Shown here: one piece after another, positions 1 to 64,000 of the stretch
Position numbering within the stretch: position 1 is the stretch's first letter
Layout of the letters: each line of letters starts with the position of its first letter
DNA from: an uncultured Leptospira sp.
Lineage (GTDB): Bacteria; Spirochaetota; UBA4802; JAGODF01
Assembly: GCA_964502925.1 (NCBI GenBank)
Contig: CAZCYH010000020.1
Span: 442-64,441, forward strand
Length of the DNA: 64,000 nt
Reading direction: 5' to 3'
Notes under the pieces: generated by a model
Told to the model about the DNA's origin: nothing
Database searches by the model: none
The model's input: the letters and a program-made list of their open reading frames with translations, nothing else
Translations under genes and position numbers: made by a program

Positions 1-525
1 CGGGAGATGCAGAGGATGGATGCCGCGAAGCTTGCGGGCATTGCGGGCATAGATGAGGGCTATCTCCGTGATATTGAAGAATTAAAGGTATTTCCCGACC
101 TTGGGACTATCATACGCCTCTCCAAGGCGCTCAAGATATCCACCGGTTTTATGTTCGATGCCGATTCCGGATACAGCTATTCGATCGTGCGAAGTGAAGA
201 CCGCAGGCGCATCGACAGGGCGGTGTCGGGACGCAGGGAGAAGCCGGAATATGAATATGTTTCGCTTTCCATGGGCGTCACTTCGCGCCACATGGAATCG
301 TTCATCGTCACGCTGAAGGGCAATGAATACGGTGACGAACCCTCGACGCACGAAGGGGAAGAATTCCTCTATGTTCTTGAAGGTTCGTTGACGATTAAAC
401 TCGGCAGGAAAGAAGAAACGCTGAAAGAAGGCGACAGTATTTTCTATCTTTCAACTGTGCCGCATGCGCTCAAAAACAGCGGAGATGTCAACGCCGTCAT
501 CCTTGCGGTGGTGTATACCGGCTGA
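1..525 (+). CDS. XRE-family HTH regulator with C-terminal cupin domain (5' end probably outside window)
   Basis: ORF 7..525 is open back to base 1. HTH recognition helix-like segment (GTIIRLSKALKIS) is followed by a cupin_2 signature (GEEFLYVLEGSL...GDSIFY...PHAL). Confidence 0.6.
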   Translation, partial: REMQRMDAAKLAGIAGIDEGYLRDIEELKVFPDLGTIIRLSKALKISTGFMFDADSGYSYSIVRSEDRRRIDRAVSGRREKPEYEYVSLSMGVTSRHMESFIVTLKGNEYGDEPSTHEGEEFLYVLEGSLTIKLGRKEETLKEGDSIFYLSTVPHALKNSGDVNAVILAVVYTG

Positions 526-621
526 TTTGAAATTGCCGACTACGATGGCAATCTCATGGTGGTACACATATCAAGGCTCCACACATCGAGGGAAGCCCAA
601 CTTTCTGGATATTGATACGCG

Positions 622-1185
622 CTACTTTTTCACGCGCTCCATGTACTCGCCCGTCTCAGTGTTCACCTTGATGTAATCGCCCTCGTTGATGAAGAGCGGG
701 ACCTTCACCTCGGCGCCGGTCTCTACCTTCACGGGTTTAGTGACATTGGTAGCGGTATCTCCCTTCACGCCGGGCTCGGCATAGGTGACCTTGAGAATCA
801 CAGTCGCCGGAGGGGTCACGGTGATGGGAACCCCCTCATATATGGCTATCTCGCAGATGTCCTCCGGTTTCATAAAATGTACCGCATCGCCTACCAGCTC
901 CTTGGCAATCGACTCCTGTTCATAGGTCTCGGTGTCCATGAAGACCAGATGGTCGCCCTCATCGTACAGGTACTGCATGGGTCGGTGCTCCAGCCTCACG
1001 TCTTCAACCTTCTCCTCCGGTCGGAAGGTCACATCCTTGACATTGCCCTTGATGACGTTGCGAAGCTTGGTCCTGACTATCGCGCCGCCCTTTCCGGGCT
1101 TGTGATGATTCTGCTCAACCACCGCCCACAGCTCGCCGTCGAGCTTGAAGACGACCCCTCGCCTGAGATCCTTTGTTGTTATCAT
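622..1185 (-). CDS. efp: elongation factor P
   Basis: The 186-aa product MITTKDLRRGVVFKLDGELW...KPGKGGAIVRTKLRN is a canonical EF-P with the KPGKG loop. Trimmed from the longer ORF 622..1257 to the ATG at 1185. Confidence 0.9.
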   Translation of the reverse strand: MITTKDLRRGVVFKLDGELWAVVEQNHHKPGKGGAIVRTKLRNVIKGNVKDVTFRPEEKVEDVRLEHRPMQYLYDEGDHLVFMDTETYEQESIAKELVGDAVHFMKPEDICEIAIYEGVPITVTPPATVILKVTYAEPGVKGDTATNVTKPVKVETGAEVKVPLFINEGDYIKVNTETGEYMERVKK

Positions 1186-1518
1186 CTGTTTACCTCTTCT
1201 TTCAGTATCGATTGGTGTCGTGAAATGGTATTGTCCGGTTCCTGGAATGCTGCCCATTCGGAGCCCTCACGACGGAAGCGGCAATAATGGTCATGTTTGC
1301 GGGGTAATTCGTACAGATCAAATATTTTATCAGAAAAAATGATTTTGTTTTATCAAGCTGCCATAAGAATATGGAGCGCGTGTGGATTCTTTTTTTATTT
1401 TAGTTGCCATTCTATCTTGACAGAAAGCCCCCGTCGCACTATTCAGGTCGAAAGCGGCACGAATTGCGGAGGAGTAGGAAACGCGCGGGCCGGAAAATTT
1501 TGCATAAGAGGTGCTAGT

Positions 1519-2205
1519 ATGAATATTCTCATATTCGGTCCCAATGGAAGCGGTAAAGGTACGCAGGGCGCGGTTGTTCAGAAGAAGTTCAATGTGGTCC
1601 ATGTAGAATCGGGTGTTATTTTCAGAGAGAACATAAAAAAGGGCACGGAAATCGGAATAAAAGCAAAGGAATACATCGATCGCGGAGAGCTGGTTCCCGA
1701 TAGCATCACCATTCCCATGATTATCAGCCGCCTTCAGGAAAGCGATTGTGCGAAAGGATGGCTTTTAGATGGCTTTCCCCGCAGCATAGAACAGGCAAAA
1801 GCATTGGATGAAGCGCTCGAGAAAGCTGGCATGAAGCTTGATTTCGTGATCGAAATCGTGCTTGACCGCGAAACCGCGAAAAACCGCATCATGGGCCGGA
1901 GGCTCTGTGCCAACGACAACAATCATCCCAACAATATATATATCGATGCCATTAAACCTGCTGAGAAAGACGGCAAGTTCGTATGCCGCGTGTGCGGCGG
2001 TGAGCTTTCCGCTCGTTCCGATGACCAGGATGAAACCGCAATCGGCAAGCGCCACGACATCTATTACGATACCAAAACCGGCACGCTTGCGGCGGTGAAT
2101 TATTTTAAGCAGGTTGCCGCGAAAAAGGGAATCAAAATCATTGAGCTCGACGGCAAACCCGGCGTGAAGGAAGTCACAGAAGAGCTTATGAAAAAAATCC
2201 AATAA
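1519..2205 (+). CDS. adk: adenylate kinase (long, zinc-LID type)
   Basis: P-loop GPNGSGKGTQ, a cysteine-containing LID (CANDNNH...CRVCGG), and an RBS-like AGAGGTG upstream of the ATG at 1519. ORF 1297..2205 trimmed to the conserved N-terminus. Confidence 0.9.
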   Translation: MNILIFGPNGSGKGTQGAVVQKKFNVVHVESGVIFRENIKKGTEIGIKAKEYIDRGELVPDSITIPMIISRLQESDCAKGWLLDGFPRSIEQAKALDEALEKAGMKLDFVIEIVLDRETAKNRIMGRRLCANDNNHPNNIYIDAIKPAEKDGKFVCRVCGGELSARSDDQDETAIGKRHDIYYDTKTGTLAAVNYFKQVAAKKGIKIIELDGKPGVKEVTEELMKKIQ

Positions 2206-2251
2206 TTTATCAGCGCGTCAAATATCTCTCAAACATCGTGGAGAACATGCA

Positions 2252-2285
2252 ACGCCCGCAGCAGTATCTGGCTGCGGGCGTTTGA
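2252..2285. terminator. putative bidirectional rho-independent terminator between adk and the convergent PPC gene
   Basis: Inverted repeat CGCCCGCAGC..GCTGCGGGCG followed by TTTGATTG. Confidence 0.4.
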
Positions 2286-2314
2286 TTGTGCGGTCTCTTG
2301 TTGATAATGCAGTG

Positions 2315-3079
2315 TTATTTCTCTTCGCGCACCAGAATTCTGTAGCTTCCTCCGGTAGTATTATGCCCTTTCATTGCGACGTGAAATCTGCCCTTGGGAA
2401 GGTGCATGCTGATGCCCGATGATGGTTCCGAGCCGGTATTGAAATCATTTCCGATTACTTTGCCCGATTCCATTTTCAGGTCGATGTATGGCGCGAAATT
2501 CGATTGGCCTAGGCGTTTGCCGGTGATGGTATAAAGGCCCTCTTTCTTTACGTCGAAAAGGTACATCTTCATTTCTCCGGATTTCAATGAATCCTTCACC
2601 GCCTGACCGGGAGTGATATCGCTGATGATAATTTCGCCGGCGATGAGTTTGTACGCGCCCGATGAACCGCTATAAGTTCCGACCGTTACGATGTATTTCC
2701 CGGCTTTCAATTACCGCATGATTTTTGCGTTTCTGTTGCCTCCGCCGTCATCATCGCTTTGAACGAGCATACCGTTTGCGTCATACAGCCAGAGAAATGC
2801 GTCGGGTGAAGAGTTGCCGTCTTTTGTGTGGTCGATGCTCACATACGTGTCCTTTTCAATAAACTGGCCGTTGCTGCCTAAACGATCCATGTGCGGTCGT
2901 ATTGGGGTGGCGCCGGTGCACTTGCCGATGAAAGAGATATTTGTTTCCTTTGCGAGCGTAAAAAGATACAGTTTTATTTCATTATCGGCGAGCGCGTCGC
3001 TCAAAGTCTGGTTCAAACCGATGCTTTTAGCTTCAATCGTCCTCACCAACCATTTATAAGGATGTTCCCTTGTGGGCAC
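2315..3079 (-). pseudogene. tandem pre-peptidase C-terminal (PPC)-like domain protein interrupted by an in-frame TAA
   Basis: ORFs 2711..3079 and 2315..2710 are contiguous in the same frame and separated only by a TAA at 2711-2713. Joined, they give two PPC-like repeats (LWLYDANGMLVQSDDDGGGN ... AGKYIVTVGTYSGSSGAYKL ; MYLFDVKKEGLYTITGKR...GSYRILV). The N-terminal 13 codons lie inside intergenic repeat copy A, so the true start is uncertain. Confidence 0.5.
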
Positions 3080-3155
3080 AGTATATGGGTAAAAACCGCT
3101 TTCTTTGATGCTAATTTTAAGGATTAAAGCGGTTTTGAGAGGTGCCCATAATAGT
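3047..3155 (+). repeat. intergenic nested-hairpin repeat, copy A
   Basis: Shares AACCATTT.TAAGGATGTTCCCTTGTGGGCACAGTATAT..AAAACCGCTTTC-loop-GAAAGCGGTTTT.AGAGGTGCCCAT with copies at 5085..5195 and 20717..20838. Confidence 0.75.
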
Positions 3156-3314
3156 TGCCAGCTGTTGTGTGTATGCGTTTAGAAGGCAATAATTGATGAA
3201 AGTTCAAAGGCGTCATTGCCGAAATGTATAGTATGTAAAGGTGGCCGGCATTTTGTTTAAAATCCGTGAAGTGAATGCAAAACGGGTGATGATACAACAG
3301 CAAAGAGGATATAT

Positions 3315-3710
3315 ATGGCACAGCGAATTTTGCAGTATGGAAACAATGAAAAAATAATAAAATCCGGAACGCTCGAGCAGCGCATGTACATAATTCTTGA
3401 GGGGAAGGTGTCCATCACGCTTTCGGACGGAAGCAATACCATGCAGGTTGCGGAACTCGGGAAAGGGGATTTTTTCGGAGAGATATCGCTTTTTACCAAC
3501 ACGCCCCGGAGCGCGAACGTCATTGCGGTTGGGGATGTGAAGCTCGCCTATATTGATAAAGTTGAAGAATTAAAGGCGTTTTTAATGCGCAATCCCGCCT
3601 TCGCAGCGAAGATGGTGCAGATACTCTGCAAAAGGCTTGCCGAGACCGATAAGCTGCTCATTGGCAAAATAAGTGAGCTGAACAGAATCAAACTCATGCG
3701 CGACATATAA
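3315..3710 (+). CDS. cyclic nucleotide-binding domain protein (stand-alone cNMP-binding)
   Basis: GEISLF...RSANVIA motif of the CAP/cNMP-binding fold. RBS AAGAGGA before the ATG at 3315. Confidence 0.8.
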   Translation: MAQRILQYGNNEKIIKSGTLEQRMYIILEGKVSITLSDGSNTMQVAELGKGDFFGEISLFTNTPRSANVIAVGDVKLAYIDKVEELKAFLMRNPAFAAKMVQILCKRLAETDKLLIGKISELNRIKLMRDI

Positions 3711-4976
3711 TTATATGCGGTGATGCTTGTGGTAGTACATCGCCATATCAGCACGGGCGATAAGCGTTTCGATGTCGTCATTTCCCTCGGGGCTTATCGA
3801 AGCACAACCCCAGGACATGCCCAGTTCTGTTTTCAAAATTGCTTCTGAATTAGTTTCTTTGATTGCCTCGGTCAAGCGCTTCCCAATATTTTCCCCGCAT
3901 CCTTCTTTCGCGTTTATCATCAGCACGGCGAATTCATCGCCGCCCCAGCGCGAGATGATGTCGGTGGTGCGAAATGTTTTGCGCAAAATTCCCGAGGCAA
4001 GTATGAGCGCCTTGTCGCCTTCTGGATGTCCAAACTGGTCGTTAATTTTTTTCATATTGTTAAGGTCGATGAAAAAGAGAACAAGATTCTCTTTGTTTCT
4101 TTTTGCCAGACTCATCTGCTGTTCGGCAAGCTTGATAAAACCACGCCGGTTGTAGAGTCCGGTGAGCTGATCCACCATTGATAGCTCGCGCAGGGTGTTT
4201 TCATAGAGGGTGCGCGCGGTGATGTCCTGCACCTGAACAAGATATCCGTAAATGCCGTTGCCATTTGTCCGAAGCGGGGTGATGAGGACGTCCAGGTGAA
4301 TGATGCCGCTTTTTGATGTCTGGTAGAGGTTGAGAGATCGGATCAAACCGAAATCAAACGGCGCTTCATAGCGGACGGTTTCACCGTTTCGCAATTTTTC
4401 TTTGAATTCATCCGAAACATTTGGATCCTCAAATAATTTGAAACCGCGGACTTCATCGGCCGAACTTACGCCGAAAATATCCAGACACGCGCGATTCACA
4501 TCCAGAAGCGAACCATTTTCGTCATACAATTCAATGCCTATCGGAGAGGACTCGTAGATGAGCCGGAATTTCTCCTCGCTTTCAACAAGTGCCTTTTCGA
4601 GGCTATGCCGCTTGAGAGCAGATTCCACATTTATAATGAGCTCGTGCGCGTTCACCGGTTTTGAAAGAAAGCCGTAGCAGTGAGCGTTTTGGAGCCGTGT
4701 GCGAAGCGATGTGTCGGATGAGGCAGTGATGAAAATAACTGGAATGTGCATTTCAGTGCGAAGGCTGTGTTCAAGATCGATGCCGTCGCACGCATCATCA
4801 TCGAGCATAATATCCACTAATGCGATGTCGGGTTTTGTTTCCCGTGCCACGCGTTCGCCGTCCTTGCAATTTGTTGCAATCCCTGTCACAAGGTAGCCTG
4901 CGTCTTCGAGCATCTTCGATAAGATTTGCGCGATAACGCTATCGTCTTCAACGATGAGTACTTTAGCTGGTTTCAT
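3711..4976 (-). CDS. response-regulator receiver - PAS - GGDEF diguanylate cyclase
   Basis: N-terminal REC domain (VLIVEDDSV...DIALVDIMLDD), central PAS domain, and C-terminal GGDEF domain with an intact active site (RWGGDEFAV). Confidence 0.85.
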   Translation of the reverse strand: MKPAKVLIVEDDSVIAQILSKMLEDAGYLVTGIATNCKDGERVARETKPDIALVDIMLDDDACDGIDLEHSLRTEMHIPVIFITASSDTSLRTRLQNAHCYGFLSKPVNAHELIINVESALKRHSLEKALVESEEKFRLIYESSPIGIELYDENGSLLDVNRACLDIFGVSSADEVRGFKLFEDPNVSDEFKEKLRNGETVRYEAPFDFGLIRSLNLYQTSKSGIIHLDVLITPLRTNGNGIYGYLVQVQDITARTLYENTLRELSMVDQLTGLYNRRGFIKLAEQQMSLAKRNKENLVLFFIDLNNMKKINDQFGHPEGDKALILASGILRKTFRTTDIISRWGGDEFAVLMINAKEGCGENIGKRLTEAIKETNSEAILKTELGMSWGCASISPEGNDDIETLIARADMAMYYHKHHRI

Positions 4977-5084
4977 AAGGGCAATTGCGAGATAAAATTG
5001 AAATTGTTAAATAATATATCAAGTCACATCAGAAAATCAATAATATTTTGAGAACATCCCGCTTTTTATTATAAGGGAACTTCT

Positions 5085-5195
5085 AAAAACCATTTTTATG
5101 GATCTTCCCTTTTGGGCACAATACATTAAGTAAAAACCGTTTTCTTTGATGCTAATTTTTAAGGATGAAAGCGGTTTTTAAAGGTGCCATAAAAT
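5085..5195 (+). repeat. intergenic nested-hairpin repeat, copy B
   Basis: GGGAACTTCTAAAAACCATTTTTATGGATCTTCCCTTTTGGGCACAATAC..AAAACCGTTTTC..GAAAGCGGTTTTTAAAGGTGCCAT. The loop sequence is identical to copy A. Confidence 0.75.
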
Positions 5196-5379
5196 TTTTC
5201 ATGACGCCAAAATGAAAAATGCGATGGAAATTGTGCTTTATGGCTTTGGGTTCGCATGTATTTTGTTTTTCAAAATGTACACGGAAAATTGACAAAGCTG
5301 GCAATATGTGTTGCATAATGTCATAGGTGCAGCTTCCGGTAAGATGCCTGTTGCAATTATAGAGGTATTTTTCTTGGTT

Positions 5380-5865
5380 TTAACGGGCGAATTCAGCAGC
5401 CAACAGCGCTGGATCGCTTGGCAATCCCCACCAGATGTGAAACACCGTCGCTTCTTCTATACATTTATCATAAATTGCACAGTTTTTGTAGGGATAAGAA
5501 TCCACTTCTTCGTCATATTCGCCCTTTTCGATGCGCTCTAACAAGCCCGGTAAATATGCAAGCACCGCAATGGCAATCACATGCGAAATCGACCTTCTAT
5601 AAAATCTCCGCATATCATTAAAATAATCATACTCCCTTTCCAGCATTTTCACCTTCACGCGGAATTTTGGTATTGGCATGCCATCTGCGTCGAATCGCTT
5701 CTGGTATTCAATTCTACCATGTTCTCTCTCGTGTTTTGAATGATGCCGCATTGCGTGGCGCATCACCGCGATGATGAGGTCAATCATCGTCCAGCCCGTG
5801 CGCTTCTCGGCGTCTTTAAGGAGCAATAACACCTCTGTTGTCATCATGTAAGTTGTTTTTATCAT
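5380..5865 (-). CDS. 161-aa multi-copy family protein, copy 1 (function unknown; possibly a Leptospira-type paralogous DUF)
   Basis: MIKTTYMMTTEVLLLLKDAEKRTGWTMIDL...HIWWGLPSDPALLAAEFAR. Near-identical paralogs lie at 48124..48609 and 61432..61917, and a truncated copy at 25856..26089. Confidence 0.75.
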   Translation of the reverse strand: MIKTTYMMTTEVLLLLKDAEKRTGWTMIDLIIAVMRHAMRHHSKHEREHGRIEYQKRFDADGMPIPKFRVKVKMLEREYDYFNDMRRFYRRSISHVIAIAVLAYLPGLLERIEKGEYDEEVDSYPYKNCAIYDKCIEEATVFHIWWGLPSDPALLAAEFAR

Positions 5866-6074
5866 GGCACGACCTCCACAAAGTAAAATGGAAATTCTAT
5901 ATGCAGTAAAAACAACAATACAAATGTATAGTGATTATTGCAAGTAAAAATTATAGCAATTCTAAAAAATATCGAATAAACAATAAATCGGGAATAGCGT
6001 TATGTAATTACATATGTAAAGATAATAATTGCTGTTTTTTTTTGGATTCAAGAGGGCTATTGTATAGTGGCTGG

Positions 6075-7067
6075 TCAAATCATTGTTTTTTTCAGGTATT
6101 CTTCCGAAATGCGATAATCCGGCAGTGATATTATTGCTTTTTCTGGTTTATGCTGCACAATTAATTTGTTGTTGTCATCAGGTTTCCCGTAGCGTGCAAT
6201 TGCCGCTGCGATTGTATTCATTGCGTCGCCATCGAGTGTTCCCCGCACAAAGGCGCAGGGCCCTTTAAACTGCGGCTCAAAGAAATAATCGGCTTCGCCT
6301 TTGTATTTCAAAAGCTCATTATACTCTTTTTCATTGCGCGCGATGATGCATTTTGCGCTGCTGCTCAGGCGGAAATGGCGTCCCACGGTGAGAAGATACA
6401 CATCCAGCATTGAATAATCGGGATGATAGTTAAGCAGATCGCGAACGCGCGCTGAGATTTTCACGTCGGTGAAAAGGCACCCCCCCGCCGGCGATTGGTA
6501 TTCCTTGATGCCAAACTGATGGGCAAGTTCCATCTGCCGGAAGCGTCCCCGTCCGGAAATGTCTAAAAGTTTTTCGCGATCGACTATTCCTGCTTTTTCA
6601 GCTTCGGTTGGTTCTAACTTCTTTGCGCACAGCGGGCGCAAAAGTTTTCCTTCAAGCCCGGTTTGCTTTTCTATATGCCGCATCATGTGCCGCATCTGCG
6701 ACATGGGGCGCTGGCCGATAACCTCTCCAGTGGCAACAAATGAAGCGCCTTCTTCACCAAGCGCCTGTGCCGCGTACCTCAGAAAAAAAATCTTGCAGTC
6801 GATGCAGGGGTTCATCCGCTTCCCGTGTCCGTGAGGTGGGTTCTGTACCATCGCCATATAGTCTTTGCCAAGGCGTATGTGTTTGAGAGGAAGGCCGATT
6901 TGTTTTGCAAGTTTGGAAGGCGTGAGCGTTTCGGGATCTGCATCGGGTGCCACAAAGGGCAGAATGAAGTGATAGCCGACTACGTCGATGCCCTGTAGAA
7001 GAAGAAGCTTTCCCGCAAGGAGGCTGTCCAGCCCGCCGGAATACAGCAGAATGCCGCGCCTTTTCAC
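6075..7067 (-). CDS. PP-loop ATP pyrophosphatase, ThiI-like (tRNA sulfurtransferase C-terminal-domain family, no THUMP domain)
   Basis: PP-loop YSGGLDSLLA and a ThiI-like TGEVIGQRPMSQ motif. Conserved Cys present in NPCIDCK. Confidence 0.6.
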   Translation of the reverse strand: MKRRGILLYSGGLDSLLAGKLLLLQGIDVVGYHFILPFVAPDADPETLTPSKLAKQIGLPLKHIRLGKDYMAMVQNPPHGHGKRMNPCIDCKIFFLRYAAQALGEEGASFVATGEVIGQRPMSQMRHMMRHIEKQTGLEGKLLRPLCAKKLEPTEAEKAGIVDREKLLDISGRGRFRQMELAHQFGIKEYQSPAGGCLFTDVKISARVRDLLNYHPDYSMLDVYLLTVGRHFRLSSSAKCIIARNEKEYNELLKYKGEADYFFEPQFKGPCAFVRGTLDGDAMNTIAAAIARYGKPDDNNKLIVQHKPEKAIISLPDYRISEEYLKKTMI

Positions 7068-8317
7068 TCAATCTCCTCGTGATTGATAAGCTGAATGACG
7101 ACCTCTTCTCCCACTTCGAATACTTCCTTTTCGGCGGGAAGGATGATGAGGCAGTTTGCTTCATGCATTGAACGAAGAATTCCCGAACCTTGCGGGCCTG
7201 TCGTCGCAACGGATATCTCTTTCCCTTCGATTGAAAAAAAACCCCGCACAAAGTGCGTCCGCCCTTTTTTCTTTGTGATTTTCTCTCTGAGCGTGGCGCG
7301 TGCTTCCGGTTTTCGGATTTTTCGCGCACCCATGAGGGAAAGAATAGCGGGGCGCACAAACTGAATGAACGATACAAGCGAAGATACGGGATTTCCCGGA
7401 AGGCCGAAAAACAGTTTCTTTGCAACCGATGTGCTCGAGACGCCGAACACGCATGGCTTTCCAGGCTTCATTTTTACTGTCTCAAATATAATGTGCACGC
7501 CGAGTGTGGTAAGAACTTCTGGAATGAAATCGTATTCACCCATGGAAACCCCGCCGGTGGTGATGATAATATCACAGCGGCTTGCTTCTTGAAGAAGGCG
7601 TTCGGTATCTTCTCTGGAATCTCTCGCAATGCCGAGATAATGAGGTGTTCCTCCGTATTTGAGTACCTCGCCGTAAAGCGCGTACGCGTTGCTGTTGCGA
7701 ATATGTCCCGGCAAAAGCTCCGTGCCCGGTTCGGACAATTCATCGCCCGTAGCAATGATTGCGATGTCAGGCTTTTTGAATACTTCAACACGTGGGATGT
7801 TGAGCGAGGCTAAAATTCCCATCACTGCAGGCGTAATGCGTTCACCTCTGCGCAGCACTTTCATTCCACGGCGGATATCTTCTCCCGCGCGGCGGATGTT
7901 CGCGCCAGGCGTTGCAGGGCACAAGAAGCTGACCATGCCGCTCGTTTCAACTGTGTCTTCCACCGGTACTACCGTATCGGCGCCGGAGGGGAGCATAGCA
8001 CCGGTCATGATGCGAATTGCGCTTTCCGATGAAACTTCCGTGCCTCGATCGCCTGCTTTTGCTTCGCCGGAGATGGGAAGCAAAACCGGTTTTTCTTTTG
8101 ATGCATCGCGAATTGCCGAGGCGACCAACGCGTAGCCATCCATTGCGGAATTGTCAAAGGGCGGGATGTCAACATCTGAAATGATGTCATGCGCTATAAA
8201 ACGAAATGCCGCCTCCAGAAGTGGCACGGTTTCGATCTCCATCAAAAAGGACTGTTCGAGCACCAGCGCAACCGCTTCGTCCGGAGAAATCATTGGGGTT
8301 TTGTCTTTTTTTGCCAT
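7064..8317 (-). CDS. moeA: molybdopterin molybdenumtransferase MoeA
   Basis: 417 aa with the MoeA domain order and motifs (PPFDNSAMDGYA...GGVSMGEYD). Overlaps the downstream gene by 4 nt. Confidence 0.85.
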   Translation of the reverse strand: MAKKDKTPMISPDEAVALVLEQSFLMEIETVPLLEAAFRFIAHDIISDVDIPPFDNSAMDGYALVASAIRDASKEKPVLLPISGEAKAGDRGTEVSSESAIRIMTGAMLPSGADTVVPVEDTVETSGMVSFLCPATPGANIRRAGEDIRRGMKVLRRGERITPAVMGILASLNIPRVEVFKKPDIAIIATGDELSEPGTELLPGHIRNSNAYALYGEVLKYGGTPHYLGIARDSREDTERLLQEASRCDIIITTGGVSMGEYDFIPEVLTTLGVHIIFETVKMKPGKPCVFGVSSTSVAKKLFFGLPGNPVSSLVSFIQFVRPAILSLMGARKIRKPEARATLREKITKKKGRTHFVRGFFSIEGKEISVATTGPQGSGILRSMHEANCLIILPAEKEVFEVGEEVVIQLINHEEIE

Positions 8318-8368
8318 GGAGACTGTGTTGTGATGTGTGCCAGGAAATGCAAGAATTTTTCTGAAGTT

Positions 8369-8911
8369 TTAATCTGTATTATACTCATGCAGATTTTCTT
8401 TTAGAAGCGAAGAAATGCGGCGCAGTATTTTTCTCATCTGGAATTCGGAGATCCCAAAATCAGTGGTAATATCTTTAATGTGATGCTTCAGAATGTGATA
8501 TCGGAGATATATTGCGCGCTCATCGGGGTGCAACTTTTCGATGGTGTCGCATAGTGTTGATATCACTTCACCCTCAATATAGATATCCTCCAGGCTTGGG
8601 GTGGGGTATAGATCGGGATCGAGTGTTTCGAAATTCACGTTCAGCACGTTGACGTTTTCAAATTCGGTGCTCCGAAAATAATCTTTCACGAGATTTTTTG
8701 CTGCAGTAATAAGATATCCCTTTGTCCGTTCTCCGTACGGGTCGATTTCTAATCCATTGCGATGTAATTTCAAAAAAAGATCGTGCAGGATTTCTTCAGC
8801 GATATGCGGATTTTGAATCTTTTTCTCGATTATTTTCAGAAGCGTGCTTCCGTAGCGGGTGTAGCATTCCGCAACCCGATTGCCGTTCGATTTTTTATTT
8901 TTGGAGTACAT
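8369..8911 (-). CDS. ECF-type RNA polymerase sigma-70 family factor
   Basis: Sigma region-2-like (YLITAAKNLVKDYFR) and region-4-like (ITTDFGISEFQMRKILRR) segments. Confidence 0.65.
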   Translation of the reverse strand: MYSKNKKSNGNRVAECYTRYGSTLLKIIEKKIQNPHIAEEILHDLFLKLHRNGLEIDPYGERTKGYLITAAKNLVKDYFRSTEFENVNVLNVNFETLDPDLYPTPSLEDIYIEGEVISTLCDTIEKLHPDERAIYLRYHILKHHIKDITTDFGISEFQMRKILRRISSLLKENLHEYNTD

Positions 8912-8941
8912 GGCGAAGAATTACGCTGGCGGTTCCGTCGG

Positions 8942-9208
8942 TTAGTGAATTGCTTCTGAATTATGACGGACCATTTCGGCAGTGGTAGCTGCAGGCACGG
9001 TTTCACCATCGACAGTAACGGTTTCAAGGCGTTCCACATCAAGCCCGAGTTCCGAAGCGGCATCGATATAGAACTGAAGCACATTTACAAGGCGGCGAAC
9101 AGCTTCGTCCTTGCTATTTCCATAGCAGTTCACGTCGAGTTCGGGACAGTTCGCAATGATTTCTTTTTCCGATTCGATTATTCTGACGTGGATTTTCACT
9201 TTTATCAC
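8942..9208 (-). CDS. HicB-like / UPF0150-family antitoxin-like protein (orphan)
   Basis: CPELDVNCYGNSKDEAVRRLVNVLQFYI matches the HicB N-domain pattern (CPEL...G.T.EEA..N..EA...). No HicA partner found nearby. Confidence 0.45.
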   Translation of the reverse strand: MIKVKIHVRIIESEKEIIANCPELDVNCYGNSKDEAVRRLVNVLQFYIDAASELGLDVERLETVTVDGETVPAATTAEMVRHNSEAIH

Positions 9209-9450
9209 CGTTTTTTATGTTTAATTTTGTAATATTATAAAAACGTGAAGGCGGATGCCAGCTCCCGCCGCGGCGATAGGCCGAGGGAAAGGAGAAGGCT
9301 TCGCGGCGTTTTTTCTCTTCCAGAAATATTATCGTCATGTCGAAAAAGCGCCTTGATAGAAAGCGGCTTGATTTTTTAATAAAACCCGAAGAAAAAATTA
9401 TCTGAAAAAAAGTGAACAAATAAAATTTTTTAAAAAGTTGTACTAATTTG

Positions 9451-9481
9451 TTGACAAAAACGGCCTTGCTGATTGTATGGT
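9451..9481 (+). promoter_or_regulatory. putative sigma70-type promoter of the atp operon
   Basis: TTGACA at 9451-9456, then a 17-19 nt spacer to TGTATGGT. Confidence 0.3.
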
Positions 9482-9514
9482 TCCCAAACTTAATGATGAT
9501 CACTCAAAACTCAT

Positions 9515-9772
9515 TTGCACGGAAGAAAAGGTAAAAACGCGATACTCGCATATTCAACCGTCGGTATGCAGTTGGCCCTCTTTCTTGTTCTTTTTACGTA
9601 CGGCGGTTACAGGCTCGATGTGAAATTCGGAACGGCTCCTGTTTTTGTGCTCCTCGGGGCGGTTATTGGGCTGGCAGGAGGTATGTACAATCTGCTGAAG
9701 GGTCTGAAGGAACTTGACAGGTATTTGAAGAAAAGTGATTCGCCGGAAGAGAAGCGGCGTAAATGGCTATAA
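9515..9772 (+). CDS. ATP synthase protein I/AtpZ-like small membrane protein
   Basis: Two predicted TM helices immediately upstream of atpB. TTG start at 9515; an alternative ATG at 9566. Confidence 0.5.
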   Translation: MHGRKGKNAILAYSTVGMQLALFLVLFTYGGYRLDVKFGTAPVFVLLGAVIGLAGGMYNLLKGLKELDRYLKKSDSPEEKRRKWL

Positions 9773-9808
9773 AGGGCTTTGTTCAATCCTAAGAGTGGAG
9801 TTGTGTGA

Positions 9809-10690
9809 GTGATGCTACACATACTGCGAACCGTTACCAGTGTTATTACATCATCGCACGGCGGTGAAGAGTCTGTAAGCGAAGTTGTAATGCACCATCT
9901 TACCGACCATCCGATAGTTGCTTCCGAAAGTTCAAATGTAATCGTCAAGTACATCCATCAGTTGAATACCACGGTTTTCAGCGAAAAGCTTTTTGGTATT
10001 TTCGACATGAGGATTACCCGCTGGGTTCTGATGATGTGGATTGCGGCTTTTCTCTGCCTTATTGTTTTCATTCCTATTGCGCGCAAGATCAAAAAAGCGA
10101 AAATGGGCTCCAGTTCAAAGTGGGTCAATCTCTGGGAAGCCATTATCGGCTTTGTCCACGATGAGATTGTTGAGCCGAACTTCGAGCACCACTATGCAAA
10201 GAAAGCCATGCCATGGTTTTGTACGGTATTTTTCTTCATTCTGTTTTGCAATCTCATGGGCCTCATACCGGGCATGTCAACGGCGACGGGAAATCTTGCC
10301 GTCACTGCGGGCCTTGCCGTGTTTACTCTTCTTGGCATGATTATTGTCGGTACCGTGAAACAGGGGCCGCTGTGGATCGTGACCGGCGTGGTGCCGCATG
10401 GCATTCCGATTGTAATTTTCCCTCTTCTATGGGTGATTGAGATTCTTGGATTGCTTATCAAACCCTTCGCGCTAACCGTTCGTCTTTTTGCGAACATGAC
10501 GGCGGGCCACATTGTTATTATCATCTTCATATATCTCGTTATGATGTTTAAGAGTTATCTTGTCGGAATCGGTTCTGTGACGGGTGCTCTTCTTATTAAT
10601 ATGCTTGAACTCTTGGTGGCGTTCATTCAGGCGTACATTTTTACGGCGCTCTCGGCGATGTTCATCGGATCTTCGATGCACGCGCACTGA
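9809..10690 (+). CDS. atpB: F0F1 ATP synthase subunit a
   Basis: FALTVRLFANMTAGH contains the essential Arg motif. The N-terminus is ~50 aa longer than typical, so the start is uncertain. Confidence 0.85.
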   Translation: MMLHILRTVTSVITSSHGGEESVSEVVMHHLTDHPIVASESSNVIVKYIHQLNTTVFSEKLFGIFDMRITRWVLMMWIAAFLCLIVFIPIARKIKKAKMGSSSKWVNLWEAIIGFVHDEIVEPNFEHHYAKKAMPWFCTVFFFILFCNLMGLIPGMSTATGNLAVTAGLAVFTLLGMIIVGTVKQGPLWIVTGVVPHGIPIVIFPLLWVIEILGLLIKPFALTVRLFANMTAGHIVIIIFIYLVMMFKSYLVGIGSVTGALLINMLELLVAFIQAYIFTALSAMFIGSSMHAH

Positions 10691-10852
10691 TGAATTTGCA
10701 ATAACGAGACGGGCGGCTATGGTAGTTGCCGGTCTCTGGTGGGCATGAAATTAAGTAAAGCCGAATGTGGCGGAGAGGTATCCGACGCGGGCGGTTTTGA
10801 TTAAGCCCATAATGAATTTCAATCACCAATAAATTTTACAGGAGGAATCCAG

Positions 10853-11155
10853 ATGGAAAACGCAATGGGTATGGCTTTCCTTGGAGCTGGTTTTGGCGCT
10901 GGACTTATCGTTTTTGGCGCGGCTCTCGGAATTGGAAGGCTTGCAACCGGAGCTCTTGAGGGGATGGCACGTCAGCCCGAAATGAGCGGTGACCTGCGAA
11001 CTGCAATGATTATCGCCGCTGCTCTTATCGAAGGTTTTACGTTCTTTGCCCTTGTGGTGACCTTTATGCTTGCCACGAAAGAGCCTTCTTCAATGCAGGC
11101 TCCAGCAGCAGCTCCCGCAACTGCGCCTCAGCAAACCGCACCTGCCGGTCATTGA
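10853..11155 (+). CDS. atpE: F0F1 ATP synthase subunit c with a Pro/Ala-rich C-terminal tail
   Basis: Hairpin with GxGxGxG (GAGFGAGLIVFGAALGIG) and the ion-binding Glu in AALIEGFTFFAL. RBS GGAGGA. An extra ~25-aa tail (KEPSSMQAPAAAPATAPQQTAPAGH). Confidence 0.85.
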   Translation: MENAMGMAFLGAGFGAGLIVFGAALGIGRLATGALEGMARQPEMSGDLRTAMIIAAALIEGFTFFALVVTFMLATKEPSSMQAPAAAPATAPQQTAPAGH

Positions 11156-11232
11156 TGAGTTAACGTTGCGCGCTGGGTTGATTGTTTTTCCGGTTTTAGC
11201 AGTATCAACATTCTTTCTAACGGGTAAATCAG

Positions 11233-11742
11233 ATGGATGTATTAAAAGAAGGTTTATTGAAAGTTGATCCGGGTTTGTTTCTGTGGACGGTCATTACGTT
11301 CGCGGTTCTGTTCTTGATCCTCTGGAAAGCGGCGTGGAAGCCGATCGTTGACGCGCTCGATGCCAGAGCGGAGAAAGTGCGCTCCGATATCGAAAATGCG
11401 GAAATGATGAGGATCGAAGCGGAAAAACAGCTCGCTCAGCACAAGGAAATGATGGACAAGGCCAATGCCGAGGTAGCAGCGATCATCGCAGAAGGGAAAG
11501 CCGACGCGGAGCGCGTCCGAAGCGGCATCATCGAGAAGGCCAATGCTGAGGCGAAAGAGCTCAGCGAAAAGGTCAAAAAGGAAATCGAGATGGCGAAAGA
11601 CAAGGCACTTGCGGAAATTCAGTCGGAAGTTGTCGCCCTGTCTACCGAGATAGCGGCCAAAATTATTGCAAAGAATTTGAATCCAGAAGACCAGAAAAAG
11701 CTGGTCGAAGATGCAATATCCAAAATAGGGACAGTTCAGTAA
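11233..11742 (+). CDS. atpF: F0F1 ATP synthase subunit b
   Basis: N-terminal TM helix followed by a long charged coiled coil. Position in operon fits subunit b. Confidence 0.8.
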   Translation: MDVLKEGLLKVDPGLFLWTVITFAVLFLILWKAAWKPIVDALDARAEKVRSDIENAEMMRIEAEKQLAQHKEMMDKANAEVAAIIAEGKADAERVRSGIIEKANAEAKELSEKVKKEIEMAKDKALAEIQSEVVALSTEIAAKIIAKNLNPEDQKKLVEDAISKIGTVQ

Positions 11743-11768
11743 ACCTGGGCTGTCCCCGTTTTGTTTTT
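11733..11768 (+). terminator. putative intra-operon attenuator hairpin between atpF and atpH
   Basis: GGGACAG..15 nt..CTGTCCC followed by CGTTTTGTTTTT. Confidence 0.3.
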
Positions 11769-11805
11769 ATCGCGGTGAAATTATCTTATTAAAAGGGTTA
11801 ACACT

Positions 11806-13879
<2,074 letters not shown>

Positions 13880-13930
13880 TGTAAAAGTGGTTATGGTTCC
13901 AGATACATTATCAATGAGCAGGTAAGGACC

Positions 13931-14815
13931 GTGGCAACACAACGAGAAATTAAAAAACGCATTGTTTCGGTAACGAGCACCAAAAAGATAACGAAAACCA
14001 TGGAAATGGTTTCGACATCCAAAATGAAGAAGATGCAGGACAGGTTGCTCAAGACACAGCCGTATTCTCAGAAGATCGATACGATGATTGCGCATATTCA
14101 GGAAACTGCTGTTGACGATCTGTACGATCCACTTCTTCTGGAGCGCCCCAATCCGAATCGAGTCATGCTACTGACCATTACCGGAAATCGGGGACTTTGC
14201 GGCGGCTACAATACCAATGTGCTCGATGAAACGATTAAATTTAAAAAGAAGCTTTCCATTGAAGAAGGCAAGGAAGTGCTTCTCTCTGTAATGGGTAAGA
14301 AAGGCATCAACTACTTCAAGTTTGCAAAAGAGACCATGTACAAGTCGATGCCCAATCCCGAAGACAAAATATCGTTCGCTGATGCGGCGGCATTTGGGGA
14401 TGAACTTATCAATCAGTTCGTCTCAGGGGAAGTTGATGAAGTGTATATCGCCTATACGAAAATTATTTCATCGTCGTCCCAGAAACCTGCTATCATTCGG
14501 CTGCTCCCTATATCAACGGAACAGCACGAGATAATCGATAAAGGCGGGGAGTTCAAGCGGGATTACGTGTTCGAACCCAATCCCTATGAGGTGCTATCTT
14601 CTCTGCTGCCACTCTATGTGAAAGTGAAGCTGTACACGTGTATTCTGGAATCGGGATTTTCGGAACAGTTTGCCCGAAGGGTTGCGATGAAAAACGCGAC
14701 CGATGCAGCCACGGATATGGTGCGCGAACTTACGATCAGGTACAACAGGGCCCGACAGGCCAAGATTACGAATGAAATTGCTGAAATCGTCGGCGGCGCT
14801 TCAGCTCTCGTCTAA
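13931..14815 (+). CDS. atpG: F0F1 ATP synthase subunit gamma
   Basis: N-terminus MATQREIKKRIVSVTSTKKITKTMEMVS and C-terminus ITNEIAEIVGGA are typical of gamma. Confidence 0.9.
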   Translation: MATQREIKKRIVSVTSTKKITKTMEMVSTSKMKKMQDRLLKTQPYSQKIDTMIAHIQETAVDDLYDPLLLERPNPNRVMLLTITGNRGLCGGYNTNVLDETIKFKKKLSIEEGKEVLLSVMGKKGINYFKFAKETMYKSMPNPEDKISFADAAAFGDELINQFVSGEVDEVYIAYTKIISSSSQKPAIIRLLPISTEQHEIIDKGGEFKRDYVFEPNPYEVLSSLLPLYVKVKLYTCILESGFSEQFARRVAMKNATDAATDMVRELTIRYNRARQAKITNEIAEIVGGASALV

Positions 14816-14851
14816 GATGATTACTGCAGCTATAGTAGGCAATTTACGTAG

Positions 14852-16294
<1,443 letters not shown>

Positions 16295-16296
16295 TC

Positions 16297-16701
16297 ATGG
16301 CACTGAAACTCAGTTGCACGGTACTCACTCCCGACAGGGTTCTTTTCAACGATAAGGTCGATTTCGTTGTGGTGCAGGCGAAAGACGGAGAGATGGGTTT
16401 TCTTTTTAACCACGTGCCTCTTATGTCGCAGCTTGGCATCGGAATGCTGAGGCTGTACACCGGCGACAAAGTTGATTATCTTCACATTGAAGGCGGGTTG
16501 GTAGAGATACGCAACAATGAGATGATTGTTCTTGCCGAAAATGCGCTTCGAAAAGAAGAGCTTTCGGCTGACGATCTGAAGAAAAAACTTTCCGACCTGA
16601 CCTCGGCTGAAAAAGCAGTGGACGCAAAAGAGCGTTTCCTCCGCCAGGTTGAGATTGAAAAGACTAAACGCCGCCTGAAGCTTGCAATGCTTGAAAAATA
16701 G
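16297..16701 (+). CDS. atpC: F0F1 ATP synthase subunit epsilon
   Basis: 134 aa with an N-terminal beta-sandwich and C-terminal helices; last gene of the operon. Confidence 0.85.
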   Translation: MALKLSCTVLTPDRVLFNDKVDFVVVQAKDGEMGFLFNHVPLMSQLGIGMLRLYTGDKVDYLHIEGGLVEIRNNEMIVLAENALRKEELSADDLKKKLSDLTSAEKAVDAKERFLRQVEIEKTKRRLKLAMLEK

Positions 16702-16746
16702 CTTTTTTTGCTTGATATATCGCAATAGGCTTTTGTGTAATTACAG

Positions 16747-16778
16747 GGCCGTCTCGGTGGAGACGGCCTTTGATATTT
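16747..16778 (+). terminator. rho-independent terminator of the atp operon
   Basis: GGCCGTCTC-GGTG-GAGACGGCC followed by TTTGATATTT. Confidence 0.6.
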
Positions 16779-16829
16779 GTCAATGAAAACGCATAAACCG
16801 CTATTGATTATACTATCTGGATAAGATAC

Positions 16830-19802
16830 ATGGAACGCGCAGAAATCCGAATTGAAGTGTACAGCACCATTCCCGATCCGCGCGGAAATGTGCTGCGGGA
16901 AAAACTTTTAAAATTGGAAATTGATGTTGCGGCGATAAATGTTACTGATAACTACCTGGTTAACGTACCGTTTTCGCGCAATGATGCGATTGAAATCGCA
17001 AAATTATTGGTTCAACCTGTAATTCAATCATTTACAATTAACGAGCCATATTATCCGGAAAATTTCGATTTTGCCATAGAAATCGGATATCTTCCCGGAG
17101 TGACCGATAATGTGGCGCATACGGTGCGCGAATCGATTGAGGACCGGTTCAAGCAATCGCTCGATCCCGATCGCTCCGTGTTTACATCGAACACGTATTT
17201 TATTGCCGGCAATATTACGGCTCAAGATGCGAAAAGAATTGCTAACGAGTTGCACAATCCGCTCATTCAGCGCGTGAAAATCCTTTCAAAAAATGACTAT
17301 GTTGAAATGGGTGGCATGGGCAGGGAAATTCCTGTGGTGCATCTCGATGAGCGTCCAAGCGCAGATGAAGTGAATCTTGATATTCCAGGCGATGAGCTTT
17401 TGCGCCTGGGCAGGGAAGGCATTCCCGAATCGGACGGTTCCCGGCGTGGACCGCTTGCGCTCGATATGGCCTCCCTTGAAGTGATAAAAGACTATTTTCA
17501 AAACAAAGAAAAGAGAAACCCAACCGATGTCGAGCTCGAATCAATCGCTCAGACATGGAGCGAGCATTGCAAACACACGATTTTTGCTGCAAAAATCGAT
17601 GAAATCGATGAGGGTATTTTCAAGGCATACATCCGCGAAGCGACCATGCGCATACGGAGGGAGAAAGGCGAAAAAGATTTTTGCCTTTCTGTTTTTGCCG
17701 ATAATTCCGGCGGAATAGATTTTGATGAAAATTTTTTAGTTTCAGATAAAGTTGAGACACACAACAGCCCAAGCGCCCTCGATCCTTTCGGCGGGGCTAT
17801 CACGGGAATCGTGGGTGTGAATCGCGACACCATCGGCTTTGGCATGGGCGCACGACCCATTGCGAACCGATACGGCTTTTGTTTTGCGGATCCCGGCGAT
17901 GAAAAACCTCTGTATCGGGGAAATGACCCCGATTCCTGTCTTCTCCCTCCCAGAAGAATCATGGAGGGCGTGATTCACGGTGTCAATGTGGGCGGAAACT
18001 GTTCGGGAATTCCCACCCCGCAGGGGTTCGTCTATTTCGATGAGCGCTATAAGGGCAAGCCGCTGGTGTTTGTGGGCACGGTTGGCCTCATGCCCAAGGA
18101 GAGAGGCGGTAGGAAGCTTTATCTGAAAAAGGCGATGCCCGGCGATTATATTGTCATGGCGGGCGGCCGTGTCGGGAAAGACGGCATTCACGGGGCAACT
18201 TTTTCTTCGGAAGCGCTTTCCTCGGGAAGTCCCGCGACCGCCGTGCAGATCGGCGATCCGATTACACAAAAAAAGCTTTCCGATGCAATAGTAAAAGAAG
18301 CGCGCGATAAGGGACTGTATAACTCCATCACCGACAACGGCGCAGGAGGCCTTTCCTGTTCTGTGGCTGAAATGGCGCGCGAGGCGGGAGGGTTTGAGGT
18401 GGAGCTTGATAGGGTGCCGCTTAAATATCCCGGCCTTGCCCCGTGGCAGATCTGGGTGAGCGAATCGCAGGAGAGAATGACCGTTTCTGTGCCCGGGGAG
18501 ACGCTGGAAGAATTCATCGCCCTGATGAAAAAAAGAGGCGTCGAAGCGACCGTGATTGGAAGGTTCAATGCAACCGGCAGAGGCATTGTTCGATATCATG
18601 GGGAAGTGGTATTCAATCTGGATCTTGAGTTTCTGCATGAAGGCCTTCCAAAAAAGACATTGCAAACAAAAAGCTGTTTAGTCAATGTGGAGTATGAGCC
18701 GTTTGATGAGCCGAACGATTATTCGGAAACATTGCGCGAAATGGTCGGCAGGCCGAATATCGCAAGCTTTGAATTCATTTCTATACAGTACGATCACGAA
18801 GTGCAGGCAAATTCGGTGATAAAGCCGCTTCAAGGAAAGGGCCGCGTGAATGGCTCTGCTACCGTCATTCGGCCGGTGTTTACTTCGTACCGGGGCGTGG
18901 TGCTCTCGCAGGGCATATACCCATCGTACAGCGATATCGATTGCTACTGGATGGCGGCGTGTTCCATCGATACGGCCGTGCGAAACGCTATCGCGGCAGG
19001 CGGTACTTTAGAGCGGCTGGCTATTCTCGATAATTTCTGCTGGTGCGATTCGAACAATCCGGAACGGCTTGCCCAGCTTAAAGAGGCTGCGCGTGCGTGT
19101 TATGATTTTGCTGTTGCCTATGGGACACCATTTATTTCCGGCAAGGACAGCATGTTCAACGATTTCTGCGGATTCGACGAGAACGGCAATCCCGTAATGG
19201 TGAGCATTCCGCCCACGCTGCTCATCTCTTCTATCGGCATCGTTATGGATGTGCGTAACTGCCAGACGATCGATTTTAAAATGCCCGGAGATTTGATTTA
19301 CCTTTTCGGAGAAACATCGAATGAGCTTGGCGGAAGCGAATATCTTGCGTATATGGGCGAGAAATTAAGCGGGAAAAAATATCTCGGCGCCAATGTGCCA
19401 AAAGCCGATGCGAAGAAAAATCTTACAATATACAATCTCCTTGAGCGTGCGATTGCCCGAGGACTTGTTGCATCATGCGTGAGCGTGGAGCGCGGCGGGC
19501 TTGCGGTTGCTGTAGCGAAATCTTCGATGGCCGGGGTGCTCGGATGTGAGATTGATGTGCCTGAGAGAAATCTACGAAACGACGCGCTTCTCTTTTCGGA
19601 GTCGCAGGGAAGGCTCGTTGTGAGCGTTGCGCCGCATAACAGGCAAGCGTTTGAAACTATGATGAAAGATGTTTCCTGTGTCATGATTGGCACTGTGCGG
19701 GAAGATAATGATTTTATCATCAAAATAGGCGGAAAGAGTATGGTGCGGCTCGGCGTGGATGAGCTTCTTGCCAGATATCGCGCGCGATTTCAAGGCTTTT
19801 AG
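16830..19802 (+). CDS. purL: phosphoribosylformylglycinamidine synthase, PurS-PurL fusion
   Basis: The N-terminal ~80 aa are PurS-like (MERAEIRIEVYS...) and are fused to a small-type PurL carrying AIRS domains (DNSGGID..ETHNSP..GGAITG). Confidence 0.9.
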   Translation: MERAEIRIEVYSTIPDPRGNVLREKLLKLEIDVAAINVTDNYLVNVPFSRNDAIEIAKLLVQPVIQSFTINEPYYPENFDFAIEIGYLPGVTDNVAHTVRESIEDRFKQSLDPDRSVFTSNTYFIAGNITAQDAKRIANELHNPLIQRVKILSKNDYVEMGGMGREIPVVHLDERPSADEVNLDIPGDELLRLGREGIPESDGSRRGPLALDMASLEVIKDYFQNKEKRNPTDVELESIAQTWSEHCKHTIFAAKIDEIDEGIFKAYIREATMRIRREKGEKDFCLSVFADNSGGIDFDENFLVSDKVETHNSPSALDPFGGAITGIVGVNRDTIGFGMGARPIANRYGFCFADPGDEKPLYRGNDPDSCLLPPRRIMEGVIHGVNVGGNCSGIPTPQGFVYFDERYKGKPLVFVGTVGLMPKERGGRKLYLKKAMPGDYIVMAGGRVGKDGIHGATFSSEALSSGSPATAVQIGDPITQKKLSDAIVKEARDKGLYNSITDNGAGGLSCSVAEMAREAGGFEVELDRVPLKYPGLAPWQIWVSESQERMTVSVPGETLEEFIALMKKRGVEATVIGRFNATGRGIVRYHGEVVFNLDLEFLHEGLPKKTLQTKSCLVNVEYEPFDEPNDYSETLREMVGRPNIASFEFISIQYDHEVQANSVIKPLQGKGRVNGSATVIRPVFTSYRGVVLSQGIYPSYSDIDCYWMAACSIDTAVRNAIAAGGTLERLAILDNFCWCDSNNPERLAQLKEAARACYDFAVAYGTPFISGKDSMFNDFCGFDENGNPVMVSIPPTLLISSIGIVMDVRNCQTIDFKMPGDLIYLFGETSNELGGSEYLAYMGEKLSGKKYLGANVPKADAKKNLTIYNLLERAIARGLVASCVSVERGGLAVAVAKSSMAGVLGCEIDVPERNLRNDALLFSESQGRLVVSVAPHNRQAFETMMKDVSCVMIGTVREDNDFIIKIGGKSMVRLGVDELLARYRARFQGF

Positions 19803-19807
19803 GAGGT

Positions 19808-20620
19808 ATGATGGCTGTTCCAGGGGTTTGCGTGCTTACGGGATATGGCATTAATTGCGATGATGAAACACGCTTTGCGTTTGAGGCTGCCGGCGCTGAG
19901 GCGCGCATCATTCACATAAACGATATTATTGAAAATCGGAAGATGTTGAATGATTTCCAGATTTTCGTTTTTCCCGGCGGCTTTTCGTACGGGGATGATA
20001 CCGGCAGCGGAAAGGCGCTCGCAAACAGAATAATGAACAATCTGAGCGATGAATTCGAGCAATTTCTGGAGCGCGATACACTCATGCTCGGAATCTGCAA
20101 TGGCTTTCAGGTAATGGTAAATCTTGGAATTGTCCCTGCGCTTGAAAAAAAGATTGGAAAGCCGGAAGCTGCGCTCATGCACAATCAATCGTCGCGCTAT
20201 ATCTGCCGCTGGGTGGACCTTGAGGTGGAAGGGGGAAATCCATCGGTGTTTTTGCGCGGCATACGGAGATTGCACATACCGGTTGCGCACGGGGAAGGAA
20301 ATTTCTATGCCCCTGAAGCCGTGCTTCATGCGCTTGAAGAAAAAAAGCTCATAACATTGCGCTATGCAAAACCCGAGGGCGGCAGGGCGAATGGCGAATA
20401 CCCGTTTAATCCCAACGGCTCGATGCGCGATATTGCTGCAATCTGCGATGCATCGGGAAGGCGAATGGGAATGATGCCGCATCCTGAGCGCAACATCTTC
20501 TTTACCCACCGCGACGACTGGACGTATGTACGCGAAATTTACAAAAGACAGGGAAAGAAGTTGCCGGAAGAAGGGGAAGGGCTGGCGATTTTTAAAAATG
20601 CGGTGGGGTATTATGCATAG
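19808..20620 (+). CDS. purQ: phosphoribosylformylglycinamidine synthase glutaminase subunit PurQ
   Basis: Class-I glutamine amidotransferase triad (GICNGFQ...HGEG). Confidence 0.85.
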   Translation: MMAVPGVCVLTGYGINCDDETRFAFEAAGAEARIIHINDIIENRKMLNDFQIFVFPGGFSYGDDTGSGKALANRIMNNLSDEFEQFLERDTLMLGICNGFQVMVNLGIVPALEKKIGKPEAALMHNQSSRYICRWVDLEVEGGNPSVFLRGIRRLHIPVAHGEGNFYAPEAVLHALEEKKLITLRYAKPEGGRANGEYPFNPNGSMRDIAAICDASGRRMGMMPHPERNIFFTHRDDWTYVREIYKRQGKKLPEEGEGLAIFKNAVGYYA

Positions 20621-20716
20621 CATATATTTTACTTATAATATCAACTGAATACAAGAAAAAAAATCGAAAAACCTTGACGCCTTCAATGTCTATCGGAAAT
20701 ATTGATGCATAGTATC

Positions 20717-20838
20717 AAGGAACTTCAAAAAACTATAGTTAAGGATGTTTCCTTGTGGGCACAATATATAGAATAAAACCGCTTTCTTTTTTCGCTTTGT
20801 ACTATGAAGAAAGCGGTTTTTAGAGGTGCCCATCAATA
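20717..20838 (+). repeat. intergenic nested-hairpin repeat, copy C
   Basis: GGAACTTCAAAAAACTATAGTTAAGGATGTTTCCTTGTGGGCACAATATAT..AAAACCGCTTTC..GAAAGCGGTTTTTAGAGGTGCCCAT. It ends 15 nt before the yeeE-like start. Confidence 0.75.
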
Positions 20839-20853
20839 TTCAGGAGTAAAAAT

Positions 20854-21933
20854 ATGAACAACATATTTGCGTCAAGATGGGGTATCGTTTTAACTGGTGT
20901 TTTCATTGGCGCGGTGGCAATTGCTCTCCAGATGCTTGGCAACCCACCGAATATGGGCATCTGTGTGGCATGTTTTGAGCGAGACGTTGCGGGTTCGCTT
21001 GGTCTTCACCGTGCGGCGGTGGTGCAGTACATGCGTCCGGAAATAATCGGCTTTGTGTTTGGATCATTTTTAGTAGCGCTTGCAACCAGAGAATTCAAAC
21101 CCAGGGGCGGTTCCTCTACCATCGTGAGGTTCTTTCTTGGCGTGTTTGCGATGATTGGCGCGCTGGTTTTTCTCGGATGCCCCTGGCGTGCGCTGCTGCG
21201 TCTCGCAGGAGGCGATTTAAATGCGCTTTTAGGTATTGCCGGCCTCGCGACGGGTATCCTCATAGGAGTTTTCTTCTTGAAAAATGGGTACAGCCTGGGC
21301 AGATCATATGCGATGAAGCAATCTGCCGGCTGGATTTTTCCGGCGGTGATGGTTGGTTTTTTTCTGCTCCTTGTTTTCAATGTGTCGGCTAACCCTGAAA
21401 ATGCGCTCTTCTTCAGTGCGAGCGGTCCCGGCTCGATGCATGCGAACATCTGGATAAGTCTTGCAGCAGGAATTGCTGTCGGTGCAGTGGCGCAGAGAAG
21501 CCGTTTCTGTACCATGGGTGCGCTACGCGATGTGCTTCTGGCAAAAGATTTTCATCTCATAAGCGGTGTGGCGGCGCTTCTTGTCACGGCCACGGTTTTG
21601 AATCTCATCATCGGCAAGTTCAATCCCGGTTTCGAAAGCCAGCCAATTGCTCATGCGAATCATTTCTGGAATTTTGCGGGAATGGTGCTGGCGGGACTTG
21701 CTTTTGCGCTGGCCGGTGGGTGCCCGGGAAGGCAGCTTTTTCTCTCCGGCGAAGGCGATAGCGATGCGGCGGTTTTTGTACTCGGTATGATTGTGGGTGC
21801 GGGCATTTCGCATAATTTCGCTGCTGCGAGTTCTCCTGCGGGCCCAGGGGCGTTTGGACCTGCCGCGGTCATTATTGGGCTTATTTTTTGCGGGGTTGTT
21901 GGACTTGTGATGCGAGTAAAGATGAATGCGTGA
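20854..21933 (+). CDS. YeeE/YedE-family inner-membrane transporter (thiosulfate/sulfur- or selenium-related)
   Basis: Two conserved Cys motifs (GICVACF and RFCTMGA) in a polytopic membrane protein. Confidence 0.8.
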   Translation: MNNIFASRWGIVLTGVFIGAVAIALQMLGNPPNMGICVACFERDVAGSLGLHRAAVVQYMRPEIIGFVFGSFLVALATREFKPRGGSSTIVRFFLGVFAMIGALVFLGCPWRALLRLAGGDLNALLGIAGLATGILIGVFFLKNGYSLGRSYAMKQSAGWIFPAVMVGFFLLLVFNVSANPENALFFSASGPGSMHANIWISLAAGIAVGAVAQRSRFCTMGALRDVLLAKDFHLISGVAALLVTATVLNLIIGKFNPGFESQPIAHANHFWNFAGMVLAGLAFALAGGCPGRQLFLSGEGDSDAAVFVLGMIVGAGISHNFAAASSPAGPGAFGPAAVIIGLIFCGVVGLVMRVKMNA

Positions 21934-21961
21934 TGATACTAACCGAAGGAGGAGCTTTTCT

Positions 21962-22168
21962 ATGATAAAAATAGATGCGCGTGGGCTTTCATGCCCCCAG
22001 CCGGTGGTGATGACGCAAAAGATCATTGGTGAAGGTGCAACTGAATTTGAAGTCCTGGTCAATACCGTGGTTTCAAAAGAAAACGTGCTCCGCTGCTTAT
22101 CTAAAAACGGCTATAAGGCAGATGTGCGGGAAGAGGGGGATGATTTCATCATTGCCGCCACACGGTAA
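21962..22168 (+). CDS. TusA-like sulfurtransferase
   Basis: MIKIDARGLSCPQPV carries the CPxP active-site motif. Trimmed from ORF 21926..22168. Confidence 0.8.
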   Translation: MIKIDARGLSCPQPVVMTQKIIGEGATEFEVLVNTVVSKENVLRCLSKNGYKADVREEGDDFIIAATR

Positions 22169-23333
22169 TACTATATATTTTGATAATGCCGCCACCTCAT
22201 TTCCAAAACCTGAAAAGGTTGTGGAGGGGGTGGCGGATTTCTTACATCGCGCTGCTGGAAATCCTGGACGGTCGGCTCACCGGTTGTCGGTTGAAGCGGG
22301 TGAAGTTGTTTTTGAAGCTCGTGAAAAGCTCGCCGCTCTTTTCGGTATCAAAAACCCCATGCGCGTGATTATGTGTCATAATGCCACCGAGGCGCTGAAT
22401 CTTGCCATCCTGGGCCTGCTTGCGGGAGGAGGACATGCGATTACAACATCAATGGAACACAATAGCGTTTCCCGTCCTTTAAAAGAGCTTGAAAGAAGAA
22501 ATCATATATCACTGACGATTGTGCCGGCATCACCGGAAGGAGCTGTTAAACCGGATGATATCGCTGCTGCTTTTCAACGCGAAACAAAACTCGTGGTGAT
22601 AAATCATGCTTCGAATGTCTTTGGCGTGACACAGCCTGTTGCAGAAATCGGCGCACTTTGTCGAAATGCGAGGCTACCGCTTCTTGTGGATGCGTCGCAA
22701 AGTGCCGGTGTCGTTCAAATCGATATGAAGCGCGATGCGATTGACCTTCTGGCTTTTACCGGCCATAAAGCGCTGTACGGGCCGACCGGGACCGGCGGGC
22801 TCGTCATTTCCGATGATTTTGATTACACACGGATACGCCCTTTGAAATTCGGGGGGACAGGAAGTTTTTCGGATAAAACGTATCAGCCGAATTTTCTGCC
22901 GGACATGTTTGAAAGCGGCACGTTGAACGCAGCGGGAATTGCTGGTCTGGTGGAGGGGATGAAATTTCTTGAAAAGCGGGGGGGAGTGTGCTCGGCGCGC
23001 GACCATAAAAAAATATTAGTTTCGCTTTTTTATGAAGAAGCACTTGAAAAAATAAATAACATAAAGTTTTATGTGAAACCGGACATGTGTGAAACCGGTA
23101 CCGTTTCATTTAACATTGAGGGGATGACGCCGTCGTTTGTGGCGCAAAAGCTTTTGGATGAATATGGCATCATGACACGTGCGGGTCTTCATTGTGCACC
23201 GCTTGCGCATCAGACGATGGGGACCTTTCCTGATGGCACCGTGCGGTTTAGCTTCGGTGTGTTTAATACCGAAGAAGAAGTGCGGTATGCCGTACGGGCA
23301 CTCGCGGAGATGGATTCCACCGCTCGAAAATAG
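22140..23333 (+). CDS. cysteine desulfurase / selenocysteine lyase-like class-V aminotransferase
   Basis: IYFDNAATS N-terminus, PLP Lys in FTGHKALYGPTG, and an active-site Cys region (GLHCAP). Overlaps tusA-like by 29 nt; trimmed from ORF 22026. Confidence 0.85.
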   Translation: MISSLPPHGNTIYFDNAATSFPKPEKVVEGVADFLHRAAGNPGRSAHRLSVEAGEVVFEAREKLAALFGIKNPMRVIMCHNATEALNLAILGLLAGGGHAITTSMEHNSVSRPLKELERRNHISLTIVPASPEGAVKPDDIAAAFQRETKLVVINHASNVFGVTQPVAEIGALCRNARLPLLVDASQSAGVVQIDMKRDAIDLLAFTGHKALYGPTGTGGLVISDDFDYTRIRPLKFGGTGSFSDKTYQPNFLPDMFESGTLNAAGIAGLVEGMKFLEKRGGVCSARDHKKILVSLFYEEALEKINNIKFYVKPDMCETGTVSFNIEGMTPSFVAQKLLDEYGIMTRAGLHCAPLAHQTMGTFPDGTVRFSFGVFNTEEEVRYAVRALAEMDSTARK

Positions 23334-23355
23334 AATATTTTGGGTTTGCGTTGTT

Positions 23356-23577
23356 ATGCAGAATAAATCTGTCATTCTTTACCATTCGAATAATCATGCC
23401 ATATGGACCGGTAAAATTTTAAAAAAGCGCGGCATTTACCATAAGATGATTCCAGTGCCGCGGCATTTGAGTTCCGATTGCGGATATTGTGTGGAAATAC
23501 TCTCGTCAGATGTTCCGGATATTGAAATTTTATTGAAAGAATTCGGCGTGGAATACGAGAGAGTTGAAGAACTTTAG
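23356..23577 (+). CDS. DUF3343-like small protein (putative S/Se-carrier accessory)
   Basis: VILYHSNNHAIWTGKILKKRGIYHKMIPVPRHLSSDCGYCVEI matches the DUF3343 pattern (H.A...EK.L...GI...LIPVPR.ISS.CG). Trimmed from ORF 23179. Confidence 0.55.
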   Translation: MQNKSVILYHSNNHAIWTGKILKKRGIYHKMIPVPRHLSSDCGYCVEILSSDVPDIEILLKEFGVEYERVEEL

Positions 23578-23778
23578 AAATATAAGCTTGAAAAATAGGA
23601 TGATATATGAGGGAACTCCTAAAAGCCATGATAATGATATTCCCTTGTAAGCAAAAAAGGATTCAAGTCGAAAGGTGTTTCCTGACTATAAAGCAAAGAA
23701 AAACGCTTGAAAAATTCTACAATATGTATCACATCTTGACGCAAGAACATTTTTATATATTGTGCTTCGGATAAACCG

Positions 23779-24223
23779 ATGAATGCAAAGCGCTATTGTA
23801 TTGTGATTATTATTACGCTTTTGCCAGTATTTTTAGTTGATAGCTTTGCAGAAATCGCCTGCCGGATATACCGAAATCCCACCATCGGTTTTTCTCTGCT
23901 TGTGCCAACCCTCTGGAGTACTGACGAGATTAGCACCGCTACGCTCGCAGTATTTTCAGCGTACACGAAAGATGCGGAAATCGCAGTTCGGGTTTCTATT
24001 TCAAAGCATTCGTGTTTTGGCACTTCCAAAAAAAATGAAAGTGCGCTGCTTTGTAAATTATTATTCAGGCAGGCTGCCGCTCGATGTGACGGTGAGATAC
24101 TACAATCGGGATAATAAGCTCATCCAAAAATTCAATAAGCGTTTTTCGCCGCATGATATGCTGCCAGCTTCGGAGTATAATCACAAATCCTGGATGGTGG
24201 GGGAATTTTACATCCAGCCTTAA
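23779..24223 (+). CDS. hypothetical secreted protein, possibly frameshifted (two overlapping ORFs)
   Basis: Signal-peptide-like N-terminus MNAKRYCIVIIITLLPVFLVDSFA. Coding continues in the +1 frame (ORF 23837..24223). No homology recognised. Confidence 0.3.
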
Positions 24224-24257
24224 GCCGCGCACCTGCAGGTATGCAAATCAAAAACCC

Positions 24258-24300
24258 TTGACAGCTATCATCACTTCGGGGTGATGATAGCGAGAATACA
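24258..24300 (+). promoter_or_regulatory. putative promoter with overlapping operator hairpin upstream of the sulfatase-family gene
   Basis: TTGACA at 24258, then the 9-bp inverted repeat TATCATCAC-TTCGGG-GTGATGATA. Confidence 0.3.
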
Positions 24301-24320
24301 TCGAATTTCATTTCAGAGAG

Positions 24321-25730
24321 TTGAATATTGCCATGCGTATAATAACACTACTCAAATGTATCTTTTTTTCTTTTATCGTATCATCCCTTTTTTCCTGCGC
24401 CAGGGATGAAATCCACAGCCAGGTACAAAATTCAAAGCGCTTCAATACTGATTCCATTGAAAGCAGACTCGTGCATCCGGGCTGTGAAGCAATCATTCGC
24501 GGAAAAAATTACAATATCATATTGTATTTCTTTGAATCCTTTCCGGCGAAATACATTGACTTCGAGATACACGGCCGCAAGGTAGCGCCACACTGGCGGC
24601 GACTTATGCAGCATGCCTTTGTGGCGCGCAATCACTACGCGAATTTTCCCCTCACCGCCAATGCGCTCTTTTCAGTGTTCGCTTCCGCGTATGACCCAAT
24701 TTTAAAGGAGCCGTTTGAGCCGGGAAAGATTAAAAACTCTGAGACGCTCACGCTCGTGGTGAAGAATTATCCCGATATTCCTCTCACCATGCTGCCGGAG
24801 ATGTTAAAAGACAAAGGATACCGCACGTATTATTTTCACACCTGGACGCTTGGCTATGTGGGCACGCGACGATTTTTGCAGAAGCGGAAATTCGATGTGG
24901 TGCTCGATATGCATCAGCTCAAGCTCGCCTCGTCGTACAATCAAAAACTCGGCTATGGAATTGACGACCGTGCGCTCATTGAGCCGAGTGTGCGCGCACT
25001 CAAATCTGATCCCGGCAAACCATTTTTCGCGGTCTATTGCCCATTGAGTCCGCATTTTCCGTATCCCATTCCAGAAGAAAAATTCGATATTGCCGGGCCT
25101 CCTCAAAAGTATGCAACATTTGAAGAGGATTGCAAACGCAAATACATCAATTCGCTGCATTATTCAGATGCGGTGCTCGGCATGCTCATTGATCGCCTGG
25201 AGGCGGAGAGTCTGCTCGAAAACACGCTTATATTTATATTCGCCGATCACGGGCAGGCCTTTCTTGAACACAAGGGGAATTTTCGGCACAGGCTGGGAAT
25301 TTATGAGGAGAATGTGCATGTTCCGTTTATTATTTACAATAAACAAGTATTTAACGCACCGGTTGAATTTGACGGCATCACAAGTCACATCGATATAACG
25401 CCCACCATTCTTGATGTACTGGGGCTTCCTCCGCTGGCGCATCAGGAAGGGATATCGATGCTTTCTCGGCGAAGGGAGCAGATGGCCATTTTTCAGACGT
25501 ATGGACCTGACCACATGATGGGTGTGCGCGATACCAAGTGGAAATATCTGTATAATTATACGAAAAATACAGCGGAACTGTACGATGTCATTGCCGACTC
25601 GGGGGAGCAGCAAAATGTAGCGGAGAAAATGTCGGAGATTGTTCGACGATATCACAAAGTGCTGGAAAAATCCTACCAGCATCGAATCGACTTTTATAAA
25701 GCTCTCATGAGAAAAGATGGAATGCTGTAG
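24321..25730 (+). CDS. sulfatase/alkaline-phosphatase-superfamily lipoprotein (LtaS/MdoB-like or sulfatase)
   Basis: Lipobox SLFSCA; FIFADHGQAF..HVPFIIYN block typical of the sulfatase fold. No clear C/S-x-P-x-R formylglycine motif found. Confidence 0.65.
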   Translation: MNIAMRIITLLKCIFFSFIVSSLFSCARDEIHSQVQNSKRFNTDSIESRLVHPGCEAIIRGKNYNIILYFFESFPAKYIDFEIHGRKVAPHWRRLMQHAFVARNHYANFPLTANALFSVFASAYDPILKEPFEPGKIKNSETLTLVVKNYPDIPLTMLPEMLKDKGYRTYYFHTWTLGYVGTRRFLQKRKFDVVLDMHQLKLASSYNQKLGYGIDDRALIEPSVRALKSDPGKPFFAVYCPLSPHFPYPIPEEKFDIAGPPQKYATFEEDCKRKYINSLHYSDAVLGMLIDRLEAESLLENTLIFIFADHGQAFLEHKGNFRHRLGIYEENVHVPFIIYNKQVFNAPVEFDGITSHIDITPTILDVLGLPPLAHQEGISMLSRRREQMAIFQTYGPDHMMGVRDTKWKYLYNYTKNTAELYDVIADSGEQQNVAEKMSEIVRRYHKVLEKSYQHRIDFYKALMRKDGML

Positions 25731-25855
25731 GAATCACAAAGCTATCAAATTTTTTCGTTTCAAATTGGAAGCTTTTGGCGTATTTATCTTTTAAAAGTAT
25801 AGGCGTCCCTCACCGGAGGATGCCGGTTGTGAATTTTTGGATATTCTGAATTATG

Positions 25856-26089
25856 TTAACGAGCGAATTCAGCTGCGAAGAGTGAGGGGTCGCTGGGTAA
25901 TCCCCACCAGATGTGAAACACGGTTGCTTCTTCTATACATTTATTGTAAATTGCATAGCTTTTGCAGGCATTAGAATCCACTTCCTCGTCATAGGCACCG
26001 CTTTCAATGCGCTCCACCAGTCCCGGCAAATAGGTCAGCACCGCAATCGCGATCACATGCGAAATCGACCTTCTAAAAAACCGTCGCAT
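25856..26089 (-). pseudogene. truncated copy (C-terminal 77 aa) of the 161-aa multi-copy family
   Basis: MRRFFRRSISHVIAIAVLTYLPGLVERIESGAYDEEVD...WWGLPSDPSLFAAEFAR aligns to residues ~85-161 of the full copies. The N-terminal half and the family promoter are absent. Confidence 0.7.
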
Positions 26090-26209
26090 ATCATTAAAAA
26101 AATCATATAAAATGAAAAAAAATTTCTATCACCTCTTGACGATTGGACGGTTTGTATGTTTATTTATAATATATACCTATGGTCTATATTATAAATCGAG
26201 GAGGCAGGC

Positions 26210-29200
26210 ATGCAGACCACGATAATTCAACCAGCCAGAGATAGTGGCAAAAGGACGCTACTACCCCATAAAAAGAATATACTTCGCCATGGCTTGAAAA
26301 TCATCTCAGTGCAAAGAACCTGTGTGCACGACGGGCCTGGCATTCGCACCACCGTTTTTTTTCAGGGGTGCAATCTCGCATGCATCTGGTGTCAGAATCC
26401 CGAAGCGCGGCCGTTTGGAGATGTGCCGGGGCGAGAGTATCGAGATGTGCAGGAAGTGCTCGATATCATTGAAAGGGATGCGGAGTATCTTCGTGCTACC
26501 GGCGGCGGTGTGACGCTTTCCGGTGGCGAGCCTTTGATGCAGCATCCCGAAGCGCTTTTAGCATTTTTACAGGCATTGAAGAAAAGGAACATTTCTATTT
26601 CCGTTGAAACGACGCTCCATGCGCCGTGGCGGAATATCGAAAAAGTTGTGAAATATGTGGATCTTTTCCTGGTCGATTTGAAGGTGGTGGGTGATGATGA
26701 AAAGCACAGGCGCATTACCGGAGCAGATACCTCCCGTATTAAGGCTAACATAAAAAAGCTTCTTTCCATAGGTGGCAAAGTGAAATTTCGAATGGTCATC
26801 GTTCCCGGGTACAATAATTCGGATGATGATATTCGCCGGGCAGCGGAGTACGTACAATCCCTAAGCTTTTCTTCAATTGAACTATTGAAATACCACAATC
26901 TGTATGAAGGCAAGGCTGCAAGGATGAACGTTGCGGTAGAACATCTGCACATTGCGCCGCAGGAGAGCATGGAGGCGCTCAAAGATGCAATATCGAAATT
27001 TCAATCATATGGAATCGATGCGGAATGCTATGATCTTGATTATCCCCGAAAGAAAGCTGCGTTCACCTCGCGCGTGTACGATATTCAGAACGATATCCGG
27101 TCAAGCGAACATCATCTCTGCTTCGAAGTTGCGAAGCTCAAAACCGAATTCTACAGAAAAAACGGCTTTACAAAACCAAATCCAATTCATCGCGCCGAGC
27201 GACTGAAATATGTGCTTTCAAATAAAAAAATTATCATTTATCCCGGAGAGCTTCTGGTGGGCAATTTCACTTCCAAGCGCAAAGGCGGGCAGGTGTGGGA
27301 GGAGCATTATGGTGTGCTTTTTGCTTCAATCCTGCATCAGATACATCGACAGAAACCAGTTGCCTTCAAATGCTCTTTTCGCGATAAGCTTTCGTTCTAT
27401 TTCAATATTTTCCCTTTCTGGCTTAGAAAGGGGATCCTCGCTCGTGTGAATAAAACTCTGCGCGATTTCATCCTTTTAGTAGCGCGCGCATCGGAAATGA
27501 ATGCCGGATTTAATAATAACATGGCCTCGATTGCTCATTTTATTGTGAATTACGAGCGCGTTCTGCGCAACGGCACGCGCGGCCTCATTTCTGAAATTGA
27601 ATCGGCAAAAAAAGCTAATCCTGAGAAAAAGGATTTTTACGATGGCATGATTATCGCGCTGGAAGCGCTCGAAATATTCGCCGTGCGGTATGCGCATGAG
27701 CTTCGCGTGCTTTCGGAAAACGAAAGCGATCCGCTGCGAAAGGAAGAGCTTCGCCGGATGGCGGAAATCTGCGAGCGCGTGCCGAAATATCCCGCGCGAA
27801 CATTCCATGAAGCGCTTCAGAGCATGCTTTTTTTGCATATTGCGCTATGCATCGAATCGTATGAAAACGCCATCTCTCCCGGAAGGCTCGATCAGATTCT
27901 CTATCCGTATTATAAAAAAGACATGGAGGATGGCATCATCGACTACGAAAAGGCGAAGGAATTGCTGGCGCTTTTTATTATTAAAATGGATGAGGTGATT
28001 CTTGTAAACGACGGAGATACCTATCTTCGCATCGGAAGGCTTTTCGAAACGATGTCCACTGACCAGACCGTGACCATGGGGGGCCTTACTCCCGATGGGA
28101 AGGATGCGACGAACGATATCACCTACATGCTGCTTGATATCTGCGAGCTTCAGCCCTATGCCATAAACATGGCGGCGCGCATACATCCAAAAAGCCCAAA
28201 AGCGTACCTGCGAAGAATTGCCGAGGTGTACTTAAACGGTGCGCCCATGCCCGCGCTCTATAACGATTCGATATATATTGACACCTTGCTTTCGCATTAT
28301 GACACCACCATTGAAAATGCGCGCAATTACGCGATTGTGGGCTGCGTCGAGCCGAATGCCTCCGACGATCATTTCGGGAATACCGATTGCGCCAATGTCA
28401 ATGTGACGCTTCCGCTTCTTCAGGCCATCAAAGGTCAGGAAGACGATTTGTGGAATCTCACATTTCGCGAGCAGATTGATAAAATTATAGCGAAATTCAT
28501 TGAATATAATTTCCGCAGAGAGGGGAAAATTTCAAGATTCATACGCACCAAATATGCTTCCGCGCGTCACAGAAGAAAAATTAAAAAAGCATCTCCAACC
28601 TACAATCCTCCTGCATCAATGGATGAGCTTTTGATTAGATACCAAAAAAGGCTGAATGCGCTTGCGCAATCCATTCTGGCGGATCATCAGAAAATCGAAA
28701 AAGTCATACGCACGCATTTCACCACACCGCTTGCTTCCACGCTCTTTGCTAACTGCATTGCAACCGGCATGGATGTCAACGAAGGCGGGGCGCGTTTTAA
28801 TTCCAGCGGCATTCAGGGAGTGGGTATCACCGACGCTGGCGATTCTCTCCACGCGATCGATGAGGTGGTGTTTAAGAAAAAGCTCTATACGATGCGGGAA
28901 GTTATTGATGCGATCGACAATAACTTTGAAGGCGAAAAGAATGCTGAAATACGCAAGGCGCTTTTAGCGGTGCCGAAATTCGGGCAGGATAATTCTCCCG
29001 AAGCGGTTGCGTGGATAAATACAGCGCTTGAAATGTATGTGAATGCGCTCAAGTCCGTGCCGAATGTGCCGCGCAACGGCATTTATTCTGCCGGCTATTA
29101 TGCGCTGAACGTGAGCGATGTGTACGGCTCGAAGACGCCTGCGCTTCCATCGGGAAGGCTCGCCGGCGTGCCGCTTGCGAACAGCATCACTCCGCATTAT

Positions 29201-29545
29201 GGTATGGAGATGACGGATCTCACCTCGGCGCTGAATTCTGTGGCTGGCATCGATTTCAGGTGCTTCGCGCCCAACGGAACCACGGTGACCTTCACGGTTG
29301 ACTCGGCCCTCTTTCAGGGGCCCGATGGCGTGGACAATCTTGCCGGCATCATCGCGTCGTATTTCAAAAAAGGCGGCATGCAGTTTCAGCCAAACGTGCT
29401 CAACAGGGAAATCCTCATCGATGCGTATCATCAACCCGAGAAGTATCCCTACCTCCTGGTGCGCGTGGCCGGATACTGCGCGTATTTCAATGACCTGTCC
29501 GATGATTTAAAGAAAATCATCATTAACAGGACGTGCTACTCGTAA
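26210..29545 (+). CDS. fusion protein: glycyl-radical-enzyme activase (radical SAM) + glycyl radical enzyme (Cys-x-Glu dehydratase/lyase class)
   Basis: Residues ~30-280 match a PFL-AE-type activase (HDGPGIRTTVFFQGCNLACIWCQNPE, GGGVTLSGGEPL). Residues ~310-1111 match a GRE (ERLKYVL..IYPGELLVGN N-terminus; IVGCVEP catalytic Cys-x-Glu; C-terminal glycyl motif LLVRVAGYCAYF). SD GAGGAGG lies 7 nt upstream. Confidence 0.85.
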   Translation: MQTTIIQPARDSGKRTLLPHKKNILRHGLKIISVQRTCVHDGPGIRTTVFFQGCNLACIWCQNPEARPFGDVPGREYRDVQEVLDIIERDAEYLRATGGGVTLSGGEPLMQHPEALLAFLQALKKRNISISVETTLHAPWRNIEKVVKYVDLFLVDLKVVGDDEKHRRITGADTSRIKANIKKLLSIGGKVKFRMVIVPGYNNSDDDIRRAAEYVQSLSFSSIELLKYHNLYEGKAARMNVAVEHLHIAPQESMEALKDAISKFQSYGIDAECYDLDYPRKKAAFTSRVYDIQNDIRSSEHHLCFEVAKLKTEFYRKNGFTKPNPIHRAERLKYVLSNKKIIIYPGELLVGNFTSKRKGGQVWEEHYGVLFASILHQIHRQKPVAFKCSFRDKLSFYFNIFPFWLRKGILARVNKTLRDFILLVARASEMNAGFNNNMASIAHFIVNYERVLRNGTRGLISEIESAKKANPEKKDFYDGMIIALEALEIFAVRYAHELRVLSENESDPLRKEELRRMAEICERVPKYPARTFHEALQSMLFLHIALCIESYENAISPGRLDQILYPYYKKDMEDGIIDYEKAKELLALFIIKMDEVILVNDGDTYLRIGRLFETMSTDQTVTMGGLTPDGKDATNDITYMLLDICELQPYAINMAARIHPKSPKAYLRRIAEVYLNGAPMPALYNDSIYIDTLLSHYDTTIENARNYAIVGCVEPNASDDHFGNTDCANVNVTLPLLQAIKGQEDDLWNLTFREQIDKIIAKFIEYNFRREGKISRFIRTKYASARHRRKIKKASPTYNPPASMDELLIRYQKRLNALAQSILADHQKIEKVIRTHFTTPLASTLFANCIATGMDVNEGGARFNSSGIQGVGITDAGDSLHAIDEVVFKKKLYTMREVIDAIDNNFEGEKNAEIRKALLAVPKFGQDNSPEAVAWINTALEMYVNALKSVPNVPRNGIYSAGYYALNVSDVYGSKTPALPSGRLAGVPLANSITPHYGMEMTDLTSALNSVAGIDFRCFAPNGTTVTFTVDSALFQGPDGVDNLAGIIASYFKKGGMQFQPNVLNREILIDAYHQPEKYPYLLVRVAGYCAYFNDLSDDLKKIIINRTCYS

Positions 29546-29554
29546 ACATGATTA

Positions 29555-29584
29555 CCCGCGCGCGATTGTCGCGCGCGGGTTTTG
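29555..29584 (+). terminator. rho-independent terminator after the GRE fusion gene
   Basis: CCCGCGCGCG-ATTGT-CGCGCGCGGG followed by TTTT. Confidence 0.7.
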
Positions 29585-29590
29585 CTGGTT

Positions 29591-30139
29591 TCATTTTTCT
29601 AAATTTGGCAGAGGCGCGAACACAAGCGAGGCGGAATTCATGCAGTATCTTTTACCGGTTGGAGGAGGGCCGTCATCAAATACATGTCCTAAATGTGCAT
29701 CGCAGACGGCACAGAGAACTTCTGTACGGATCATCATAAAACTATAGTCTTCTTCGTACCGCACATTGTTTTTATGAACGGGTTCTATGAAACTCGGCCA
29801 GCCTGTGCCGGAATCGAATTTCGCTCTTGAAATAAAAAGATCATTCCCGCAGCAGGCGCAGCGGAAAACGCCCGTACGCTTCTCGAAATTCAGCAGCCCG
29901 CAAAAAGGCCTTTCGGTGCCCTTTCGCCGCGCAACCGCGAAAGTCTCGGGAGATAAAATTTCTTTCCATTCTTCATCGCTCTTAAAAACTCTTTCGACCT
30001 CAATCATGGCGTTTTTCTCAATGCTGAATACCTGTATGGTGAGAGGACGCGCTTTATCTTTTTGGGGTATGTTCAAGTCTGAGCACCTGGATGTAAAGGA
30101 AATAATGATGCATAATTGAATAACAACGAGAAATTTCAT
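29591..30139 (-). CDS. msrB: peptide-methionine (R)-S-oxide reductase MsrB with N-terminal signal-like extension
   Basis: GWPSF, two CxxC pairs (CACCGN..CAVCDAHLGH), and RYCMNSASL. Start uncertain: M at 30139 gives a signal-like N-terminus; M at 30007 gives a cytoplasmic form. Confidence 0.8.
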   Translation of the reverse strand: MKFLVVIQLCIIISFTSRCSDLNIPQKDKARPLTIQVFSIEKNAMIEVERVFKSDEEWKEILSPETFAVARRKGTERPFCGLLNFEKRTGVFRCACCGNDLFISRAKFDSGTGWPSFIEPVHKNNVRYEEDYSFMMIRTEVLCAVCDAHLGHVFDDGPPPTGKRYCMNSASLVFAPLPNLEK

Positions 30140-30366
30140 AATGAATAATATTCTCGCGATTGACCATAAATTTTGCAATCAACGTTTAATTAGAATTTAG
30201 CACAAAAAAGAAGAAAATCAAAAACGAGAATATGGAATCGCGAAAATTAAGTGTTTATGATTGTACATTTTTTTAATGCCGATTGGACGAGGGCGGAACT
30301 AAGTAATCCTTCAAAATATAGGAGGAACCTCTGAAAACCCAATTCCAAATTAAAATGAAAAAAAAA

Positions 30367-30395
30367 GTTGACGAATGTCCAAAAACAGATTATAT
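30367..30395 (+). promoter_or_regulatory. putative sigma70-type promoter of lipoprotein/FadL cassette 1
   Basis: TTGACG, 17-nt spacer, TATATT, about 60 nt upstream of the 30455 start. Confidence 0.35.
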
Positions 30396-30454
30396 TATTG
30401 TTATAAATAAAACTGACAACCCAGTATTATAAATATAAACAGATCTGGAGGTTT

Positions 30455-32248
30455 GTGATGATGTTTTTTAGAAAGGGTGTGTGTATATTCTCCCTCCTTA
30501 TACTACCACTTGTACTGCCTTCATGCAGTGGCTTTGCTCCTCTTTCAGATTTCCAGCAAAACGAAGGATATGGATATAAGCTCTTTGACATTCTGGATAA
30601 TTATCCGTCTCTCTATTCAATGGTGGATTCGCTTGAGCAATATATGGTAAACGATCTTTTATCTGAAGCGGTCAATAGAAAAACTCCTAATTATATCATC
30701 AGCACAAATATTCGTAACGAAACAATTGAAGATCCGACAAAACCGCTTCAAAAGTCATTGCGGGTTGCTCGAAATATCCTGGGGAGGGTACTTAATCAGG
30801 ATAGCCCGGAGCTTAATCGCGAGGATGAAACAACATACCATGCCGAAAACCTGTTCAGGTTTATCGATCTGATGCGTGATGCTGACTTGAAGATTGAAAG
30901 CGATCTTGTGGCGATACTTCGGGCGAAAAGCAATTATATGGTCGATAATTTCGATGCGGCATTCCATACGCTTCTTACGGATGAGGGGATAGAGGACATT
31001 GATGATCCCAATACTGCAATCGAAATGGATCTTAAACAACGTGTCGCAGCGAAAACATTTCTGCAGTGCAATTATCCTCTCTGGCTGGCTCCAGGAGGTG
31101 CAGTGCGTTCCACGAAGGATAGCATTAATGAAGCAACCGATACCAATCTGGGGGTTGGTAATTTGGTGAACGGAAGTATTGCAAAGCTTTTGGCATTGAG
31201 CAATATCATTAAAAACAAACAGGTGCGAGACCTACTTTATGAAATTATACAGCAATCTGGGAAATTCAATACCGCGAAAATCCCTGGAACCGAGAGGGGG
31301 ATGGCGGAGATTATGCAGGATTATCTCCGTGTCACCGAGAGCTATTTTACTATTGGAGGAAAAGAATACGAAACAATTACCGACACGCTCACATCGGGCT
31401 ATCCTTTTAAAATCTATGGCGGACCGATTGATCCAGCGAATACAGCAAACGCACATATTTTTTCAAATGCAGAGGCGCGTCAAATTTCCCTCTCTACCGC
31501 TCCATCTTCTATTTGTATGATGATTCGGGCGGACAGGGAAGGATCGTTGATAAGCCCTGTGAATCCGCTAAAGAAAGTGACGGATGCTGATTATGCAGAT
31601 CCATCAAATAAACATTACTTCCTCGACAAACTCATAGTGAACCTCCGCAGTGTCGGGTTTGACCCCTACGATTCCCATCTCGAAGAGTCTCTTTACGATC
31701 TCATTCGTTTCGATCTGCATGGCAGAGATCGCAAGGATGTCTCCTCGAATGCCTGGTCAGTATCGTTTCTTGAATCGCTTCTCTTTCTTTCCGGTGCGGC
31801 ACAAAATACTGGCTGGGTAGATGGAGGAGATACGAGCGAACGCAGCGAGGGCGCCAACGATGAACATGGCCATGGCAATAGTTGGGAAATTCTATCGTTT
31901 AATGATGGTTTGTTTTCCATGGGAGTACAGCTTACGAAAGCCATGGGGTGTATTGAATCCAGCATATACGATACGGCTTTTCCAAATACCTCGGGAGATA
32001 GAGTGTTTAGGAGCAGCAAAGCTTTTACCTTTGCGAATCGGGCCAATTATCGGTTTTATTATGATCAGAATTATTCGCTTCAGAGCTTTATGAGCGGTCC
32101 CTGCGCCGGCGAGATGGGCATTCCTTCTGGCGGAAATCCAAATGGTTCAACGCCATCCTTGAATGGATATCGGCCATTTACTGCGGACAGCTTCGGAGAC
32201 CGGAATATGGCCCGATGGACGTATTACAATATTGTGCGGGCGTGCTAG
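30455..32248 (+). CDS. giant surface lipoprotein, cassette 1, N-terminal part (ends at an in-frame TAG)
   Basis: Lipoprotein signal MMMFFRKGVCIFSLLILPLVLPSCSG. Paralogous to 44206..45207 plus the N-terminal third of 40659..44318. Confidence 0.7.
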   Translation: MMMFFRKGVCIFSLLILPLVLPSCSGFAPLSDFQQNEGYGYKLFDILDNYPSLYSMVDSLEQYMVNDLLSEAVNRKTPNYIISTNIRNETIEDPTKPLQKSLRVARNILGRVLNQDSPELNREDETTYHAENLFRFIDLMRDADLKIESDLVAILRAKSNYMVDNFDAAFHTLLTDEGIEDIDDPNTAIEMDLKQRVAAKTFLQCNYPLWLAPGGAVRSTKDSINEATDTNLGVGNLVNGSIAKLLALSNIIKNKQVRDLLYEIIQQSGKFNTAKIPGTERGMAEIMQDYLRVTESYFTIGGKEYETITDTLTSGYPFKIYGGPIDPANTANAHIFSNAEARQISLSTAPSSICMMIRADREGSLISPVNPLKKVTDADYADPSNKHYFLDKLIVNLRSVGFDPYDSHLEESLYDLIRFDLHGRDRKDVSSNAWSVSFLESLLFLSGAAQNTGWVDGGDTSERSEGANDEHGHGNSWEILSFNDGLFSMGVQLTKAMGCIESSIYDTAFPNTSGDRVFRSSKAFTFANRANYRFYYDQNYSLQSFMSGPCAGEMGIPSGGNPNGSTPSLNGYRPFTADSFGDRNMARWTYYNIVRAC

Positions 32249-32293
32249 CATGGCGAAGGTCCTTATTACTATGCGCCGAAAAATGCACCTACT

Positions 32294-34807
32294 TTGACGG
32301 CAAACCTTGACGGAACCGGTTCTAAGCTCTGGTACGTATACTACCGGCCTAATGGACTTTTGTATGCATATGTGCACAAAGCAGATTCAAATAATCCGTC
32401 GAGTTGGGTATATCTTGCGCCGGCCGATGGCCATGATAGTGAAGATGCGGACACATCGGTTGTCAATGATGGAAGGGGAAGGCGCCAGCGAACAAACAGA
32501 TTTCAGCACACCTGGTATTCGGATTATTATCTCGTGTGGTACAATAATAATGCTTTAGGTAATGGGAATCGATATGTCGCTCCACGCAACGATGGTACTG
32601 TTAATAGCGTGGAAGTGGGAAGTTCCGTTGAACCAGGCAGATTTGTATTTCACGAAATTCTTCGTTCTTCAAAGAATCATACACGTGAATGCGCTTCGCA
32701 CATAGAAGCGATGTACCGAAATTTTGTGTGGGCGATGAATGAAAAAAAATTCGCAGTAGTGATTCCGTTAAGCCTCCTTGCCACTTTGAACATCAGCGGA
32801 GCCGGATATAAAATCGTCGAGGCAAACGGCACGGCAGGATTGACCTCCGCACGGCGGTATTTTCAGACTGAATCGATGAATCATGTGTGGATTATGCGCG
32901 GTGATAGCGGTGATTCTCTTGGTATTTCCAATATTCCTGGCGATTATCGACAGTCTGTTTTCTGGCAGGCGGGATATTCCACTCTGGGGATAACCCTCGA
33001 TTTGACAAAAGTCTGGACTTCGACATTGTGGGGCTCTTCAACGCCGCCTGTAGTATCTCACAGTGCTCCGGCTATCACGCGTTTTGCATTTCCGCGATTC
33101 AATCTCCTGCGAACTCTGCGCTTTGGTGGTCAGGACAATCAAAATATTTCTTTTAACTTCACTATGGGTTCAGGCCCGGATTGGTTTTCAGCAAGTGAAA
33201 GCGATCCGAACTGGAACCGGCGTAATGGGTTTCTCCCCGTTTTTGTAACACTTCTTGGAACTCTATGGGATTATCAAAACCGAAATTTCGCCGATGAATC
33301 TAACAGGGATCTTGCTCTGAAAAATTTTCAGCGTTTTGGCCAGAATCTAGTAACCATGATCACTCCTCGGTTTTATTATCTGCGGAAAAATACTTCAGCA
33401 ACTAATTTCATGAAAGGAACATGGATTCCACGTATACGCGGTGATTCCGATACTGCCTCTTCGCCGCATTACTTGAAAATGCATAAAGATGCCTGGACAG
33501 TGAAAGGTTGCATCTCCGGCAATAATGCAGGTGGCTGGGATGTCACAACGGCGGGGAATATTATTAATTATCCTGAAGCTTCATTTGGTGGCATGGCACA
33601 ACGGACGTTTTTTCAACCCGAACCGATGCGTACTCTCATTAATCGCCTCTATGATTCTGATATACGGGATCTCACATCGGGAGGACATGTGGATAGGAGG
33701 TGCGATGGGCTGTTGGCATTACTTTCCCAGTATGATGTAACCCGCCCACGAGGCGGTAATAATGAACCTCAGACACGCCTTATCACACATATCTTTGCTC
33801 TACTTACCGTTTTAGCGGGTGAGGAGTTCGATGATCCTGTCAACCTGGATTACAGTGATGAAAATTTTGATGAAAATTTCGAACTATGGGGTATGCGCCG
33901 GCTTCTCTTTTACGCACTTGAACAGTTAGCTACCGGAAATAGAGGAACAAAAGGGAACATTGCGCAACTTATCGAAGAGAAGCCGCCCTTTGGAGTCGTC
34001 TTTCCTTCCTGGATGTTTGTTACCGGGGGTAGCAAAGATGCGAATGGTGAGTACGCAAGCTACTCGAATGTACGCGTAGATGAACCCGTGCTCGATGATG
34101 AATTGCGTGTTGCTATTGGTTATGATGATACCTGGGATCCAAATAATGATCCGAAGTATGGGATGGGACTGGCAACAGTCGATGAGTGGGATGAAATCGA
34201 CTGGGATATATTTGCCAAGAAGGTAGCGATGTCCGGTGAACTGATGAGTGACGGAGGTATAACTGAAGGGAAATACAATATCACTGGTAATCTTATAAAT
34301 ATCATTGAAAATTTCGCCACCAAGGTCACGCCCTCGGCGGATCAGATCAAAGCGATAGTTCATACCATAGGAATAGTACATGCGTATTATGACGGTTCCT
34401 GGCGTTACCCAGATGACATGAAAAAGCTTTCGCTTGAATATGCGAGACGAAAGCTCGAAATTGGACGTGGAAGAGAATTGGAGTCCGCATTGTTTTCCAG
34501 AGAGCTTTTGATAGGGGGTGGGCTTGTGCAGTATATCCTTGAGACGATGGATACACCCTACACGGCTGGAGAAATTTTCAATGATCTCTACCGATTCCTT
34601 GGAGATCCGCTGGTGGCGAATGAAAATTCTTCGCTGTGGAGCGACCTTGTGGAAATGAGCGAGGGACAGATTACGCTCATACAGAGATCAATAGGAGTAG
34701 AACCAGCCAGTCTCTATGAGGATGTAGGCTATCAGTACAATGGTCCGCTGTTCTATGCCGGTGAGATTGACTATTACGGAGATTTGGGCAGAGTGTTATC
34801 ACGCTAA
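32294..34807 (+). CDS. giant surface lipoprotein, cassette 1, C-terminal part
   Basis: Same frame as 30455..32248. The residues after the TAG (HGEGPYYYAPK) align to WNGEGPYYYDPAK in the paralog 40659..44318. No known domain recognised. Confidence 0.7.
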   Translation: MTANLDGTGSKLWYVYYRPNGLLYAYVHKADSNNPSSWVYLAPADGHDSEDADTSVVNDGRGRRQRTNRFQHTWYSDYYLVWYNNNALGNGNRYVAPRNDGTVNSVEVGSSVEPGRFVFHEILRSSKNHTRECASHIEAMYRNFVWAMNEKKFAVVIPLSLLATLNISGAGYKIVEANGTAGLTSARRYFQTESMNHVWIMRGDSGDSLGISNIPGDYRQSVFWQAGYSTLGITLDLTKVWTSTLWGSSTPPVVSHSAPAITRFAFPRFNLLRTLRFGGQDNQNISFNFTMGSGPDWFSASESDPNWNRRNGFLPVFVTLLGTLWDYQNRNFADESNRDLALKNFQRFGQNLVTMITPRFYYLRKNTSATNFMKGTWIPRIRGDSDTASSPHYLKMHKDAWTVKGCISGNNAGGWDVTTAGNIINYPEASFGGMAQRTFFQPEPMRTLINRLYDSDIRDLTSGGHVDRRCDGLLALLSQYDVTRPRGGNNEPQTRLITHIFALLTVLAGEEFDDPVNLDYSDENFDENFELWGMRRLLFYALEQLATGNRGTKGNIAQLIEEKPPFGVVFPSWMFVTGGSKDANGEYASYSNVRVDEPVLDDELRVAIGYDDTWDPNNDPKYGMGLATVDEWDEIDWDIFAKKVAMSGELMSDGGITEGKYNITGNLINIIENFATKVTPSADQIKAIVHTIGIVHAYYDGSWRYPDDMKKLSLEYARRKLEIGRGRELESALFSRELLIGGGLVQYILETMDTPYTAGEIFNDLYRFLGDPLVANENSSLWSDLVEMSEGQITLIQRSIGVEPASLYEDVGYQYNGPLFYAGEIDYYGDLGRVLSR

Positions 34808-34824
34808 AAAAGGGGATTTGAGTT

Positions 34825-36339
34825 ATGAAAGGCAGCATGGCACGTGTAATATTAAGTGGTTTGTTGTTGATGGTTATTAAATATGATGTGTACGCGAGCG
34901 TGTTTGCCGATACCTACGGATATTCGGCAAAGGGTATTGCAATGGGCAATGCCATGACAGCAGTGGTGAATGACTGGTCGTCAGTGTTTTACAATGTATC
35001 CGGCTTGGGGAAAACTAGAGATCTTTATTTAAATGGCTTTGATGACGGTGCGGCAGGCACTTCGCTGACTATAAAGCAGAAAAACGAGGCAGGTAAAAAG
35101 GGACTTAAAGAGAAAACATCGGAAATGTCTTCCTCAGAACCACCGGTTCCTAAAAGCCAGCTTGCAATAAGCTATTTTTACACACAGCCGATGTTCCGTA
35201 TTGATATCAATCGTTATGATGAATCCACCGGCGTTCCTCTTGAGACCAATGGAGCCGAGGATCTGGGATTTGGGGCAATGATACTTGGTGTTGCGTTTGA
35301 TTTAAATGTACTCTTTTCGTTTCCGGATATAATTTCTTCTGCGCGCTTAGGTCTCGGATTAGGATCAATTCAAGGTGGCTATGCGCAGAAGATGAACGAC
35401 ATTGATCAGCGCACGCACAATTTCCTGCGCTACGGAAGAGAGGCGCAAAAATCGGTTATCATTGTTGGATTGGGACTTGGGTTTTTAAATGATGCATTCG
35501 GCATCGGCGTGGGAGGCAATATAACCTTTGCAGGTCAAGGTACTACTATGATTTCCGGTACGGAAGTGGGTCCTGCGGAACAGACACCCATGATCCAGAA
35601 CCGTATGGATCTTCGTACTCAGCCGATGCCCGTGGCAGGTGTCTATGTTAATCCCGGAAAATTTTTCTCTGTTCTTGCAGGGCTTCAGATTGGCGTAGCA
35701 TATCGCCATGAAACGTATGTCCAGATTGATCCGTTTGCGACGCGCAATCAGCTGAAAGTGGGAACTGCAACAATGGACCTCCAGCTTGCGCTTCTGGATT
35801 TTTATACGCCGTTTGTTTTTACCGGTGGCATCGCTTATGATTTTAAAAGAACCGCGATACCTATCCTAAAAGGGATTATTGTATCACTTGAGGTTCAATA
35901 TGAAATGTGGTCGCGCTATAAAAACTCATCTGCCGTTGAAAAATTGTATGCAAAACTGGCTGCTGAAGAGGGTGAGGAGTATCTTCTTCCCGATTTCGAG
36001 GATATCATAGTTCCTAAAATCGGTTTTTCCTACACAGCCGCAAACTGGCTGACACTGTATGCGGGGTATTACTATCAGCCGACATTCGTACCCGATGATG
36101 CAATAAGCGGTTTATTTAACTATCTTGATAACAAAAAACATGTGGGTTCACTGGGAATGACGTTCAGGCTCCCGAATTTCAGCGCGGTGAGAGGTGTTGT
36201 CGAAATTACGTTAGCGTTTCAAGCGCAGTATTTGCAGGAACGGGAAGTGGTAAAAATACATCCCACCGGTTATAATCCAAACTACTGTTTTAGTGGCTGG
36301 AACCCCACTGGCATGATTGAGATATCGCTCAGGCTGTAA
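34825..36339 (+). CDS. FadL/TodX/OmpP1-family outer-membrane channel, cassette 1
   Basis: Signal peptide followed by a FadL-type N-terminal motif (YGYSAKGIAMGNAMTAVVNDWSSVFYNVSGLG). C-terminal aromatic beta-barrel end (MIEISLRL). Confidence 0.75.
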   Translation: MKGSMARVILSGLLLMVIKYDVYASVFADTYGYSAKGIAMGNAMTAVVNDWSSVFYNVSGLGKTRDLYLNGFDDGAAGTSLTIKQKNEAGKKGLKEKTSEMSSSEPPVPKSQLAISYFYTQPMFRIDINRYDESTGVPLETNGAEDLGFGAMILGVAFDLNVLFSFPDIISSARLGLGLGSIQGGYAQKMNDIDQRTHNFLRYGREAQKSVIIVGLGLGFLNDAFGIGVGGNITFAGQGTTMISGTEVGPAEQTPMIQNRMDLRTQPMPVAGVYVNPGKFFSVLAGLQIGVAYRHETYVQIDPFATRNQLKVGTATMDLQLALLDFYTPFVFTGGIAYDFKRTAIPILKGIIVSLEVQYEMWSRYKNSSAVEKLYAKLAAEEGEEYLLPDFEDIIVPKIGFSYTAANWLTLYAGYYYQPTFVPDDAISGLFNYLDNKKHVGSLGMTFRLPNFSAVRGVVEITLAFQAQYLQEREVVKIHPTGYNPNYCFSGWNPTGMIEISLRL

Positions 36340-36362
36340 TATTGCTCCATCTTCAATGACTG

Positions 36363-36620
36363 TTAAAAAAGCGGTGTTGCCGCATCAGACCAGATGAGCG
36401 CTGCATCGTATGAATGCTTTGCTCCTCTTTTCGAGACGACGCGACCTCCGTTCAAGATGAAAATCCTGCCATGCTTGCCGTCTGCGGTTTTAATCATGAT
36501 GCGCAGATTCTGAATGCTGCCGATTTTTAATATTGAGTAGCGCTCCGTAGTATTGTGCCGCTTTTTCAATGTCTTCTACCACAATGCCGATTTGTGAAAC
36601 CGGCGGGAGTTTCATTTTTT
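36363..36620 (-). pseudogene. glyoxalase/VOC-family-like small gene with apparent frameshift
   Basis: QIGIVVEDIEKAAQYYGALL (VOC N-terminal pattern) in ORF 36490..36780 continues in another frame (ORF 36363..36569). Confidence 0.3.
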
Positions 36621-36953
36621 TTAGCAATAATATGTTTTGCTGTGATAGTGCATTGAATGCATCCATGTTTGTTTCCGCCGGAATGATAATTATTCTTTGA
36701 TTTTTAAACAGATTATAGATTAGGATAATGATTTTGCAATACATTTTTTTTGATACGATTGATGCTGGAGGGTTGGTCATAACGCAGTAAACCCATTACG
36801 AATTCGAAGATTATCTTTATAACGAAAACCGTTACTACTTTTAATAAAGAAATTTTGAAAAAAATGTTGGAAATAAATCCTGCGGTATTATGTAGTGTTA
36901 CAGCAATGTAAATAGCAAACTGCGTATTGGTCTATGTATCCGGGGGTGTTGCT

Positions 36954-39116
36954 GTGAAAAAACATATTGTCGCAATCATAGCGTTATTGCTCATTTCGGA
37001 AGCTGCATTCGCCGCGTTTATTGTTGATGATAATTTCAATTATGCACCCATTAGCAATCATCTTGAATATCTTGAAGACCCTTTGGGAAAATTGCAATTT
37101 GAAGAGGTGCGCAAAGGCATATCATGGAACGAAATATATACGGATTCGGTAACTTTCGGCTTCACTCCAAAGACCTACTGGTTTAAATTTTCACTGCAAA
37201 ACGAATCGCAACTTAAAAACTTTCTTTTTGAAATCACCTATCCTCTGCTCGACTCGGTCATTTTTTATAAGCCTGACGGAAAAGGCGGATATACAAAATA
37301 TGAAACAGGAGATAAATTTCCTTTTTCGCACAGGCCTTTTGGCCATGTGTCATTCGTGTTTCCAATTGAACAACAGGGAGGATTGCAAGAATACTATTTT
37401 AGAATTCAAACAACCAGTTCATTTACGTTTTCTGCGAAATTATACAGTATTGCTTCTTTCTTTCAAAAAATGAACGAAGAGCTGCCAGCAATATGGATAT
37501 TCTATGGGCTCATGATAATCATGATTGTATATAATTTTATCATATTCGTTTCAAGCCGCGATTTAAGTTATTTTTACTATTCGCTATTCATTGCCTGCTG
37601 GGTTGTGTTGCAGATGTGCCTCAACGGGTATTCATTCCAGTATTTATGGCCCAATTCGCTCTGGTGGCAGGATAAGGCAAATTCATTTTTTATGGCGATC
37701 ACTTACTTTGCAGTGGGATTGTTTTTCATATATTTCATGGGGCTTGCGCAAAAATACCCAAAAGCCAACATTGTGTGTTGGGCAAGCAGTATCGTTCCTG
37801 GTTTTGTATTAGCAATGGTATCTCTGATTATTCCCTATGCAATATCTATTAAAATAACTGCGGCCTTTTCGGGAATATCAGCGGCAATCCTTTATATTAT
37901 TGGCCTGGTCTTATGGCTGAAATACAAGTCACGGCAGGCTATGTTTGTGCAGTTAGCTTTTTTCGGATTTGTAATTGGTATAGTGCTGTATGTCTTGAAA
38001 ACCTTTGGAGTACTTCCGGCCAACTTCATCACACACTACGGCATCCAGATCGGCGCTACATTAATGATCATTTTGCTTTCTCTGGGGCTTGCCGACAAAA
38101 TCAATACTATGCGGTGCAATCTTCAGGACCTCTTGGATAAGCAAAAAGAAAGCGAGCGCGAAGCCGTAGAAAAAGCAGTTTTTTTAAAGGGGATAGTTAC
38201 AACTGTTAATCTCATCTCGGGAGATTTTACAAAAGTGAGCGGGGAGCTTAGCGAAATCAGCCAGACATTTTCCGAGCTTTCGATGGAGCAGGCATCGACA
38301 AGCGAGCAGATGTCGGCCACATTTGACGAGTTGGTATCGTCGATCGAACGCATTCATGAATCTACACTTCATCAGCAGGAAGAAGGCGAAAAGTCGAAAA
38401 AATACAGCGATGAATTGAGCGAAGCACAGCGCAAAATGGTGAAAGAGAGTATTCAGGTCGCCCGTAGTGTCGAACAGATTTCCCAAGCGGCAAAAACCAC
38501 AGAAGAAAGCCTAACCTCTATGACGAAAAAAATGCAGATCATAAACGATGGTGGCAAGGAAATCGATCAGTTCGTTGCCATTATCGATGATATATCCGAT
38601 AGAATAAACCTGCTTTCTCTCAATGCGGCAATTGAAGCTGCGAGGGCAGGTGAGTACGGTCGCGGTTTTGCTGTAGTTGCAGATGAAATTGGAAAACTTG
38701 CTCAGGCTACCTCGGATAATTCAAAAAGCATTGCCAGTCGCATTAAAACAATTATTGCCGACATAGATGAAGGTGCGAGGCTGGTAATGAGCACGAAAGA
38801 ATCCACCGATGTAATTTTTTCAATGGTGGATACTATCAAGAAGGGAATAGATGAAGTGAAAAATCTGATGGCGGTTCAGAGTAAAACATTGGATACTGTT
38901 GTGAAACAGGCTGGCTTGATTGAAACGCTCTCAAAAGAAGTGGCGGTTTCCACCCAAGAACAAAAAGATTCCATGGTGCAGACATTGCACACAATAGAGC
39001 GACTTTCGGAAATGGCAACGGAGATTTCGGCGGCAAACCAGAGAGTAATCGGCTTCGTTCAGGAAATAAGTCTGAATTCAGAGAAATTAGCCAAAACGGT
39101 TCAAGGCACTGCGTGA
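36954..39116 (+). CDS. 7TMR-DISM (extracellular DISMED2 + 7TM) methyl-accepting chemotaxis-like sensor
   Basis: GTG start with a GGGGGTG RBS and signal peptide [20 protein letters not shown]. Periplasmic domain, 7 TM helices, then the MCP signalling motif [32 protein letters not shown]. Confidence 0.8.
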
Positions 39117-39178
39117 GACGTTAAATATACCCGAGTTTAAAAAAGTAGCAGTTTGATTACATGTGTTTCATCGTCTTT

Positions 39179-40639
39179 TCACAGGCGCATGCTGACTTCC
39201 ATGATTGCCGAGATGCACTGGCCCCCGTATGTGTAGTTGGGGTTCCATGTGGGATCGGGATTTCTTTTAATAACCTCGCGTTCAACAAGATATTGGTATT
39301 GCCCGCTCAGAATGATAGTAAGTGGGCCGCCCATTCCTCCCAATCTGGGTACTGAAATTTTTAACCCGAGTGCGACTGCATGAAGGCTGTTGTCGAGCAG
39401 ATTGAGCCTGCCTTTCATCTCGCTATCTGGAATAAAGCTCGGCTGGTAGTAGTAACCACCCATTATGCTTATCCAGGAAGAGATATTATATGATATGCCT
39501 CCGCGAGGAATAATTATATCATTAAATTTTGGAAGTTTATAATCTTCGCCTAACCTTGATACCGCATCGGCATAAACAATTTCAATTGTTCGTGAAAATT
39601 TATATTTGGACCACATCTGATATTCCACAGCGAGTGTCAACGTCCAGTTTCCTCGTGTATATCCTAAGCCAAATACTACGATATGTGGGGTGTAGTTTTC
39701 AAAAATAGACATGTTCATGGACATTTCCATTCCACCTACAAGCATCGTGGTGCTCGTCTGAAATGGGTAAAGCTCCATGTACGATTCCTGGCGGTAGCAT
39801 GCACCTATCTCAAGGCCTTCTAAAAGCCGAGTGAACTTGCCCGGGGAAACATATATGCCTGCAACAGCTGCCGGAGCTGCCTTCAGGTCAGTGCGCGACT
39901 GGCTTTCGGGCGTTTGTTCCGAAGGCCCCACCTGCACATCAGAAACAAGGACCTTCCCCTCTCCTTTAAAGTTCATGTTTGCACCGAAGCCTATGCCAAA
40001 TGCATCGTTGAGAAAGCCAAATCCGACTCCGGCGATAATAACCGCTTTTTGTGCTTCTCTACCATAACGGAGAAAATTATGAGTCTTCAAATCAATATCA
40101 TTTATGCGGCTGGCGTAACCATCGGAAAGGCTGGAAAGCCCCAGGCCAAAACGTGCTGATGATATAAATTTTGGCAAAGCATACACCTTGTTGATGTCGA
40201 TTGCGAGCCCGATGATGAACATGCCGAACTGGAGATTTTCGTCACCTTTAACTCCTTCCCTGTTGATGTTAATGGCAAACCTTGGTTGTGTGTACAACAT
40301 TGATAGGGATACCTGATTGACAAGATCCTCCGAGTTTTGACCTTGCACTGAATGTTTTTCCGCTGATGATTCTTTTTTTGAGGTTTTGTCATTAAGGGTT
40401 AGAACAGTGCTTTTATGTGTAATATCCGCAGAATAACTTTTTTCCTTGTCCGATTTTGTTCTGCCGAGTCCTGCAATATTGTAAAAAACGGAGGACCAGT
40501 CGCTGACAACAGCCGTGATGGAGTTGCCCATTGCGATGCCGGTTGCCGAATACCCATATGTGTCGGCGAAGTTACTTGCTTCAACAGTTGCAGCAGATAC
40601 AAGGGAAAGCATAATGATTGAAAATATTGTTTTTTTCAT
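39179..40639 (-). CDS. FadL/TodX/OmpP1-family outer-membrane channel, cassette 2
   Basis: Signal peptide MKKTIFSIIMLSLVSAATVEA followed by FADTYGYSATGIAMGNSITAVVSDWSSVFYNIAGLG; ends MEVSMRL. Trimmed from ORF 39179..40765. Confidence 0.75.
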   Translation of the reverse strand: MKKTIFSIIMLSLVSAATVEASNFADTYGYSATGIAMGNSITAVVSDWSSVFYNIAGLGRTKSDKEKSYSADITHKSTVLTLNDKTSKKESSAEKHSVQGQNSEDLVNQVSLSMLYTQPRFAININREGVKGDENLQFGMFIIGLAIDINKVYALPKFISSARFGLGLSSLSDGYASRINDIDLKTHNFLRYGREAQKAVIIAGVGFGFLNDAFGIGFGANMNFKGEGKVLVSDVQVGPSEQTPESQSRTDLKAAPAAVAGIYVSPGKFTRLLEGLEIGACYRQESYMELYPFQTSTTMLVGGMEMSMNMSIFENYTPHIVVFGLGYTRGNWTLTLAVEYQMWSKYKFSRTIEIVYADAVSRLGEDYKLPKFNDIIIPRGGISYNISSWISIMGGYYYQPSFIPDSEMKGRLNLLDNSLHAVALGLKISVPRLGGMGGPLTIILSGQYQYLVEREVIKRNPDPTWNPNYTYGGQCISAIMEVSMRL

Positions 40640-40658
40640 GCCATTTTCTCCATGAGGA

Positions 40659-43600
40659 TTATCGTGAAAACACTTTGCCGAGATTCCCGAAAATATCGAA
40701 ATACACCTCACCGTTAGGCCCGTTATATTGAAAGCCGAGCTTATCATATATTTCCCAGCCTGCATGATCCATTGACCGACTCATCGATTCAAGCATGCCT
40801 TCGTTCATTTCAATCAGGTCATCCCATAGTTGCGAATGAATATCGCTGATGAGAGGGTCGCCAAGAAATCGGTAAAGATCTTCAATTATTTCGCGGGCTG
40901 AATAATCTGTTTCAGCCGTGTGGACGATGTAATCCGCAAATCCACCGGGTCGCATGAAATCGCTTGAAAGAAGAGCTGCCATTCGCATGTTTTCACCCTG
41001 AGTAAAATCTGGATTGTTTGCCGAAATTTCCAACATCAAAGGCAGGTATTCTGTAATAATGGTTTTTACATCATCAGGATAAATCCAGTTTCCATCATAG
41101 TACGTCGAGGAAATACCAATAGTGTGGACAAGCGCTTTTATCTGTTCCTCGGTTGGATTAACTTTTGCCAGGCATTTATCCACAATATTAATAATATCTT
41201 CCATGACATTGTAGTTCCCTTTTGTTGTTCCATTGTTGGAGAGAAGTTCTCCAAGGCGGGAAATAGTATCATTAAAGAGGTTCCAGGATTTTCCCTCAAA
41301 GTTAGGATCCGAGATGTCCCTTTCGTCCGGGTAGGCTGCAAGTCCTGTACCCTGAAGGGTGGGGGTTTTATTATGCCCTATAAGCGAATGGAGAGATTTG
41401 TCGATGATGATGATGTCTTCGGGGCGGACCCCGCTGAAAGAATCGAAATGGCCATCGCCATCAGTATCCATGCCGGTAGCAAACATCCATGAAGAATAGG
41501 TAATGTTTTTCGGCGGCCTTCCGAGAATATCTACAACTTTGGTTTTGGTGAATTTCATTGAAGAAACGATTTGCTCAAGAGCGTAAAAGAGCTTCCGCCT
41601 TGCACCCCATGTCGGGTATGATGAATCAAAATATGCCGACGAGTAATCCATGTCGGGTGGGTCGTTGAATTTTTCGTCAGAAAGCTTCATCAAAAGTTTC
41701 AACACTTTGGTGATAAGCCTTGTTTTAGGGTTGTTGTCAGTCCCTCGTGGTCTTGAAACGTCGTATTCGGTCAATAGCGCCAGTACTCCATCGCAATGTC
41801 CGTCTGGTGATGCAACATCTGAATCGATGAGCAGATTTAATGGAGTTCTCATCGCCATGGGCTGATAAAAATTTCGCTGTTTCCAGCCACCCCAATAAGA
41901 ACGATCGGAATCAACTTCATGGCTGCGAATATGTATCCTTCGATGATGGGGCATATTGTCTGGATTTGTGTAGCCATAGTTCGGATTGGTAACCGTGCCT
42001 CCGGTTATTCTTGGTATCCACGTGTTGACGGTGGTTTCGGTACCGCCCTTTGAGTATCGGTAGTAAAAGCGCGGCAGAATGGGTATCATCATCGTTTCGG
42101 TGAATTTTTTCAAACGTGCAAGCGTTGAATCCCGATTTGTTTTGTCGGCAAAGTTCTTGTTTTGATGATCAAGGACAGTGCCAAGCATTGTTATTATGAG
42201 CGGGAGAAGGGTGTTGCGCTTGTTCCAACGGTCATCGCCCACGGTGAAACCGTAATTGCTGTTGGGATCCGAAATTCTCCTGGAACCGAGAGCGTAGTGA
42301 TTTTGATCATTATTCGCACCGGCTTTATAATATCGCGGAAATCCAAAACGGAAAACACCAGGGGCATTATGTGCCACCAGCGGTGGATTTACGGTTCCGT
42401 TAGCCATCGAGCCCCACACGGTCTCGTACGATATGATGGCATCACCTTTGAAATTTTTCATACAGATGCGGTAATCCCCTGGCCAGGGAGAGGTGTTGTC
42501 AGTATTTCCTGCAATTGCCCAATAGTCCGCATTGGAAGCATATTTCCTTGCCGATGTTAATCCAGCAATACCGTTTCCTTCCACAACCTGAAATACTCCG
42601 GCATGGGCTAGTGAAAGTCCGGTCAGAGCCAGCGGCACAACAATGGCGAATTTCTTTTCTGTCATGATCCACTGATAATTTCTGAATATTGCTTCTTCAT
42701 GAGAGGCACAGGCGCGGTTGGGGTCGTCTTCGCTGATTAGTTCATTGAAAACGAAGCGGCCTGCTTCAAGGGAATCTCTCTGTGAAGAATTCTCCGCAAT
42801 TCTTTCAGGTGTAATGTACCATTTATTAAATAAATCATCAACAACCTGGATCATATAAAAGTCTGAATACCATTTCGCTCGATATCTGTTCCATCGTTCA
42901 AAGGTTCTTCCAGAAATTCCTTTTCCAAGATAATAGGTGCTGAGATCAGCCGCATTATCCACATTCCAGTTTACTTCTTTGTCGTCCCCATCTGCGGGAT
43001 AAAGATATAGATATGGTTCGTCTATGCTTTTGAGCATATACGCCTTCCCGTTTGGCCTGTAGTACATATAAAATGTCCTGTCTTTTGCAGCTGAAGTACG
43101 TTCAACCTTAAGCGACGATATCACATCGTTACATCCTCTATTGGTAAGATTACTTTCATCGGAGGTGAAGACCCAGGACGAGCCTCCGTAATTGTCATTT
43201 TGATATGCGGTGACTTTGAGACCAGCCGGAACTTTAATTGATGAAAGGTCGTCATTGCCAATACCATAGGATCTTAATGCTGCCAAATCGTAATTGCCTA
43301 TCTTCAGTTTGGCAGAATACCCTCCGTAATTTGCATGCTGGAACACTTCAACCCGGTCCAGCGAGGCGGTGTTGAAGGTGACCGTTTCTACCTGGTTCCC
43401 TGCTTTTGCTGGATCATAATAATACGGACCCTCGCCATTCCAACAAGCCCGCACCATCCAATACAATGTGTATCGGGACATGTTTGTGTCGCCAAAGCCG
43501 TCGGGAGTGAAAGGTTCGTATGTATCGTCGTTACTGTTGTATGCGCCTCCATTGGGATTACCACCTGTAGGAATGCCAACATCTCCCTGCGAATACCCAC

Positions 43601-44318
43601 TCATAAACTTCTGGGCTGGCCAGTTTTGCGTATAGCCAAATTGAAAATTTGAGCGCTGGCCATAGGTAAATCTTGTTTTTGCGCTTCTGGAAATGCGGCT
43701 TCTTAAATTGTCGAATGCAAGTCCGTAGGTATTGTTGCCACATGTTTCGGATCCTCCCATCGCAAAAAGTGAATCGTTAAAGGTGACATGCTCCACGCTA
43801 ATACCATGCCCATGCTCACGGTTTGGATCACCATCGTCCGTTATTTCACCGTTTTGTCCCCCGTCGTTCCAACCACCAGCCTGTGATGCAGCAGATAAAA
43901 ATAAAAACTGTTCAAGATAGGAGGTGGGATAGGCGTTTGATGTTTTTCTATCCCGACCATAGGTATCAAAGCGAATGAGGTCATAAATGCTTTCTTCGAT
44001 GTTTGCTGATTCGGGATCAAACCCGATATAGGCTAAATTTCTTATGAATTTATCGAGCAAATAGTTTTTGTGGCCAGAACTCTCATACTCCGGACTAGAA
44101 GTACTTTTGAAAGGATCCACGCTGCTGATGAGAGATTCGGGACGGTCCGACCTGGCAAAGTGGCCAAGATTTCCTATTTGCATCGTTAGAAGCAGGCGGG
44201 TCAGTTCACTGTTTGAAAAAATTGGCGTCGCTTGGATTGCCATTATACAGTGGAATGCCAACGCTCTGTTCTCCATGCTTACTTCCTCCAGCCGTGAAAA
44301 AATCTTCTGCTGTTTCAA
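40659..44318 (-). CDS. giant surface lipoprotein, cassette 2, main part (5' end frameshifted relative to 44206..45207)
   Basis: 1219 aa that align to the C-terminus of 30455..32248 plus all of 32294..34807 (e.g. YDLIRFDTYGRDRK / YDLIRFDLHGRDRK; YMYYRPNGKAY / YVYYRPNGLLY). Confidence 0.7.
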   Translation of the reverse strand: MKQQKIFSRLEEVSMENRALAFHCIMAIQATPIFSNSELTRLLLTMQIGNLGHFARSDRPESLISSVDPFKSTSSPEYESSGHKNYLLDKFIRNLAYIGFDPESANIEESIYDLIRFDTYGRDRKTSNAYPTSYLEQFLFLSAASQAGGWNDGGQNGEITDDGDPNREHGHGISVEHVTFNDSLFAMGGSETCGNNTYGLAFDNLRSRISRSAKTRFTYGQRSNFQFGYTQNWPAQKFMSGYSQGDVGIPTGGNPNGGAYNSNDDTYEPFTPDGFGDTNMSRYTLYWMVRACWNGEGPYYYDPAKAGNQVETVTFNTASLDRVEVFQHANYGGYSAKLKIGNYDLAALRSYGIGNDDLSSIKVPAGLKVTAYQNDNYGGSSWVFTSDESNLTNRGCNDVISSLKVERTSAAKDRTFYMYYRPNGKAYMLKSIDEPYLYLYPADGDDKEVNWNVDNAADLSTYYLGKGISGRTFERWNRYRAKWYSDFYMIQVVDDLFNKWYITPERIAENSSQRDSLEAGRFVFNELISEDDPNRACASHEEAIFRNYQWIMTEKKFAIVVPLALTGLSLAHAGVFQVVEGNGIAGLTSARKYASNADYWAIAGNTDNTSPWPGDYRICMKNFKGDAIISYETVWGSMANGTVNPPLVAHNAPGVFRFGFPRYYKAGANNDQNHYALGSRRISDPNSNYGFTVGDDRWNKRNTLLPLIITMLGTVLDHQNKNFADKTNRDSTLARLKKFTETMMIPILPRFYYRYSKGGTETTVNTWIPRITGGTVTNPNYGYTNPDNMPHHRRIHIRSHEVDSDRSYWGGWKQRNFYQPMAMRTPLNLLIDSDVASPDGHCDGVLALLTEYDVSRPRGTDNNPKTRLITKVLKLLMKLSDEKFNDPPDMDYSSAYFDSSYPTWGARRKLFYALEQIVSSMKFTKTKVVDILGRPPKNITYSSWMFATGMDTDGDGHFDSFSGVRPEDIIIIDKSLHSLIGHNKTPTLQGTGLAAYPDERDISDPNFEGKSWNLFNDTISRLGELLSNNGTTKGNYNVMEDIINIVDKCLAKVNPTEEQIKALVHTIGISSTYYDGNWIYPDDVKTIITEYLPLMLEISANNPDFTQGENMRMAALLSSDFMRPGGFADYIVHTAETDYSAREIIEDLYRFLGDPLISDIHSQLWDDLIEMNEGMLESMSRSMDHAGWEIYDKLGFQYNGPNGEVYFDIFGNLGKVFSR

Positions 44319-45207
44319 TTAATGTTTTAAATATGTCTTTGGGAGCTTTCTCACCTCCCGGCGTATTTAGTTTAATGCTAAAAATATTTCCGCATTCCCT
44401 GATGATATCGTGTAAATCTTCGCGAACGTTTTCGTCGCGCGTAATTGAAGTAAGAGCCATCAAAAGAGCATTCACGCCTTCAACAGCATTTCCAAGCCCT
44501 GTGTCGTAATCTGACTTGGGGTCGATATTTTCACGATCAGTGATAAGAGTGCCATTGATTCCCCCATCCAGCCAGATAGTGTAGTCTGCCTGAAGAAATA
44601 GCTTCCCGAGTGTCTCAAAATTTGAATCGAGTTCTTCTTTCAGATCGTTATCCAGCATCAAATCAATGTTATCTATGAGGAGGTTTTTAATGGTGAGGGG
44701 ATCGTAATAATCTAATTCATATTGTTCTGCTTTCCGAATAACGGAAAGAATATCGCTGCTTATACCAAGATCAGTATTCCTGACGGCATCAATAAATGCA
44801 TAAAGGTCCTGGGCATATCCGGTTTCTGGCGATGAGGTATGATAATCGAGCTCGTCTTGTTGTATAATTCGTTCGATGAGGCTTCGAATTTTTTGAAGTG
44901 TTTTTTGAAGAGGGCGGTCGCTGTGACCGATGAGTCGGTTGGTATCCTTCGTATTTTCGATATATTCATTCTTTCGTTCGTTTATGACACTGGAAAGGTG
45001 GTAATTAACAGTGTCCTGATCGAGGTGGTTAACGATGTCGTATAGAGAAGGATAATTATCGAGGAGGTCGAATAATTTATAATCATGCCCTTTATTGGCT
45101 TGAAATGTTCCCAATCCGGATTCGGAACAAGAGAAAAAACACATGAGGATAAAAGCAAAAAATATCCATTTGAACGAAGAAGTTTTAAAAGCCATAAAAG
45201 CCTCCAT
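44206..45207 (-). CDS. giant surface lipoprotein, cassette 2, N-terminal part
   Basis: Lipobox CFFSCSE. GHDYKLFDLLDNYPSLYDIV aligns with GYGYKLFDILDNYPSLYSMV of cassette 1. Overlaps 40659..44318 by 113 nt in a different frame. Confidence 0.65.
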   Translation of the reverse strand: MEAFMAFKTSSFKWIFFAFILMCFFSCSESGLGTFQANKGHDYKLFDLLDNYPSLYDIVNHLDQDTVNYHLSSVINERKNEYIENTKDTNRLIGHSDRPLQKTLQKIRSLIERIIQQDELDYHTSSPETGYAQDLYAFIDAVRNTDLGISSDILSVIRKAEQYELDYYDPLTIKNLLIDNIDLMLDNDLKEELDSNFETLGKLFLQADYTIWLDGGINGTLITDRENIDPKSDYDTGLGNAVEGVNALLMALTSITRDENVREDLHDIIRECGNIFSIKLNTPGGEKAPKDIFKTLIETAEDFFTAGGSKHGEQSVGIPLYNGNPSDANFFKQ

Positions 45208-45300
45208 ATTCTTAATAAATCTGTGAAGGGTAGATTGGCACATAAAAGATACATGAATTCATAATCCAAACTTTTCTGGGCGATAATAGTTTAGTAGTAT

Positions 45301-45328
45301 TTTTATGAGTGATTCATCACTCATAAAA
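45301..45328. promoter_or_regulatory. perfect 28-bp palindrome (candidate operator) upstream of cassette 2
   Basis: TTTTATGAGTGAT-TC-ATCACTCATAAAA. A degenerate second site GAGTGAGTAATCACTCAT lies at 45371..45388. Confidence 0.5.
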
Positions 45329-45514
45329 ATTTTAAAAAAAAGAATAATTATTTGAATTAGTTAGTATACGAGTGAGTAATCACTCATCTATATACATAAA
45401 AAATTAATCTAATATTAATAAAAACAATTACTATCGTCAACAAAAAAAACCGTCTATTCTGTTTTTTTGGAGAATATCATTATTGCAGATTCGCAGGTCA
45501 TAAAGACTCATCGA

Positions 45515-46747
45515 TCACAAAAACTCCAGAACCAGTAGCGTGATATCGTCCTCAATGGGCGCGCCCTGCGCGTGCTGAAGAACATCGGTGTAAATTTTAC
45601 GCGCCATGCCGTCTTCGTTTTTTTTGATGAATGATTCAGCTGCCTGCTTTAAACGCTTGTGGCCGTACATCTCGTGGTTTTTATCGAACTGTTCGATGAT
45701 GCCATCGGTGAAGAAAATCAGTCGGTCGCCCGATTCGAAATCGTATTCGGATTCATCGTACCGCGCTTCATCCAGAAGCCCAAGCCCGGGACCCGTGCCT
45801 TCAATATGAAGAAAAGAGCTATCGCGTGCTTTCCAGAAAAGCGGATGATGATGCCCGGCCTTTGCAGTGATGATCTTTCCATTTGAAATATCGATGAGAG
45901 CATAGTAGCTTGTTGCAAAAAGCTTGCGGGAAAGCACCTGGCAAAAATGCTGGTTCAGCTTCGTCATGAGCTGCGAGGGTCTGGTGCCGTAATCGGGTGT
46001 GAGCAAGGAAAATGCGCTTTTGAGAATGCCCGTGGCAAGTGCTGCAGTTACGCCATGCCCCTCAACATCGGCGATGATGACGGCGATGAGATCATCCCCA
46101 ATCTTTACGATATTCATAAAATCGCCTCCCACTTCAATGCAGGGATGGTAGATGAATTCGTGCCGGACGCGAGGATGAATCTGGCGGTTTTCTTCCATGA
46201 CGTCGGAGTTTATAAATATGCTCTGAATCTGCTGCGCCACCGAAAGATCGCGGTTGATGATTTCCAGTTCCGCGCTCTTTTCTCGAAGGGTGTGCTGAGA
46301 AAAGGTGATGTTTGCCAGCGCGTCGCGAAACCGCGCAAACGTTTCTTTGAGGCAATTTTTGTAGAATATGGTTGCAAGATCTCTGTTTTTTGCTAAAAGG
46401 ATATCGAAGTCTTTCTTATCGAGCTGGAAAATTTCGCTATCTTCAATGGTTGTGACGCTTGCCGAGCGCTTCAGATTGTCGATAAGTGAAAATTCGCCGA
46501 AGTAACTTCCGGCGCCAAGCAGACTTATGAATATTTCATCATCCTCTTCATCTGCTCTCGTGACCTTCACTGAGCCGCGCTTGATGATATACATGGCTTC
46601 GCCCGGATCTCCCTCGCGGATGATGGTTTCATCGGGTCGGCGTTGCAAAGGTTTGAGCAGCGGTGTAATTTCATCGAGCAGGGCTTCGTCCATTCCCTCA
46701 AATATCTTTATGCTTTTGAGTATTTTCTTAAGTTCGGGTGAATACAT
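45515..46747 (-). CDS. cNMP-binding domain - PP2C/SpoIIE-type serine phosphatase
   Basis: N-terminal cNMP-binding fold (GEFSLIDNLKRSASV) and a C-terminal PP2C domain (IADVEGHGV...FFTDGIIE). Confidence 0.8.
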   Translation of the reverse strand: MYSPELKKILKSIKIFEGMDEALLDEITPLLKPLQRRPDETIIREGDPGEAMYIIKRGSVKVTRADEEDDEIFISLLGAGSYFGEFSLIDNLKRSASVTTIEDSEIFQLDKKDFDILLAKNRDLATIFYKNCLKETFARFRDALANITFSQHTLREKSAELEIINRDLSVAQQIQSIFINSDVMEENRQIHPRVRHEFIYHPCIEVGGDFMNIVKIGDDLIAVIIADVEGHGVTAALATGILKSAFSLLTPDYGTRPSQLMTKLNQHFCQVLSRKLFATSYYALIDISNGKIITAKAGHHHPLFWKARDSSFLHIEGTGPGLGLLDEARYDESEYDFESGDRLIFFTDGIIEQFDKNHEMYGHKRLKQAAESFIKKNEDGMARKIYTDVLQHAQGAPIEDDITLLVLEFL

Positions 46748-46906
46748 TGGCTGCCTTCTTTTTTGAAAATTTACCGAACGCTGAAAATACGTTTATGAAA
46801 TATTTGCTGATTAATCAATCACTATTTTAAAAAAACTGATGCGAGGTATGATAGTGCAATTGCGGGTGCTTCTTAAAGTTTCAGAGTACCGTAGCGGTAC
46901 TGGTTC

Positions 46907-47251
46907 CTATATATGGCTGTACACGACCACGTCTAAATACAGATTTTTTGAACCTGCGTCTTTCCGAATGGTTTTCATGCCTTCCGCTGTGAATATAACA
47001 TCATAAAAAAGACCTGTATTATACACAAGGTGAGCAATTGTTTCCTTCATTTTTGCCACCTGCGCGTCATTGTCCCTGTTAAAAGCCCCCTGATTGCCCG
47101 ACCAGTAATTGATGCTCGCTATCACTGCAATCTTTCCTGTTTTGACAGGGCGGATGGAACGCTCAACTCTCGTGTTGGTCAGCATCAGATTGGCAGTACA
47201 TCCCCATGAAAATAGCAAAATGGCGATTATACACAGGATACTTTTTTTCAT
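46907..47251 (-). CDS. small hypothetical lipoprotein
   Basis: MKKSILCIIAILLFSWGCTA signal/lipobox-like N-terminus. No homology recognised. Confidence 0.4.
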   Translation of the reverse strand: MKKSILCIIAILLFSWGCTANLMLTNTRVERSIRPVKTGKIAVIASINYWSGNQGAFNRDNDAQVAKMKETIAHLVYNTGLFYDVIFTAEGMKTIRKDAGSKNLYLDVVVYSHI

Positions 47252-47334
47252 GAGATAATGCCGTAAAATATTATTAGCCGAAAAATACATATAATGAGCA
47301 TAAAAATATAAAAATACAATATCGCAATTAAAAA

Positions 47335-48048
47335 ATGATTTCTGTTGTAAAAAAAGAATTGTCGGGTTTGGCGATGGTATTCATAAGTTTTTTTATGAGA
47401 AGATTCTGTACCATGCTATTGTTAATTTTTGCAATCCATTTATTAGCGATTGCGCAGCCGCAGTCGCCCGTAGAACCAAAAGCGCCAGCAGTTGAACAAA
47501 AAAACGAATCGAATACACAAAACACCCTGCAACAGGATGACGAATCGCAGAAATATCCGGCTATTGTGGTTTTCGTTAATGGAAGTAAAATCCGCGGTAG
47601 CCTTCTTTTGAAAAATGAAAGAATTTCTGCGATCTGTTCATGCGGAAACGCGGCCTGTGAGTTGAATGAATTAATTGCGAGCATCAAACACATCGAATTT
47701 ACACATTGGAAGCGCGATGCCTCCTCCCGCCGCTTTCGTCACAGCGCGACCGTCATTACCCTGCGTGACGGCTCAAAGTTCAATTGCGCTCGCATTCCCG
47801 CTTTCGACCGCTTCGCGCTGAAGCGCGAGCGGAAAACGCACTGGTGTTATACGACATATTATGCTGATGCGAGCGATAAACAGAAACCCGTAACTACTAA
47901 GGTAAAAAAACGGCATAATGCCAAATCGCGGAGCGATGAATCGCCAAAGATGAAAACCGAACCCCATCCCGATGCAGTGCGAAAAATCGAGTTTCTTCGT
48001 GACGAGGGTAAAAGCATTTTCGATTTACTTCCGTTTATGATGAAATGA
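47335..48048 (+). CDS. hypothetical secreted protein
   Basis: Signal-like MRRFCTMLLLIFAIHLLAIAQPQ; the start may be at an internal Met (47374 or 47395). No homology recognised. Confidence 0.4.
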   Translation: MISVVKKELSGLAMVFISFFMRRFCTMLLLIFAIHLLAIAQPQSPVEPKAPAVEQKNESNTQNTLQQDDESQKYPAIVVFVNGSKIRGSLLLKNERISAICSCGNAACELNELIASIKHIEFTHWKRDASSRRFRHSATVITLRDGSKFNCARIPAFDRFALKRERKTHWCYTTYYADASDKQKPVTTKVKKRHNAKSRSDESPKMKTEPHPDAVRKIEFLRDEGKSIFDLLPFMMK

Positions 48049-48123
48049 AGGATGGTGAGCGAAGGCATAAGTGTCCCTCCCGGCATTATGTCTGTTAGTA
48101 GTACATGGATATTTTGCGTGTTG

Positions 48124-48609
48124 TTAACGGACGAACTCAGCGGCTAATAGCGCTGGGTCGCTGGGCAACCCCCACCAGATGTGAAAAACAGTCGCTTCTT
48201 CTATACATTTATCGTAAATTGCACAGCTTTTGTAGGGATAAGAATCCACTTCCTCGTCGTACGCACCGCTTTCAATGCGCTCCACGAGTGCTGGCAAATA
48301 CTCCATCACCGCGATCGCAATCACATGCGAAATCGACCTTCTAAAAAACCTCCGCATATCGTTAAAATAATCATATTCTCTTTCGAGGATTTTAATTTTC
48401 ACGCGGAATTTTTTAATTGGCATTCCATCTTTATCAAACCGGTTCTGGTATGCAATTCTTCCGTGCTCCCTTTCGTACTTTGCGTGATGCCGCATTGCAT
48501 AACGCATTACTGCTATTATTAAATCAATCATCGTCCATCCCGTACGCTTTTCGGCGTCTTTGAGTAGCAATAACACCTCCTGGGTCATCATGTAGGTTGT
48601 TTTGATCAT
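48124..48609 (-). CDS. 161-aa multi-copy family protein, copy 3
   Basis: MIKTTYMMTQEVLLLLKDAEKRTGWTMIDL... with the conserved upstream promoter TTGAAA-N17-TATTGT. Trimmed from ORF 48124..48711. Confidence 0.75.
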   Translation of the reverse strand: MIKTTYMMTQEVLLLLKDAEKRTGWTMIDLIIAVMRYAMRHHAKYEREHGRIAYQNRFDKDGMPIKKFRVKIKILEREYDYFNDMRRFFRRSISHVIAIAVMEYLPALVERIESGAYDEEVDSYPYKSCAIYDKCIEEATVFHIWWGLPSDPALLAAEFVR

Positions 48610-48823
48610 CATTCGGCCTCCAAATAGAATTATGTTCATTGACGAGCTGCATAAACAACAATACGTATGTATAGTATTTTTTTCAAGCACAAAATTCTCT
48701 CTGAGTTTCATCCAGAATTGTAATTGACGTAACTCTCAATGTCTGCTTTTTATATAACCAATTGATACATGGCTGCTATCTTTATCCTCTACAAAATTGA
48801 GGCACAATCGAAAGTTTTTTATT

Positions 48824-49651
48824 ATGAAAAGAAATTATTTTGACCGAAACGCCAGCTACAAAAAATCCTTTCTCATCGATATGGATGGCGTCATTAATAA
48901 AGGGCGCTCTGTCATCCCCGGAGCCGTGGAGTTTGTGGACCGTCTTAAGAAAGGCCGCTTCCCGTTTCTCTTCCTCACCAATAATTCATATTATACACCC
49001 ACGGAACTCCGTGAACGGATGGCCAGGCTCGGCATTGAGGTGACGGATGATCATTTTTATACTTCCGCAATGGCGACAGCAAGTTTTATTGAATACCAGA
49101 AGCCGAAGTGCAGCGCATACGTCATTGGCGGCAAAGGGCTTATTGCCGAACTGGTGAAAGTGGGCGTGACGCTGACCGATACCGCGCCGGATTATGTGAT
49201 CATTGGGGAAACCGACGAATACGATTACCGCAAGATCGTCGAAGCCACGTTCCTCATACAGGAAGGTGCGAAGTTCATTGCCACAAATCCCGATCTCACT
49301 GGCCCCACAAAACGCGGTCCGGTGCCTGCCTGCGGGGCGCTTGTCTCTCCAATTGAAAAGGTGACGGGGGTATCTCCGTACTTTTTGGGGAAGCCGAATC
49401 CGGCGATGATGTATTGGGCGCGGAAGAAATTGCGGGTCCATTCCGCGAACTGCTTTATGATCGGCGATCGCATGGATACAGATATATTGGGCGGCCTTGA
49501 AGCAGGAATGACGTGCTGCCTTGTGCTTTCTGGGGTGACGTCGATGAAAATGCTTCCGCGCTTTCCGTATCAGCCTGATTATGTGTTTGAGAGCGTGGCC
49601 GATATCGACCCCAAAACAATTCTTTCGCGGCGCGAGCGGGTGGTGCGGTAA
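48824..49651 (+). CDS. HAD-IIA subfamily phosphatase (NagD-like)
   Basis: FLIDMDGVI nucleophile motif, LTNNS, and the C-terminal GDRMDTDILGG motif. Confidence 0.8.
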   Translation: MKRNYFDRNASYKKSFLIDMDGVINKGRSVIPGAVEFVDRLKKGRFPFLFLTNNSYYTPTELRERMARLGIEVTDDHFYTSAMATASFIEYQKPKCSAYVIGGKGLIAELVKVGVTLTDTAPDYVIIGETDEYDYRKIVEATFLIQEGAKFIATNPDLTGPTKRGPVPACGALVSPIEKVTGVSPYFLGKPNPAMMYWARKKLRVHSANCFMIGDRMDTDILGGLEAGMTCCLVLSGVTSMKMLPRFPYQPDYVFESVADIDPKTILSRRERVVR

Positions 49652-49848
49652 TGCCCTTCGAGAAAATACCGGGATTTCAAGGCAGAATTTACATCCCGGA
49701 TGAACAATTGAGCCGCAGAAAAAAACATCCCTGCGCGGACTGCTTCTCATGCCAGTTCTGCGACGACGATCGCTGCCGCGTGTGCAGAAATGGCCAATGC
49801 CGCGATGTCAGCTGCGATGTGCGGCCATCATCGAATAAAGCTGATTGA
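49651..49848 (+). CDS. small Cys-rich protein, start overlaps the HAD stop
   Basis: TAATG overlap with the preceding gene. Eleven Cys in 65 aa (CADCFSCQFCDDDRCRVCRNGQCRDVSC). The 3' end overlaps the convergent aroF-type gene. Confidence 0.35.
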   Translation: MPFEKIPGFQGRIYIPDEQLSRRKKHPCADCFSCQFCDDDRCRVCRNGQCRDVSCDVRPSSNKAD

Positions 49849-50821
49849 TCTTTTCCATCATCGATGCGAACTTATCGGGGCGAAGCGATTGCTTGCCGTC
49901 GCAGAGTGCTGTTTCCGGAGTCGGATGCACTTCGATGATAAGGCCATCTGCCCCTGCTGCTACTGCCGCAAGCGCAAGCGGTTCAATGAGCTTCCAGTTT
50001 CCCGCTGCGTGCGATGGGTCAACCACCACCGGCAGATGCGTTTTCGATTTCAGTACCGGTATTGCGGATATATCGAGCGTGTTCCGTGTTTCTGTTTCAA
50101 AGGTTCGGATGCCGCGTTCGCAGAGAATGACGTTCATGTTTCCTTCCGAGAGGATGTATTCTGCCGCCATTAAAAATTCTTCTATGGTAGTCATCATGCC
50201 GCGTTTGAGGAGCACGGGTTTGCCCGTTTTGCCGACTTTTTTTAAAAGCGCGAAGTTCTGGCAGTTTCGTGCGCCGATTTGCAAAATGTCTGCATATTCG
50301 CATATCACAGGAATATCATCCGGGTCCATCACCTCCGTGACCACCGCAAGGCCTTCGCGGTCGGCGGCGTTTCGCATCATCTTCAAGCCTTCAAGGCCAA
50401 GCCCCTGGAAGGCATAGGGAGAGGTTCGAGGTTTAAACGCGCCGCCGCGCAGCACCGTTGCGCCGGATTCCTTCACAGCCCGCGCCGCCTCCGCCATCTG
50501 GCTTTCGGATTCCACCGAGCAGGGTCCTGCCATAATGACCAGGTCTTTTCCTCCGATTGAAGTGCCGTTTGCCAGCCGTATGACAGTAGGAGTGTCTTTG
50601 ATTGTTTTGCTGGCAAGCACGTAGGGGACGCCTGGTTTCATGCACTGAAAGGCATGCGATAGTTTCGGTAACTGCTCAATGCCCGCATGGTCGGGGCCCA
50701 TGAATGTGGTGATTGGACCTCTGCTGGTTGATACGGTGTAGGCCCGAAGGCCCGATGCCTCAAAAAAGCGGGAGTGCTCCTTGAGTTCGTTATCATTTCC
50801 GGAATTCATCAGTACTATCAT
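49808..50821 (-). CDS. aroF: 3-deoxy-7-phosphoheptulonate (DAHP) synthase, type I-beta (AroF/KDO8PS-related)
   Basis: GPCSVES and RGGAFKPRTSPYAFQGLG, with the metal-ligand Cys/His pattern. Confidence 0.8.
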   Translation of the reverse strand: MIVLMNSGNDNELKEHSRFFEASGLRAYTVSTSRGPITTFMGPDHAGIEQLPKLSHAFQCMKPGVPYVLASKTIKDTPTVIRLANGTSIGGKDLVIMAGPCSVESESQMAEAARAVKESGATVLRGGAFKPRTSPYAFQGLGLEGLKMMRNAADREGLAVVTEVMDPDDIPVICEYADILQIGARNCQNFALLKKVGKTGKPVLLKRGMMTTIEEFLMAAEYILSEGNMNVILCERGIRTFETETRNTLDISAIPVLKSKTHLPVVVDPSHAAGNWKLIEPLALAAVAAGADGLIIEVHPTPETALCDGKQSLRPDKFASMMEKINQLYSMMAAHRS

Positions 50822-50833
50822 AACCGCCTCCCT

Positions 50834-50862
50834 AAAAAAGTTTTGGCCGCTTTACGGCGGCC
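50834..50862 (-). terminator. putative rho-independent terminator (minus strand) between the GAPDH-like operon and aroF
   Basis: On the minus strand: GGCCGCC-GTAAA-GCGGCC followed by AAAACTTTTTT. Confidence 0.4.
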
Positions 50863-51231
50863 TTTAACCCTACGGGGGGCGATAAAAAAGCCGCCAGCTT
50901 GACGCTCGCGGCTTTTGGTTTTCTCACTTCACGCGCAAAAGCTACGAGCGCTGCTCGCAGTAAAAAAACCAAAAATAAAAATAGTTTTTGCGCGTATTGT
51001 TCATGGTTGTACTCACTTGCGACCATGATTCAGTTATAATATCATCTGTCAAGTATTTTTTTGCAAAAAGAGTTTACATGAGCTATCAAGCGACATGCTG
51101 TTTTCAGTGAGCAGGTGGCAGAAAGCTGTTGTGTTTTTCGGTACAAATGGCACGAAGCGCGCGGCTTGCGTCGGGCGCTTCGTGGATCATCACAAAAATT
51201 TATTCTTTATCGAATGTTCTTCGTATGTAGT

Positions 51232-52389
51232 TTAGTAGGACTTCTTTCCTGTCATATGATCAATAAGCCGCATCACTGCATTGGCGTAGCCGAATTCGTT
51301 GTCGTACCAGAAATTTAAATCAACCATTGTATAGTAGTTATCCCCGCGTTTAGAGGTACGCCGGTGCGTGAAAGGCGAATCGTACATCGTCGAATACGGG
51401 CTTCCGATGACATCCGAGCTGACGAGTTGCTTTTTCGAATACAGCATGATTTCCGGATGCTTTGCCGAATACTGCTTGAATATCTCATGCACATAGGTGT
51501 TATCGAATTCACCCATGACGGTTACGTCGAGCACCACAATCGAGCCGGTGTTGGTGGGAACGCGTATCGATGATGCCTGCGAGCCGATCCCGAGCTCCCT
51601 GATCTCCGGGATGACTTCCAGTACCGCATTCGCAGCCCCTGTGGAGGTGGGAATCATGTTATTCAGGATGCTTCGCCGCTTTCGCGTGTCCTTATCGCCC
51701 GCTCTGGGAAGCACGTCGAGCACGCTCTGAGAATTGGTGACAGCATGCACGGTGGTGAGTGAATACGAAATGAATTTGTCTCCGAAATGATCCACCAGCG
51801 CCTTAATTGCCGGCGCGCAGCAGTTGGTAGTGCACGAGGCATTCGAAATGATCGAGTGCTTCGCATCGTCGTACCAGTGGAAATTTACTCCGCCAACAAG
51901 CGTTATTGCATCATCGGGCATTGCATCACCCTTATTTTTTATTTTAAACGGCGCAACTAAAATGACTTTCTTCGCATTGTTTAAATGGCCGCGCAGTGAA
52001 TTATCGTCGCGAACGCTTGGATCGGTCATCTTTCCCGTAGTGTCGATGACCAGTTCCACCCCGTACTTTGACCATGGGATATTGCCGGGCACGCGGCATT
52101 TTGAATCGGTAATCCATACGACTTTCACGCCATTGAGCCACACATGGCCATCTTTCACCTCAACTTTCGAAGGCGAATTAAATCCAAAGAAAAAACGGTC
52201 ATAGGGCCCGTAGGTTGAATCATAGCCAAGGTACGTCGCCAGATCATCCAGCCCCTTTCCTGTTTCGCGCCCGGTCGATATAACTACTTCCTTGTGTTCC
52301 TTTCTGGCCGTGATGAGCCAGAGCAGAAGTTTGCCGATTCTTCCGATACCGTTGATGCCGATGGGAGACTGCGTCGATACTGTTGCCAT
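51232..52389 (-). CDS. divergent glyceraldehyde-3-phosphate dehydrogenase-family protein
   Basis: NAD-binding INGIGRIGK and catalytic SNASCTTNCCAP. Several insertions relative to canonical GapA. Confidence 0.75.
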   Translation of the reverse strand: MATVSTQSPIGINGIGRIGKLLLWLITARKEHKEVVISTGRETGKGLDDLATYLGYDSTYGPYDRFFFGFNSPSKVEVKDGHVWLNGVKVVWITDSKCRVPGNIPWSKYGVELVIDTTGKMTDPSVRDDNSLRGHLNNAKKVILVAPFKIKNKGDAMPDDAITLVGGVNFHWYDDAKHSIISNASCTTNCCAPAIKALVDHFGDKFISYSLTTVHAVTNSQSVLDVLPRAGDKDTRKRRSILNNMIPTSTGAANAVLEVIPEIRELGIGSQASSIRVPTNTGSIVVLDVTVMGEFDNTYVHEIFKQYSAKHPEIMLYSKKQLVSSDVIGSPYSTMYDSPFTHRRTSKRGDNYYTMVDLNFWYDNEFGYANAVMRLIDHMTGKKSY

Positions 52390-52427
52390 TTCCTCTTGCT
52401 CCTTATTTATTCATTAGTAAAGCGCCT

Positions 52428-55400
52428 TTATACCGCCGCGCGCTGTGCGGGGCGTGTACGGTGCTGACCGGCGAACACGTTACCCGTTGTCCCGTCGATC
52501 GTGATAAAATCCCCCTCTTTAAAAACGCGCCTCCTCTCACCATTGCTACGGCTTTCCACGCATGCCGTGTTTTTCTTTTCGTCGATCTTCATAATTGAAA
52601 AATCGCTCACGCCCGATTTCTCAAGCCTTCGCATCTGCAATACTGCATGGGACGTCATTCCTCCCACGCAGGTGAGTATGCCGTCCGATTTCATCAGCCC
52701 GATGACATCTTCCGGGTTGGTTTCCGGCCTCACCAGAATAATCCGGTCGCCGGGATATTGCCTTCGCATTTCATCAATCCGTGCTATATGAAAAACCATG
52801 CGGCCGGAAACAGCGCCCCCTGATGCGGCAAGGCCCTGGCCCAGATAGTCTTTCTGAATTTCCACGGGATCCTCGTCGATGACATCATACTCAAAGACGT
52901 GCTTGGTCATGCCGCGCACCTGAAGGATGTAGAGTTCATCGTCTTCACAGGTAAATTCAATTTCAACATCATTGCCCCAGCTATCGCGGATGCGTTTGAC
53001 CGCTTCGGCGAGGCGCCGATACTGCGCGGGGAACGATGTTTCAAGCGATGGGAATTCCGCGGATTTCGCGTGTATCTTTTTCTGCTCCTCGCTTATGGGA
53101 AACACTTTCGCCACGCCGCTTACGATATCGTGACCCTGCGCGCGCGTTTTGTATTCGCCAAAGAGCGAGAGCTTCTCCCTGCCCAGGTACTGGCTGTGCA
53201 CCACGCCGGTGATATTGTGCGGCTTGATGTTGCCGAACACCATTCTTTGCACAATCACGGCGGTGCCCCACTCGTCGGATACATTGATGAAGGTGCGATA
53301 ATTTTCGGCAATCGGCGAATCCCAGGATTGAAAGACCGCCAGAATCGCGTAGAGAAGCTGTTCGTAGGGGTCTTTGGGAATTGAGAATCCGTAATCGTTG
53401 ATGACATAGCGGTACTTTCTCGTTAAAAGCTTCATCTGCGTGCCGGTGAGCTTTTCTTTCAAATCGACACCAGCTTCGCTTTTCGCCACCGCCATAAGTT
53501 TTTCGAAAATTGCGCGGTCGATGCCGTACAGCGAGATACCGAAATCCTGAATGAGCCGGCGGTAGCAGTCGTACGCGAACCAGGCATCGGTTTCGGAGAG
53601 CTTTTCGAGTATTTCCTCGGTGATGCCGATATTGGTGATGGTGTCCATGACACCGGGCATTGAAAACACGGCGCCGCTTCGCGCGGAAAGCAACATGGGA
53701 TTTTTTGGATTGGCAAATTTCCCGCCGGTGAAATCATCGACGTACTTTTTGATGAAATGCACGAGCTTGCGTCGAAACCGCGGGTTTTTAATATTATCTT
53801 CTTTGACTCGTTTATAAAATTCGGAAGAAATCACGAACCCGTCCGGCACGCTCATCTTTAGCTGACGCGAAATAAACATGAGGCCGTGCGCCTTTCCTCC
53901 CACCTGCCAGATCGGCGCGCACACTTCACCTGGTTTTCCGGGAGCTTCGCCTTTAATGGGCTGGACAATGAACCCTTTGCTTTCCTTCCTGCGCTTCGCA
54001 TTCAGACAGACATCATCGGATCCTATTCCCGCTAATGCCTCTTTCATAAAAACCAGCAGATTGTCGAAAAGCTGCAAAAGCGGCGATTGCATGATTTGCC
54101 CGCGCAGAAACCGGTCGACAATGACTTCTATATCGCCGCTGCGACCGCCGCCCACGGCGAAGCGCGCGGATATGTTATCGACTCCAATGCTCTTCACCGC
54201 TTCCCGTATGACGAACATGAATGTTTCATTGAAGCGGTCGGAAATCTCGCCATGAATCACTAAAAGGTGATGCACAATGTCGCGTAATTGAGAACGTTTA
54301 AGGTTTGGTGTCTCCAGCAGATCCATCACCATGATCATTTCCTGATTCACCAGCCCGTCCACGATGAAAGCGCGGAAAAAGAGGTTCACTGCTTTTTTAA
54401 TGTGCTGAAAATTCAACCCCGCCGTTGTCTCCATCTTCAGCTTCTCTATCAATTTTTCGAAAAGCCGGGTGCGGATGATGTTCATGTGGAAAAAGGCGCG
54501 CAGCGTGTCGAATTTTTTTTCTTTATAGGAGCCGTACATAGACGGTATTCCGAACGCGATGTGGCGCTTGAATTCGATGGTATCGAGCGGCTCGAATATC
54601 CTGGAAGACAGGAGCACTTCTTCTTTAAGCTCTTCCTGCACTAAAAGCAGCGCTTCGAGCGCGACTGTCTCGTCCTGATCTGAAATCGCTGTAAAGAAAA
54701 ACGGGGGTGGACTGAAGATGCCTTCGGCAGCATAATCTTGAAGGCGATCGAGCACTCGCATTTCAGAAAAATTATATTTATCGTAGATCAATCGATAGAC
54801 GTGCAGAAAATCCAGAAATTTTTCGAGATTTACTTTTGAAATCTTTTCTCCGGAATCATTGCAAATTGAAGTAATTTCCTGATCGCTAAGCGAATACAGT
54901 ACATCCCAGATGGGCGTTCCCGAAGATCCGTTGCCGCGCCGCTTTGCAATACAGCAAAGAATCTTTCCCATCTCAGCGGGACTTTTCCGCTTCAGATATT
55001 CCGAAATCCGCGAAAGCGCGCGCGATGCGCCATCGCCGAGCTTGTCCACAACCAATGCAGCTTCCTTGAAGAATGCATCTGCATCAACAGAATATAAAAA
55101 ATCCCAGAAGAACGTACCATTGACATTGCCGATCCGCTGTTTCACGCCATCAACCAGACGCACGGCAAGTGGATCATCGCCAAGGCGGTCGATTTCGAGA
55201 AATTCCGGAAGAGTGCCATACACATCGGCAGGAACCATGCCCTTTAACAGGGACGAATCCCCCGTCATCCAGAACTGCATCATCATCTGCATCAAAAACA
55301 CTGTACGGGAACTCGATTCCACATGAATCTGCTTACGTAAAAAATGCACGGGATCGTCCATGCTGTGATACATATCGATCTTTTCGGTGATGGCGCGGAT

Positions 55401-56864
55401 GTTTCCGGTGGCGCCAATGTCGTGGTAGAATGCCGGAAAAACCGCAGCCAGCGAAATGATAAGATAGAACACTTCCCTGTAATCGCTATTGAGCAGGCGG
55501 GAGATATCGCGCTGAAAGACATCCGTGTCTTTCAAAAAAACGCCGCCCAATTTTAGATTAACGATGAGCGCCGCCGCAAGTTTTTTCATCATCGCAGGAT
55601 TGAGCTCAATGAGATGAAGCCATGTTCGGATGTTTTCAAGATGGCTTGAATTGACAATCACCGACCAGTCCTGTGCGATGCCTGAGTATTGGGGGAAGCA
55701 GAACTTTGAACGCACCAGGTAGTCGATGAAATAGTCTATGAGAAACGTATCGCCAGAGCGGACCACCGCGCTTCCGATATTATAAATGGTCGTAAATGCC
55801 GCCTGGTAATTGCCGCCACGTTCTATTTCGCCCAGAAGCTCGGGCATGATGAGGTCAATAACGCTTCGGACGATTTCAATTCTGCCCTTCAATGCAAAGT
55901 GGGAACACAGCGCCGCCACTGAACGCGATATAAAAAGCTGCAATTCTCTGTCCGCCCCCTCGGTGGACCTGGCAACCAGAAAGCTGAGAAGTGCTTTCAC
56001 GGATTCATCATCCGCCGCATAATCGGCCTTGAGGGTTTCGGTGGCCTTTATGCAGATTTTTTCCCACTGACGCTGGTTATGCAAAAAATCAGCGATCCCG
56101 CTTTCGGGGAAAAAAAGGGTAGTGTGGTCGCTTGCCGCAGATTTTTCAGCTTCGGCAACATTCTGTTTGTATGTATCGCGGGAAACGGACTGAAAGAGTG
56201 GAATGAGATCTTTTCCGAAATTTCCATCAAGAATGCCTGATATTTTATCGATATCATGTCTTGAAAGTGCGATGCATCGTTCAACATAGAGCCGGTACTG
56301 ACAGCAAATGAATTCCGCAAGAAGCAATGCAATGTTGTTTGTAGCGGCTCTCTTTCCGACAATCAGCCCGGCCTTGCGCGCAATCTCGTTTACATATCCG
56401 AAAAAAAGCCCTTCCTTGCTCAGCCTAAGCAGAAGTGCGACATATTCATAAGCAAAATCGAGAAATAATCTTTCCAGTTCTTTGAAATGATTGTTTTCTG
56501 AAGAAATCTTGAGCACAAACACAAATCGATCTAAGAATGTGTCTGCCGCACGAATCGCTGAAACTTTGCCGCGCTGCGTTCCGGCCTCAAGAAAATGAAA
56601 TACGACAGGAAGAACATCTTTTGCATGCGGCGCAATATCGTACAGATTATCGAACAGATATTCTCTCAGGCCTGCAATCACAAATTTCCAGTCAATATTG
56701 GGATGGCGGAGTTCCTCTATGAGCTTTTCAGTTTTCCTGGCGGCGCCGTACTTATTCCATAGAGGCAGGAGGAGGCTTTCAATCTTCAGGGATTCATCCA
56801 CGCGCGGCGGAACTTCCACCTGAACCACCGCGCCTTTGCGATTTATTGCAATCGCTGACTCCAT
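52428..56864 (-). CDS. 1478-aa protein: novel ~900-aa N-terminal region + PEP-synthase-like ATP-grasp nucleotide-binding domain + PEP-utilizer phosphohistidine swivel domain (no PEP/pyruvate TIM-barrel domain)
   Basis: The C-terminal ~550 aa match a PPDK_N/PpsA N-terminal domain (IWQVGGKAHGL...) followed by the mobile His domain (LTCVGGMTSHAVLQMRRLEKSGVS). The protein ends right after the swivel domain. Confidence 0.7.
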   Translation of the reverse strand: MESAIAINRKGAVVQVEVPPRVDESLKIESLLLPLWNKYGAARKTEKLIEELRHPNIDWKFVIAGLREYLFDNLYDIAPHAKDVLPVVFHFLEAGTQRGKVSAIRAADTFLDRFVFVLKISSENNHFKELERLFLDFAYEYVALLLRLSKEGLFFGYVNEIARKAGLIVGKRAATNNIALLLAEFICCQYRLYVERCIALSRHDIDKISGILDGNFGKDLIPLFQSVSRDTYKQNVAEAEKSAASDHTTLFFPESGIADFLHNQRQWEKICIKATETLKADYAADDESVKALLSFLVARSTEGADRELQLFISRSVAALCSHFALKGRIEIVRSVIDLIMPELLGEIERGGNYQAAFTTIYNIGSAVVRSGDTFLIDYFIDYLVRSKFCFPQYSGIAQDWSVIVNSSHLENIRTWLHLIELNPAMMKKLAAALIVNLKLGGVFLKDTDVFQRDISRLLNSDYREVFYLIISLAAVFPAFYHDIGATGNIRAITEKIDMYHSMDDPVHFLRKQIHVESSSRTVFLMQMMMQFWMTGDSSLLKGMVPADVYGTLPEFLEIDRLGDDPLAVRLVDGVKQRIGNVNGTFFWDFLYSVDADAFFKEAALVVDKLGDGASRALSRISEYLKRKSPAEMGKILCCIAKRRGNGSSGTPIWDVLYSLSDQEITSICNDSGEKISKVNLEKFLDFLHVYRLIYDKYNFSEMRVLDRLQDYAAEGIFSPPPFFFTAISDQDETVALEALLLVQEELKEEVLLSSRIFEPLDTIEFKRHIAFGIPSMYGSYKEKKFDTLRAFFHMNIIRTRLFEKLIEKLKMETTAGLNFQHIKKAVNLFFRAFIVDGLVNQEMIMVMDLLETPNLKRSQLRDIVHHLLVIHGEISDRFNETFMFVIREAVKSIGVDNISARFAVGGGRSGDIEVIVDRFLRGQIMQSPLLQLFDNLLVFMKEALAGIGSDDVCLNAKRRKESKGFIVQPIKGEAPGKPGEVCAPIWQVGGKAHGLMFISRQLKMSVPDGFVISSEFYKRVKEDNIKNPRFRRKLVHFIKKYVDDFTGGKFANPKNPMLLSARSGAVFSMPGVMDTITNIGITEEILEKLSETDAWFAYDCYRRLIQDFGISLYGIDRAIFEKLMAVAKSEAGVDLKEKLTGTQMKLLTRKYRYVINDYGFSIPKDPYEQLLYAILAVFQSWDSPIAENYRTFINVSDEWGTAVIVQRMVFGNIKPHNITGVVHSQYLGREKLSLFGEYKTRAQGHDIVSGVAKVFPISEEQKKIHAKSAEFPSLETSFPAQYRRLAEAVKRIRDSWGNDVEIEFTCEDDELYILQVRGMTKHVFEYDVIDEDPVEIQKDYLGQGLAASGGAVSGRMVFHIARIDEMRRQYPGDRIILVRPETNPEDVIGLMKSDGILTCVGGMTSHAVLQMRRLEKSGVSDFSIMKIDEKKNTACVESRSNGERRRVFKEGDFITIDGTTGNVFAGQHRTRPAQRAAV

Positions 56865-57124
56865 CGCATAACCCGCATGTAGAAAATGGTGCGGACTGAG
56901 GGGACGTACGCCATTTTCAGCACCACATAATAAGTATAAAGGCGGGAATGACCATTCGGCGAGAGGGATTCCCCAAAGTGCGTTGTAAGGTTTTTCCTTT
57001 TATTGCATAGGGGATTTCCCTATGACACCCTTGCTTCATCAGATATACGCGGCGAGGGCACAACACTCCCCTGAGAGCAAAACAATACAGGCATTCATCA
57101 ATCGATGTGCAATAACAACATCAG

Positions 57125-58137
57125 CTACTTTGCCGACGCTTTTTGGTTTCTGGAATCGAAGGGATATACGGACTGGAAATCGTCGGGGGGAAGCACATTT
57201 CGAAGCGGCTGGTATTTTTTTTCAGTGAGATTGAATTCCATGCGCTGACGCATCCCGTCCTGGTCGATGAAGCTTACGCGGAACACGTCGCTTACTTTCG
57301 CGCCATCTTCGAGCCGGATGATGCCGTTGTCGATAAGCTGCAGGAAAAATGTCCGTAGTATGCCGAACGACATCTTCTGGATATTCAAATCCGATTGGTG
57401 GCGATGGTCGTACAAGCCTAAATTAACATCGGCGACCCGATAGGGTCCGAAACAGGTATCGATGTTGATACCGGTCTCAACGCCGTACATCTGCCAGAAG
57501 CAGACAGAATTGAAAAACTCAAGTGTGCCTGCCACCTCCCCCGAAAGCGGGTACGATAAATCCGTAAGTTTCGCTATTTTTGGATGATCGATGAGGGAAA
57601 AAAGAGGCTGCGCTACAAACTTTTTCACCCTCCCCATGGCGCGCCAGAAACTCGCTTTTGCGAAATCGTACCCTTTGAGCACTGGTCCGGCAAGGCCGGT
57701 GACGAAATGCGCGCCGAAATATTCCGGGAGCACGTCGGAATCCAGAAAGACAACTACTATGTCCGCAGGGCCGGTGCCATTGACATATTCGAGATTCATC
57801 TGATACAGCGCCCGGCGCATATCGGAGCCTTTGCCGGTTTCATCTTCCATGTCGGGGGGGCATGATGAATTATTCAGCAGGATTTTAATTCCCGAATCGG
57901 CTTCTCGGGCTAAAAGCTCTGTCCTGTCCTCTTCGCTTCCAAAACGGCGGTGGGATAGAAAAATCCCGTCAACAAGTGTTGAAAGCTCATTTTTGATGAG
58001 CTTTACTTTCGTATGGATGAGATCGGCTTCGCGTTCCCCGCAGGTGGAAAAGACTACAAATAGCTTTCGATCCCCCTTCAGTCGTGAAACCACGTCAAGG
58101 GGGAAATCGGTTGCCTCATAATGGTCAATTAACTTCA
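57125..58137 (-). CDS. glucosyl-3-phosphoglycerate synthase-like GT-A glycosyltransferase (GT81 family)
   Basis: From memory of mycobacterial GpgS: TGKGSDMRRAL ~ PGKGEALWRSL; ADIVVVFLDSDV ~ GDIVVFIDSDL (DxD motif); YPLSGEVAGTLEFF..YGVETGINIDT ~ QPLSGEYAASRELL..YGVEIGLLIDT. Trimmed to the Met at 58137 with RBS AAGGGA. Confidence 0.65.
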
Positions 58138-58361
58138 TGATAGATCCCTTAAATAACAATTCACCGACAAGCGGTTTTTTGTAAAGAATAAATTGTATTG
58201 TATGATGCAATATGAAGGGCTTATCAGCATGGTCAGTTGACCGCGAAATTCATAATAAAACAAAAATGGAATAAACTTGCCTGCAGAGAGGTTTTTGCCA
58301 TCCTTGGTATTCTGAAAATGTCCACATGGGCGCGATGAATCGCGCTACTCATTGAAAAATG

Positions 58362-59315
58362 TCATTTGATTTCAACGATAACCAGAGTGATATCATCGGT
58401 TATCTTATTTTTGCGTCCTCCCCAGTTTAAAGCGGTATCAACAATGCTATCAATGAGTTCATTAGTCGTTTTGTGATGATTTTCTTCAATACACGATATT
58501 AATCGCTCAATACCGAAAAGCTGCTTTTTGCTGTTCCGTAATTCTATTATTCCATCGGTGTAGAGTATGATTCTGTCATTAGGTTGCAATGTATAGGTGA
58601 CAACATCATTTTTTATGGATTCGAAAACACCGAGTATATTTCCTGCAACGGGTATCTCGATGACTTTGTGTGTATTGCCCTGCAGTATTAACGGTAATGG
58701 ATGGCCTGCCCTTGAAAATTTCACCATTTTTTGTGACGCATCAACATACGCATATAATGCGGTAATCGGTTGTTTTCCAGTTTTTCCATATAAAATGCTG
58801 TTCATGTTTGACAGAAGTAGTGCGGGATTATCTCCATGATGGAGCTGTAAGGAATATGCGATATTAACTGTAGAGGCAAACAAAGATGCCGGAATTCCAT
58901 GACCTGTGACATCAGCGATGATGATTCCAATTCTCTCGGGATCAAATTCATGAAAGTGGTAAAAATCTCCCCCTATTTCCTCCATCGGGATATAGCGTAT
59001 TTCAAAGTGAATCGAAGGTGTTGATGGGGCGGTTTCGGGCAAAATCCTTTTTTGAATTCTCCGCGCGATTGCAAGCTCGCTGTTTATTGCAGCTAAACGG
59101 TTTTGAATATTTATTGATTCTTCAAGCGTGGCAAGTGACTGCGTAAATACAAACATTAGCAGGCCTATTTCAAATAAATACATGCTGTTAAGTAGCTGTT
59201 GAGAATATAAAATGTCATTCACCAGAGTGAGAAATAATATAATATAACCGCAAATGTATATGATAAAATTTGATTGTTTTGACGTAGCTTTTATTAAAAC
59301 ATATATAAAATACAC
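58362..59315 (-). CDS. PP2C/SpoIIE-type phosphatase with 3 N-terminal TM helices (3' part of a frameshifted 7TMR-DISM phosphatase gene)
   Basis: PP2C motifs IGGDFYHF..IADVTGHGIPA..LYTDGIIE. The N-terminal TM helices complete the 7TM bundle begun in 59333..60325. Confidence 0.7.
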   Translation of the reverse strand: MYFIYVLIKATSKQSNFIIYICGYIILFLTLVNDILYSQQLLNSMYLFEIGLLMFVFTQSLATLEESINIQNRLAAINSELAIARRIQKRILPETAPSTPSIHFEIRYIPMEEIGGDFYHFHEFDPERIGIIIADVTGHGIPASLFASTVNIAYSLQLHHGDNPALLLSNMNSILYGKTGKQPITALYAYVDASQKMVKFSRAGHPLPLILQGNTHKVIEIPVAGNILGVFESIKNDVVTYTLQPNDRIILYTDGIIELRNSKKQLFGIERLISCIEENHHKTTNELIDSIVDTALNWGGRKNKITDDITLVIVEIK

Positions 59316-59332
59316 GGAGGACAGAAATAATC

Positions 59333-60325
59333 CTATTTGTATAAAATGTAAGGAGAAAGAAACGATTGGTATGGGGACAGAGCATACAAAAAGAATGAAA
59401 AAGCAAAATAAATATTAATCGAATATAATACTTTTCTGTTGATGTTTTTTGGATACAGTCCTTTAATAAATTGCGCGAAAGATATTATGCCCAGCAATAT
59501 TGTACAATACTCCATCCGTAAATACATGTCCCATGGAAGTGAGGAAACATATTTCACAAAAAGCTTTTCATCGATTAAAAGTAGCCTCAATCCAATGACT
59601 GCACAGTAGAATGCGAAATAGAGATTTGTTGTATATCCTTTATTAAAAATAAAAAGGCCGATATGGTATAACAAAATAACAAGAAGTGCTGCGGTGACAA
59701 ATAATGTTATGAAAATTTTTAATTCGTACTGCTTAATTATTATATCATAATTTCCATACTTAATGCTTCGTAAAATGCCTCCGGTTCGCTGCTGGAAGTT
59801 AGATATATGCAGAACAAGCTCGGTCGTAGGGGAATCGACGATAAATTGGGCAATAAGCGGTAATTGAAAAGGAGTCATTGTTGCATCTGAAGTTCCAACT
59901 CTCCCATTCCGACTGGCAATTTTACCGTTAACCCAGAGAGTGTATGCAGAATGCACATAGGGCATCATTAATGTTTTTATGTTCCCTATATCCCTGGTAT
60001 CGTGGATAATTCTTAATCGATATGTGGCATAACCAAAAGCAGGAAATGCATTTTTAAAATTTTTTTGCTTATTCCATGCGCCTGGTACTTTTATATATGC
60101 ATGTGGCTTAATATCTTTTGCAAACTGTGATGGCTCAATAAGTGAGTTCCAGTAGAATTCCCACTCTCCATCCAGGGCAAGCACCTGATGTATTGATTCA
60201 CCCTGACTTCGCAAATCCAAAACCCCATTGACTGCAACGGGGTTGTTGAAAGTGTTACTTTGATTGCAGCTGATGCACGCAACAAATGTGAATAATATGA
60301 AAATAAAAATATTTTTTTTATACAT
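59333..60325 (-). CDS. 7TMR-DISM extracellular domain + first 4 TM helices (5' part of a frameshifted 7TMR-DISM/PP2C gene)
   Basis: Lipoprotein-like signal sequence, a periplasmic DISMED2-like domain, then 4 TM helices. Stops 17 nt before the next ORF, which is in a different frame inside an A/T-rich stretch. Confidence 0.7.
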   Translation of the reverse strand: MYKKNIFIFILFTFVACISCNQSNTFNNPVAVNGVLDLRSQGESIHQVLALDGEWEFYWNSLIEPSQFAKDIKPHAYIKVPGAWNKQKNFKNAFPAFGYATYRLRIIHDTRDIGNIKTLMMPYVHSAYTLWVNGKIASRNGRVGTSDATMTPFQLPLIAQFIVDSPTTELVLHISNFQQRTGGILRSIKYGNYDIIIKQYELKIFITLFVTAALLVILLYHIGLFIFNKGYTTNLYFAFYCAVIGLRLLLIDEKLFVKYVSSLPWDMYLRMEYCTILLGIISFAQFIKGLYPKNINRKVLYSINIYFAFSFFLYALSPYQSFLSPYILYK

Positions 60326-60446
60326 GTTTATAGTTTCTGTTGTTATTGTTCATGTCTTTGCCGGGTGTGCCGTACGATGAGCGGTAAATAATCCCTGAGA
60401 GGGAGAATACCTCCCTCTTAGGGATAGTGTGTTCGGATTCTGCGTT

Positions 60447-61232
60447 TTATTTCGCCAGCATGCCGCCATCGACTGGTATAATCGCGCCGGTCATATAGTC
60501 GGAGGCTTTTGAGGCAAGAAATACTGCAAGCCCCTTGATGTCGTCGGCCTCACCCATGCGCGGAATGGGGATGGTCATGAGCATCGCATCCCGAAGCGGC
60601 TTCATCTCTTCCTTATCGAGATATCCCATCATGTCAGTGTGGAAAAAACCCGGTGCAATTGCGTTCACGTAGATTTTGTAGCGCGCAAGCTTAATTGCGA
60701 GGTTCATGGTGAGAAGGTTGATGGCTGCCTTAGAAGAATTGTAGGGCACTGCCGGGTGCGCTTCTTCGATCGAGCCGCGGAATCCCATCACGGAAGAGAT
60801 GTTGATCATTTTCCCGCCGCCTTTTTCCTTCATGATTTTAGCGACAGCCTGTGAAAGAATCCATACGCCGCGCACGTTGACATTGAAAATTTTATCCCAC
60901 TGTTCGAGCGGAAAATCGAGGGTAGGCGCGCCCCAGGTGACACCGGCATTATTTACAAGAATATCGATGGTGCCGAATTCCTTCATTGTTACTTCAACAA
61001 GCGACAGGATATCGTCCTTGCTGCCCATATCGCATTTCACGGGCAGGCTTTTCACTCCCAATTTTTTTAACTCTTCGGCAGTCTTTTCGAGCTTCTCAAG
61101 CTTTCGTGATGCAATTACCACGTTGGCGCCTGCCTCGGCAAGCCCCTCGGCGATGAATTTTCCAATTCCCCTTCCGCCGCCGGTGACGATGGCGACTTTT
61201 CCTTTGAGGTCGAACAGTTCCTGGACTTTCAT
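60447..61232 (-). CDS. short-chain dehydrogenase/reductase (FabG-like)
   Basis: TGGGRGIG Rossmann motif, NNAG, and the catalytic S...Y..K triad (SSKAA). RBS AGGAGG before the ATG at 61232; trimmed from ORF 60447..61376. Confidence 0.85.
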   Translation of the reverse strand: MKVQELFDLKGKVAIVTGGGRGIGKFIAEGLAEAGANVVIASRKLEKLEKTAEELKKLGVKSLPVKCDMGSKDDILSLVEVTMKEFGTIDILVNNAGVTWGAPTLDFPLEQWDKIFNVNVRGVWILSQAVAKIMKEKGGGKMINISSVMGFRGSIEEAHPAVPYNSSKAAINLLTMNLAIKLARYKIYVNAIAPGFFHTDMMGYLDKEEMKPLRDAMLMTIPIPRMGEADDIKGLAVFLASKASDYMTGAIIPVDGGMLAK

Positions 61233-61431
61233 GAGTTCCTCCTGTGGGTAGTAAGTGTCGACGCGCCGCAAATGGAGTGGGAAGATGGGGCGTGCCGTGA
61301 AAAGAGTTACTCTGGCATTTTGCGAGGCAATGTGCTGCTTGTCAAGAAGTAAGGGATGTATATTAAGCGGAGTCAAAGGTAGCCCTTCCGGTGAGATGCC
61401 GGGGGTTGATTTTGGGTTATTTTAAATTGTA

Positions 61432-61917
61432 TTAACGGGCAAATTCTGCGGCTAACAGCGCCGGATCGCTCGGTAATCCCCACCAGATGTGAAACACCGT
61501 CGCTTCTTCTATACATTTATCGTAAATTGCACAGCTTTTGTAGGGATAAGAATCCACTTCCTCGTCATACTCACCACTTTCAATGCGCTCTACCAATTCA
61601 GGGAGATATGCCAGCACCGCAATCGCAATTACATGCGAAATCGACCGCCTGAAAAACCTCCGCATATCATTGAAATAATCGTATTCCCGTTGATGAAATT
61701 TCACTTTCACCCGAACTTTTGGTATCGGCATGCCCTCTGCGTCGAAGCGCTTCTGGTATGCAATTCTTCCATGCTCCCTTTCATATTTTGCGTGATGCCG
61801 CATTGCATAGCGCATGACCGCGACGACAAGATCAATCATTGTCCATCCGGTGCGCTTCTCTGCGTCTTTGAGCAGCAGCAATACTTCGTGCGTCATCATG
61901 TACGTGGTTTTTATCAT
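61432..61917 (-). CDS. 161-aa multi-copy family protein, copy 4
   Basis: MIKTTYMMTHEVLLLLKDAEKRTGWTMIDL...AEFAR. About 90% nucleotide identity to copies 1 and 3, and the same upstream promoter motif. Confidence 0.75.
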   Translation of the reverse strand: MIKTTYMMTHEVLLLLKDAEKRTGWTMIDLVVAVMRYAMRHHAKYEREHGRIAYQKRFDAEGMPIPKVRVKVKFHQREYDYFNDMRRFFRRSISHVIAIAVLAYLPELVERIESGEYDEEVDSYPYKSCAIYDKCIEEATVFHIWWGLPSDPALLAAEFAR

Positions 61918-62080
61918 GGTTCGTCCCCGTATTGAATAGGAATTTTAAATCTCAATTATGTATAACAAAACAAATGTATAGTATTATTTCAAGCAAAATT
62001 TTGCTCCTCTCATTTGCATCACCCGATTTTAATCAATTGACAGATTGTGTTTTAACGCACTCTGTGGTGCGATTGAAATC

Positions 62081-63532
62081 ATGAATGCACAGCAGTACAT
62101 CACGGATCGCATCAAACGATTGCTCCACTGGGATGAGGAAGCTGGTGGTCGCCGCCTTCTTTCGATGGCGCTTCCGCTCATAGTGAGCACGGGCTCCTGG
62201 AGCATCCAGCACTTCGTGGACAGGATGTTTCTTGCCTGGTATTCACCCGAGGCGCTTGCGGCGTCCATGCCGGCAGGAATCACCAATTTTACAGTGATGA
62301 GCCTTTTTATTGGCACTGCCGGCTTTGTGGGTACATTTGTAGCGCAATACACCGGAGCGAAACAGCCAAAGATGGTGGGGCCAATTCTCTGGCAGGGACT
62401 CTATTTCTCTTTGATTGGAGGGATAATGCTGTTTGCCTGTGCATTTTTTGCTAAAGATATATTTGCCTTCGCGGCACACGAAGCAAAGATACAGCAGCTC
62501 GAAGTGGCATATTTTCGCATTCTCTGTTTTGGTGCCTTTCCAGCCATTGGCTCTTCGGCACTTGCGTCGTTTTTCATAGGGCGAGGGGAGAACCTCCCGG
62601 TGATGTGGAACAACCTCCTTACCACCACCATAAACCTCATGCTGGATTACGCGATGATTTTCGGTAAATGGGGATTTCCGGAAATGGGTATTGAAGGTGC
62701 GGCGCTTGCCACAGTACTTGCTGGCGTGTTCAATTTCATTTTCTATGCCGCAATCATTTTTAGAAACAGCACTAATGGTGGATATCACACGCGTGAAGGA
62801 TGGCGATTGCAGCCGGCACTTTTGGGAAGACTTTTGCGGTTCGGATTCCCCAACGGTGTGCAGTTTTTCATCGATGTTGCCGGTTTCACCGTATTCCTGC
62901 TCATGGTGGGGAGGCTCGGAACCGTTGCGCTCGCGGCAACCAACATCGCCTTCAATATCAACACGCTTGCCTTCATGCCGATGATTGGATTCGGCATTTC
63001 CGTGTCGACCATGGTCGGCAATTTCATTGGGGCGGGGAAAGCAGACGAGGCGGAGGCAATAAGCTATGTTGGCTTTATTATGACGATTGGATATATGACG
63101 TTTATTTCCTTGTTGTATGTCCTCGCACCCGGTATTTTTATTTTTCCGTTTGCTGCAGGTTCTGGAGATGTAAATTTCGAGCAAATCACCGCGCTGACGA
63201 TAGTGCTTTTGCGATTCGTGGCGTTATATTCAATTTTCGATACCGCAAATATTATTTTCGCTTCGGCGATCAAAGGAGCCGGCGACACGCGATTCGTGAT
63301 GGCAATGATTGTGACTATGTCGATGCTTGTGCTGGTCATTCCAACATATATTGCCCTCAATTTTTTCGGCGGAGGGATTGTTGTATGCTGGGCAATCGCT
63401 ACTATATATGTATGCCTGCTCGGCGTTGCGTTCTACCTGCGCTTCCGTGGCGGCAGGTGGAAATCGATGAAGGTCATCGAGGAAGCGCCGGTGATCACGC
63501 CAGTGCTTCCCGAAGTGCCGGGGCTGGATTGA
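62081..63532 (+). CDS. MATE-family multidrug/oligosaccharidyl-lipid efflux transporter
   Basis: 12 TM helices and the MATE N-terminal pattern (LLSMALPLIVSTGSWSIQHFVDRMFLA). Start placed at MNAQQY. Confidence 0.8.
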   Translation: MNAQQYITDRIKRLLHWDEEAGGRRLLSMALPLIVSTGSWSIQHFVDRMFLAWYSPEALAASMPAGITNFTVMSLFIGTAGFVGTFVAQYTGAKQPKMVGPILWQGLYFSLIGGIMLFACAFFAKDIFAFAAHEAKIQQLEVAYFRILCFGAFPAIGSSALASFFIGRGENLPVMWNNLLTTTINLMLDYAMIFGKWGFPEMGIEGAALATVLAGVFNFIFYAAIIFRNSTNGGYHTREGWRLQPALLGRLLRFGFPNGVQFFIDVAGFTVFLLMVGRLGTVALAATNIAFNINTLAFMPMIGFGISVSTMVGNFIGAGKADEAEAISYVGFIMTIGYMTFISLLYVLAPGIFIFPFAAGSGDVNFEQITALTIVLLRFVALYSIFDTANIIFASAIKGAGDTRFVMAMIVTMSMLVLVIPTYIALNFFGGGIVVCWAIATIYVCLLGVAFYLRFRGGRWKSMKVIEEAPVITPVLPEVPGLD

Positions 63533-63611
63533 ATTTTAATTTGATATGAAAATGTTTTCTTTACAGGATTATGCAGAAGTCAGTATGTCATTTTCAATAT
63601 GGAAATAACTC

Positions 63612-64000
63612 ATGGAAATATTCATTCTCACATTCGAAGCGGTTATCACCATCATAGGGATTGGCTTTTTAGGATTCTGGATCCTCAGGCGGAAGCTTTT
63701 GCCCGAGGATATCATACAGACATTGACGCCACTTGCCATCGATATTGCCCTGCCATGTCTGGTTTTTTCGAATATAATGAAAAACTTTAACCCTGCACAG
63801 CATGCAAACTGGTATCAATTCCCCCTGTGGTGGGTATTCTTCAGTGCAGCCGTGCTGATGTGCACGCTCATTTTTTCCTTTGTGATTGAAAGAAAATACA
63901 GAAACGAATTCAGAGTCGGCCTCATGTACCATAATGGTATTTTCATTCCTATGGGTATAATCAGAGGGGTGTATGGGCAGGATTCTGTCTATCTTGCCGA
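63612..64000 (+). CDS. AEC-family (auxin-efflux-carrier/malate permease-like) membrane transporter, 3' end outside window
   Basis: An open frame beginning with the ATG at 63612 (MEIFILTFEAVITIIGIGFLGFWILRRKLLP...) runs to the end of the window. It is absent from the ORF track because no stop codon is reached. Confidence 0.6.
   Translation, partial: MEIFILTFEAVITIIGIGFLGFWILRRKLLPEDIIQTLTPLAIDIALPCLVFSNIMKNFNPAQHANWYQFPLWWVFFSAAVLMCTLIFSFVIERKYRNEFRVGLMYHNGIFIPMGIIRGVYGQDSVYLA

Follow-up and report, generated by a model that had tools for sequence, protein, structure and literature searches.

An approximately 114-bp repeat that recurs in the 64-kb stretch of DNA analysed here (the window, 64,000 nt in full) is very probably a non-coding, non-autonomous MITE of the IS5 family, whose ends are inverted repeats and whose target is duplicated over 4 bp. 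It is a decaying relic of mobile DNA rather than a regulatory RNA. An earlier note on this DNA had left three options side by side, a MITE-like repeat, a terminator or attenuator family and a structured RNA. The first of these is carried by the terminal inverted repeats (TIRs), the 4-bp target-site duplications (TSDs), a sister genome with about 40 copies, two reciprocal filled and empty sites, and ends shared with elements that encode an IS5-family transposase, all of which were observed; the structured-RNA and attenuator options found no support.

For the survey of the window, copies were scored with an nhmmer profile made from 43 copies, and the following pieces were located:

3033-3147, + strand: MITE copy A, loop subfamily 1 (nhmmer match 3045-3147, E=7e-32, model positions 11-113)
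5075-5188, + strand: MITE copy B, loop subfamily 1 (nhmmer E=1e-29)
20718-20831, + strand: MITE copy C, loop subfamily 2 (nhmmer match 20719-20831, E=9e-30)
23611-23654, + strand: remnant D, left TIR and first hairpin only (E=1.2e-4, model positions 1-45)
30323-30339, + strand: solo end-like 17-mer E, AGGAACCTCTGAAAACC, with 2 mismatches

Five pieces on the + strand close to these positions had been described in the earlier note, and all were recovered, A to D by the profile and E as a 17-nt end only. A mechanical repeat finder also returned copies A-C as families D2, D3 and D5, and three sub-motif searches allowing up to 3 mismatches gave 3 matches each, exactly copies A-C, against 0.00-0.11 expected. 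The mean column identity of these three alignable copies was 80%. Piece E falls below profile significance (E=6.6), and end-like 17-mers with at most 2 mismatches number 6 in the window against 0.04 expected by chance; weak on its own, E is probably the last trace of one copy.

The copies differ in how well they are preserved. The right end of copy A (3131-3147) is intact with 1 mismatch and is followed by ATAA at 3148-3151, and its left 17 nt, where the left TIR should lie, are degenerate or lost, with clear homology only from 3045. Copy B retains the left TIR GGGAACTTCTAAAAACC at 5075-5091, and its right TIR carries 2 changes and is missing the final C. Copy C has a perfect right TIR and a left TIR with 3 mismatches, and remnant D is identical to the left part of the consensus at 38 of 47 positions. 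Compared with the sister-genome consensus, copy A was identical at 102/115 positions, nearly all differences lying in its left end, and copy B at 104/115; copy C matched the subfamily 1 consensus at 96/116. With 83-90% identity to the sister-genome consensus, damaged ends, one half copy and one solo end, the window copies appear to be old and partly disabled.

The TIRs are imperfect: the left end (IRL, GGGAACTTCTAAAAACC) and the reverse-complemented right end (IRR, GGGCACCTCTAAAAACC) agree at 15 of 17 positions, so that on the + strand the element is bounded by GGGAACTTCTAAAAACC on the left and GGTTTTTAGAGGTGCCC on the right. Paired TIRs were found in the window copies and in 71 further copies in other loci. 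In line with the short, non-coding nature of MITEs, the copies (109-115 bp) hold no consistent ORF, and short ORFs starting inside the repeat, such as the GTG at 3079 of ORF 2711-3079, are artefacts. Both inverted repeats noticed earlier, the outer TGGGCAC/GTGCCCA and the 12-bp stem inside it, are real, and on the + strand they give stable folds (z-scores from -3.8 to -4.3). Within the left hairpin, the IRL tip GGGAAC pairs with an internal GTTCCC. Further inside, the segment GGGCAC-AATATATAGGT-AAAAACCGCTTTC is an inverted IRR-like copy, and the true IRR, reverse-complemented, reads GGGCAC-CTCT-AAAAACCGCTTTC; hence the right 74 bp form a palindrome of two right ends. Read in this way from the sequence itself, the nested hairpin is a by-product of element architecture, namely of the internal inverted copy of the right end. 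The loop is the same in A and B and different in C, as had been pointed out, and the two variants represent two subfamilies that both occur in the sister genome as well.

This sister genome, the MAG CAKZSV01 ('uncultured bacterium N1_Bin_METABAT__35_1'), emerged when the right-end pattern AAAGCGGTTTTNANAGGTGCC was scanned across 185,579 reference genomes; 83 stretches were returned, 37 of them from this MAG. The sister-genome loci were found by a right-end pattern, so the conservation of their right end is partly built in. With extra copies within the same 8-kb blocks taken into the count, CAKZSV01 holds 38 full-length copies (113-114 bp), a 52-bp derivative formed by deletion between two TAAGGATG direct repeats, and 1 truncated copy. 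Two further MAGs, labelled 'Spirochaetes bacterium SKW14' and 'Leptospira biflexa', had one copy each. Approximate gene calling placed 40 of 42 copies between genes.

One CAKZSV01 locus, L032, is syntenic with window positions 4012-12014 (85-92% identity over 8 kb), and the two differ in their insertions. Copy B is absent from L032, where the orthologous site reads only ...AAAAAAATAATTTTTCAT..., and a second site in the same block shows the reverse arrangement:

5983-5986, no strand assigned: empty target site, a single ATAA in the window within AAACAATAAATCGGG, occupied in L032

At L032 positions 6033-6146 this site holds a 114-bp copy with ATAA on both sides, AAACAATAA[GGGAAC...GGTGCCC]ATAAATTGAG. 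This pair of sites, each filled in one genome and empty in the other, settles where the element ends and that 4 bp are duplicated, and shows that the element has moved since the window genome and CAKZSV01 diverged. The dispersed distribution expected of a MITE, with presence/absence differences between genomes, is therefore seen here in about 40 copies and two reciprocal sites. With some 40 near-identical copies in the sister MAG and decayed ones in the window, the element is a marker of recent genome dynamics in an uncultured lineage.

Identical 4-mers flank 32 of the 42 full-length copies of the window-type family, with ATAA occurring about 31 times and ATCA 4 times, whereas in a shifted control, using the next 4-mers outward, identity was seen in 1/42. 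Because ATAA dominates these flanks, a related family from Clostridia/Ruminococcus MAGs (157, 224 and 283 bp) provides the stronger test of the duplication. There, identical flanks occurred in 26/29 copies against 1/29 in the shifted control, and the duplicated 4-mers were of 11 kinds (TATA, TAAA, TTAT, TTTA, TAAT, TTAA, TTCA, ATAA, TCAA, TTTT and TATT). In the window itself, copy B is flanked by ATAA (5071-5074 and 5189-5192) and copy C by ATCA (20714-20717 and 20832-20835). The duplication thus has the fixed length that defines a MITE, 4 bp. A TA-only duplication of the IS630/mariner-like kind was rejected, as all four flank positions co-vary between left and right. Copies in CAKZSV01 favour a target with an A-rich 5' side (AAAAW-ATAA), and the target of the Clostridia relatives is TWWW. 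Four CAKZSV01 copies begin immediately after a TAA stop, because the ATAA target itself contains TAA. The earlier note had named target-site duplications as something to look for, and had overlooked both the terminal inverted repeats and the 4-bp flanking duplication.

The ends of the MITE recur on three autonomous elements, all of them records of a public viral-contig collection:

L084/L106: autonomous element of 1296 bp, IRL GGGAACCTCTAAAAACC, IRR GGGCACCTCTAAAAACC, flanks AGAG/AGAG
L105: autonomous element of 1279 bp, flanks TTAA/TTAA
L090/L104: autonomous element of 1256 bp, 38% GC, flanks TTAA/TACA, imperfect in this one of the three complete autonomous copies

The 17-nt MITE ends agree with the ends of these elements at 16-17 of 17 positions, and L084 also has the left-A/right-C asymmetry of the MITE at end position 4. 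The ends and the 4-bp duplications are alike, and only the first 17-18 nt are held in common; the autonomous elements encode a DDE transposase of 345-367 aa whereas the window MITE encodes nothing, and their hosts differ (38-65% GC). The L084 transposase scored 273 bits against the NCBIfam model NF033581 'IS5 family transposase' (cut-off 140) and matched Pfam DDE_Tnp_1 and DUF772. The L105 and L090 transposases were tied to L084 by similarity (77% identity for L098/L105, 40% for L090), the family models having been scored for L084 alone. The MITE ends therefore match those of an element with an IS5-family DDE transposase, as expected of an IS5 parent or mobiliser. Furthermore, the transposase gene of L084 runs from the GGGAAC end towards the GGGCAC end, which means that the + orientation of the window copies is IRL-to-IRR.

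By ISfinder convention, members of the IS5 subgroup typically duplicate 4 bp, and a duplication of this length was found in the MITEs as well as in the autonomous copies flanked by TTAA/TTAA and AGAG/AGAG. IS5 proper prefers a YTAR target, and this preference is not shared by the present element, whose targets are ATAA or ATCA with an A-rich 5' flank. Judged by these features, the element belongs with the IS5 family and not with IS5 proper. In the mechanism that we propose, a full-length IS would supply the DDE transposase in trans, which would bind the imperfect 17-bp ends GGGAACTTCTAAAAACC / GGGCACCTCTAAAAACC, move the element by excision and insertion into A/T-rich sites with a strong preference for AAAAW-ATAA, and a staggered cut on insertion would give rise to the 4-bp duplication. 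We infer that a transposase of this kind mobilised the element in trans in the window's lineage.

A search for such a transposase by tblastn, with L084 as the query, found no IS5-family transposase in the 64-kb window or among MITE-bearing loci totalling about 650 kb, the latter being 8-kb pieces of short-read MAGs. Multicopy IS are frequently lost from short-read MAG assemblies, and a MITE lies within about 90 nt of the start or end of several Ruminococcus MAG contigs, so the missing transposase says little. The exact 21-nt right-end pattern never lay beside a transposase in the 185,579 reference genomes, where it marked only MITEs and chance matches, and a BLAST search for a named IS behind the Clostridia-type MITE gave only chance matches among annotated plasmids (25-39 nt, E>=2). 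A profile search for transposase relatives in viral contigs returned the known elements and one partial element at a contig end (L108).

The same ends were also found on other small elements. A Spirochaetes MAG, GWE1 (L026), carries a 159-bp element that has only the ends in common with the window MITE; several viral contigs carry a 159-bp MITE family with the same ends; and a 44-bp mini-element (L085) consists of little beyond the two ends, with TTAT duplicated. What is conserved across these families is the ends, and the hairpin interiors are unrelated. Together they document a widespread IS5 subgroup from which MITEs have arisen repeatedly in different phyla; its ends are GGGMACYTCTAAAAACC and its targets are 4 bp long and A/T-rich.

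MITEs of the IS5 family have been described before, including BrickBuilt and MITE239/464 of Porphyromonas gingivalis and ATR with ISNme1 in Neisseria (PMC4596501). The present family resembles them in being non-coding, in having TIRs identical or nearly identical to those of an IS5-family IS, in its short TSDs and in reaching tens of copies per genome, and it resembles the BrickBuilt group in that end-sharing MITE families have unrelated interiors and the same ends recur across phyla (PMC4596501). The TIR is a different one, GAGACCTTTGCA in the BrickBuilt group (PMC4596501) and GGGMACYTCTAAAAACC here. In contrast to that group, the window MITE is smaller (114 bp), has no internal tandem repeats and shows a uniform 4-bp TSD with a strong ATAA preference, and its partner IS was not found in the same genome. 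In a limited literature search, which included full text for the end CTCTAAAAACC, no published description of this MITE family was found.

A broader reading can be built on these relatives, in which the repeat belongs to a cross-phylum MITE lineage that spreads by way of distant IS5 transposases, with some copies co-opted by their hosts. The members named (Spirochaete-like, gut Clostridia/Ruminococcus, Spirochaetes MAGs and the 44-bp minis) share a 22-bp right end, AAAGCGGTTTTTAGAGGTGCCC, which occurred on no transposase-bearing element in the 185,579 reference genomes. If this were true, the elements would diversify alone and be cross-mobilised by IS5 transposases that match them only distantly. 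For the co-option part, copy C may act as a leader or terminator before the yedE-TusA-aminotransferase-Se/S-carrier cluster, and other copies would be preferentially associated with an uncharacterised family of 161-aa genes. Taken as a whole, we regard this joint reading as unlikely.

It is also worth asking whether the repeat could be a bidirectional intrinsic terminator or attenuator family, kept at gene boundaries by selection and not spread by transposition. The inner stem AAAACCGCTTTC/GAAAGCGGTTTT is preceded by an A-run and followed by T(T), which gives a hairpin and U-run from either strand, and the positions of copies B and C lend the idea some appeal. The gene contexts proved to be as previously described: copy A lies upstream of a cNMP-binding gene, copy B lies 191 nt past the stop of a 161-aa family gene, that is, past a gene's 3' end, and copy C sits in a 5' leader, 22 nt before the yedE ATG (20854), with an AGGAG ribosome-binding site at 20841-20845. 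The four sister-genome copies directly after a TAA stop point the same way, but this placement follows from the TAA within the ATAA target. The hairpin itself has a 12-bp stem with 5 G-C pairs followed by UUUU(U), but a simple terminator scan called no copy, the loops measuring 21-27 nt and the U-run being paired with the upstream A-run. Selection for termination leaves the TIRs, the TSDs and the insertion polymorphism unexplained, and MITE families alike only in their ends have unrelated interiors. A terminator family is a very improbable origin for the repeat.

For an IS5-family MITE, individual copies may still have terminator activity as a side effect, with a putative 3'-end site GCGGUUUUU in copies B and C. 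A precedent is offered by the Correia elements of Neisseria, which are intergenic, about 100-150 bp long and present in high copy number, with 26-bp TIRs and a TA duplication, and which form hairpins on transcription and can work as terminators or promoters for adjacent genes, effects that have been demonstrated in Neisseria. The window MITE, at about 114 bp, is likewise intergenic, multicopy, hairpin-forming and bounded by TIRs; unlike the Correia elements it has 17-bp TIRs and a 4-bp duplication, and we know of no transposase link between Correia elements and IS5 of this type. By analogy, copies B and C may have Correia-like side effects on neighbouring genes. A promoter-like site lies just upstream of copy C:

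20674-20703, + strand: promoter-like site, TTGACG-18-AATATT, a consensus match only

If this site is used, the whole of copy C may be transcribed as the 5' leader of yedE. The genes downstream are yedE (Sulf_transp), TusA, a class-V aminotransferase and a Se/S-carrier, and from this layout a polar or attenuating effect of copy C on the sulfur/selenium-handling cluster is conceivable. Possible side effects on neighbouring genes would include termination at the hairpin and T-run and an influence of copy C from within the yedE leader.

Assignment of the MITE to another transposase family, as a member of another family that duplicates 4 bp (IS701, ISH3 or IS1380, for instance), as an IS1182/ISNCY relative or as a hairpin element of the REP/IS200-IS605 type, is very improbable indeed. 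It could draw on the lack of a partner IS found in the same genome, on a target that differs from the YTAR of IS5, and on sub-threshold matches of the L084 transposase to the IS1182 and ISNCY models. Those scores are under the cut-offs of their models, however, whereas the ends match three autonomous elements and the L084 transposase clears the IS5-family cut-off (273 vs 140 bits). REP/BIME and IS200/IS605-derived palindromes are, like the window MITE, short, intergenic, hairpin-forming and multicopy, but they are moved by HUH (Y1) enzymes and make neither TIRs nor TSDs, both of which the MITE copies have. An IS200/IS605/TnpB-type end, considered for the shared right end, was dropped once the TIRs and TSDs were clear.

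The least credible reading, for which we see next to no chance, treats the repeat as a structured RNA that regulates yedE and other genes in cis, as a riboswitch or leader. It is suggested by the aptamer-plus-terminator-like layout of copy C, ending 22 nt before the yedE start, and by the stable folds (z = -3.8 to -4.3). Such an RNA would be recognised by an Rfam match or by covariation in a fixed position and strand, and neither was found. Rfam gave nothing at the gathering threshold in the whole window, and the best relaxed hit (E<=10) over copy C had E=0.45 and 20 bits against a gathering threshold of 47. In an alignment of 43 copies, the 24 stem pairs were 97.7% paired and the covariation score equalled the shuffled mean, in what is a low-power test; none of the 24 pairs had changed on both sides among 41 distinct copies, so that the covariation named as a check in the earlier note is absent here. 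Stem conservation reflects the youth of the copies and not selection for pairing. Eighty yedE homologues from metagenomes (61-72% identity, 385 kb) lacked such an end, and the repeat is therefore not a conserved leader of yedE; none of these homologues was close enough to help date copy C. Copy B points away from the genes on either side. The shared orientation of the five window pieces had been pointed out, but it has p ~0.06, and in the sister genome the copies are oriented at random towards their neighbours (8/8/7/7 over four configurations); the five same-strand copies therefore reflect no rule. On this evidence the cis-regulatory RNA reading is largely refuted, and the same results count against an attenuator family.

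As an IS5-family MITE, the repeat is best masked in annotation, like other mobile DNA, and not chased as a riboswitch, sRNA or terminator family. Its value lies mainly in annotation, and its insertions can also serve as strain-level markers. A larger element carrying the 161-aa gene as cargo was considered and rejected, as no extra ends flank the 161-aa genes. The adjacency of MITE copies to members of this uncharacterised gene family, seen in 6 of 8 cases within 200 bp, is nonetheless striking.

The ~114-bp IS5-family MITE of the window has a G+C-rich relative in MAGs of gut Clostridia, with sizes of 157, 224 and 283 bp (CAMVNQ01, CACZGM01, CAMVBT01, CAMOKN01 and JAEEJW01, all Clostridia/Ruminococcus; DNA loci within L004-L083, for example L009 5171-5327 and L075 2530-2753). 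The two share the left end, an identical 22-bp right end, AAAGCGGTTTTTAGAGGTGCCC, and the internal motif GGCACAAT. More than 25 copies of the Clostridia MITE are present in CAMVNQ01, and 11 different sequences occur among their 4-bp duplications. The same ends as those of the window element also bound a 159-bp MITE in the Spirochaetes MAG GWE1_32_154 (L026 2414-2572). The 44-bp mini-element at L085 3061-3104 is nothing more than a pair of ends, and its duplication is TTAT. At L042 1119-1170, deletion between two direct repeats of TAAGGATG gave rise to a 52-bp derivative of the window MITE family.

A MITE copy was found within ~90 nt of the contig start or end in several MAG contigs (L035, L044, L045, L070, L083 and other Clostridia/Ruminococcus MAG contigs), suggesting that MITE repeats break short-read assemblies. 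Such breakage would hide any full-length partner IS, the expected mobiliser with the same ends, as well. At one contig end (L108, IMGVR_UViG_2634166357_000001), another fragment of an IS5-type transposase is preceded by the end-like word GGGAACTTCTCAAAACC at 1406-1422, which carries a T at position 7, as does the left end of the window element. The L108 fragment may stand closer to the missing parent IS.

Copy C of the MITE is located between a purQ-like gene and a cluster that is a sulfur/selenium-handling set:
19808-20620, purQ-like gene (GATase_5), on one side of copy C
20854-23577, + strand, four genes: yedE-like (Sulf_transp), TusA, class-V aminotransferase and Se/S-carrier (PF11823)

Copy A has a destroyed left end and overlaps the upstream member of a pair of ORFs in the same frame, separated by one TAA and neither with a Pfam match:
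2315-2710, - strand, ORF
2711-3079, - strand, ORF, upstream part
The sole start codon of the upstream part, a GTG at 3079, lies inside the MITE copy. The pair 2315-3079 looks like a pseudogene, truncated by MITE insertion or by an adjacent deletion.

MITE copies also adjoin, far above chance frequency, the genes of a multicopy 161-aa family, which had no match in Pfam, NCBIfam or PHROG. Its members in the window are:
5380-5865, - strand, full
25859-26107, - strand, partial
48127-48609, - strand, full
61435-61917, - strand, full
Outside the window the family occurs at loci L023, L032, L036, L048, L050, L054 and L071. Among the members inside the 8-kb MITE loci of the sister genome (MAG CAKZSV01), 6 of 8 lie no more than 200 bp from a MITE, on both sides and in both orientations, and a homologue with 40% identity in a different MAG lies 519 bp from one. 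An A/T-rich target context common to both may account for the adjacency; alternatively, the genes of the 161-aa family may themselves be located in mobile or variable parts of the genome.

Follow-up and report, generated by a model that had tools for sequence, protein, structure and literature searches.

A Spirochaetota-restricted family of predicted tandem ribbon-helix-helix proteins, dispersed in about 40 gene copies that share a putative operator

Introduction

Ribbon-helix-helix (RHH) proteins such as CopG, Arc and Mnt typically repress their own promoters via palindromic or pseudopalindromic operators that overlap the promoter. Repressors of the CopG/Arc/MetJ type, represented by the families RHH_1, RHH_3 and RHH_5, are 45–90 amino acids (aa) in length and homodimerize; the few RHH proteins known to be monomeric include TraY, VirC2 and AvtR. 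In the F plasmid, TraY carries the whole RHH dimer fold within one polypeptide, contacts DNA via strands β1 and β2, and binds and organizes DNA as trains of monomers (10.1101/2024.12.19.629322). AvtR and its relatives from archaeal lipothrixviruses and rudiviruses, and VirC2 of Agrobacterium, also have a single-chain double-RHH fold (4hv0, 2rh3), and AvtR is named as a transcriptional regulator in its structure entries.

Here we describe a gene that occurs in several copies within a 64,000-nucleotide stretch of DNA from an uncultured Leptospira sp. (the window), and compare its product and its genomic arrangement with these systems. The initial annotation of this DNA listed four copies of a gene for a ~161-aa protein, each accompanied by a conserved promoter, and proposed that they arose by recent duplication, gene conversion or movement of an unrecognized mobile cassette.

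Results

Copies of the gene in the window

Three intact genes and one pseudogene of the family are present in the window, all on the minus strand (Table 1, in which numbers beginning with L denote loci of MAG CAKZSV01), and ORFs confirmed the positions that the initial annotation had given for the three genes and the 3' fragment. The intact copies A, B and C share 88.2–89.4% identity at the protein level and 78.6–80.1% at the nucleotide level over ~630 nt including the flanks (BLASTN), while the coding sequences of the window copies are on average 83.0% identical. The nucleotide identity of about 90% reported initially was thus too high, and only the amino acid sequences, at 88–89%, approach it. 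The similarity of the window copies is nonetheless far above chance, because pairwise E-values range from 1e-98 to 1e-109. There was no GC anomaly in the copies (44–47%, versus 46.4% in the window), and scans of the window for tRNAs and against Rfam at the gathering threshold produced no matches. A 195-aa ORF that reaches 48711 at copy B is an upstream in-frame extension of the 161-aa gene; the start of the 161-aa sequence was chosen because both the GGAGG and the alignment place the start there.

Table 1. Coordinates of the gene copies and their conserved flanking blocks, counted from the first letter of the window.
Feature	Position	Strand	Syntenic locus in CAKZSV01	Remarks
Copy A, intact 161-aa coding sequence	5380..5865	-	L006	ORF
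Copy B, intact 161-aa coding sequence	48124..48609	-	L019	
Copy C, intact 161-aa coding sequence	61432..61917	-	L018	Protein used for modeling
Copy D, pseudogene, only codons ~79–161	25856..26108	-	L001	L001 is full length
Copy A, promoter/putative operator block	5910..5949	-		T-tract, -35 TTGCAA, spacer ...CACTATACATTTGTA, -10 TATTGT; PWM 30 bits; 21-mer match at 5915–5935
Copy B, promoter/putative operator block	48653..48692	-		TTGAAA-17-TATTGT; core AATACTATACATACGTATTGT; PWM 36 bits; one-mismatch match
Copy C, promoter/putative operator block	61960..61999	-		PWM 54 bits; match at 61965–61985
Copy A, 3' block	5314..5379	-		+1 to +66 after the stop; SD-like GGAAG; ATG at 5324–5322; BLASTN reaches ~5320
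Copy B, 3' block	48058..48123	-		Alignment of 31 tails
Copy C, 3' block	61366..61431	-		TTG at +55, by chance in frame with the downstream SDR ORF
Copy D, 3' block, retained	25790..25855	-		Alignment of 31 tails

Copy D retains a 3' fragment ORF at 25856–26089, with homology that extends to 26108, but lacks both the promoter and the first 233 nt of the coding sequence, which corresponds to a deletion of ~385 bp relative to L001. Since L001 is full length, copy D is a pseudogene formed by deletion, and the deletion apparently occurred between short similar A/T-rich stretches. Two family-invariant residues have also been mutated in this copy (Y124N and P125A).

Protein family and predicted fold

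No meaningful match of the window proteins to a characterized family was found in Pfam, NCBIfam, PHROG or PADLOC. A PADLOC match to HEAT-ARM_XIII, obtained with one copy only (E 6e-4), was dismissed as spurious, and matches to E4P-dehydrogenase and Ta0938 (E>0.03) as noise. A word-indexed search of 5.8 billion proteins returned only 16 clusters, all of them at least 83% identical to the query, while 396 clusters at E≤1e-3, most of ~150 aa, emerged when 1.84 billion representatives were searched exhaustively with HMMER and a small profile, and the family size of ~400 refers to clusters at 50% identity. The source names within the family were restricted to 'hypothetical protein [Spirochaetota bacterium]' or '[bacterium]', and several of the members came from MAG CAKZSV01. 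These results bear out the earlier idea of a lineage-specific paralog family, the named members being Spirochaetota hypothetical proteins throughout. The specific comparison made at the time, with Leptospira DUF1564 (PF07600), holds insofar as that family also consists of phylum-restricted, multi-copy, small 'hypothetical' proteins of Spirochaetota; however, PF07600 was matched neither by the window proteins nor by 102 diverse members of the family (at E≤0.01, and at E≤10 among the matches listed). A literature search found nothing relevant that links DUF1564/PF07600 to an RHH fold or that deals with RHH paralog families in Leptospira. The gene encodes a new, previously unnamed, Spirochaetota-restricted protein family that very probably falls within the known RHH superfamily.

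The placement in the RHH superfamily draws on structure prediction and on weak profile similarities. AlphaFold2, supplied with an alignment of 102 sequences, modeled the protein of copy C with a pLDDT of 92.4 and a pTM of 0.86; a run with only 15 close sequences gave a pLDDT of 53, and its model was discarded in favor of the 102-sequence run. The predicted structure contains a first repeat (β2–9, α10–23, α27–40), a second repeat (β67–74, α76–89, α93–114), and a C-terminal module made of a hairpin (β129–136, β139–146) and a helix (α152–160). Although the initial annotation could assign no motif to the protein, it had suggested looking for a DNA-binding fold by structure prediction, and the two tandem RHH repeats of the model, together with the Foldseek and CopG profile matches described below, provide one. 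We conclude that the protein is very probably a single-chain, tandem RHH DNA-binding protein. With two RHH repeats in one chain, a monomer of this predicted structure would therefore form the usual RHH 'dimer'.

At the sequence level, a profile of the family matched CopG in the PDB (E 0.003, residues 1–43), and RHH_1, RHH_3, RHH_5 and DUF6364 were each weakly matched by 11–16 of the 102 members; similarity to RHH families at the sequence level is weak overall (E 1e-4 to 1e-2). The best E-values for the three RHH families in this set ranged from 1.4e-4 to 3.8e-3, all under the curated cut-offs; the window proteins themselves matched no RHH family among the Pfam profiles, and none of the proteins searched, from the window or among the 102 diverse members, reached a Pfam gathering threshold. 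The serine motifs in the loops, G.SRS and K.SVS, lie in register between the two repeats, which align weakly with each other (hhalign local P 0.004). Conservation across the ~40 paralogs is highest in the C-terminal module and in the second repeat; in the two predicted β-strands 56–62% of the residues are invariant, including K67, R69 and K71, and the variable sites, which form no hypervariable patch, are spread over loops and the surfaces of helices.

Comparison with described RHH proteins

The TraY chains of the F-plasmid relaxosome ranked first in a Foldseek search of the PDB (E 0.011, target-normalized TM 0.67, 106 columns, rmsd 3.8 Å), in an alignment that covers both repeats of the predicted model, and were followed by AvtR, DndE and VirC2; in a viral structure library, the matches were RHH proteins of archaeal rod-shaped and filamentous viruses. 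TraY thus has in common with the window protein the presence of two RHH repeats per chain, but the two are only 11–13% identical in the structural alignment, and the window protein has an additional conserved C-terminal β-hairpin and helix (residues ~120–161). Unlike TraY, it is encoded by a chromosomal gene that exists in ~40 copies, each with its own promoter. The Pfam family of TraY was not matched among the best 25 of the 75 families listed at E≤10, and no relaxase, oriT or conjugation genes are present near the copies. Because it has neither a transfer context nor a sequence match among the families listed, the window protein is placed outside the TraY family.

AvtR and its relatives and VirC2 resemble the window protein at the level of the fold only (TM 0.3–0.6, with E ~1 or worse for the PDB entries). 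They also come from other hosts and contexts, are not multi-copy, and are without the C-terminal hairpin domain. Repressors of the CopG/Arc/MetJ type share the β-α-α topology and the loop serine motif, whereas the window protein would consist of two diverged repeats fused into one chain.

Promoter block and upstream region

Alignment of the copies defined a unit of ~640 bp that contains, in order, a T-tract, a sigma-70-like promoter, a variable 5'UTR, GGAGG, the coding sequence and a 3' block. The upstream alignment comprised 39 copies, three from the window and 36 from the sister genome. In these, a -35 element (CTTGAAA or CTTGCAA) follows the T-tract, the -10-like element is TATTGT, TAGTGT or TATAGT, and ATAC-TATACATATGTA, with the palindrome TACATATGTA inside it, lies in the spacer between them. 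Individual spacer positions carry 1.4–1.7 bits and are as conserved as the hexamers. The 5'UTR of ~45 nt that comes next is near random (pairwise identity 0.3–0.45) and leads to GGAGG and ATG; it showed no conserved RNA fold in 32 copies (mean z -0.3). Upstream similarity therefore has two parts, the promoter block and GGAGG, separated by the variable 5'UTR, and it reaches ~85–90 nt from the ATG and not the ~60 nt of identity that had first been described.

The promoter-like pattern itself was correctly recognized by the initial annotation: TTG(A/C)AA-N17-TATTGT with a ACTATACAT core precedes each of the three intact copies and is absent from the rest of the window, although the spacing is N16/17. 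Allowing up to three mismatches, AATACTATACATATGTATTGT occurs in the window only before the three intact copies, with 0 matches expected by chance, and over 368 kb scanned with the PWM the promoter block was found only in front of family genes. A simple promoter scan recovered only copy B as sigma-70-like (9/12 matches, TTGAAA-17-TATTGT at 48686–48658), and copies A and C fell just below its threshold. By eye, the spacing does not match a promoter for an ECF or other alternative sigma factor, and that reading was set aside.

We lean toward the view that the conserved palindromic spacer is an autoregulatory operator for the encoded protein, a reading suggested by the sequence pattern and by the way in which RHH repressors usually act. 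Palindromes at or close to putative promoters also accompany distant members of the family, which come from at least six other genomes. Among 11 distant members, nine have TTCGTAT ~40–75 nt upstream of the ATG, a borderline result given that the observed count equals the 95th percentile of the shuffle null and that a single genome supplied four of the sequences. The conservation of the spacer could alternatively be due to the binding of another factor or to an unusual promoter. A further possibility is that the block is a strong promoter and not an operator, and that the gene specifies an abundant architectural or nucleoid-associated protein that bends DNA as TraY does, with its dosage set by gene number. 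The predicted TraY-like single-chain RHH fold, the capacity of TraY to organize DNA in monomer trains, the ~40 identical promoters with their consensus-like -35 elements and T-tracts, and the position of the genes without a link to any specific target gene are consistent with this possibility. A plain strong promoter, however, needs no palindromic spacer as conserved as its hexamers, and known nucleoid proteins are usually single-copy, and we consider an architectural role rather unlikely.

The 3' block and neighboring genes

Conservation does not end at the stop codon. The initial annotation placed the end of identity ~5 nt past the stop, but BLASTN alignments continue ~60 nt beyond, and alignment of 31 copies revealed a conserved block of ~66 nt (TAACA..AAAAT..AACCGGCAT..CCGGAAGGGAcACCTATGC). 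In 28 of the 31 copies, this block has an NTG start at +55 with an SD-like GGAAGGGA before it. The ORFs that begin there are 4–69 aa long, variable in length and unconserved past ~8 codons, and a conserved downstream protein was rejected on these grounds; the exceptions are three chance run-ons of the +55 ORF into downstream genes (copy C, L007 and L011). A candidate hairpin, CCGG-N7-CCGG, was rejected as well, since RNAalifold produced no consensus structure, the helix was paired in 73% of cases versus 71% in shuffles, and there was no covariation support. On the sense strand of the window copies, no intrinsic terminator was found after the gene; in the 3' block of copy C, the opposite strand scores as terminator-like at 61385–61405.

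Taken with the promoter, the 3' block raises the question of whether the unit serves the gene that follows it. According to this explanation, the unit would be a portable regulatory module in which the promoter and the 3' SD and ATG drive, or translationally couple, the downstream gene. It fits the lack of an intrinsic terminator past the gene on the sense strand, and in copy C, L007 and L011 a long downstream ORF shares the reading frame of the +55 start. But the enzymes encoded downstream of copy C and L011 start further down, that of copy C with its own SD, and in 26 loci the downstream gene is co-oriented in 13 and convergent in 13. On the strength of this even orientation, a role of the unit as leader of an operon or as regulatory module for the gene that follows was rejected, and the portable-module explanation as a whole has very little probability in our view.

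The neighbors of the copies are unrelated housekeeping and signaling genes (among them MoeA, ThiI-like, SDR, MATE, HAD, GGDEF and TruA), and no neighbor family recurs across at least 27 loci. The earlier description of unrelated neighborhoods was accurate, as there is also no orientation bias. Since there is no recurrent neighbor and the orientation ratio is 13:13, the unit is stand-alone and not an operon leader.

The same data bear on the conjecture that the genes encode orphan or degenerate type II antitoxins, composed of an RHH domain and a C-terminal toxin-binding tail, whose toxin has been lost or is represented by the short ORF from the 3' block. This conjecture draws on weak profile matches to MazE6, MazE7, VapB26 and DUF6364/DUF6290, and on the start at +55 that is preceded by an SD-like sequence in most copies. 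The +55 ORFs, however, vary in length and lose conservation after ~8 codons, and antitoxins dimerize via a single RHH, in contrast to the predicted single-chain tandem RHH here; the sole match in PADLOC, moreover, was the one spurious HEAT-repeat. We regard an antitoxin origin as highly improbable, and a type II toxin-antitoxin system was rejected because no toxin recurs among the neighbors in at least 27 loci.

Copy number, synteny and selection

When GTDB species were scanned, each represented by one genome, 41 loci were detected, all of them in the single MAG CAKZSV01 (25 full-length, 12 cut by contig ends and 4 internal fragments). Given the contig-end and internal fragments, these amount to 37–41 distinct loci, so that the genome-wide count proposed by the initial annotation uncovered a family far larger than its four copies. 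The assembly that contains the window is distinct from CAKZSV01 and has copies on at least nine further contigs, and the flanking DNA of the two is 88–94% identical, making CAKZSV01 a sister genome (~90%). The GAPDH of the window genome clusters at ≥90% with a 'Spirochaetes bacterium' MAG. Each of the four window copies has a syntenic counterpart in CAKZSV01 (Table 1).

To quantify divergence among the paralogs, 28 full-length coding sequences were compared, giving a dN of 0.068, a dS of 0.79 and a dN/dS of 0.086, with identities of 0.90/0.95/0.69 at the three codon positions. In 22 loci, antisense ORFs of ~100–160 aa run across the gene; these are shadow ORFs, because the codon-position identities fit the sense frame. 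The dS of syntenic pairs was 0.62–0.86, versus 0.25–0.65 (median ~0.38) for ten flanking genes. These substitution patterns indicate that the paralogs are old functional genes under strong purifying selection, and not recent copies. The neutral parts are near random and the promoter and 3' blocks have been kept; the conservation of the flanks is therefore best explained by selection and not by recency.

Mean coding-sequence identity was 0.830 within the window genome and 0.851 within CAKZSV01, while between the genomes it was 0.842 for non-syntenic pairs and 0.849–0.886 for syntenic pairs. Copies within a genome are no more alike than copies in different genomes, and there is therefore no genome-wide concerted evolution. 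A GENECONV-style permutation test identified a significant shared tract in only 2 of 378 pairs, one between L002 and L006, which are 7.5 kb apart (nt 49–165, p<0.005), and one between L011 and L022 (nt 297–391, p ~0.02). Gene conversion among the copies is, as far as these tracts indicate, sporadic only.

These results weigh against the explanation offered by the initial annotation, that the copies are young, whether through duplication in recent times, continuing gene conversion or an unrecognized mobile cassette that is still active, and that their flanks are conserved by youth. It is true that the unit is cassette-like, with definable ends, that it is dispersed over 37–41 loci, 12 of which break the CAKZSV01 assembly at contig ends, that two shared tracts are significant, and that an empty site exists in a relative (see below). 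Young copies, however, would be near-identical at synonymous sites and in the 5'UTR, where these copies have a dS of ~0.79 and are near random. Recent duplication is likewise contradicted by the synteny of all four window copies with a genome that differs by ~10% in the flanks and by a dS of ~0.25–0.65 in the flanking genes, and gene conversion as the main cause by the equal likeness within and between genomes. The copies are also without terminal inverted repeats, target-site duplications or a transposase, and have no match in viral contigs or JGI metagenomes. As a present-day process this explanation is largely refuted, and we judge it unlikely as a whole.

Past insertion and mobility

Evidence of past insertion comes from L024, where a copy in CAKZSV01 sits between a gene for a 188-aa protein and truA. 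The genome GCA_026419015.1 ('Spirochaetes bacterium') is collinear at this locus, with flanks 70–77% identical, but the gap between the two genes is 146 bp, as opposed to 989 bp in L024. The extra DNA in L024 consists of the cassette and a fragment of an unrelated palindromic repeat. The empty site in GCA_026419015.1 shows that the unit once spread by insertion, and it dates the burst after the split from GCA_026419015.1 and before the lineages of the window and CAKZSV01 separated. The L024 region also holds a 43%-identical paralog (L024:1272-1754) that has a different promoter and is syntenic with a 61%-identical gene in GCA_026419015.1; this paralog appears to represent the ordinary low-copy state of the family.

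At the ends of the unit in 26 copies, neither terminal inverted repeats nor target-site duplications appeared consistently, and no transposase was found among the neighbors, which agrees with the initial failure to see inverted repeats or a transposase and argues against an insertion sequence or MITE. Given a dS of ~0.8, short target duplications could have decayed. No relatives of the expanded subfamily were found in IMG/VR viral contigs or in JGI metagenomes. Integron cassettes carry no promoter, are arrayed in tandem beside intI, and have an attC site at their end. The copies, in contrast, are dispersed singly in unrelated intergenic regions, each with its own promoter and with a 3' hairpin that is without covariation, and an integron cassette was therefore rejected. 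Of the mobile cassette suggested initially, a self-contained unit with its own promoter and a past insertion, documented by the empty site, are retained, and present-day activity is not, since the copies are old and syntenic. The alignment of flanks, proposed at the same time, succeeded in defining the bounds of the ~640 bp cassette and did not reveal target-site duplications.

Our best reading of the dispersal is that a unit of ~640 bp was placed in ~40 intergenic sites by an ancient burst of cassette insertion. It is conceivable, though we think it unlikely, that this unit is a minimal selfish cassette, whose predicted RHH protein recognizes the ends of its own unit, in the manner of TraY or an excisionase, and recruits a recombination or replication enzyme of the host. 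The palindrome at the left end and the 3' block at the right end would then double as cis sites for mobilization. If true, this would explain how ~40 intergenic sites were reached without a transposase, inverted repeats or target duplications.

Discussion

Our preferred interpretation, which we hold to be probable, is that the copies encode stand-alone, auto- and cross-repressing DNA-binding proteins that were left by an ancient burst of cassette insertion. In each copy, a small cytoplasmic DNA-binding protein would be expressed from a monocistronic unit. The amplification of one member of the family, including promoter, gene and 3' block, into ~40 intergenic sites would have taken place in a common ancestor of the window organism and CAKZSV01, and the copies would since have been fixed in place, evolving mostly independently under strong purifying selection.

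With respect to regulation, we postulate that the two predicted β-strands insert into the major groove of ATAC-TATACATATGTA in the promoter spacer; in the block of copy C, the palindrome ATACTATACATATGTA would be the predicted target of the protein. Each protein may act as a repressor at its own promoter. The predicted DNA-contacting strands and the putative operators hardly differ from copy to copy, and each protein may consequently repress the promoters of all of the other copies as well. If all paralogs see all operators, the ~40 genes would therefore act as one dosage-controlled, multi-copy gene.

Two features are unusual: the predicted architecture, in which a C-terminal hairpin module is joined to a tandem RHH, and the ~40-fold multiplication of a gene together with its putative operator. 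The repeats have practical consequences for genome analysis, as they break MAG assemblies (12 contig ends lie inside copies), and the conserved flanks of the copies could wrongly pass for a sign of recent transfer. The dispersal of the unit without recognizable transposition machinery also presents a puzzle of mobility.

For the biology of these bacteria, the copies define a protein family that the domain databases leave uncovered, with ~400 clusters whose named members are all Spirochaetota 'hypothetical proteins', and, if the predicted fold is correct, they add a bacterial chromosomal example to the small group of monomeric RHH proteins. Amplification of a predicted regulator with its own putative operator to this extent would provide a natural set of many near-identical predicted repressor-operator pairs, among which cross-talk is expected, and this set may be useful for studying how paralogous regulators are retained and insulated from each other.

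Local exchange between copies and an associated repeat

In the sister genome CAKZSV01, the ribbon-helix-helix (RHH) cassette loci L002 and L006 lie about 7.5 kb apart in opposite orientation on contig CAKZSV010000002.1, and share an identical tract of 117 nt (nt 49-165 of the coding sequence) that covers 60 consecutive polymorphic sites, a clear case of local gene conversion between neighbouring copies.

A repeat built of nested palindromes and about 110 nt long, with the layout ...AAGGATGTTCCCTTGTGGGCAC...AAAACCGCTTTC-loop-GAAAGCGGTTTT...GGTGCCCA, occurs three times in the window, and is found 60-90 nt upstream of each of the sister-genome cassettes L006, L008, L024 and L031. It resembles a MITE or REP element and has a core with the appearance of a bidirectional terminator. 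The repeat is present upstream of L006 but missing from the syntenic window site, indicating more recent mobility for the repeat than for the RHH cassette.

Further features of the window and divergent family members
Feature	Location	Strand	Description
Signalling genes	window 45515-46747, 3711-4976		near RHH copies
Activase-enzyme fusion	window 26210-29545	+	1111-aa single ORF; Radical_SAM, Fer4_12, PFL-like, Gly_radical
In-frame stretch after copy C	window 61376-61239	minus	47 codons
Nested-palindrome repeat	window 3048-3156, 5088-5197, 20731-20840		~110 nt
Additional operator-like site	window 6009-6020		TTTACATATGTA
Divergent paralogs	sister genome L024 1272-1754; L017 1-222 (minus strand)		43% identical

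Gene neighborhoods of the copies

Signalling genes were frequent near RHH copies, both in the window and at several sister-genome loci, and included cNMP-binding SpoIIE-type phosphatases and a PAS-GGDEF response regulator. A family of cNMP-binding proteins occurred at six loci; because four of these form two syntenic pairs between the genomes (copy A with L006, copy B with L019), its recurrence likely reflects general genome content rather than linkage to the RHH copies.

Adjoining the pseudogene copy D is the start of an ORF in which a radical-SAM activase domain is joined to a PFL-like glycyl-radical enzyme. Activase and glycyl-radical enzyme are usually arranged as two genes.

About 90 nt upstream of the copy A operator, an additional TTTACATATGTA differs from the putative operator core by one mismatch; it is not conserved at the syntenic locus L006, and is therefore probably a chance occurrence.

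In the 3' block of copy C, a TTG at +55 starts a stretch upstream of an SDR gene and in frame with it, giving an ORF of 309 aa. This N-terminal extension is probably fortuitous, since the SDR gene has its own AGGAGG and ATG (MKVQELF...). Even so, automatic gene callers could wrongly place its start at the TTG.

Divergent paralogs

Divergent paralogs of the amplified RHH family were present at two sister-genome loci. The paralog at L024 has its own promoter, different from that of the cassette, with a 9-bp inverted repeat (TTGACAAAA...TTTTGTCAA), and a 61%-identical gene is syntenic with it in the more distant relative GCA_026419015.1. This paralog seems to represent the RHH family in its ancestral, low-copy state.

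Follow-up and report, generated by a model that had tools for sequence, protein, structure and literature searches.

A radical-SAM activase and a PFL-like glycyl radical enzyme joined in one polypeptide: a fusion family conserved across phyla

The fusion gene and its neighbors

The 64,000-nt stretch of DNA analyzed here (the window) contains, on the + strand, one open reading frame of 1111 amino acids with zero internal stops (ORF listing of the window), in which a radical-SAM activase (AE) precedes an oxygen-sensitive glycyl radical enzyme (GRE). The preliminary description had read this as a single-polypeptide AE-GRE fusion, and the reading held: there is one ORF with AE and GRE Pfam domains, and it recurs in other species. 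The HMM search it proposed for domain boundaries matched Fer4_12 (residues 41-169, 3.7e-14), Radical_SAM (residues 49-208, 1.4e-21), PFL-like (PF02901; residues 287-746 and a second stretch, 1.8e-142), and Gly_radical (PF01228; residues 990-1094, 1.2e-21), and the motifs it quoted were all found (GCNLACIWCQN at residues 53-63, GGGVTLSGGEPL at 98-109, ERLKYVL...YPGELLVGN at 330-352, IVGCVEP at 709-715, and RVAGYCAYF at 1085-1093). No second AE or GRE was found in the window. The features are as follows.

24321-25730, + strand: alkaline-phosphatase/sulfatase-superfamily protein, neighbor of the fusion gene
25859-26125, - strand: truncated member, with only the C-terminal 77-89 aa, of a multi-copy family of 161-aa ORFs; neighbor of the fusion gene, in divergent orientation
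26198-26204, + strand: Shine-Dalgarno sequence GAGGAGG, 5 nt before the ATG of the fusion gene, read from the sequence
26210-29545, + strand: AE-GRE fusion gene, 1111 codons plus stop, a single ORF with four Pfam domains
26210-26293, + strand: non-conserved N-terminal leader, residues 1-28 (mean column conservation 0.2; pLDDT <50)
26294-27034, + strand: radical-SAM AE domain, residues ~29-275, without ferredoxin-like insert (placed by TIGR02494, the PFL-AE alignment, and relatives' AE ends)
26330-26347, + strand: DGPGIR motif, residues 41-46 (D41, G42, P43, G44, and R46 invariant in 45 sequences)
26369-26392, + strand: CX3CX2C [4Fe-4S]/SAM cluster motif, C54/C58/C61 (invariant in 46/46 sequences)
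26522-26533, + strand: GG(E/D)P SAM-binding motif, residues 105-108 (G105, G106, and P108 invariant; 107 is E or D)
27035-27064, + strand: short junction LDYPRKKAAF, residues 276-285 (boundaries from unfused AE tails and GRE heads)
27065-29542, + strand: PFL-like GRE domain, residues 286-1111 (placed by PF02901, PF01228, solved relatives, and Foldseek)
27536-27538, + strand: His443, equivalent to GD His164 (proposed general acid) by alignment to 1r8w; invariant in the clade
28340-28354, + strand: Cys loop G711-C712-V-E714-P with CXE motif (aligns to GD C433/E435; invariant in 46/46)
28442-28594, + strand: clade-specific basic insert of ~45-50 residues (~745-795), a predicted helical hairpin in the GRE
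29462-29488, + strand: glycyl radical loop R1085-V-A-G1088-Y-C1090-A-Y-F, inside the PF01228 match
29554-29580, no strand: GC-rich hairpin, 12-bp stem with 10 G-C pairs, between the convergent fusion gene and msrB
29591-30178, - strand: SelR/MsrB, convergent neighbor of the fusion gene

The hairpin at 29554-29580 is probably a bidirectional terminator common to the fusion gene and msrB. The sulfatase-family and MsrB neighbors named in the preliminary description lie at 24321-25730 (+) and 29591-30178 (-). The sulfatase-like gene is common only to the closest relatives, L006 and L007, and is missing across the rest of the clade; the MsrB comparison covered L006 and 95%-identical contigs. Because both neighbors are confined to the closest relatives, they look incidental and would offer no functional clue. 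The truncated 161-aa family copy upstream is real, with 83 to 87% identity to full copies at 5380-5865, 48127-48609, and 61432-61917 (tblastn, blastp), but the recombination or acquisition junction it had been taken to suggest is not supported. In L006 (95% identical), the fusion gene occupies the same syntenic position beside an intact 161-aa gene, 384 bp of which the window is without. Judged from this alignment, what had looked like an acquisition site is one copy of a multi-copy gene that has lost 384 bp.

Independent assemblies reproduce the fused frame: one contig from ENA and one from Logan carry it at 95% identity. Because 181 codons differ from L006 by synonymous changes only and 61 by non-synonymous ones, the fusion gene is under purifying selection.

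Activase and glycyl radical enzyme domains

The AE domain passed the curated GRE-activase model TIGR02494 (PFLE_PFLC; 214.1 bits, cut-off 174.35), with a match that splits around profile positions ~60-104, and fell below the cut-off of the PflA model TIGR02493 (157.8 bits, cut-off 231.75). Residues 36-263 align to residues 11-238 of PFL-AE 3c8f (E 5.5e-28), and the AE C terminus of unfused relatives aligns to about residue 275 of the fusion. We take DGPGIR, from what is established on PFL-AE/peptide structures, to be the GRE-AE-specific glycine-loop-binding motif. Across 45 to 46 fused sequences, the AE and GRE catalytic motifs are invariant save for E/D at position 107; the CX3CX2C and glycyl-loop motifs of the preliminary description thus survive alignment.

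The AE was also correctly said to be without a ferredoxin-like insert: there are just 5 Cys among residues 1-285, and CX3CX2C and GGEP are spaced 51 residues apart, whereas 11 of the 12 unfused relatives measurable for this spacing have 102-106, with 8-18 Cys in their AEs. The twelfth, L074, has a spacing of 70 and a shortened insert without Cys clusters. The ferredoxin-like domain absent here is found in the vast majority of non-PFL, non-RNR activases, so it is typical of GRE activases rather than strictly defining, and PFL-AE and RNR-AE function without it (PMC13450708). The fused AE and PflA (3C8F/3CB8) both consist of the radical-SAM core only, with similar CX3CX2C-to-GGE spacing, a DGxGxR peptide-binding motif, and alignment over the whole domain; unlike PflA, the fused AE is covalently joined to its putative substrate protein. 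Because it scores closer to TIGR02494, whose match is broken in two by the missing insert, than to TIGR02493, the comparison points to secondary loss of the insert rather than descent from PflA.

The GRE domain has the barrel and the C-terminal glycine-radical domain of the PFL-like branch (PF02901 and PF01228). Its best solved relatives are glycerol dehydratase (GD, 1r8w), Archaeoglobus fulgidus PFL2 (2f3o), and propanediol dehydratase (PD, 5i2a); Foldseek gave target-normalised TM values of 0.86-0.89 against solved GREs, and identity to any solved GRE is ~23-31%. The loop reads G-C-V-E-P, which agrees with the earlier placement in the Cys-x-Glu class and not with the Cys-Cys of PFL. C712, the predicted catalytic Cys, aligns with GD C433 and PD C438, and the invariant C712-V-E714 aligns to the CXE of GD, PD, HypD, and PFL2, as would be expected of a CXE-class enzyme. 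GD residues H164, C433, E435, D447, and Y640 align with His443, Cys712, Glu714, Asp726, and Tyr964, and the segment after the Cys loop, ASDDHFGNTDCAN, including D726 (GD D447), is invariant or nearly so. Near the C terminus, R1085-V-A-G1088-Y1089 matches the glycyl loop pattern RVxG[FWY]; R1085, A1087, G1088, Y1089, C1090, and F1093 are invariant. AF2 models have pLDDT <50 exactly at the Gly and Cys loops, whether or not the AE domain is present.

Many homologues align to the fusion only from residue 29 onward, past the leader. Junction columns 276-285 contain no gaps and show moderate conservation, A283 and F285 being nearly invariant; in the AF2 model, coil at 273-286 gives way to a helix spanning 287-298. 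The helical insert in the GRE, which AF2 models as helices at 752-767 and 773-797, is less conserved than any other part of the chain except the leader; it is present in all fused-clade members shown and missing from every unfused relative and from two further fusions, P0122 and P0125.

Recurrence, relatives, and origin

The preliminary description had treated the fusion as the oddity of one locus, which was not borne out; it belongs to a conserved, widespread family already in public databases. The search for other AE-GRE fusions that it had proposed returned at least 120 protein clusters, and 45 complete loci, with the same fusion at 55-95% identity, and the best 120 of 607 matches all carry the four domains, with lengths of 1093-1139 aa. 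Databases name the family 'pyruvate formate lyase family protein' or 'radical SAM protein', and JGI names it 'pyruvate-formate lyase/pyruvate-formate lyase-activating enzyme'. The hosts are several dozen anaerobic bacteria (Spirochaetota/Leptospirales, Smithella and other Desulfobacterota, Myxococcales, and Clostridia) and, among the Asgard archaea, two Promethearchaeota MAGs. Pairwise identity among fused sequences is 45-96% for the AE and 53-96% for the GRE; because the two divergences are correlated (r = 0.72), the halves are inherited as one unit. On this sequence evidence, the AE-GRE fusion forms a single clade conserved across phyla.

Gene contexts of the fused loci are heterogeneous and without a coherent pathway. 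No conserved metabolic operon or partner gene was found across the fused loci examined, and the sole recurrent neighbor is a FadR/GntR regulator, in Desulfobacterota. A single-gene module needing no partner gene would fit these stand-alone contexts and the patchy spread across phyla.

Relatives at ≤36% identity are all two ORFs, with the AE separate from the GRE. In several of these pairs the AE comes first and the ends either abut or share from a few up to a few tens of bases, so that one frame-restoring change would fuse them. Most of the unfused relatives' AEs checked keep the ferredoxin-like eight-Cys insert, as do the two further AE-GRE fusions: P0122, a singleton cluster from a metagenome, and the Anaeramoeba flamelloides protein P0125, whose Cys and Gly loops are divergent. 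These two fusions and the unfused pairs L059, L060, and L062 are 34-40% identical to the fused clade over both halves and have the same AE-then-GRE order, the CIWCQNPE cluster motif, and a ...GYxAYFNDL glycyl loop. They differ in keeping the eight-Cys insert (spacing 103), in having no 45-residue GRE insert, and in their active-site signature (ESLDNSV / MFNGQ / GCVEPVSQGK); the three pairs also differ in being two ORFs. By this comparison, the fused clade has lost the AE ferredoxin-like insert and gained a clade-specific helical insert of ~45 residues. The fusion would have arisen once, from an AE-then-GRE gene pair with overlapping ends, and both the loss and the gain would have accompanied the event.

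We found no paper that describes or characterizes this AE-GRE fusion, and the words 'fused' and 'fusion' never occur in a comprehensive GRE review of June 2026. The earlier statement that such a fusion is uncharacterized stands to that extent, but a bioinformatic precedent exists in eukaryotic NrdDG (PMC3019208). This class III RNR, with GRE and activase in one ORF, is known only from sequence and confined to a few eukaryotes, which is explained by operon transfer into eukaryotes (PMC3019208, PMC4390871). NrdDG and the fused family both have a GRE and a radical-SAM activase in a single ORF; NrdDG, however, belongs to the RNR-like GRE branch, apparently in the opposite order (NrdD then NrdG, going by name only), whereas the fused family is PFL-like, prokaryotic, AE-first, and widespread. 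An NrdDG-type class III RNR was rejected as an identification of the fusion, since the catalytic domain is PFL-like and the scores of the NrdG models lie under their cut-offs (70 versus 131 and 44 versus 126).

Proposed chemistry and activation

We consider it likely that the fusion is a self-contained GRE with a working AE and CXE-type chemistry that arose once from an overlapping AE-GRE pair; it would most likely be a self-activating 1,2-eliminase or isomerase. The AE would bind a [4Fe-4S] cluster via C54/C58/C61 and SAM via GGEP, would be reduced by cellular flavodoxin or ferredoxin, and would cleave SAM to a 5'-deoxyadenosyl radical. This radical would abstract hydrogen from Gly1088 in the RVAGYCAYF loop, which DGPGIR would hold once the C-terminal glycyl radical domain has flipped out. 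We infer that the fused AE activates its own GRE; this could take place within one chain or, in a homodimer, between the two partner chains. The Gly1088 radical would then make a thiyl radical on Cys712, which would abstract a substrate hydrogen, while Glu714 would deprotonate the substrate hydroxyl and His443 would probably protonate the leaving group, as in 1,2-eliminases and isomerases. The substrate is probably small, polar, and hydroxylated.

It is improbable that the enzyme has an ordinary characterized function, PFL or B12-independent glycerol/1,2-propanediol dehydratase, and is merely fused. Database names such as 'formate C-acetyltransferase' favor PFL, but the Cys-Cys pair is missing and equivalog scores are far under the cut-offs. 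PFL was rejected on the G-C-V-E-P loop and these scores (TIGR01255, 127.5 versus 994.2; PRK09983, 367.9 versus 1109); the PFL2/GD subfamily model TIGR01774 (PFL2-3) gave 502.7, also below its cut-off (678.2). For a dehydratase speak the best solved relatives (GD 1r8w, PD 5i2a/9rco), the kept equivalents of H164, C433, E435, D447, and Y640, and an aldehyde:ferredoxin oxidoreductase gene upstream in a few Spirochaetota fused loci. Against it, no microcompartment, aldehyde dehydrogenase, or diol-pathway genes are conserved near the fused loci, the identity to solved GREs is low, and substrate-binding residues are replaced. B12-independent GD/PD was rejected because N553/A554 stand where GD has H281/S282, and D618 where it has Y339 (F in PD), with no variation at these positions within the clade; the GD substrate-binding residues that are kept are H443, D726, and Y964 (His164, Asp447, and Tyr640 equivalents). 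Among the characterized CXE members considered (GD, PD, HypD, HpfG/HpsG, CutC, IslA, PflD/YbiW, and HplG), all NCBIfam equivalogs scored far below their cut-offs (HypD 392/1100, HpsG 374/1000, CutC 321/1050).

GD (C. butyricum, 1R8W/1R9D) and PD (Roseburia, 5I2A/5I2G; 9RCO) are the best sequence and fold matches, at ~28% identity, and share with the fusion the PFL-like ten-stranded barrel, the CXE Cys loop (C712/E714 equivalent to C433/E435), and the RVAGY glycyl loop. Each has a separate activase, whereas that of the fusion is attached, N-terminal, and without a ferredoxin-like domain. The fusion further differs in its ~45-residue helical insert after the Cys-loop strand, in Cys1090 replacing Ser in the Gly loop, and in having no diol-pathway or microcompartment context. 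Archaeoglobus fulgidus PFL2 (2F3O) is the second-best sequence match (31% identity), with a target-normalised TM of 0.89, the highest value along with that of PflD 8YJO. PFL2 and the fusion have a similar 'E-(S/N)-Y-E-(N/Q)-A-I-S' active-site strand, and both carry Q at the Q619 position; PFL2 is unfused, has no insert, and has CVE followed by a different loop. Because PFL2 function is still debated, no functional assignment transfers to the fusion GRE.

We also think it unlikely that the AE domain survives only as a remnant with a structural or regulatory role, or mainly serves another GRE, while a free activase acts in trans. At least one MAG holds both the fused gene L052 and the unfused pair L060, so cross-activation in trans is possible in some hosts; in the window, no other AE is present. 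The lost ferredoxin-like domain is reportedly needed for a lasting radical in HPAD, as stated in section 2.1 of PMC13450708, but PFL-AE and RNR-AE work without it (PMC13450708). DGPGIR, C54/C58/C61, and GG(E/D)P are invariant across deep divergence, unlike in a remnant, and the AE and GRE divergences correlate.

An artefact, in which a sequencing or assembly frameshift merged adjacent AE and GRE genes, is effectively refuted: the AE and GRE ends of the nearest unfused relatives overlap, such that one indel could merge them, and two clade members have frameshifts, but the frame is unbroken in at least 120 protein clusters and in 45 complete loci obtained by independent projects from different phyla, the junction columns are conserved without gaps, a separate GRE would have no start codon or RBS, and the two breaks (a 1-nt indel in the consensus junction sequence of L050, a nanopore-derived MAG, and one within the AE domain of L051) look like errors of those assemblies.

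Within the reading of a self-contained enzyme with a working AE, it is possible, though we hold it less likely than not, that the AE installs, and can repeatedly re-install, the radical in its own polypeptide (in cis, 1:1) and that the basic insert serves as a docking element or hinge replacing the ferredoxin-like domain. In published PFL data (PMC13450708, section 2.4), the radical is lost faster when AE and GRE stand at 1:1, so it is not evident that tethering them permanently at this ratio would be an advantage.

The fusion could ease the study of a poorly understood step, since a tethered AE-GRE without auxiliary ferredoxin clusters would supply a 1:1 complex ready for cryo-EM or crystallography. 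No step in the GRE superfamily is less well understood than activation. Structurally it has been seen only in the complex of PFL-AE with a 7-mer peptide, the way in which the glycyl radical domain moves out of the barrel and back in is "not well understood," half-site loading is open, and insoluble or unstable activases are the main bottleneck for new GREs (2026 review, PMC13450708). The fused enzyme would permit a clean genetic test of cis versus trans activation and could be a template for engineering self-activating GREs, and the clade suggests that an eliminase-type lineage can do without the ferredoxin-like domain. The clade is widespread as well, occurring in methanogenic and syntrophic communities and in Asgard archaea, the last a group for which we know of no PFL-like GRE function. 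If activation does occur in cis, the family would provide an AE:GRE complex that is stable by nature and, with it, the first system in which the flip of the glycyl radical domain into the activase becomes tractable; it would also represent a radical enzyme encoded by one gene and able to spread horizontally, present in syntrophs, spirochaetes, Clostridia, and Asgard archaea.

Domain architecture of the fusion gene

The activase (AE) and the glycyl radical enzyme (GRE) are encoded in one uninterrupted reading frame, which is listed here with the other features of the window that bear on it.

Features of the window (position, strand, description)
5380-5865, 48127-48609 and 61432-61917, all minus: full copies of a 161-aa ORF family, 83-92% amino acid identity
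24321-25730, plus: generic alkaline-phosphatase/sulfatase-superfamily protein; best NCBIfam match lipoteichoic acid synthase, 85 bits against a cut-off of 970
25859-26125, minus: truncated copy of the 161-aa ORF family, upstream of the fusion gene
5 nt 5' of the ATG of the fusion gene, plus: ribosome-binding site GAGGAGG, read from the sequence
26210-29545, plus: AE-GRE fusion gene, single ORF of 1111 codons
29554-29580: GC-rich hairpin after the fusion stop codon, common to the convergent msrB

Pfam places four domains on the chain: residues 41-208 match Fer4_12 and Radical_SAM, the PFL-like match starts at residue 287, and Gly_radical spans 990-1094. The single-polypeptide fusion proposed in the preliminary description is borne out, and every motif quoted there was found in its place. 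The N-terminal part matches the NCBIfam GRE-activase family TIGR02494 (214 bits; cut-off, 174), and the model nearest to the C-terminal part, the PFL2/glycerol-dehydratase subfamily, falls below its cut-off (503 against 678). The protein belongs to both the PFL-like GRE superfamily and the GRE-activase family; its assignment as pyruvate formate-lyase (PFL) or as any characterised eliminase or isomerase was rejected, since every NCBIfam equivalog for a characterised GRE scored far under threshold. The best solved relatives of the GRE part are glycerol dehydratase (GD; 1R8W), Archaeoglobus fulgidus PFL2 (2F3O), 1,2-propanediol dehydratase (5I2A/9RCO), and HypD, and that of the AE part is PFL-AE (3C8F). 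No second AE or GRE was seen within the window, and an Rfam search of it returned no riboswitch or other RNA.

Across 45-46 aligned fusions, D41-G-P-G-x-R46, C54/C58/C61, and G105-G106-x-P108 are invariant in the AE half, as are H443, G711-C712-V-E714-P, D726, Y963-Y964, and R1085-x-A-G1088-Y-C1090 in the GRE half. The active-site signature of the fused clade (fusions lacking the ferredoxin-like insert, the window gene included) reads ESYENAIS / STDQT / GCVEPNASDDHFGNTDCAN / AGYYALNV. Compared with GD, the equivalents of His164, Cys433, Glu435, Asp447, and Tyr640 are kept, whereas GD His281/Ser282 are changed to Asn553/Ala554 and GD Tyr339 to Asp618. The pocket is polar and acidic, which is a weak hint to the substrate.

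Recurrence and hosts

Of the 607 matches in a search of 5.8 billion proteins, the best 120 are all 1093-1139 aa long, carry the four domains, and share 63-95% identity with the query. Scanning a single genome for each GTDB species yielded 80 loci. On ORF check, every locus of at least 55% identity (L006-L058 and L063) has the fusion in one frame, save L050 and L051; 45 of these loci are complete and the others are interrupted by contig ends. The fusion is therefore neither an artefact nor unique, and the uniqueness claimed for the locus was overstated. The L050 break, a 1-nt indel (~10755-10760), falls exactly at the AE/GRE junction and disrupts the consensus junction sequence in a nanopore-derived MAG; the L051 frameshift (~5668-5770) lies within the AE domain. 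Both are probably sequencing or assembly errors, and less likely natural pseudogenes or genes split again. Genome-scan matches of 27-36% identity across both halves were considered as distant fusions and rejected, as all proved to be two genes on ORF check. Among sequenced plasmids, no member of the fused clade was found: every match had less than 60% identity, and each of the ten listed is annotated as a pair of genes.

The hosts comprise Spirochaetota/Leptospirales, Smithella, Syntrophaceae, Desulfomonilia, Desulfosudaceae, Myxococcales, Clostridia/Christensenella, and two Promethearchaeota MAGs. On the fusion-bearing contigs from Promethearchaeota (L033 5705-7261; L040 11717-16015), there are also genes for a small GTPase of the Arf/Roc type and an LRR-TIR protein of 1432 aa, which fits a genuine Asgard origin as against bin contamination. 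The closest relatives of the window fusion are from an "uncultured bacterium" MAG (95% identity) and a MAG labelled Leptospira biflexa (82%), and its sequence was recovered at 95% identity in one ENA contig and one Logan contig. It differs from the 95% relative by synonymous changes only in 181 codons and by non-synonymous changes in 61.

In a neighbor-joining tree of the clade, sequences are grouped mostly by taxon, and the window fusion is placed with Desulfomonilia-like sequences. Because one Leptospirales sequence falls within Clostridia, and sequences from Desulfobacterota and Spirochaetota are intermixed, the tree indicates some horizontal transfer. Pairwise identities of the AE and GRE halves within the clade correlate (r = 0.72).

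Probable origin of the fusion and absence of the ferredoxin-like domain

When 1.84 billion cluster representatives were searched exhaustively, the fused clade corresponded to one 50% cluster (P0033) plus fragments. Its nearest relatives outside the clade, at 34-37% identity, are separate genes, and in several of the nearest pairs (L059, L060, and L062) the AE gene precedes the GRE gene with ends that abut or share anywhere from a few bases to a few tens; a single frame-restoring change would be enough to fuse such a pair. One Leptospirales MAG (CAYRGX01) holds both a fused gene (L052, 61% identity to the query) and the unfused pair L060 (35%), so fused and unfused systems coexist, and cross-talk between their activases is conceivable.

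Two further AE-GRE fusions were found, both with the Fer4 insert. The first, P0122, is a metagenomic, prokaryotic-looking protein of 1095 aa with 40% identity and an intact ferredoxin insert; it may be a true fusion or a gene pair merged by a frameshift, and it forms a singleton cluster known from three short contigs. The second (P0125/P0270; KAJ3428281.1), from the anaerobic eukaryote Anaeramoeba flamelloides, is a 1136-aa fusion that keeps the insert; with its divergent Cys loop (GSCEL) and Gly loop (VPLSGN), it may be a pseudoenzyme or have a variant radical site.

The absence of the ferredoxin-like domain from the fused AE, also noted in the preliminary description, is confirmed: the AE domain has 5 Cys in total and 51 residues between CX3CX2C and GGEP, against 8-18 Cys and 102-106 residues in 11 of the 12 unfused AEs measured. 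Since the AE of the fusion is closer by HMM score to the ferredoxin-containing activase family than to PflA, this absence points to secondary loss. The twelfth unfused AE (L074 619-1470, from an Ignavibacteriaceae MAG) has a spacing of 70 and a shortened insert without Cys clusters, which, judged by sequence, is an independent partial loss outside the fused clade. A June 2026 superfamily review (PMC13450708) gives the ferredoxin domain as missing only from PFL-AE and RNR-AE.

As the natural AE C terminus aligns near residue 275 and the first GRE helix begins at about 286, the tether is only ~10 residues long; its columns are without gaps and moderately conserved. The GRE half also carries a basic, clade-specific insert of ~45 residues (~745-795), predicted to form a helical hairpin and missing from all unfused relatives and the other fusions compared.

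Genomic context, activation, and significance

Among 47 fusion loci whose neighbors were clustered, only one neighbor recurs: 15 Desulfobacterota loci have a GntR regulator of the FadR subfamily immediately upstream in the same orientation. Its nearest models (LldR, NanR, PdhR, and FadR) all score under their cut-offs. This regulator family usually senses carboxylates, which is a weak hint to the substrate. In one Spirochaetota lineage (L003, L005, L041, and L044), a gene for a 797-aa aldehyde:ferredoxin oxidoreductase lies 0.1-1.5 kb upstream on the same strand, which may point to an aldehyde product or be mere lineage synteny. The remaining flanks are housekeeping or heterogeneous, and same-strand neighbors in Clostridia and others encode MFS_2 plus GH95, GDPD, beta-helix, SHMT, and MatE proteins. 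Neighborhood was thus rejected as a substrate clue, the 47 loci giving FadR/GntR and lineage-specific synteny and no pathway.

In the window, the fusion gene is flanked by the sulfatase/alkaline-phosphatase-superfamily gene and msrB; MsrB adjacency was compared in L006 (the 95% relative) and in the 95%-identical contigs. The sulfatase-like neighbor is common only to L006 and L007, and its description as a sulfatase holds for superfamily membership but not for a specific function, given its best NCBIfam score. The 161-aa family upstream has no match in Pfam or NCBIfam. Its DNA repeats are 490-640 bp long at 81-86%, and the 64 kb contain three complete copies besides the truncated one. The truncation had been taken for a recombination or acquisition junction. 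However, the copy at this position in L006 is complete. Relative to L006, the window lacks 384 bp (L006 9504-9887, at window ~26095-26107), made up of the gene's 5' half and 150 bp of divergent intergenic region; this is therefore a deletion, and the 115 bp nearest to the fusion gene on its upstream side are retained. Overall, the preliminary interpretation mostly stands, for the fusion and the absent insert, and fails for locus uniqueness and the upstream junction.

In an AF2 full-chain model, pLDDT is below 50 at the Cys loop, Gly loop, and inner strands. Because a GRE-only control shows the same segments, the low confidence is attributed to the shallow 45-sequence MSA rather than to the AE context, and reading it as an "open" state was rejected. 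Foldseek against the PDB returned ordinary GREs and no AE-GRE complex. Judged by their motifs, the AE domain appears to have all the features needed for SAM cleavage and glycyl-loop binding, and the GRE domain all those needed for glycyl radical storage and Cys-x-Glu-type chemistry; with both sets present, we infer that self-activation would be the simplest reading, either in cis or between the two chains of a dimer.

Our full-text searches of open literature turned up no account of a PFL-like AE-GRE fusion, and the 2026 review never mentions one, although the family can readily be seen in public databases, where it has generic names. Eukaryotic class III RNR NrdDG proteins (PMC3019208, PMC4390871) are the only sequence-level precedent for a GRE-activase fusion. 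According to that review (PMC13450708), structural knowledge of activation comes solely from PFL-AE with a peptide, and the main obstacle is the solubility of activases. The value of the fusion lies not in a new principle but in a naturally occurring AE-GRE complex of 1:1 stoichiometry and in a widespread clade distinct from the characterised GREs.

Follow-up and report, generated by a model that had tools for sequence, protein, structure and literature searches.

Paired giant lipoprotein and divergent FadL-type barrel genes in an uncultured Leptospira sp.: a conserved two-gene cassette that may serve hydrophobic substrate acquisition

Why should a giant lipoprotein be encoded directly ahead of a FadL-type outer-membrane barrel, twice at one locus and in mirror image? 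The window analysed here, a stretch of 64,000 nucleotides from an uncultured Leptospira sp. contig, contains two homologous cassettes of this kind in convergent orientation, with a chemoreceptor gene between them. An earlier note on this DNA had read them as old paralogous copies of a suggested capture-and-uptake module, with the receptor between them perhaps sensing the same class of ligand. The genes concerned are the following.

30455-34807, plus strand: L1, giant lipoprotein gene of cassette 1, 1450 aa if uninterrupted, present as ORFs 30455-32248 and 32294-34807 in the same frame
34825-36339, plus strand: F1, divergent FadL/TodX-family outer-membrane barrel, 504 aa, starting 17 nt past the L1 stop
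36954-39116, plus strand: 7TMR-DISM chemoreceptor with a signal peptide; ORF open from 36927, likely start GTG 36954
39179-40639, minus strand: F2, FadL/TodX-family barrel of cassette 2, 486 aa, start ATG 40639, 19 nt past the L2 stop
40659-45195, minus strand: L2, giant lipoprotein gene of cassette 2, about 1510 aa from ATG 45195 if uninterrupted

The homology and inverted arrangement of the two cassettes are borne out by BLASTP and by the convergent gene order. L1 and L2 are 39-40% identical (E 8e-173 and 4e-127), lower than the half previously estimated, while F1 and F2 are 45% identical overall (E 4e-158); the three quarters estimated for the barrel N-termini applies to the first ~40 mature residues only, where identity is about 80%. 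The intergenic gap between lipoprotein stop and barrel start, proposed to be 18-20 nt, was measured as 17 nt (34808-34824) for L1 and F1 and 19 nt (40640-40658) for L2 and F2. The ~15-kb locus is palindromic in gene order but not at the DNA level, where inverted repeats between the cassettes extend over just 39-113 nt at 73-75% identity, within conserved coding segments. L1 and F1 cluster with their counterparts from L001, L002 and L068, and L2 and F2 with those from L005. As L1 and L2 are consequently not sister sequences, the duplication is judged to be old and not an assembly artefact, in agreement with the original proposal. The mirror layout was found only in the window and in its 95%-identical relative L067, and the 86%-identical relative L001 carries cassette 1 alone. 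The mirror arrangement around the chemoreceptor is thus a lineage feature, and not a property of the two-gene system.

L1 is likely to start at the ATG at 30458, following a GGAGG at 30447-30451, and its orthologue P0001 (86% identical, 1446 aa) and the one in L067 (1449 aa) are intact. For L2, counting from the first ATG of the ORF at 45243 gives 1527 aa, with ATG 45195 the likelier start. The signal peptides lead to the lipobox LPSC in L1 and FFSC in L2. The lipobox Cys is invariant across 16 aligned homologues (C22 of P0001), an [AS]-C-[GS]-type lipobox follows the h-region in all complete homologue N-termini examined, and no hydrophobic segment besides the signal sequence was found in L1 or L2. 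By this pattern both are, as had been claimed, predicted bacterial lipoproteins and substrates of signal peptidase II. A (D/E)FQxN motif is conserved 8-12 residues past the lipidated Cys, and the core of these ~1,350-1,500-residue family proteins contains many invariant charged and aromatic residues (SDRP, GRDR, HGHG, GEGPYYY, PGDYR), as a specific binding or catalytic site would lead one to expect. The lipoproteins match no known enzyme family, a known fold could not be detected in them, and recognisable domains are absent with a single exception.

43054-43350 (approximate), minus strand: beta/gamma-crystallin insert in L2, missing from L1 (27.2 bits for Pfam PF00030, whose cutoff is 25)

The description of both lipoproteins as lacking recognisable domains therefore stands for L1 and for most of L2, but not for this insert. 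It contains the Ca2+-type motifs NDDLSS and NDVISS, both of which follow the beta/gamma-crystallin Ca2+ rule (N/D-N/D-x-x-S/T-S); inserts of this type are typical of extracellular proteins. Searched in pieces, the lipoproteins gave no NCBIfam match at E <= 0.1 save one chance-level YabA match, and no SusD/RagB or plug-domain matches were found in the cassette proteins. The predicted lipoprotein structure (AF2) is moderately confident (pLDDT 69, pTM 0.76), with an N-terminal third that is not modellable (pLDDT 46), and the crystallin insert of L2 falls in a low-confidence stretch.

The FadL/TodX-type assignment of the barrels holds at the level of the subfamily profile. When the profile of 22 subfamily members was compared with PDB sequences, it matched TodX (6z37, E 1.5e-9), TbuX (3.4e-8), CymD (7.7e-4) and the Pseudomonas aeruginosa FadL homologue 3dwo (5e-3), the match covering the C-terminal half of the barrel. 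Toluene_X (PF03349) is matched by 13 of the 22 members (best E 1.1e-12). Individually, F1 lies below the Pfam cutoff for this model (14.9 vs 29.7 bits, E 0.0094), and F2 gave no match to it at E <= 0.1. The best NCBIfam match of either barrel is AupA (NF041571), with 31.2 bits for F1 and 60.1 bits for F2 (E 1.4e-16) over model positions 233-415 of 444, both far from the equivalog cutoff of 840 bits. Scores against PorV/PorQ (NF033709) were 22.7 bits for F1 and 16.2 bits for F2, confined to 30-40 N-terminal residues and under the 90-bit cutoff, and five of the 22 barrels weakly match TonB_dep_Rec_b-barrel (best E 2e-5). The N-terminal segment has the consensus WSSVYYNxAGLG, with N57, G60, L61 and G62 invariant (NVS in F1, NIA in F2); the invariant Asn of YN-x-[AS]-GLG presumably sits at the place of the FadL NPA hatch motif. 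We therefore class F1 and F2, on profile evidence, as members of the superfamily that includes FadL, TodX, TbuX and CymD (PF03349), from which they are set apart by strong divergence and by a variable insert, rich in Lys, Ser and Glu and about 50 residues long, that follows the presumed hatch motif.

Judged by gene order across the family, each cassette represents a rare, conserved operon of two genes. Among 50 evaluable lipoprotein-family genes (eight upstream copies in tandem arrays and six genes with too little flank are excluded), 31 are followed directly, on the same strand, by a FadL-like gene. Almost every clade is represented among them, down to the deepest, and in the window's own lipoprotein clade all members are paired in this manner. 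An independent collection of FadL-subfamily genes gave the reciprocal result, with a lipoprotein gene directly upstream of 26 of the 28 genes that have enough upstream DNA. The gap is mostly 9-100 nt, and in a distant subgroup (L109, L110, L118) the gene order is reversed with the partnership kept. The distance matrices of lipoproteins and barrels are correlated with r = 0.87, a value reached by 0 of 2000 permutations, and in the window L1 and F1 share the same nearest relatives, as do L2 and F2. The pairing is thus conserved in other genomes but not universal: no FadL gene lies within 6 kb of about 19 lipoprotein-family genes from three clades, which neighbour rpoN/hpf, an ECF sigma factor and radical-SAM genes. 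The lipoprotein gene occurs in multiple and tandem copies per genome, and the family, for which Pfam and NCBIfam hold no model, is found almost wholly in uncultured anaerobes from sediments, digesters and groundwater. Cultivable carriers are to be sought in Desulforapulum or relatives in the Desulfobacterales, and saprophytic Leptospira such as L. perolatii have the divergent subfamily. A match of the lipoproteins to an enzyme family unrelated to uptake, or a pairing peculiar to this genome, had been named beforehand as grounds for abandoning an uptake role; given that the pairing is conserved and that the lipoproteins match no known enzyme family, neither ground was found.

The gene between the cassettes encodes a 7TMR-DISM methyl-accepting-type sensor, as previously described, with 7TMR-DISMED2 (E 1.4e-34, 119.4 bits), 7TMR-DISM_7TM (1.5e-43, 149.6 bits) and MCPsignal (1.9e-30, 106.4 bits) domains all above their Pfam cutoffs. 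Its suggested link to the module is seen in the window's own clade only: across about 35 paired loci, a 7TMR-DISM sensor lies near the cassette in L001, L067, L068 (with AraC output) and L025. An acyl-CoA synthetase and thiolase pair is located directly upstream in three loci (Desulfobacterales or deltaproteobacterial MAGs), and other paired loci contain acyl-CoA dehydrogenases, TetR regulators, a START-domain protein or FAD oxidoreductases. Lipid-metabolism neighbours are found in a minority of loci, and there is no conserved third gene. Ahead of L2, a repeated palindrome forms a candidate operator.

45307-45322 and 45370-45385: two perfect palindromes of 16 bp (GAGTGA-N4-TCACTC), lying between the L2 start and a promoter-like site

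Neither lipoprotein gene of the window is intact as it stands, contrary to the initial description of two open ~1450-aa genes. An in-frame TAG divides L1 into 597 + 837 aa, and L2 falls into ORFs of 345 + 1219 aa (44206-45243 and 40659-44318) that lie in different frames; genes next to the first cassette have been lost.

32246-32248, plus strand: premature TAG in L1 (TGG to TAG), at the site of a conserved Trp/Phe in VRAC[W/F]xGEGPYYY
44219-44228 (about 44221-44226), minus strand: L2 frameshift site, reading CCAATTTTTTCAAAC in the window and CCAATGTGTTTTCAAAC in L067
36367-36744: what is left of deleted genes, namely a piece of a small hypothetical gene and a glyoxalase gene reduced to its 5' part

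At the L1 stop, the window reads VRAC*HGEGPYYY, L2 reads VRACWNGEGPYYY, and the family consensus is VRACFxGEGPYYY. At the L2 site, L067 is two bases longer, and the lesion is therefore a 2-nt deletion in the window; with one T taken out, the reading frame is restored to 1527 aa and aligns with L1 over the full length. A blastn comparison with L067 and L001 reveals that window 36367-36536 matches L067 9450-9285 and that the window from 36520 matches L067 from 8774. L067 8775-9284 and 9451-11226 are thus missing in the window, corresponding to two deletions of about 0.5 and 1.8 kb, and the TPP-enzyme gene of the relatives is gone. L067 itself carries frameshifts in the MCP and F1 genes plus a CAA to TAA stop. 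Every gene of the locus has a dN/dS of 0.11-0.17 against L067 and is under purifying selection, which indicates that the lesions are recent. With both lipoprotein genes recently inactivated and adjacent genes deleted, the module is probably out of service in this genome. We consider it unlikely, though worth weighing, that errors of sequencing or assembly account for the interruptions in this metagenome-derived contig, and that the organism itself has intact cassettes and uses them. The low dN/dS, which implies selection until very recently, would fit such errors, and the frameshifted L067 contig is also metagenomic and could come from an error-prone assembly. However, two of the lesions, TGG to TAG in the window and CAA to TAA in L067, are stop-creating substitutions and no homopolymer slips, the 2-nt deletion in L2 lies outside a homopolymer context, and the two larger deletions left gene remnants behind. 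Furthermore, no disruptive differences occur between the window and L069 over ~13 kb of flanking genes, and the split gene calls (596 + 837 aa) stand in the deposited record of the source contig.

With respect to the function of the pair, we propose that lipoprotein and FadL-type barrel work together in the outer membrane as a module dedicated to the acquisition of a hydrophobic substrate of poor solubility. Binding of the substrate at the membrane, and possibly its processing, would fall to the lipoprotein; the barrel would then let the substrate in by lateral diffusion, as is known of FadL, TodX and AupA. This is the function we find most likely, and we put it forward tentatively; the physical complex, the outer-membrane face of the lipoprotein, the nature of the substrate and transport itself are all points that we infer. 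The characterised relatives of the barrel (TodX, TbuX, CymD, AupA) all carry hydrophobic molecules, which suggests the same for F1 and F2, and the pairing seen from both partners, the co-divergence, the acyl-CoA gene context and the purifying selection are consistent with a module. Against uptake stand the ~19 unpaired genes, the minority of loci with a lipid context and the failure of F1 and F2 individually to reach the Toluene_X threshold. In addition, neither BamG, the FadL homologue paired with the surface lipoprotein BamH, nor PorV, paired with surface cargo, serves as an uptake channel (PMC12578637). Of the capture-and-uptake module first suggested, the pairing and the FadL superfamily membership stand, and capture and uptake remain a proposal. 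Transport-type channels such as those cited here have been described as working alone (for FadL, PMC5989066), in contrast to the cassette barrel, which almost always lies directly after the giant lipoprotein gene.

The Bacteroidota BAM complex and type-9 secretion offer precedents for a different role. In BamG-BamH, BamG2-BamH2 and PorV/PorQ, a FadL homologue binds a surface lipoprotein or cargo through its extracellular loops, and an N-terminal extension of BamG fills the lateral opening (PMC12578637). The cassettes resemble these systems, with BamG and BamH compared here by description only, in combining a FadL homologue with a lipoprotein. By analogy, the barrel might be no channel and instead export, anchor or position the lipoprotein at the surface, where it could be an adhesin, surface enzyme or coat component with a job unrelated to uptake. 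Strict co-inheritance and co-divergence fit an obligate structural pair equally well, the N-termini of F1 and F2 weakly match PorV/PorQ models, the (D/E)FQxN motif after the lipidated Cys could be a docking segment, and the Ca2+-type insert of L2 is of an extracellular type. The independent inactivations in two related genomes would also fit a dispensable or counter-selected surface antigen. We nevertheless regard such a role as unlikely. The PorV/PorQ scores of F1 and F2 are far under the cutoff, while the best characterised matches are the true transporters TodX, TbuX and AupA, and acyl-CoA metabolism genes adjoin a minority of loci. Many family lipoproteins have no adjacent barrel, and hence the barrel is not generally needed for export, unless encoded elsewhere.

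A further alternative, to which we assign a distinctly lower probability, places the lipoprotein on the periplasmic side (inner leaflet of the outer membrane, or inner membrane), where it would take substrate from the barrel and pass it inward, as AupB has been proposed to do beside AupA. Under default Lol sorting, the residues after the Cys direct a lipoprotein to the periplasmic face of the outer membrane, and the post-Cys residues of Desulfobacterota members (C-G-G or C-S-G) fit this rule. In Marinobacter hydrocarbonoclasticus, the FadL-type barrel AupA is co-transcribed and interacts with AupB, a large inner-membrane protein of unknown function, and the hydrophobic alkanes are taken up only if both are present (PMC5989066). 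The cassettes share with this operon a FadL-type barrel with a large envelope partner, and AupA is the best NCBIfam match of both barrels, with the higher score for F2. However, aupAB has the barrel gene first (PMC5989066), opposite to the order found here, the partner here is a lipoprotein with no NCBIfam match, and both AupA scores are a small part of the equivalog cutoff. The cell surface is also the more typical place for a protein of 150 kDa that carries a crystallin-type Ca2+ insert.

SusC-SusD systems, in which a TonB-dependent 22-strand barrel works with a surface lipoprotein, are duplicated many times per genome with diverged specificities. The hydrophobic acquisition module proposed here resembles them, by analogy only, in that a barrel is encoded beside its own lipoprotein and that the lipoprotein gene occurs in multiple copies per genome; it differs in its FadL-type barrel and in a lipoprotein about three times larger with no SusD/RagB domain. 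It is possible, if doubtful, that a new lipoprotein fold and its dedicated barrel constitute a new class of machine that captures and takes up insoluble hydrophobic substrates, a FadL-based counterpart of SusCD that is modular, duplicated and diversified inside genomes of Spirochaetota and Desulfobacterota, and sometimes wired to 7TMR-DISM sensors of the same substrate with chemotaxis or AraC output. The independent inactivations in two close relatives amount to a small natural experiment on the dispensability of the module. How long-chain lipids, hydrocarbons and waxes are fed to FadL channels is poorly understood, and if the lipoprotein is a true partner of the barrel, it would stand as a candidate for the capture step that is missing, the delivery of such barely soluble substrates. 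With the pair, assemblies of a FadL homologue and a lipoprotein would number three types, the others being BamG-BamH and PorV, and the habitats of the family are places where the turnover of hydrophobic carbon matters.

The interval 30455-45243 of the window holds five genes, in which L1 and L2 are the giant lipoprotein genes of cassettes 1 and 2, F1 and F2 are the FadL/TodX-type barrels encoded downstream of them, and the MCP gene is the chemoreceptor gene between the cassettes:

30455-34807, plus strand: long reading frame of L1
34825-36339, plus strand: F1, 504 codons, 17 nt after the L1 frame
36954 (likely start; ORF open from 36927) to 39116 (stop), plus strand: 7TMR-DISM/MCP gene
40639-39179, minus strand: F2, 486 codons, 19 nt after the L2 frame
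45195/45243 down to 40659, minus strand: long frame of L2, converging on the MCP gene

The spacing between F1 and the MCP gene is 587-614 nt, according to which start the latter uses. BLASTP identifies the L1 and L2 products as end-to-end homologues with 39-40% identity (E 8e-173 and 4e-127), while F1 and F2 are 45% identical overall (E 4e-158) and ~80% identical across the first ~40 mature residues. The two homologous cassettes described in an earlier note are thus real, but they have diverged further than it claimed. Its ~15-kb palindromic locus does not exist at the DNA level, where inverted matches span just 39-113 nt at 73-75% identity and are confined to the most conserved coding stretches of the cassettes. 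The two cassettes reflect either an ancient divergence or the gain of one from another lineage.

Upstream of L2, two perfect 16-bp palindromes (GAGTGA-N4-TCACTC; 45307-45322 and 45370-45385, 63 bp apart) lie between a promoter-like TTGACG-17-TAATAT (45440-45412, minus strand) and the L2 start. These look like a candidate repressor operator. No further exact copy occurs in the window, the L1 upstream region included, and no regulator gene was identified near the palindromes.

The lipoproteins belong to an unannotated family without a recognisable fold. Word-indexed searching across 5.8 billion proteins turned up 19 relatives, and a profile search 9 more; these 28 proteins span ~1,210-1,680 aa and carry no precomputed Pfam domain, save a faint crystallin match on an L2 orthologue. 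When 1.84 billion cluster representatives were searched exhaustively with an HMM, 183 matched at E <= 1e-3, 107 of these at E <= 1e-30. No Pfam domain was found in the distant and longer relatives either. L1 and L2 themselves match nothing in Pfam or NCBIfam except that L2 has a beta/gamma-crystallin insert (27.2 bits, cutoff 25), which carries two N/D-N/D-x-x-S/T-S motifs. All complete homologue N-termini that we examined are signal peptides with [AS]-C-[GS] at their end; the lipobox Cys is invariant in a 16-sequence alignment and is followed 8-12 residues on by a conserved (D/E)FQxN motif, with no second hydrophobic segment found in the lipoprotein. Numerous polar and aromatic residues of the core are invariant (SDRP, GRDR, GWxDGG, HGHG, GEGPYYY, RAC, PGDYR). 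The helical N-terminal third, modelled alone, gave no usable model (pLDDT 46); as far as a model of moderate confidence can show, the predicted lipoprotein fold is without a solved relative. One full-length member, in a tandem array as in Spirochaetota, lies on a contig labelled Thermoplasmata archaeon (JAQVMG010000040.1), which is probably mis-binned.

As single proteins, F1 reaches 14.9 bits with Pfam Toluene_X and F2 has no match, and both give partial sub-cutoff matches to NCBIfam AupA (alkane uptake) and to PorV-type N-termini. At the sequence level, membership of the FadL/TodX superfamily is nevertheless secure for their subfamily, since a profile of 22 members matches TodX (E 1.5e-9), TbuX (3.4e-8), CymD and the P. 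aeruginosa homologue 3dwo, and 13 of the 22 match Toluene_X (best 1e-12). Directly after the conserved N-terminal hatch-like motif, F1 and F2 contain a variable, low-complexity Lys/Ser/Glu-rich insert of ~50 residues (F1 residues ~64-115, window 35014-35170, with a matching part in F2); we know of no counterpart in FadL or TodX.

Scanning GTDB at one genome per species yielded 62 lipoprotein loci; Spirochaetota (many Leptospirales), Desulfobacterota and Myxococcota MAGs account for nearly all of them, and multiple or tandem copies occur in several genomes. We scored pairing on 64 near-full-length lipoprotein genes, namely those from the 62 loci and the two of the window. A FadL-subfamily gene lies immediately downstream on the same strand in 31 of the 64; a further 8 are upstream copies in tandem arrays, 6 are short of flank, and 19 have no barrel gene within about 6 kb. 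Paired genes are found in nearly all clades, down to the deepest (L064/L065), and throughout the window's own, with intergenic gaps mostly of 9-100 nt. Unpaired genes fall in three clades, beside rpoN/hpf, ECF sigma factor or radical-SAM genes. The reciprocal count, made on barrel genes of an independent set of metagenomes (subfamily members scoring >500 bits and preceded by 700 nt or more of DNA), found a lipoprotein gene directly upstream in 26 of 28 cases. A distant barrel subgroup (26% identity) has the reverse order, with a ~1,020-1,050-residue lipobox protein downstream (L109, 5980-10642; L110, 5962-11856; L118, 5938-10186). Two of these three proteins, those of L109 and L118, are recognised by the profile of the lipoprotein family; the one in L110 is not, and in that locus an extra ~457-aa ORF lies between the two genes. 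The pair is inherited and duplicated as one unit, because lipoprotein and barrel distance matrices correlate (r = 0.87; 0 of 2000 permutations as high) and the nearest relatives agree within each cassette (L001, L002 and L068 for L1/F1; L005 for L2/F2).

Among 134 neighbouring ORFs at paired loci, no conserved third gene was found. Recurrent families were FAD-dependent oxidoreductases (6), TetR regulators (4) and HGD-D dehydratase subunits (4); an acyl-CoA synthetase and thiolase lie directly upstream of the pair at three Desulfobacterales or deltaproteobacterial MAG loci. Acyl-CoA dehydrogenases or a START-domain protein are encoded at single loci. Taken together, the neighbours point mildly, and not generally, to metabolism of acyl or hydrophobic substrates.

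The link to the chemoreceptor does not extend beyond the window's own clade: 7TMR-DISM neighbours number two, plus the window, L001 and L067. The 95%-identical relative L067 has the complete mirror layout. In L001 (86% identical), cassette 1 is followed by three more genes, the same MCP gene and a GMC oxidoreductase that occupies the place of cassette 2. In L068 (58% identical), the gene immediately preceding the pair (7888-9513; 7TMR-DISMED2, 7TM and AraC-type HTH) encodes a 7TMR-DISM protein whose output is an AraC-type DNA-binding domain. The sensor portions of this protein and the window's MCP share 29% identity (E 4e-53). The L068 protein resembles a membrane one-component regulator and is a candidate controller of the adjacent operon. 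A 7TMR-DISM gene lies 3.4 kb downstream of the pair in L025, and in L005 an MCP gene without a DISM domain converges on the barrel gene. That one sensor module recurs beside the pair with different outputs is suggestive, in a handful of related genomes.

Both lipoprotein genes of the window are interrupted. L1 has an in-frame TAG at 32246-32248 (VRAC*HGEGPYYY), where L2 has VRACWNGEGPYYY and the family consensus is VRACFxGEGPYYY. L2 is shifted at about 44221-44226; removal of one base gives a 1527-residue frame collinear with L1, and the window is two bases short of L067 at this site (AATGTGTTTTC to AATTTTTTC). Public NCBI gene calls on the 65,349-bp source contig are also split (596 and 837 aa). 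Between F1 and the MCP gene, L001 and L067 carry a glyoxalase-family gene, a small ORF (122 aa) and a TPP-dependent enzyme gene. Comparison of window 36340-36930 with L067 8550-11279 and L001 10055-12709 shows that the window has lost the TPP-dependent enzyme gene, most of the glyoxalase-family gene and part of the 122-aa ORF, with remnants at 36367-36744. L067 has an intact L1 (1449 aa) and different lesions (435-437, about 7485-7617 and about 11742-11760): a CAA-to-TAA stop in L2, and frameshifted MCP and F1 genes. That the lesions differ yet strike the same locus suggests locus-specific decay or counter-selection. Flanking genes over ~13 kb (ATP synthase, purL, purQ, sulfatase, glycyl-radical enzyme, msrB) are undamaged in the window and in L069, which together with L067 comes from metagenomic sample ERZ6863929, and, in the other window genes that were checked, domain matches are full-length.

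Compared with L067, the window has dN/dS values of 0.11-0.17 in L1, L2, F1, F2 and the MCP gene, and purifying selection therefore acted over almost the whole 5% divergence. Recent origin, polymorphism or, in part, assembly error accounts for the lesions. That the point lesions are assembly errors is rather unlikely in our estimation, and two substitution-type stop codons and two remnant-leaving deletions speak for at least some of them being genuine. Most likely, the window copies were recently inactivated, whatever their function.

Synonymous divergence is 0.31-0.36 in flanking housekeeping genes (window 13871-30259 versus L069) and 0.09-0.16 in the lipoprotein/FadL/MCP locus (32973-45293 versus L067), reflecting either later recombination exchange or an origin of the ERZ6863929 contigs from different strains. 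The flank includes a 1111-aa fusion (26210-29545, plus strand) of a radical-SAM activase domain (residues ~41-208) and a pyruvate-formate-lyase-like glycyl-radical enzyme, found at the same position beside the sulfatase gene in L001 and L069. Elsewhere, a 1478-aa protein (52428-56864, minus strand) has as its sole Pfam matches PPDK_N and a PEP-utilising mobile domain, both within the C-terminal ~430 residues; the N-terminal ~1050 have none.

Barrels with a dedicated lipoprotein, and FadL homologues that bind lipoproteins, are already established; among described systems, our literature search found none in which a FadL-type barrel has a giant lipoprotein as obligate partner. By analogy with BamG-BamH and PorV (PMC12578637), the barrel could instead be an anchor or export partner for a lipoprotein whose role is unrelated to uptake. 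This main rival would fit the close pairing, and we hold it to be a minority possibility; the neighbouring genes lean, mildly, the other way. A periplasmic lipoprotein with an AupB-like hand-over role (PMC5989066) would be a third option and is improbable. The best-supported reading, which we put forward tentatively, is a two-component outer-membrane module acquiring a hydrophobic substrate, for which the FadL-type barrel would be the conduit and the giant lipoprotein its dedicated binding or processing partner.
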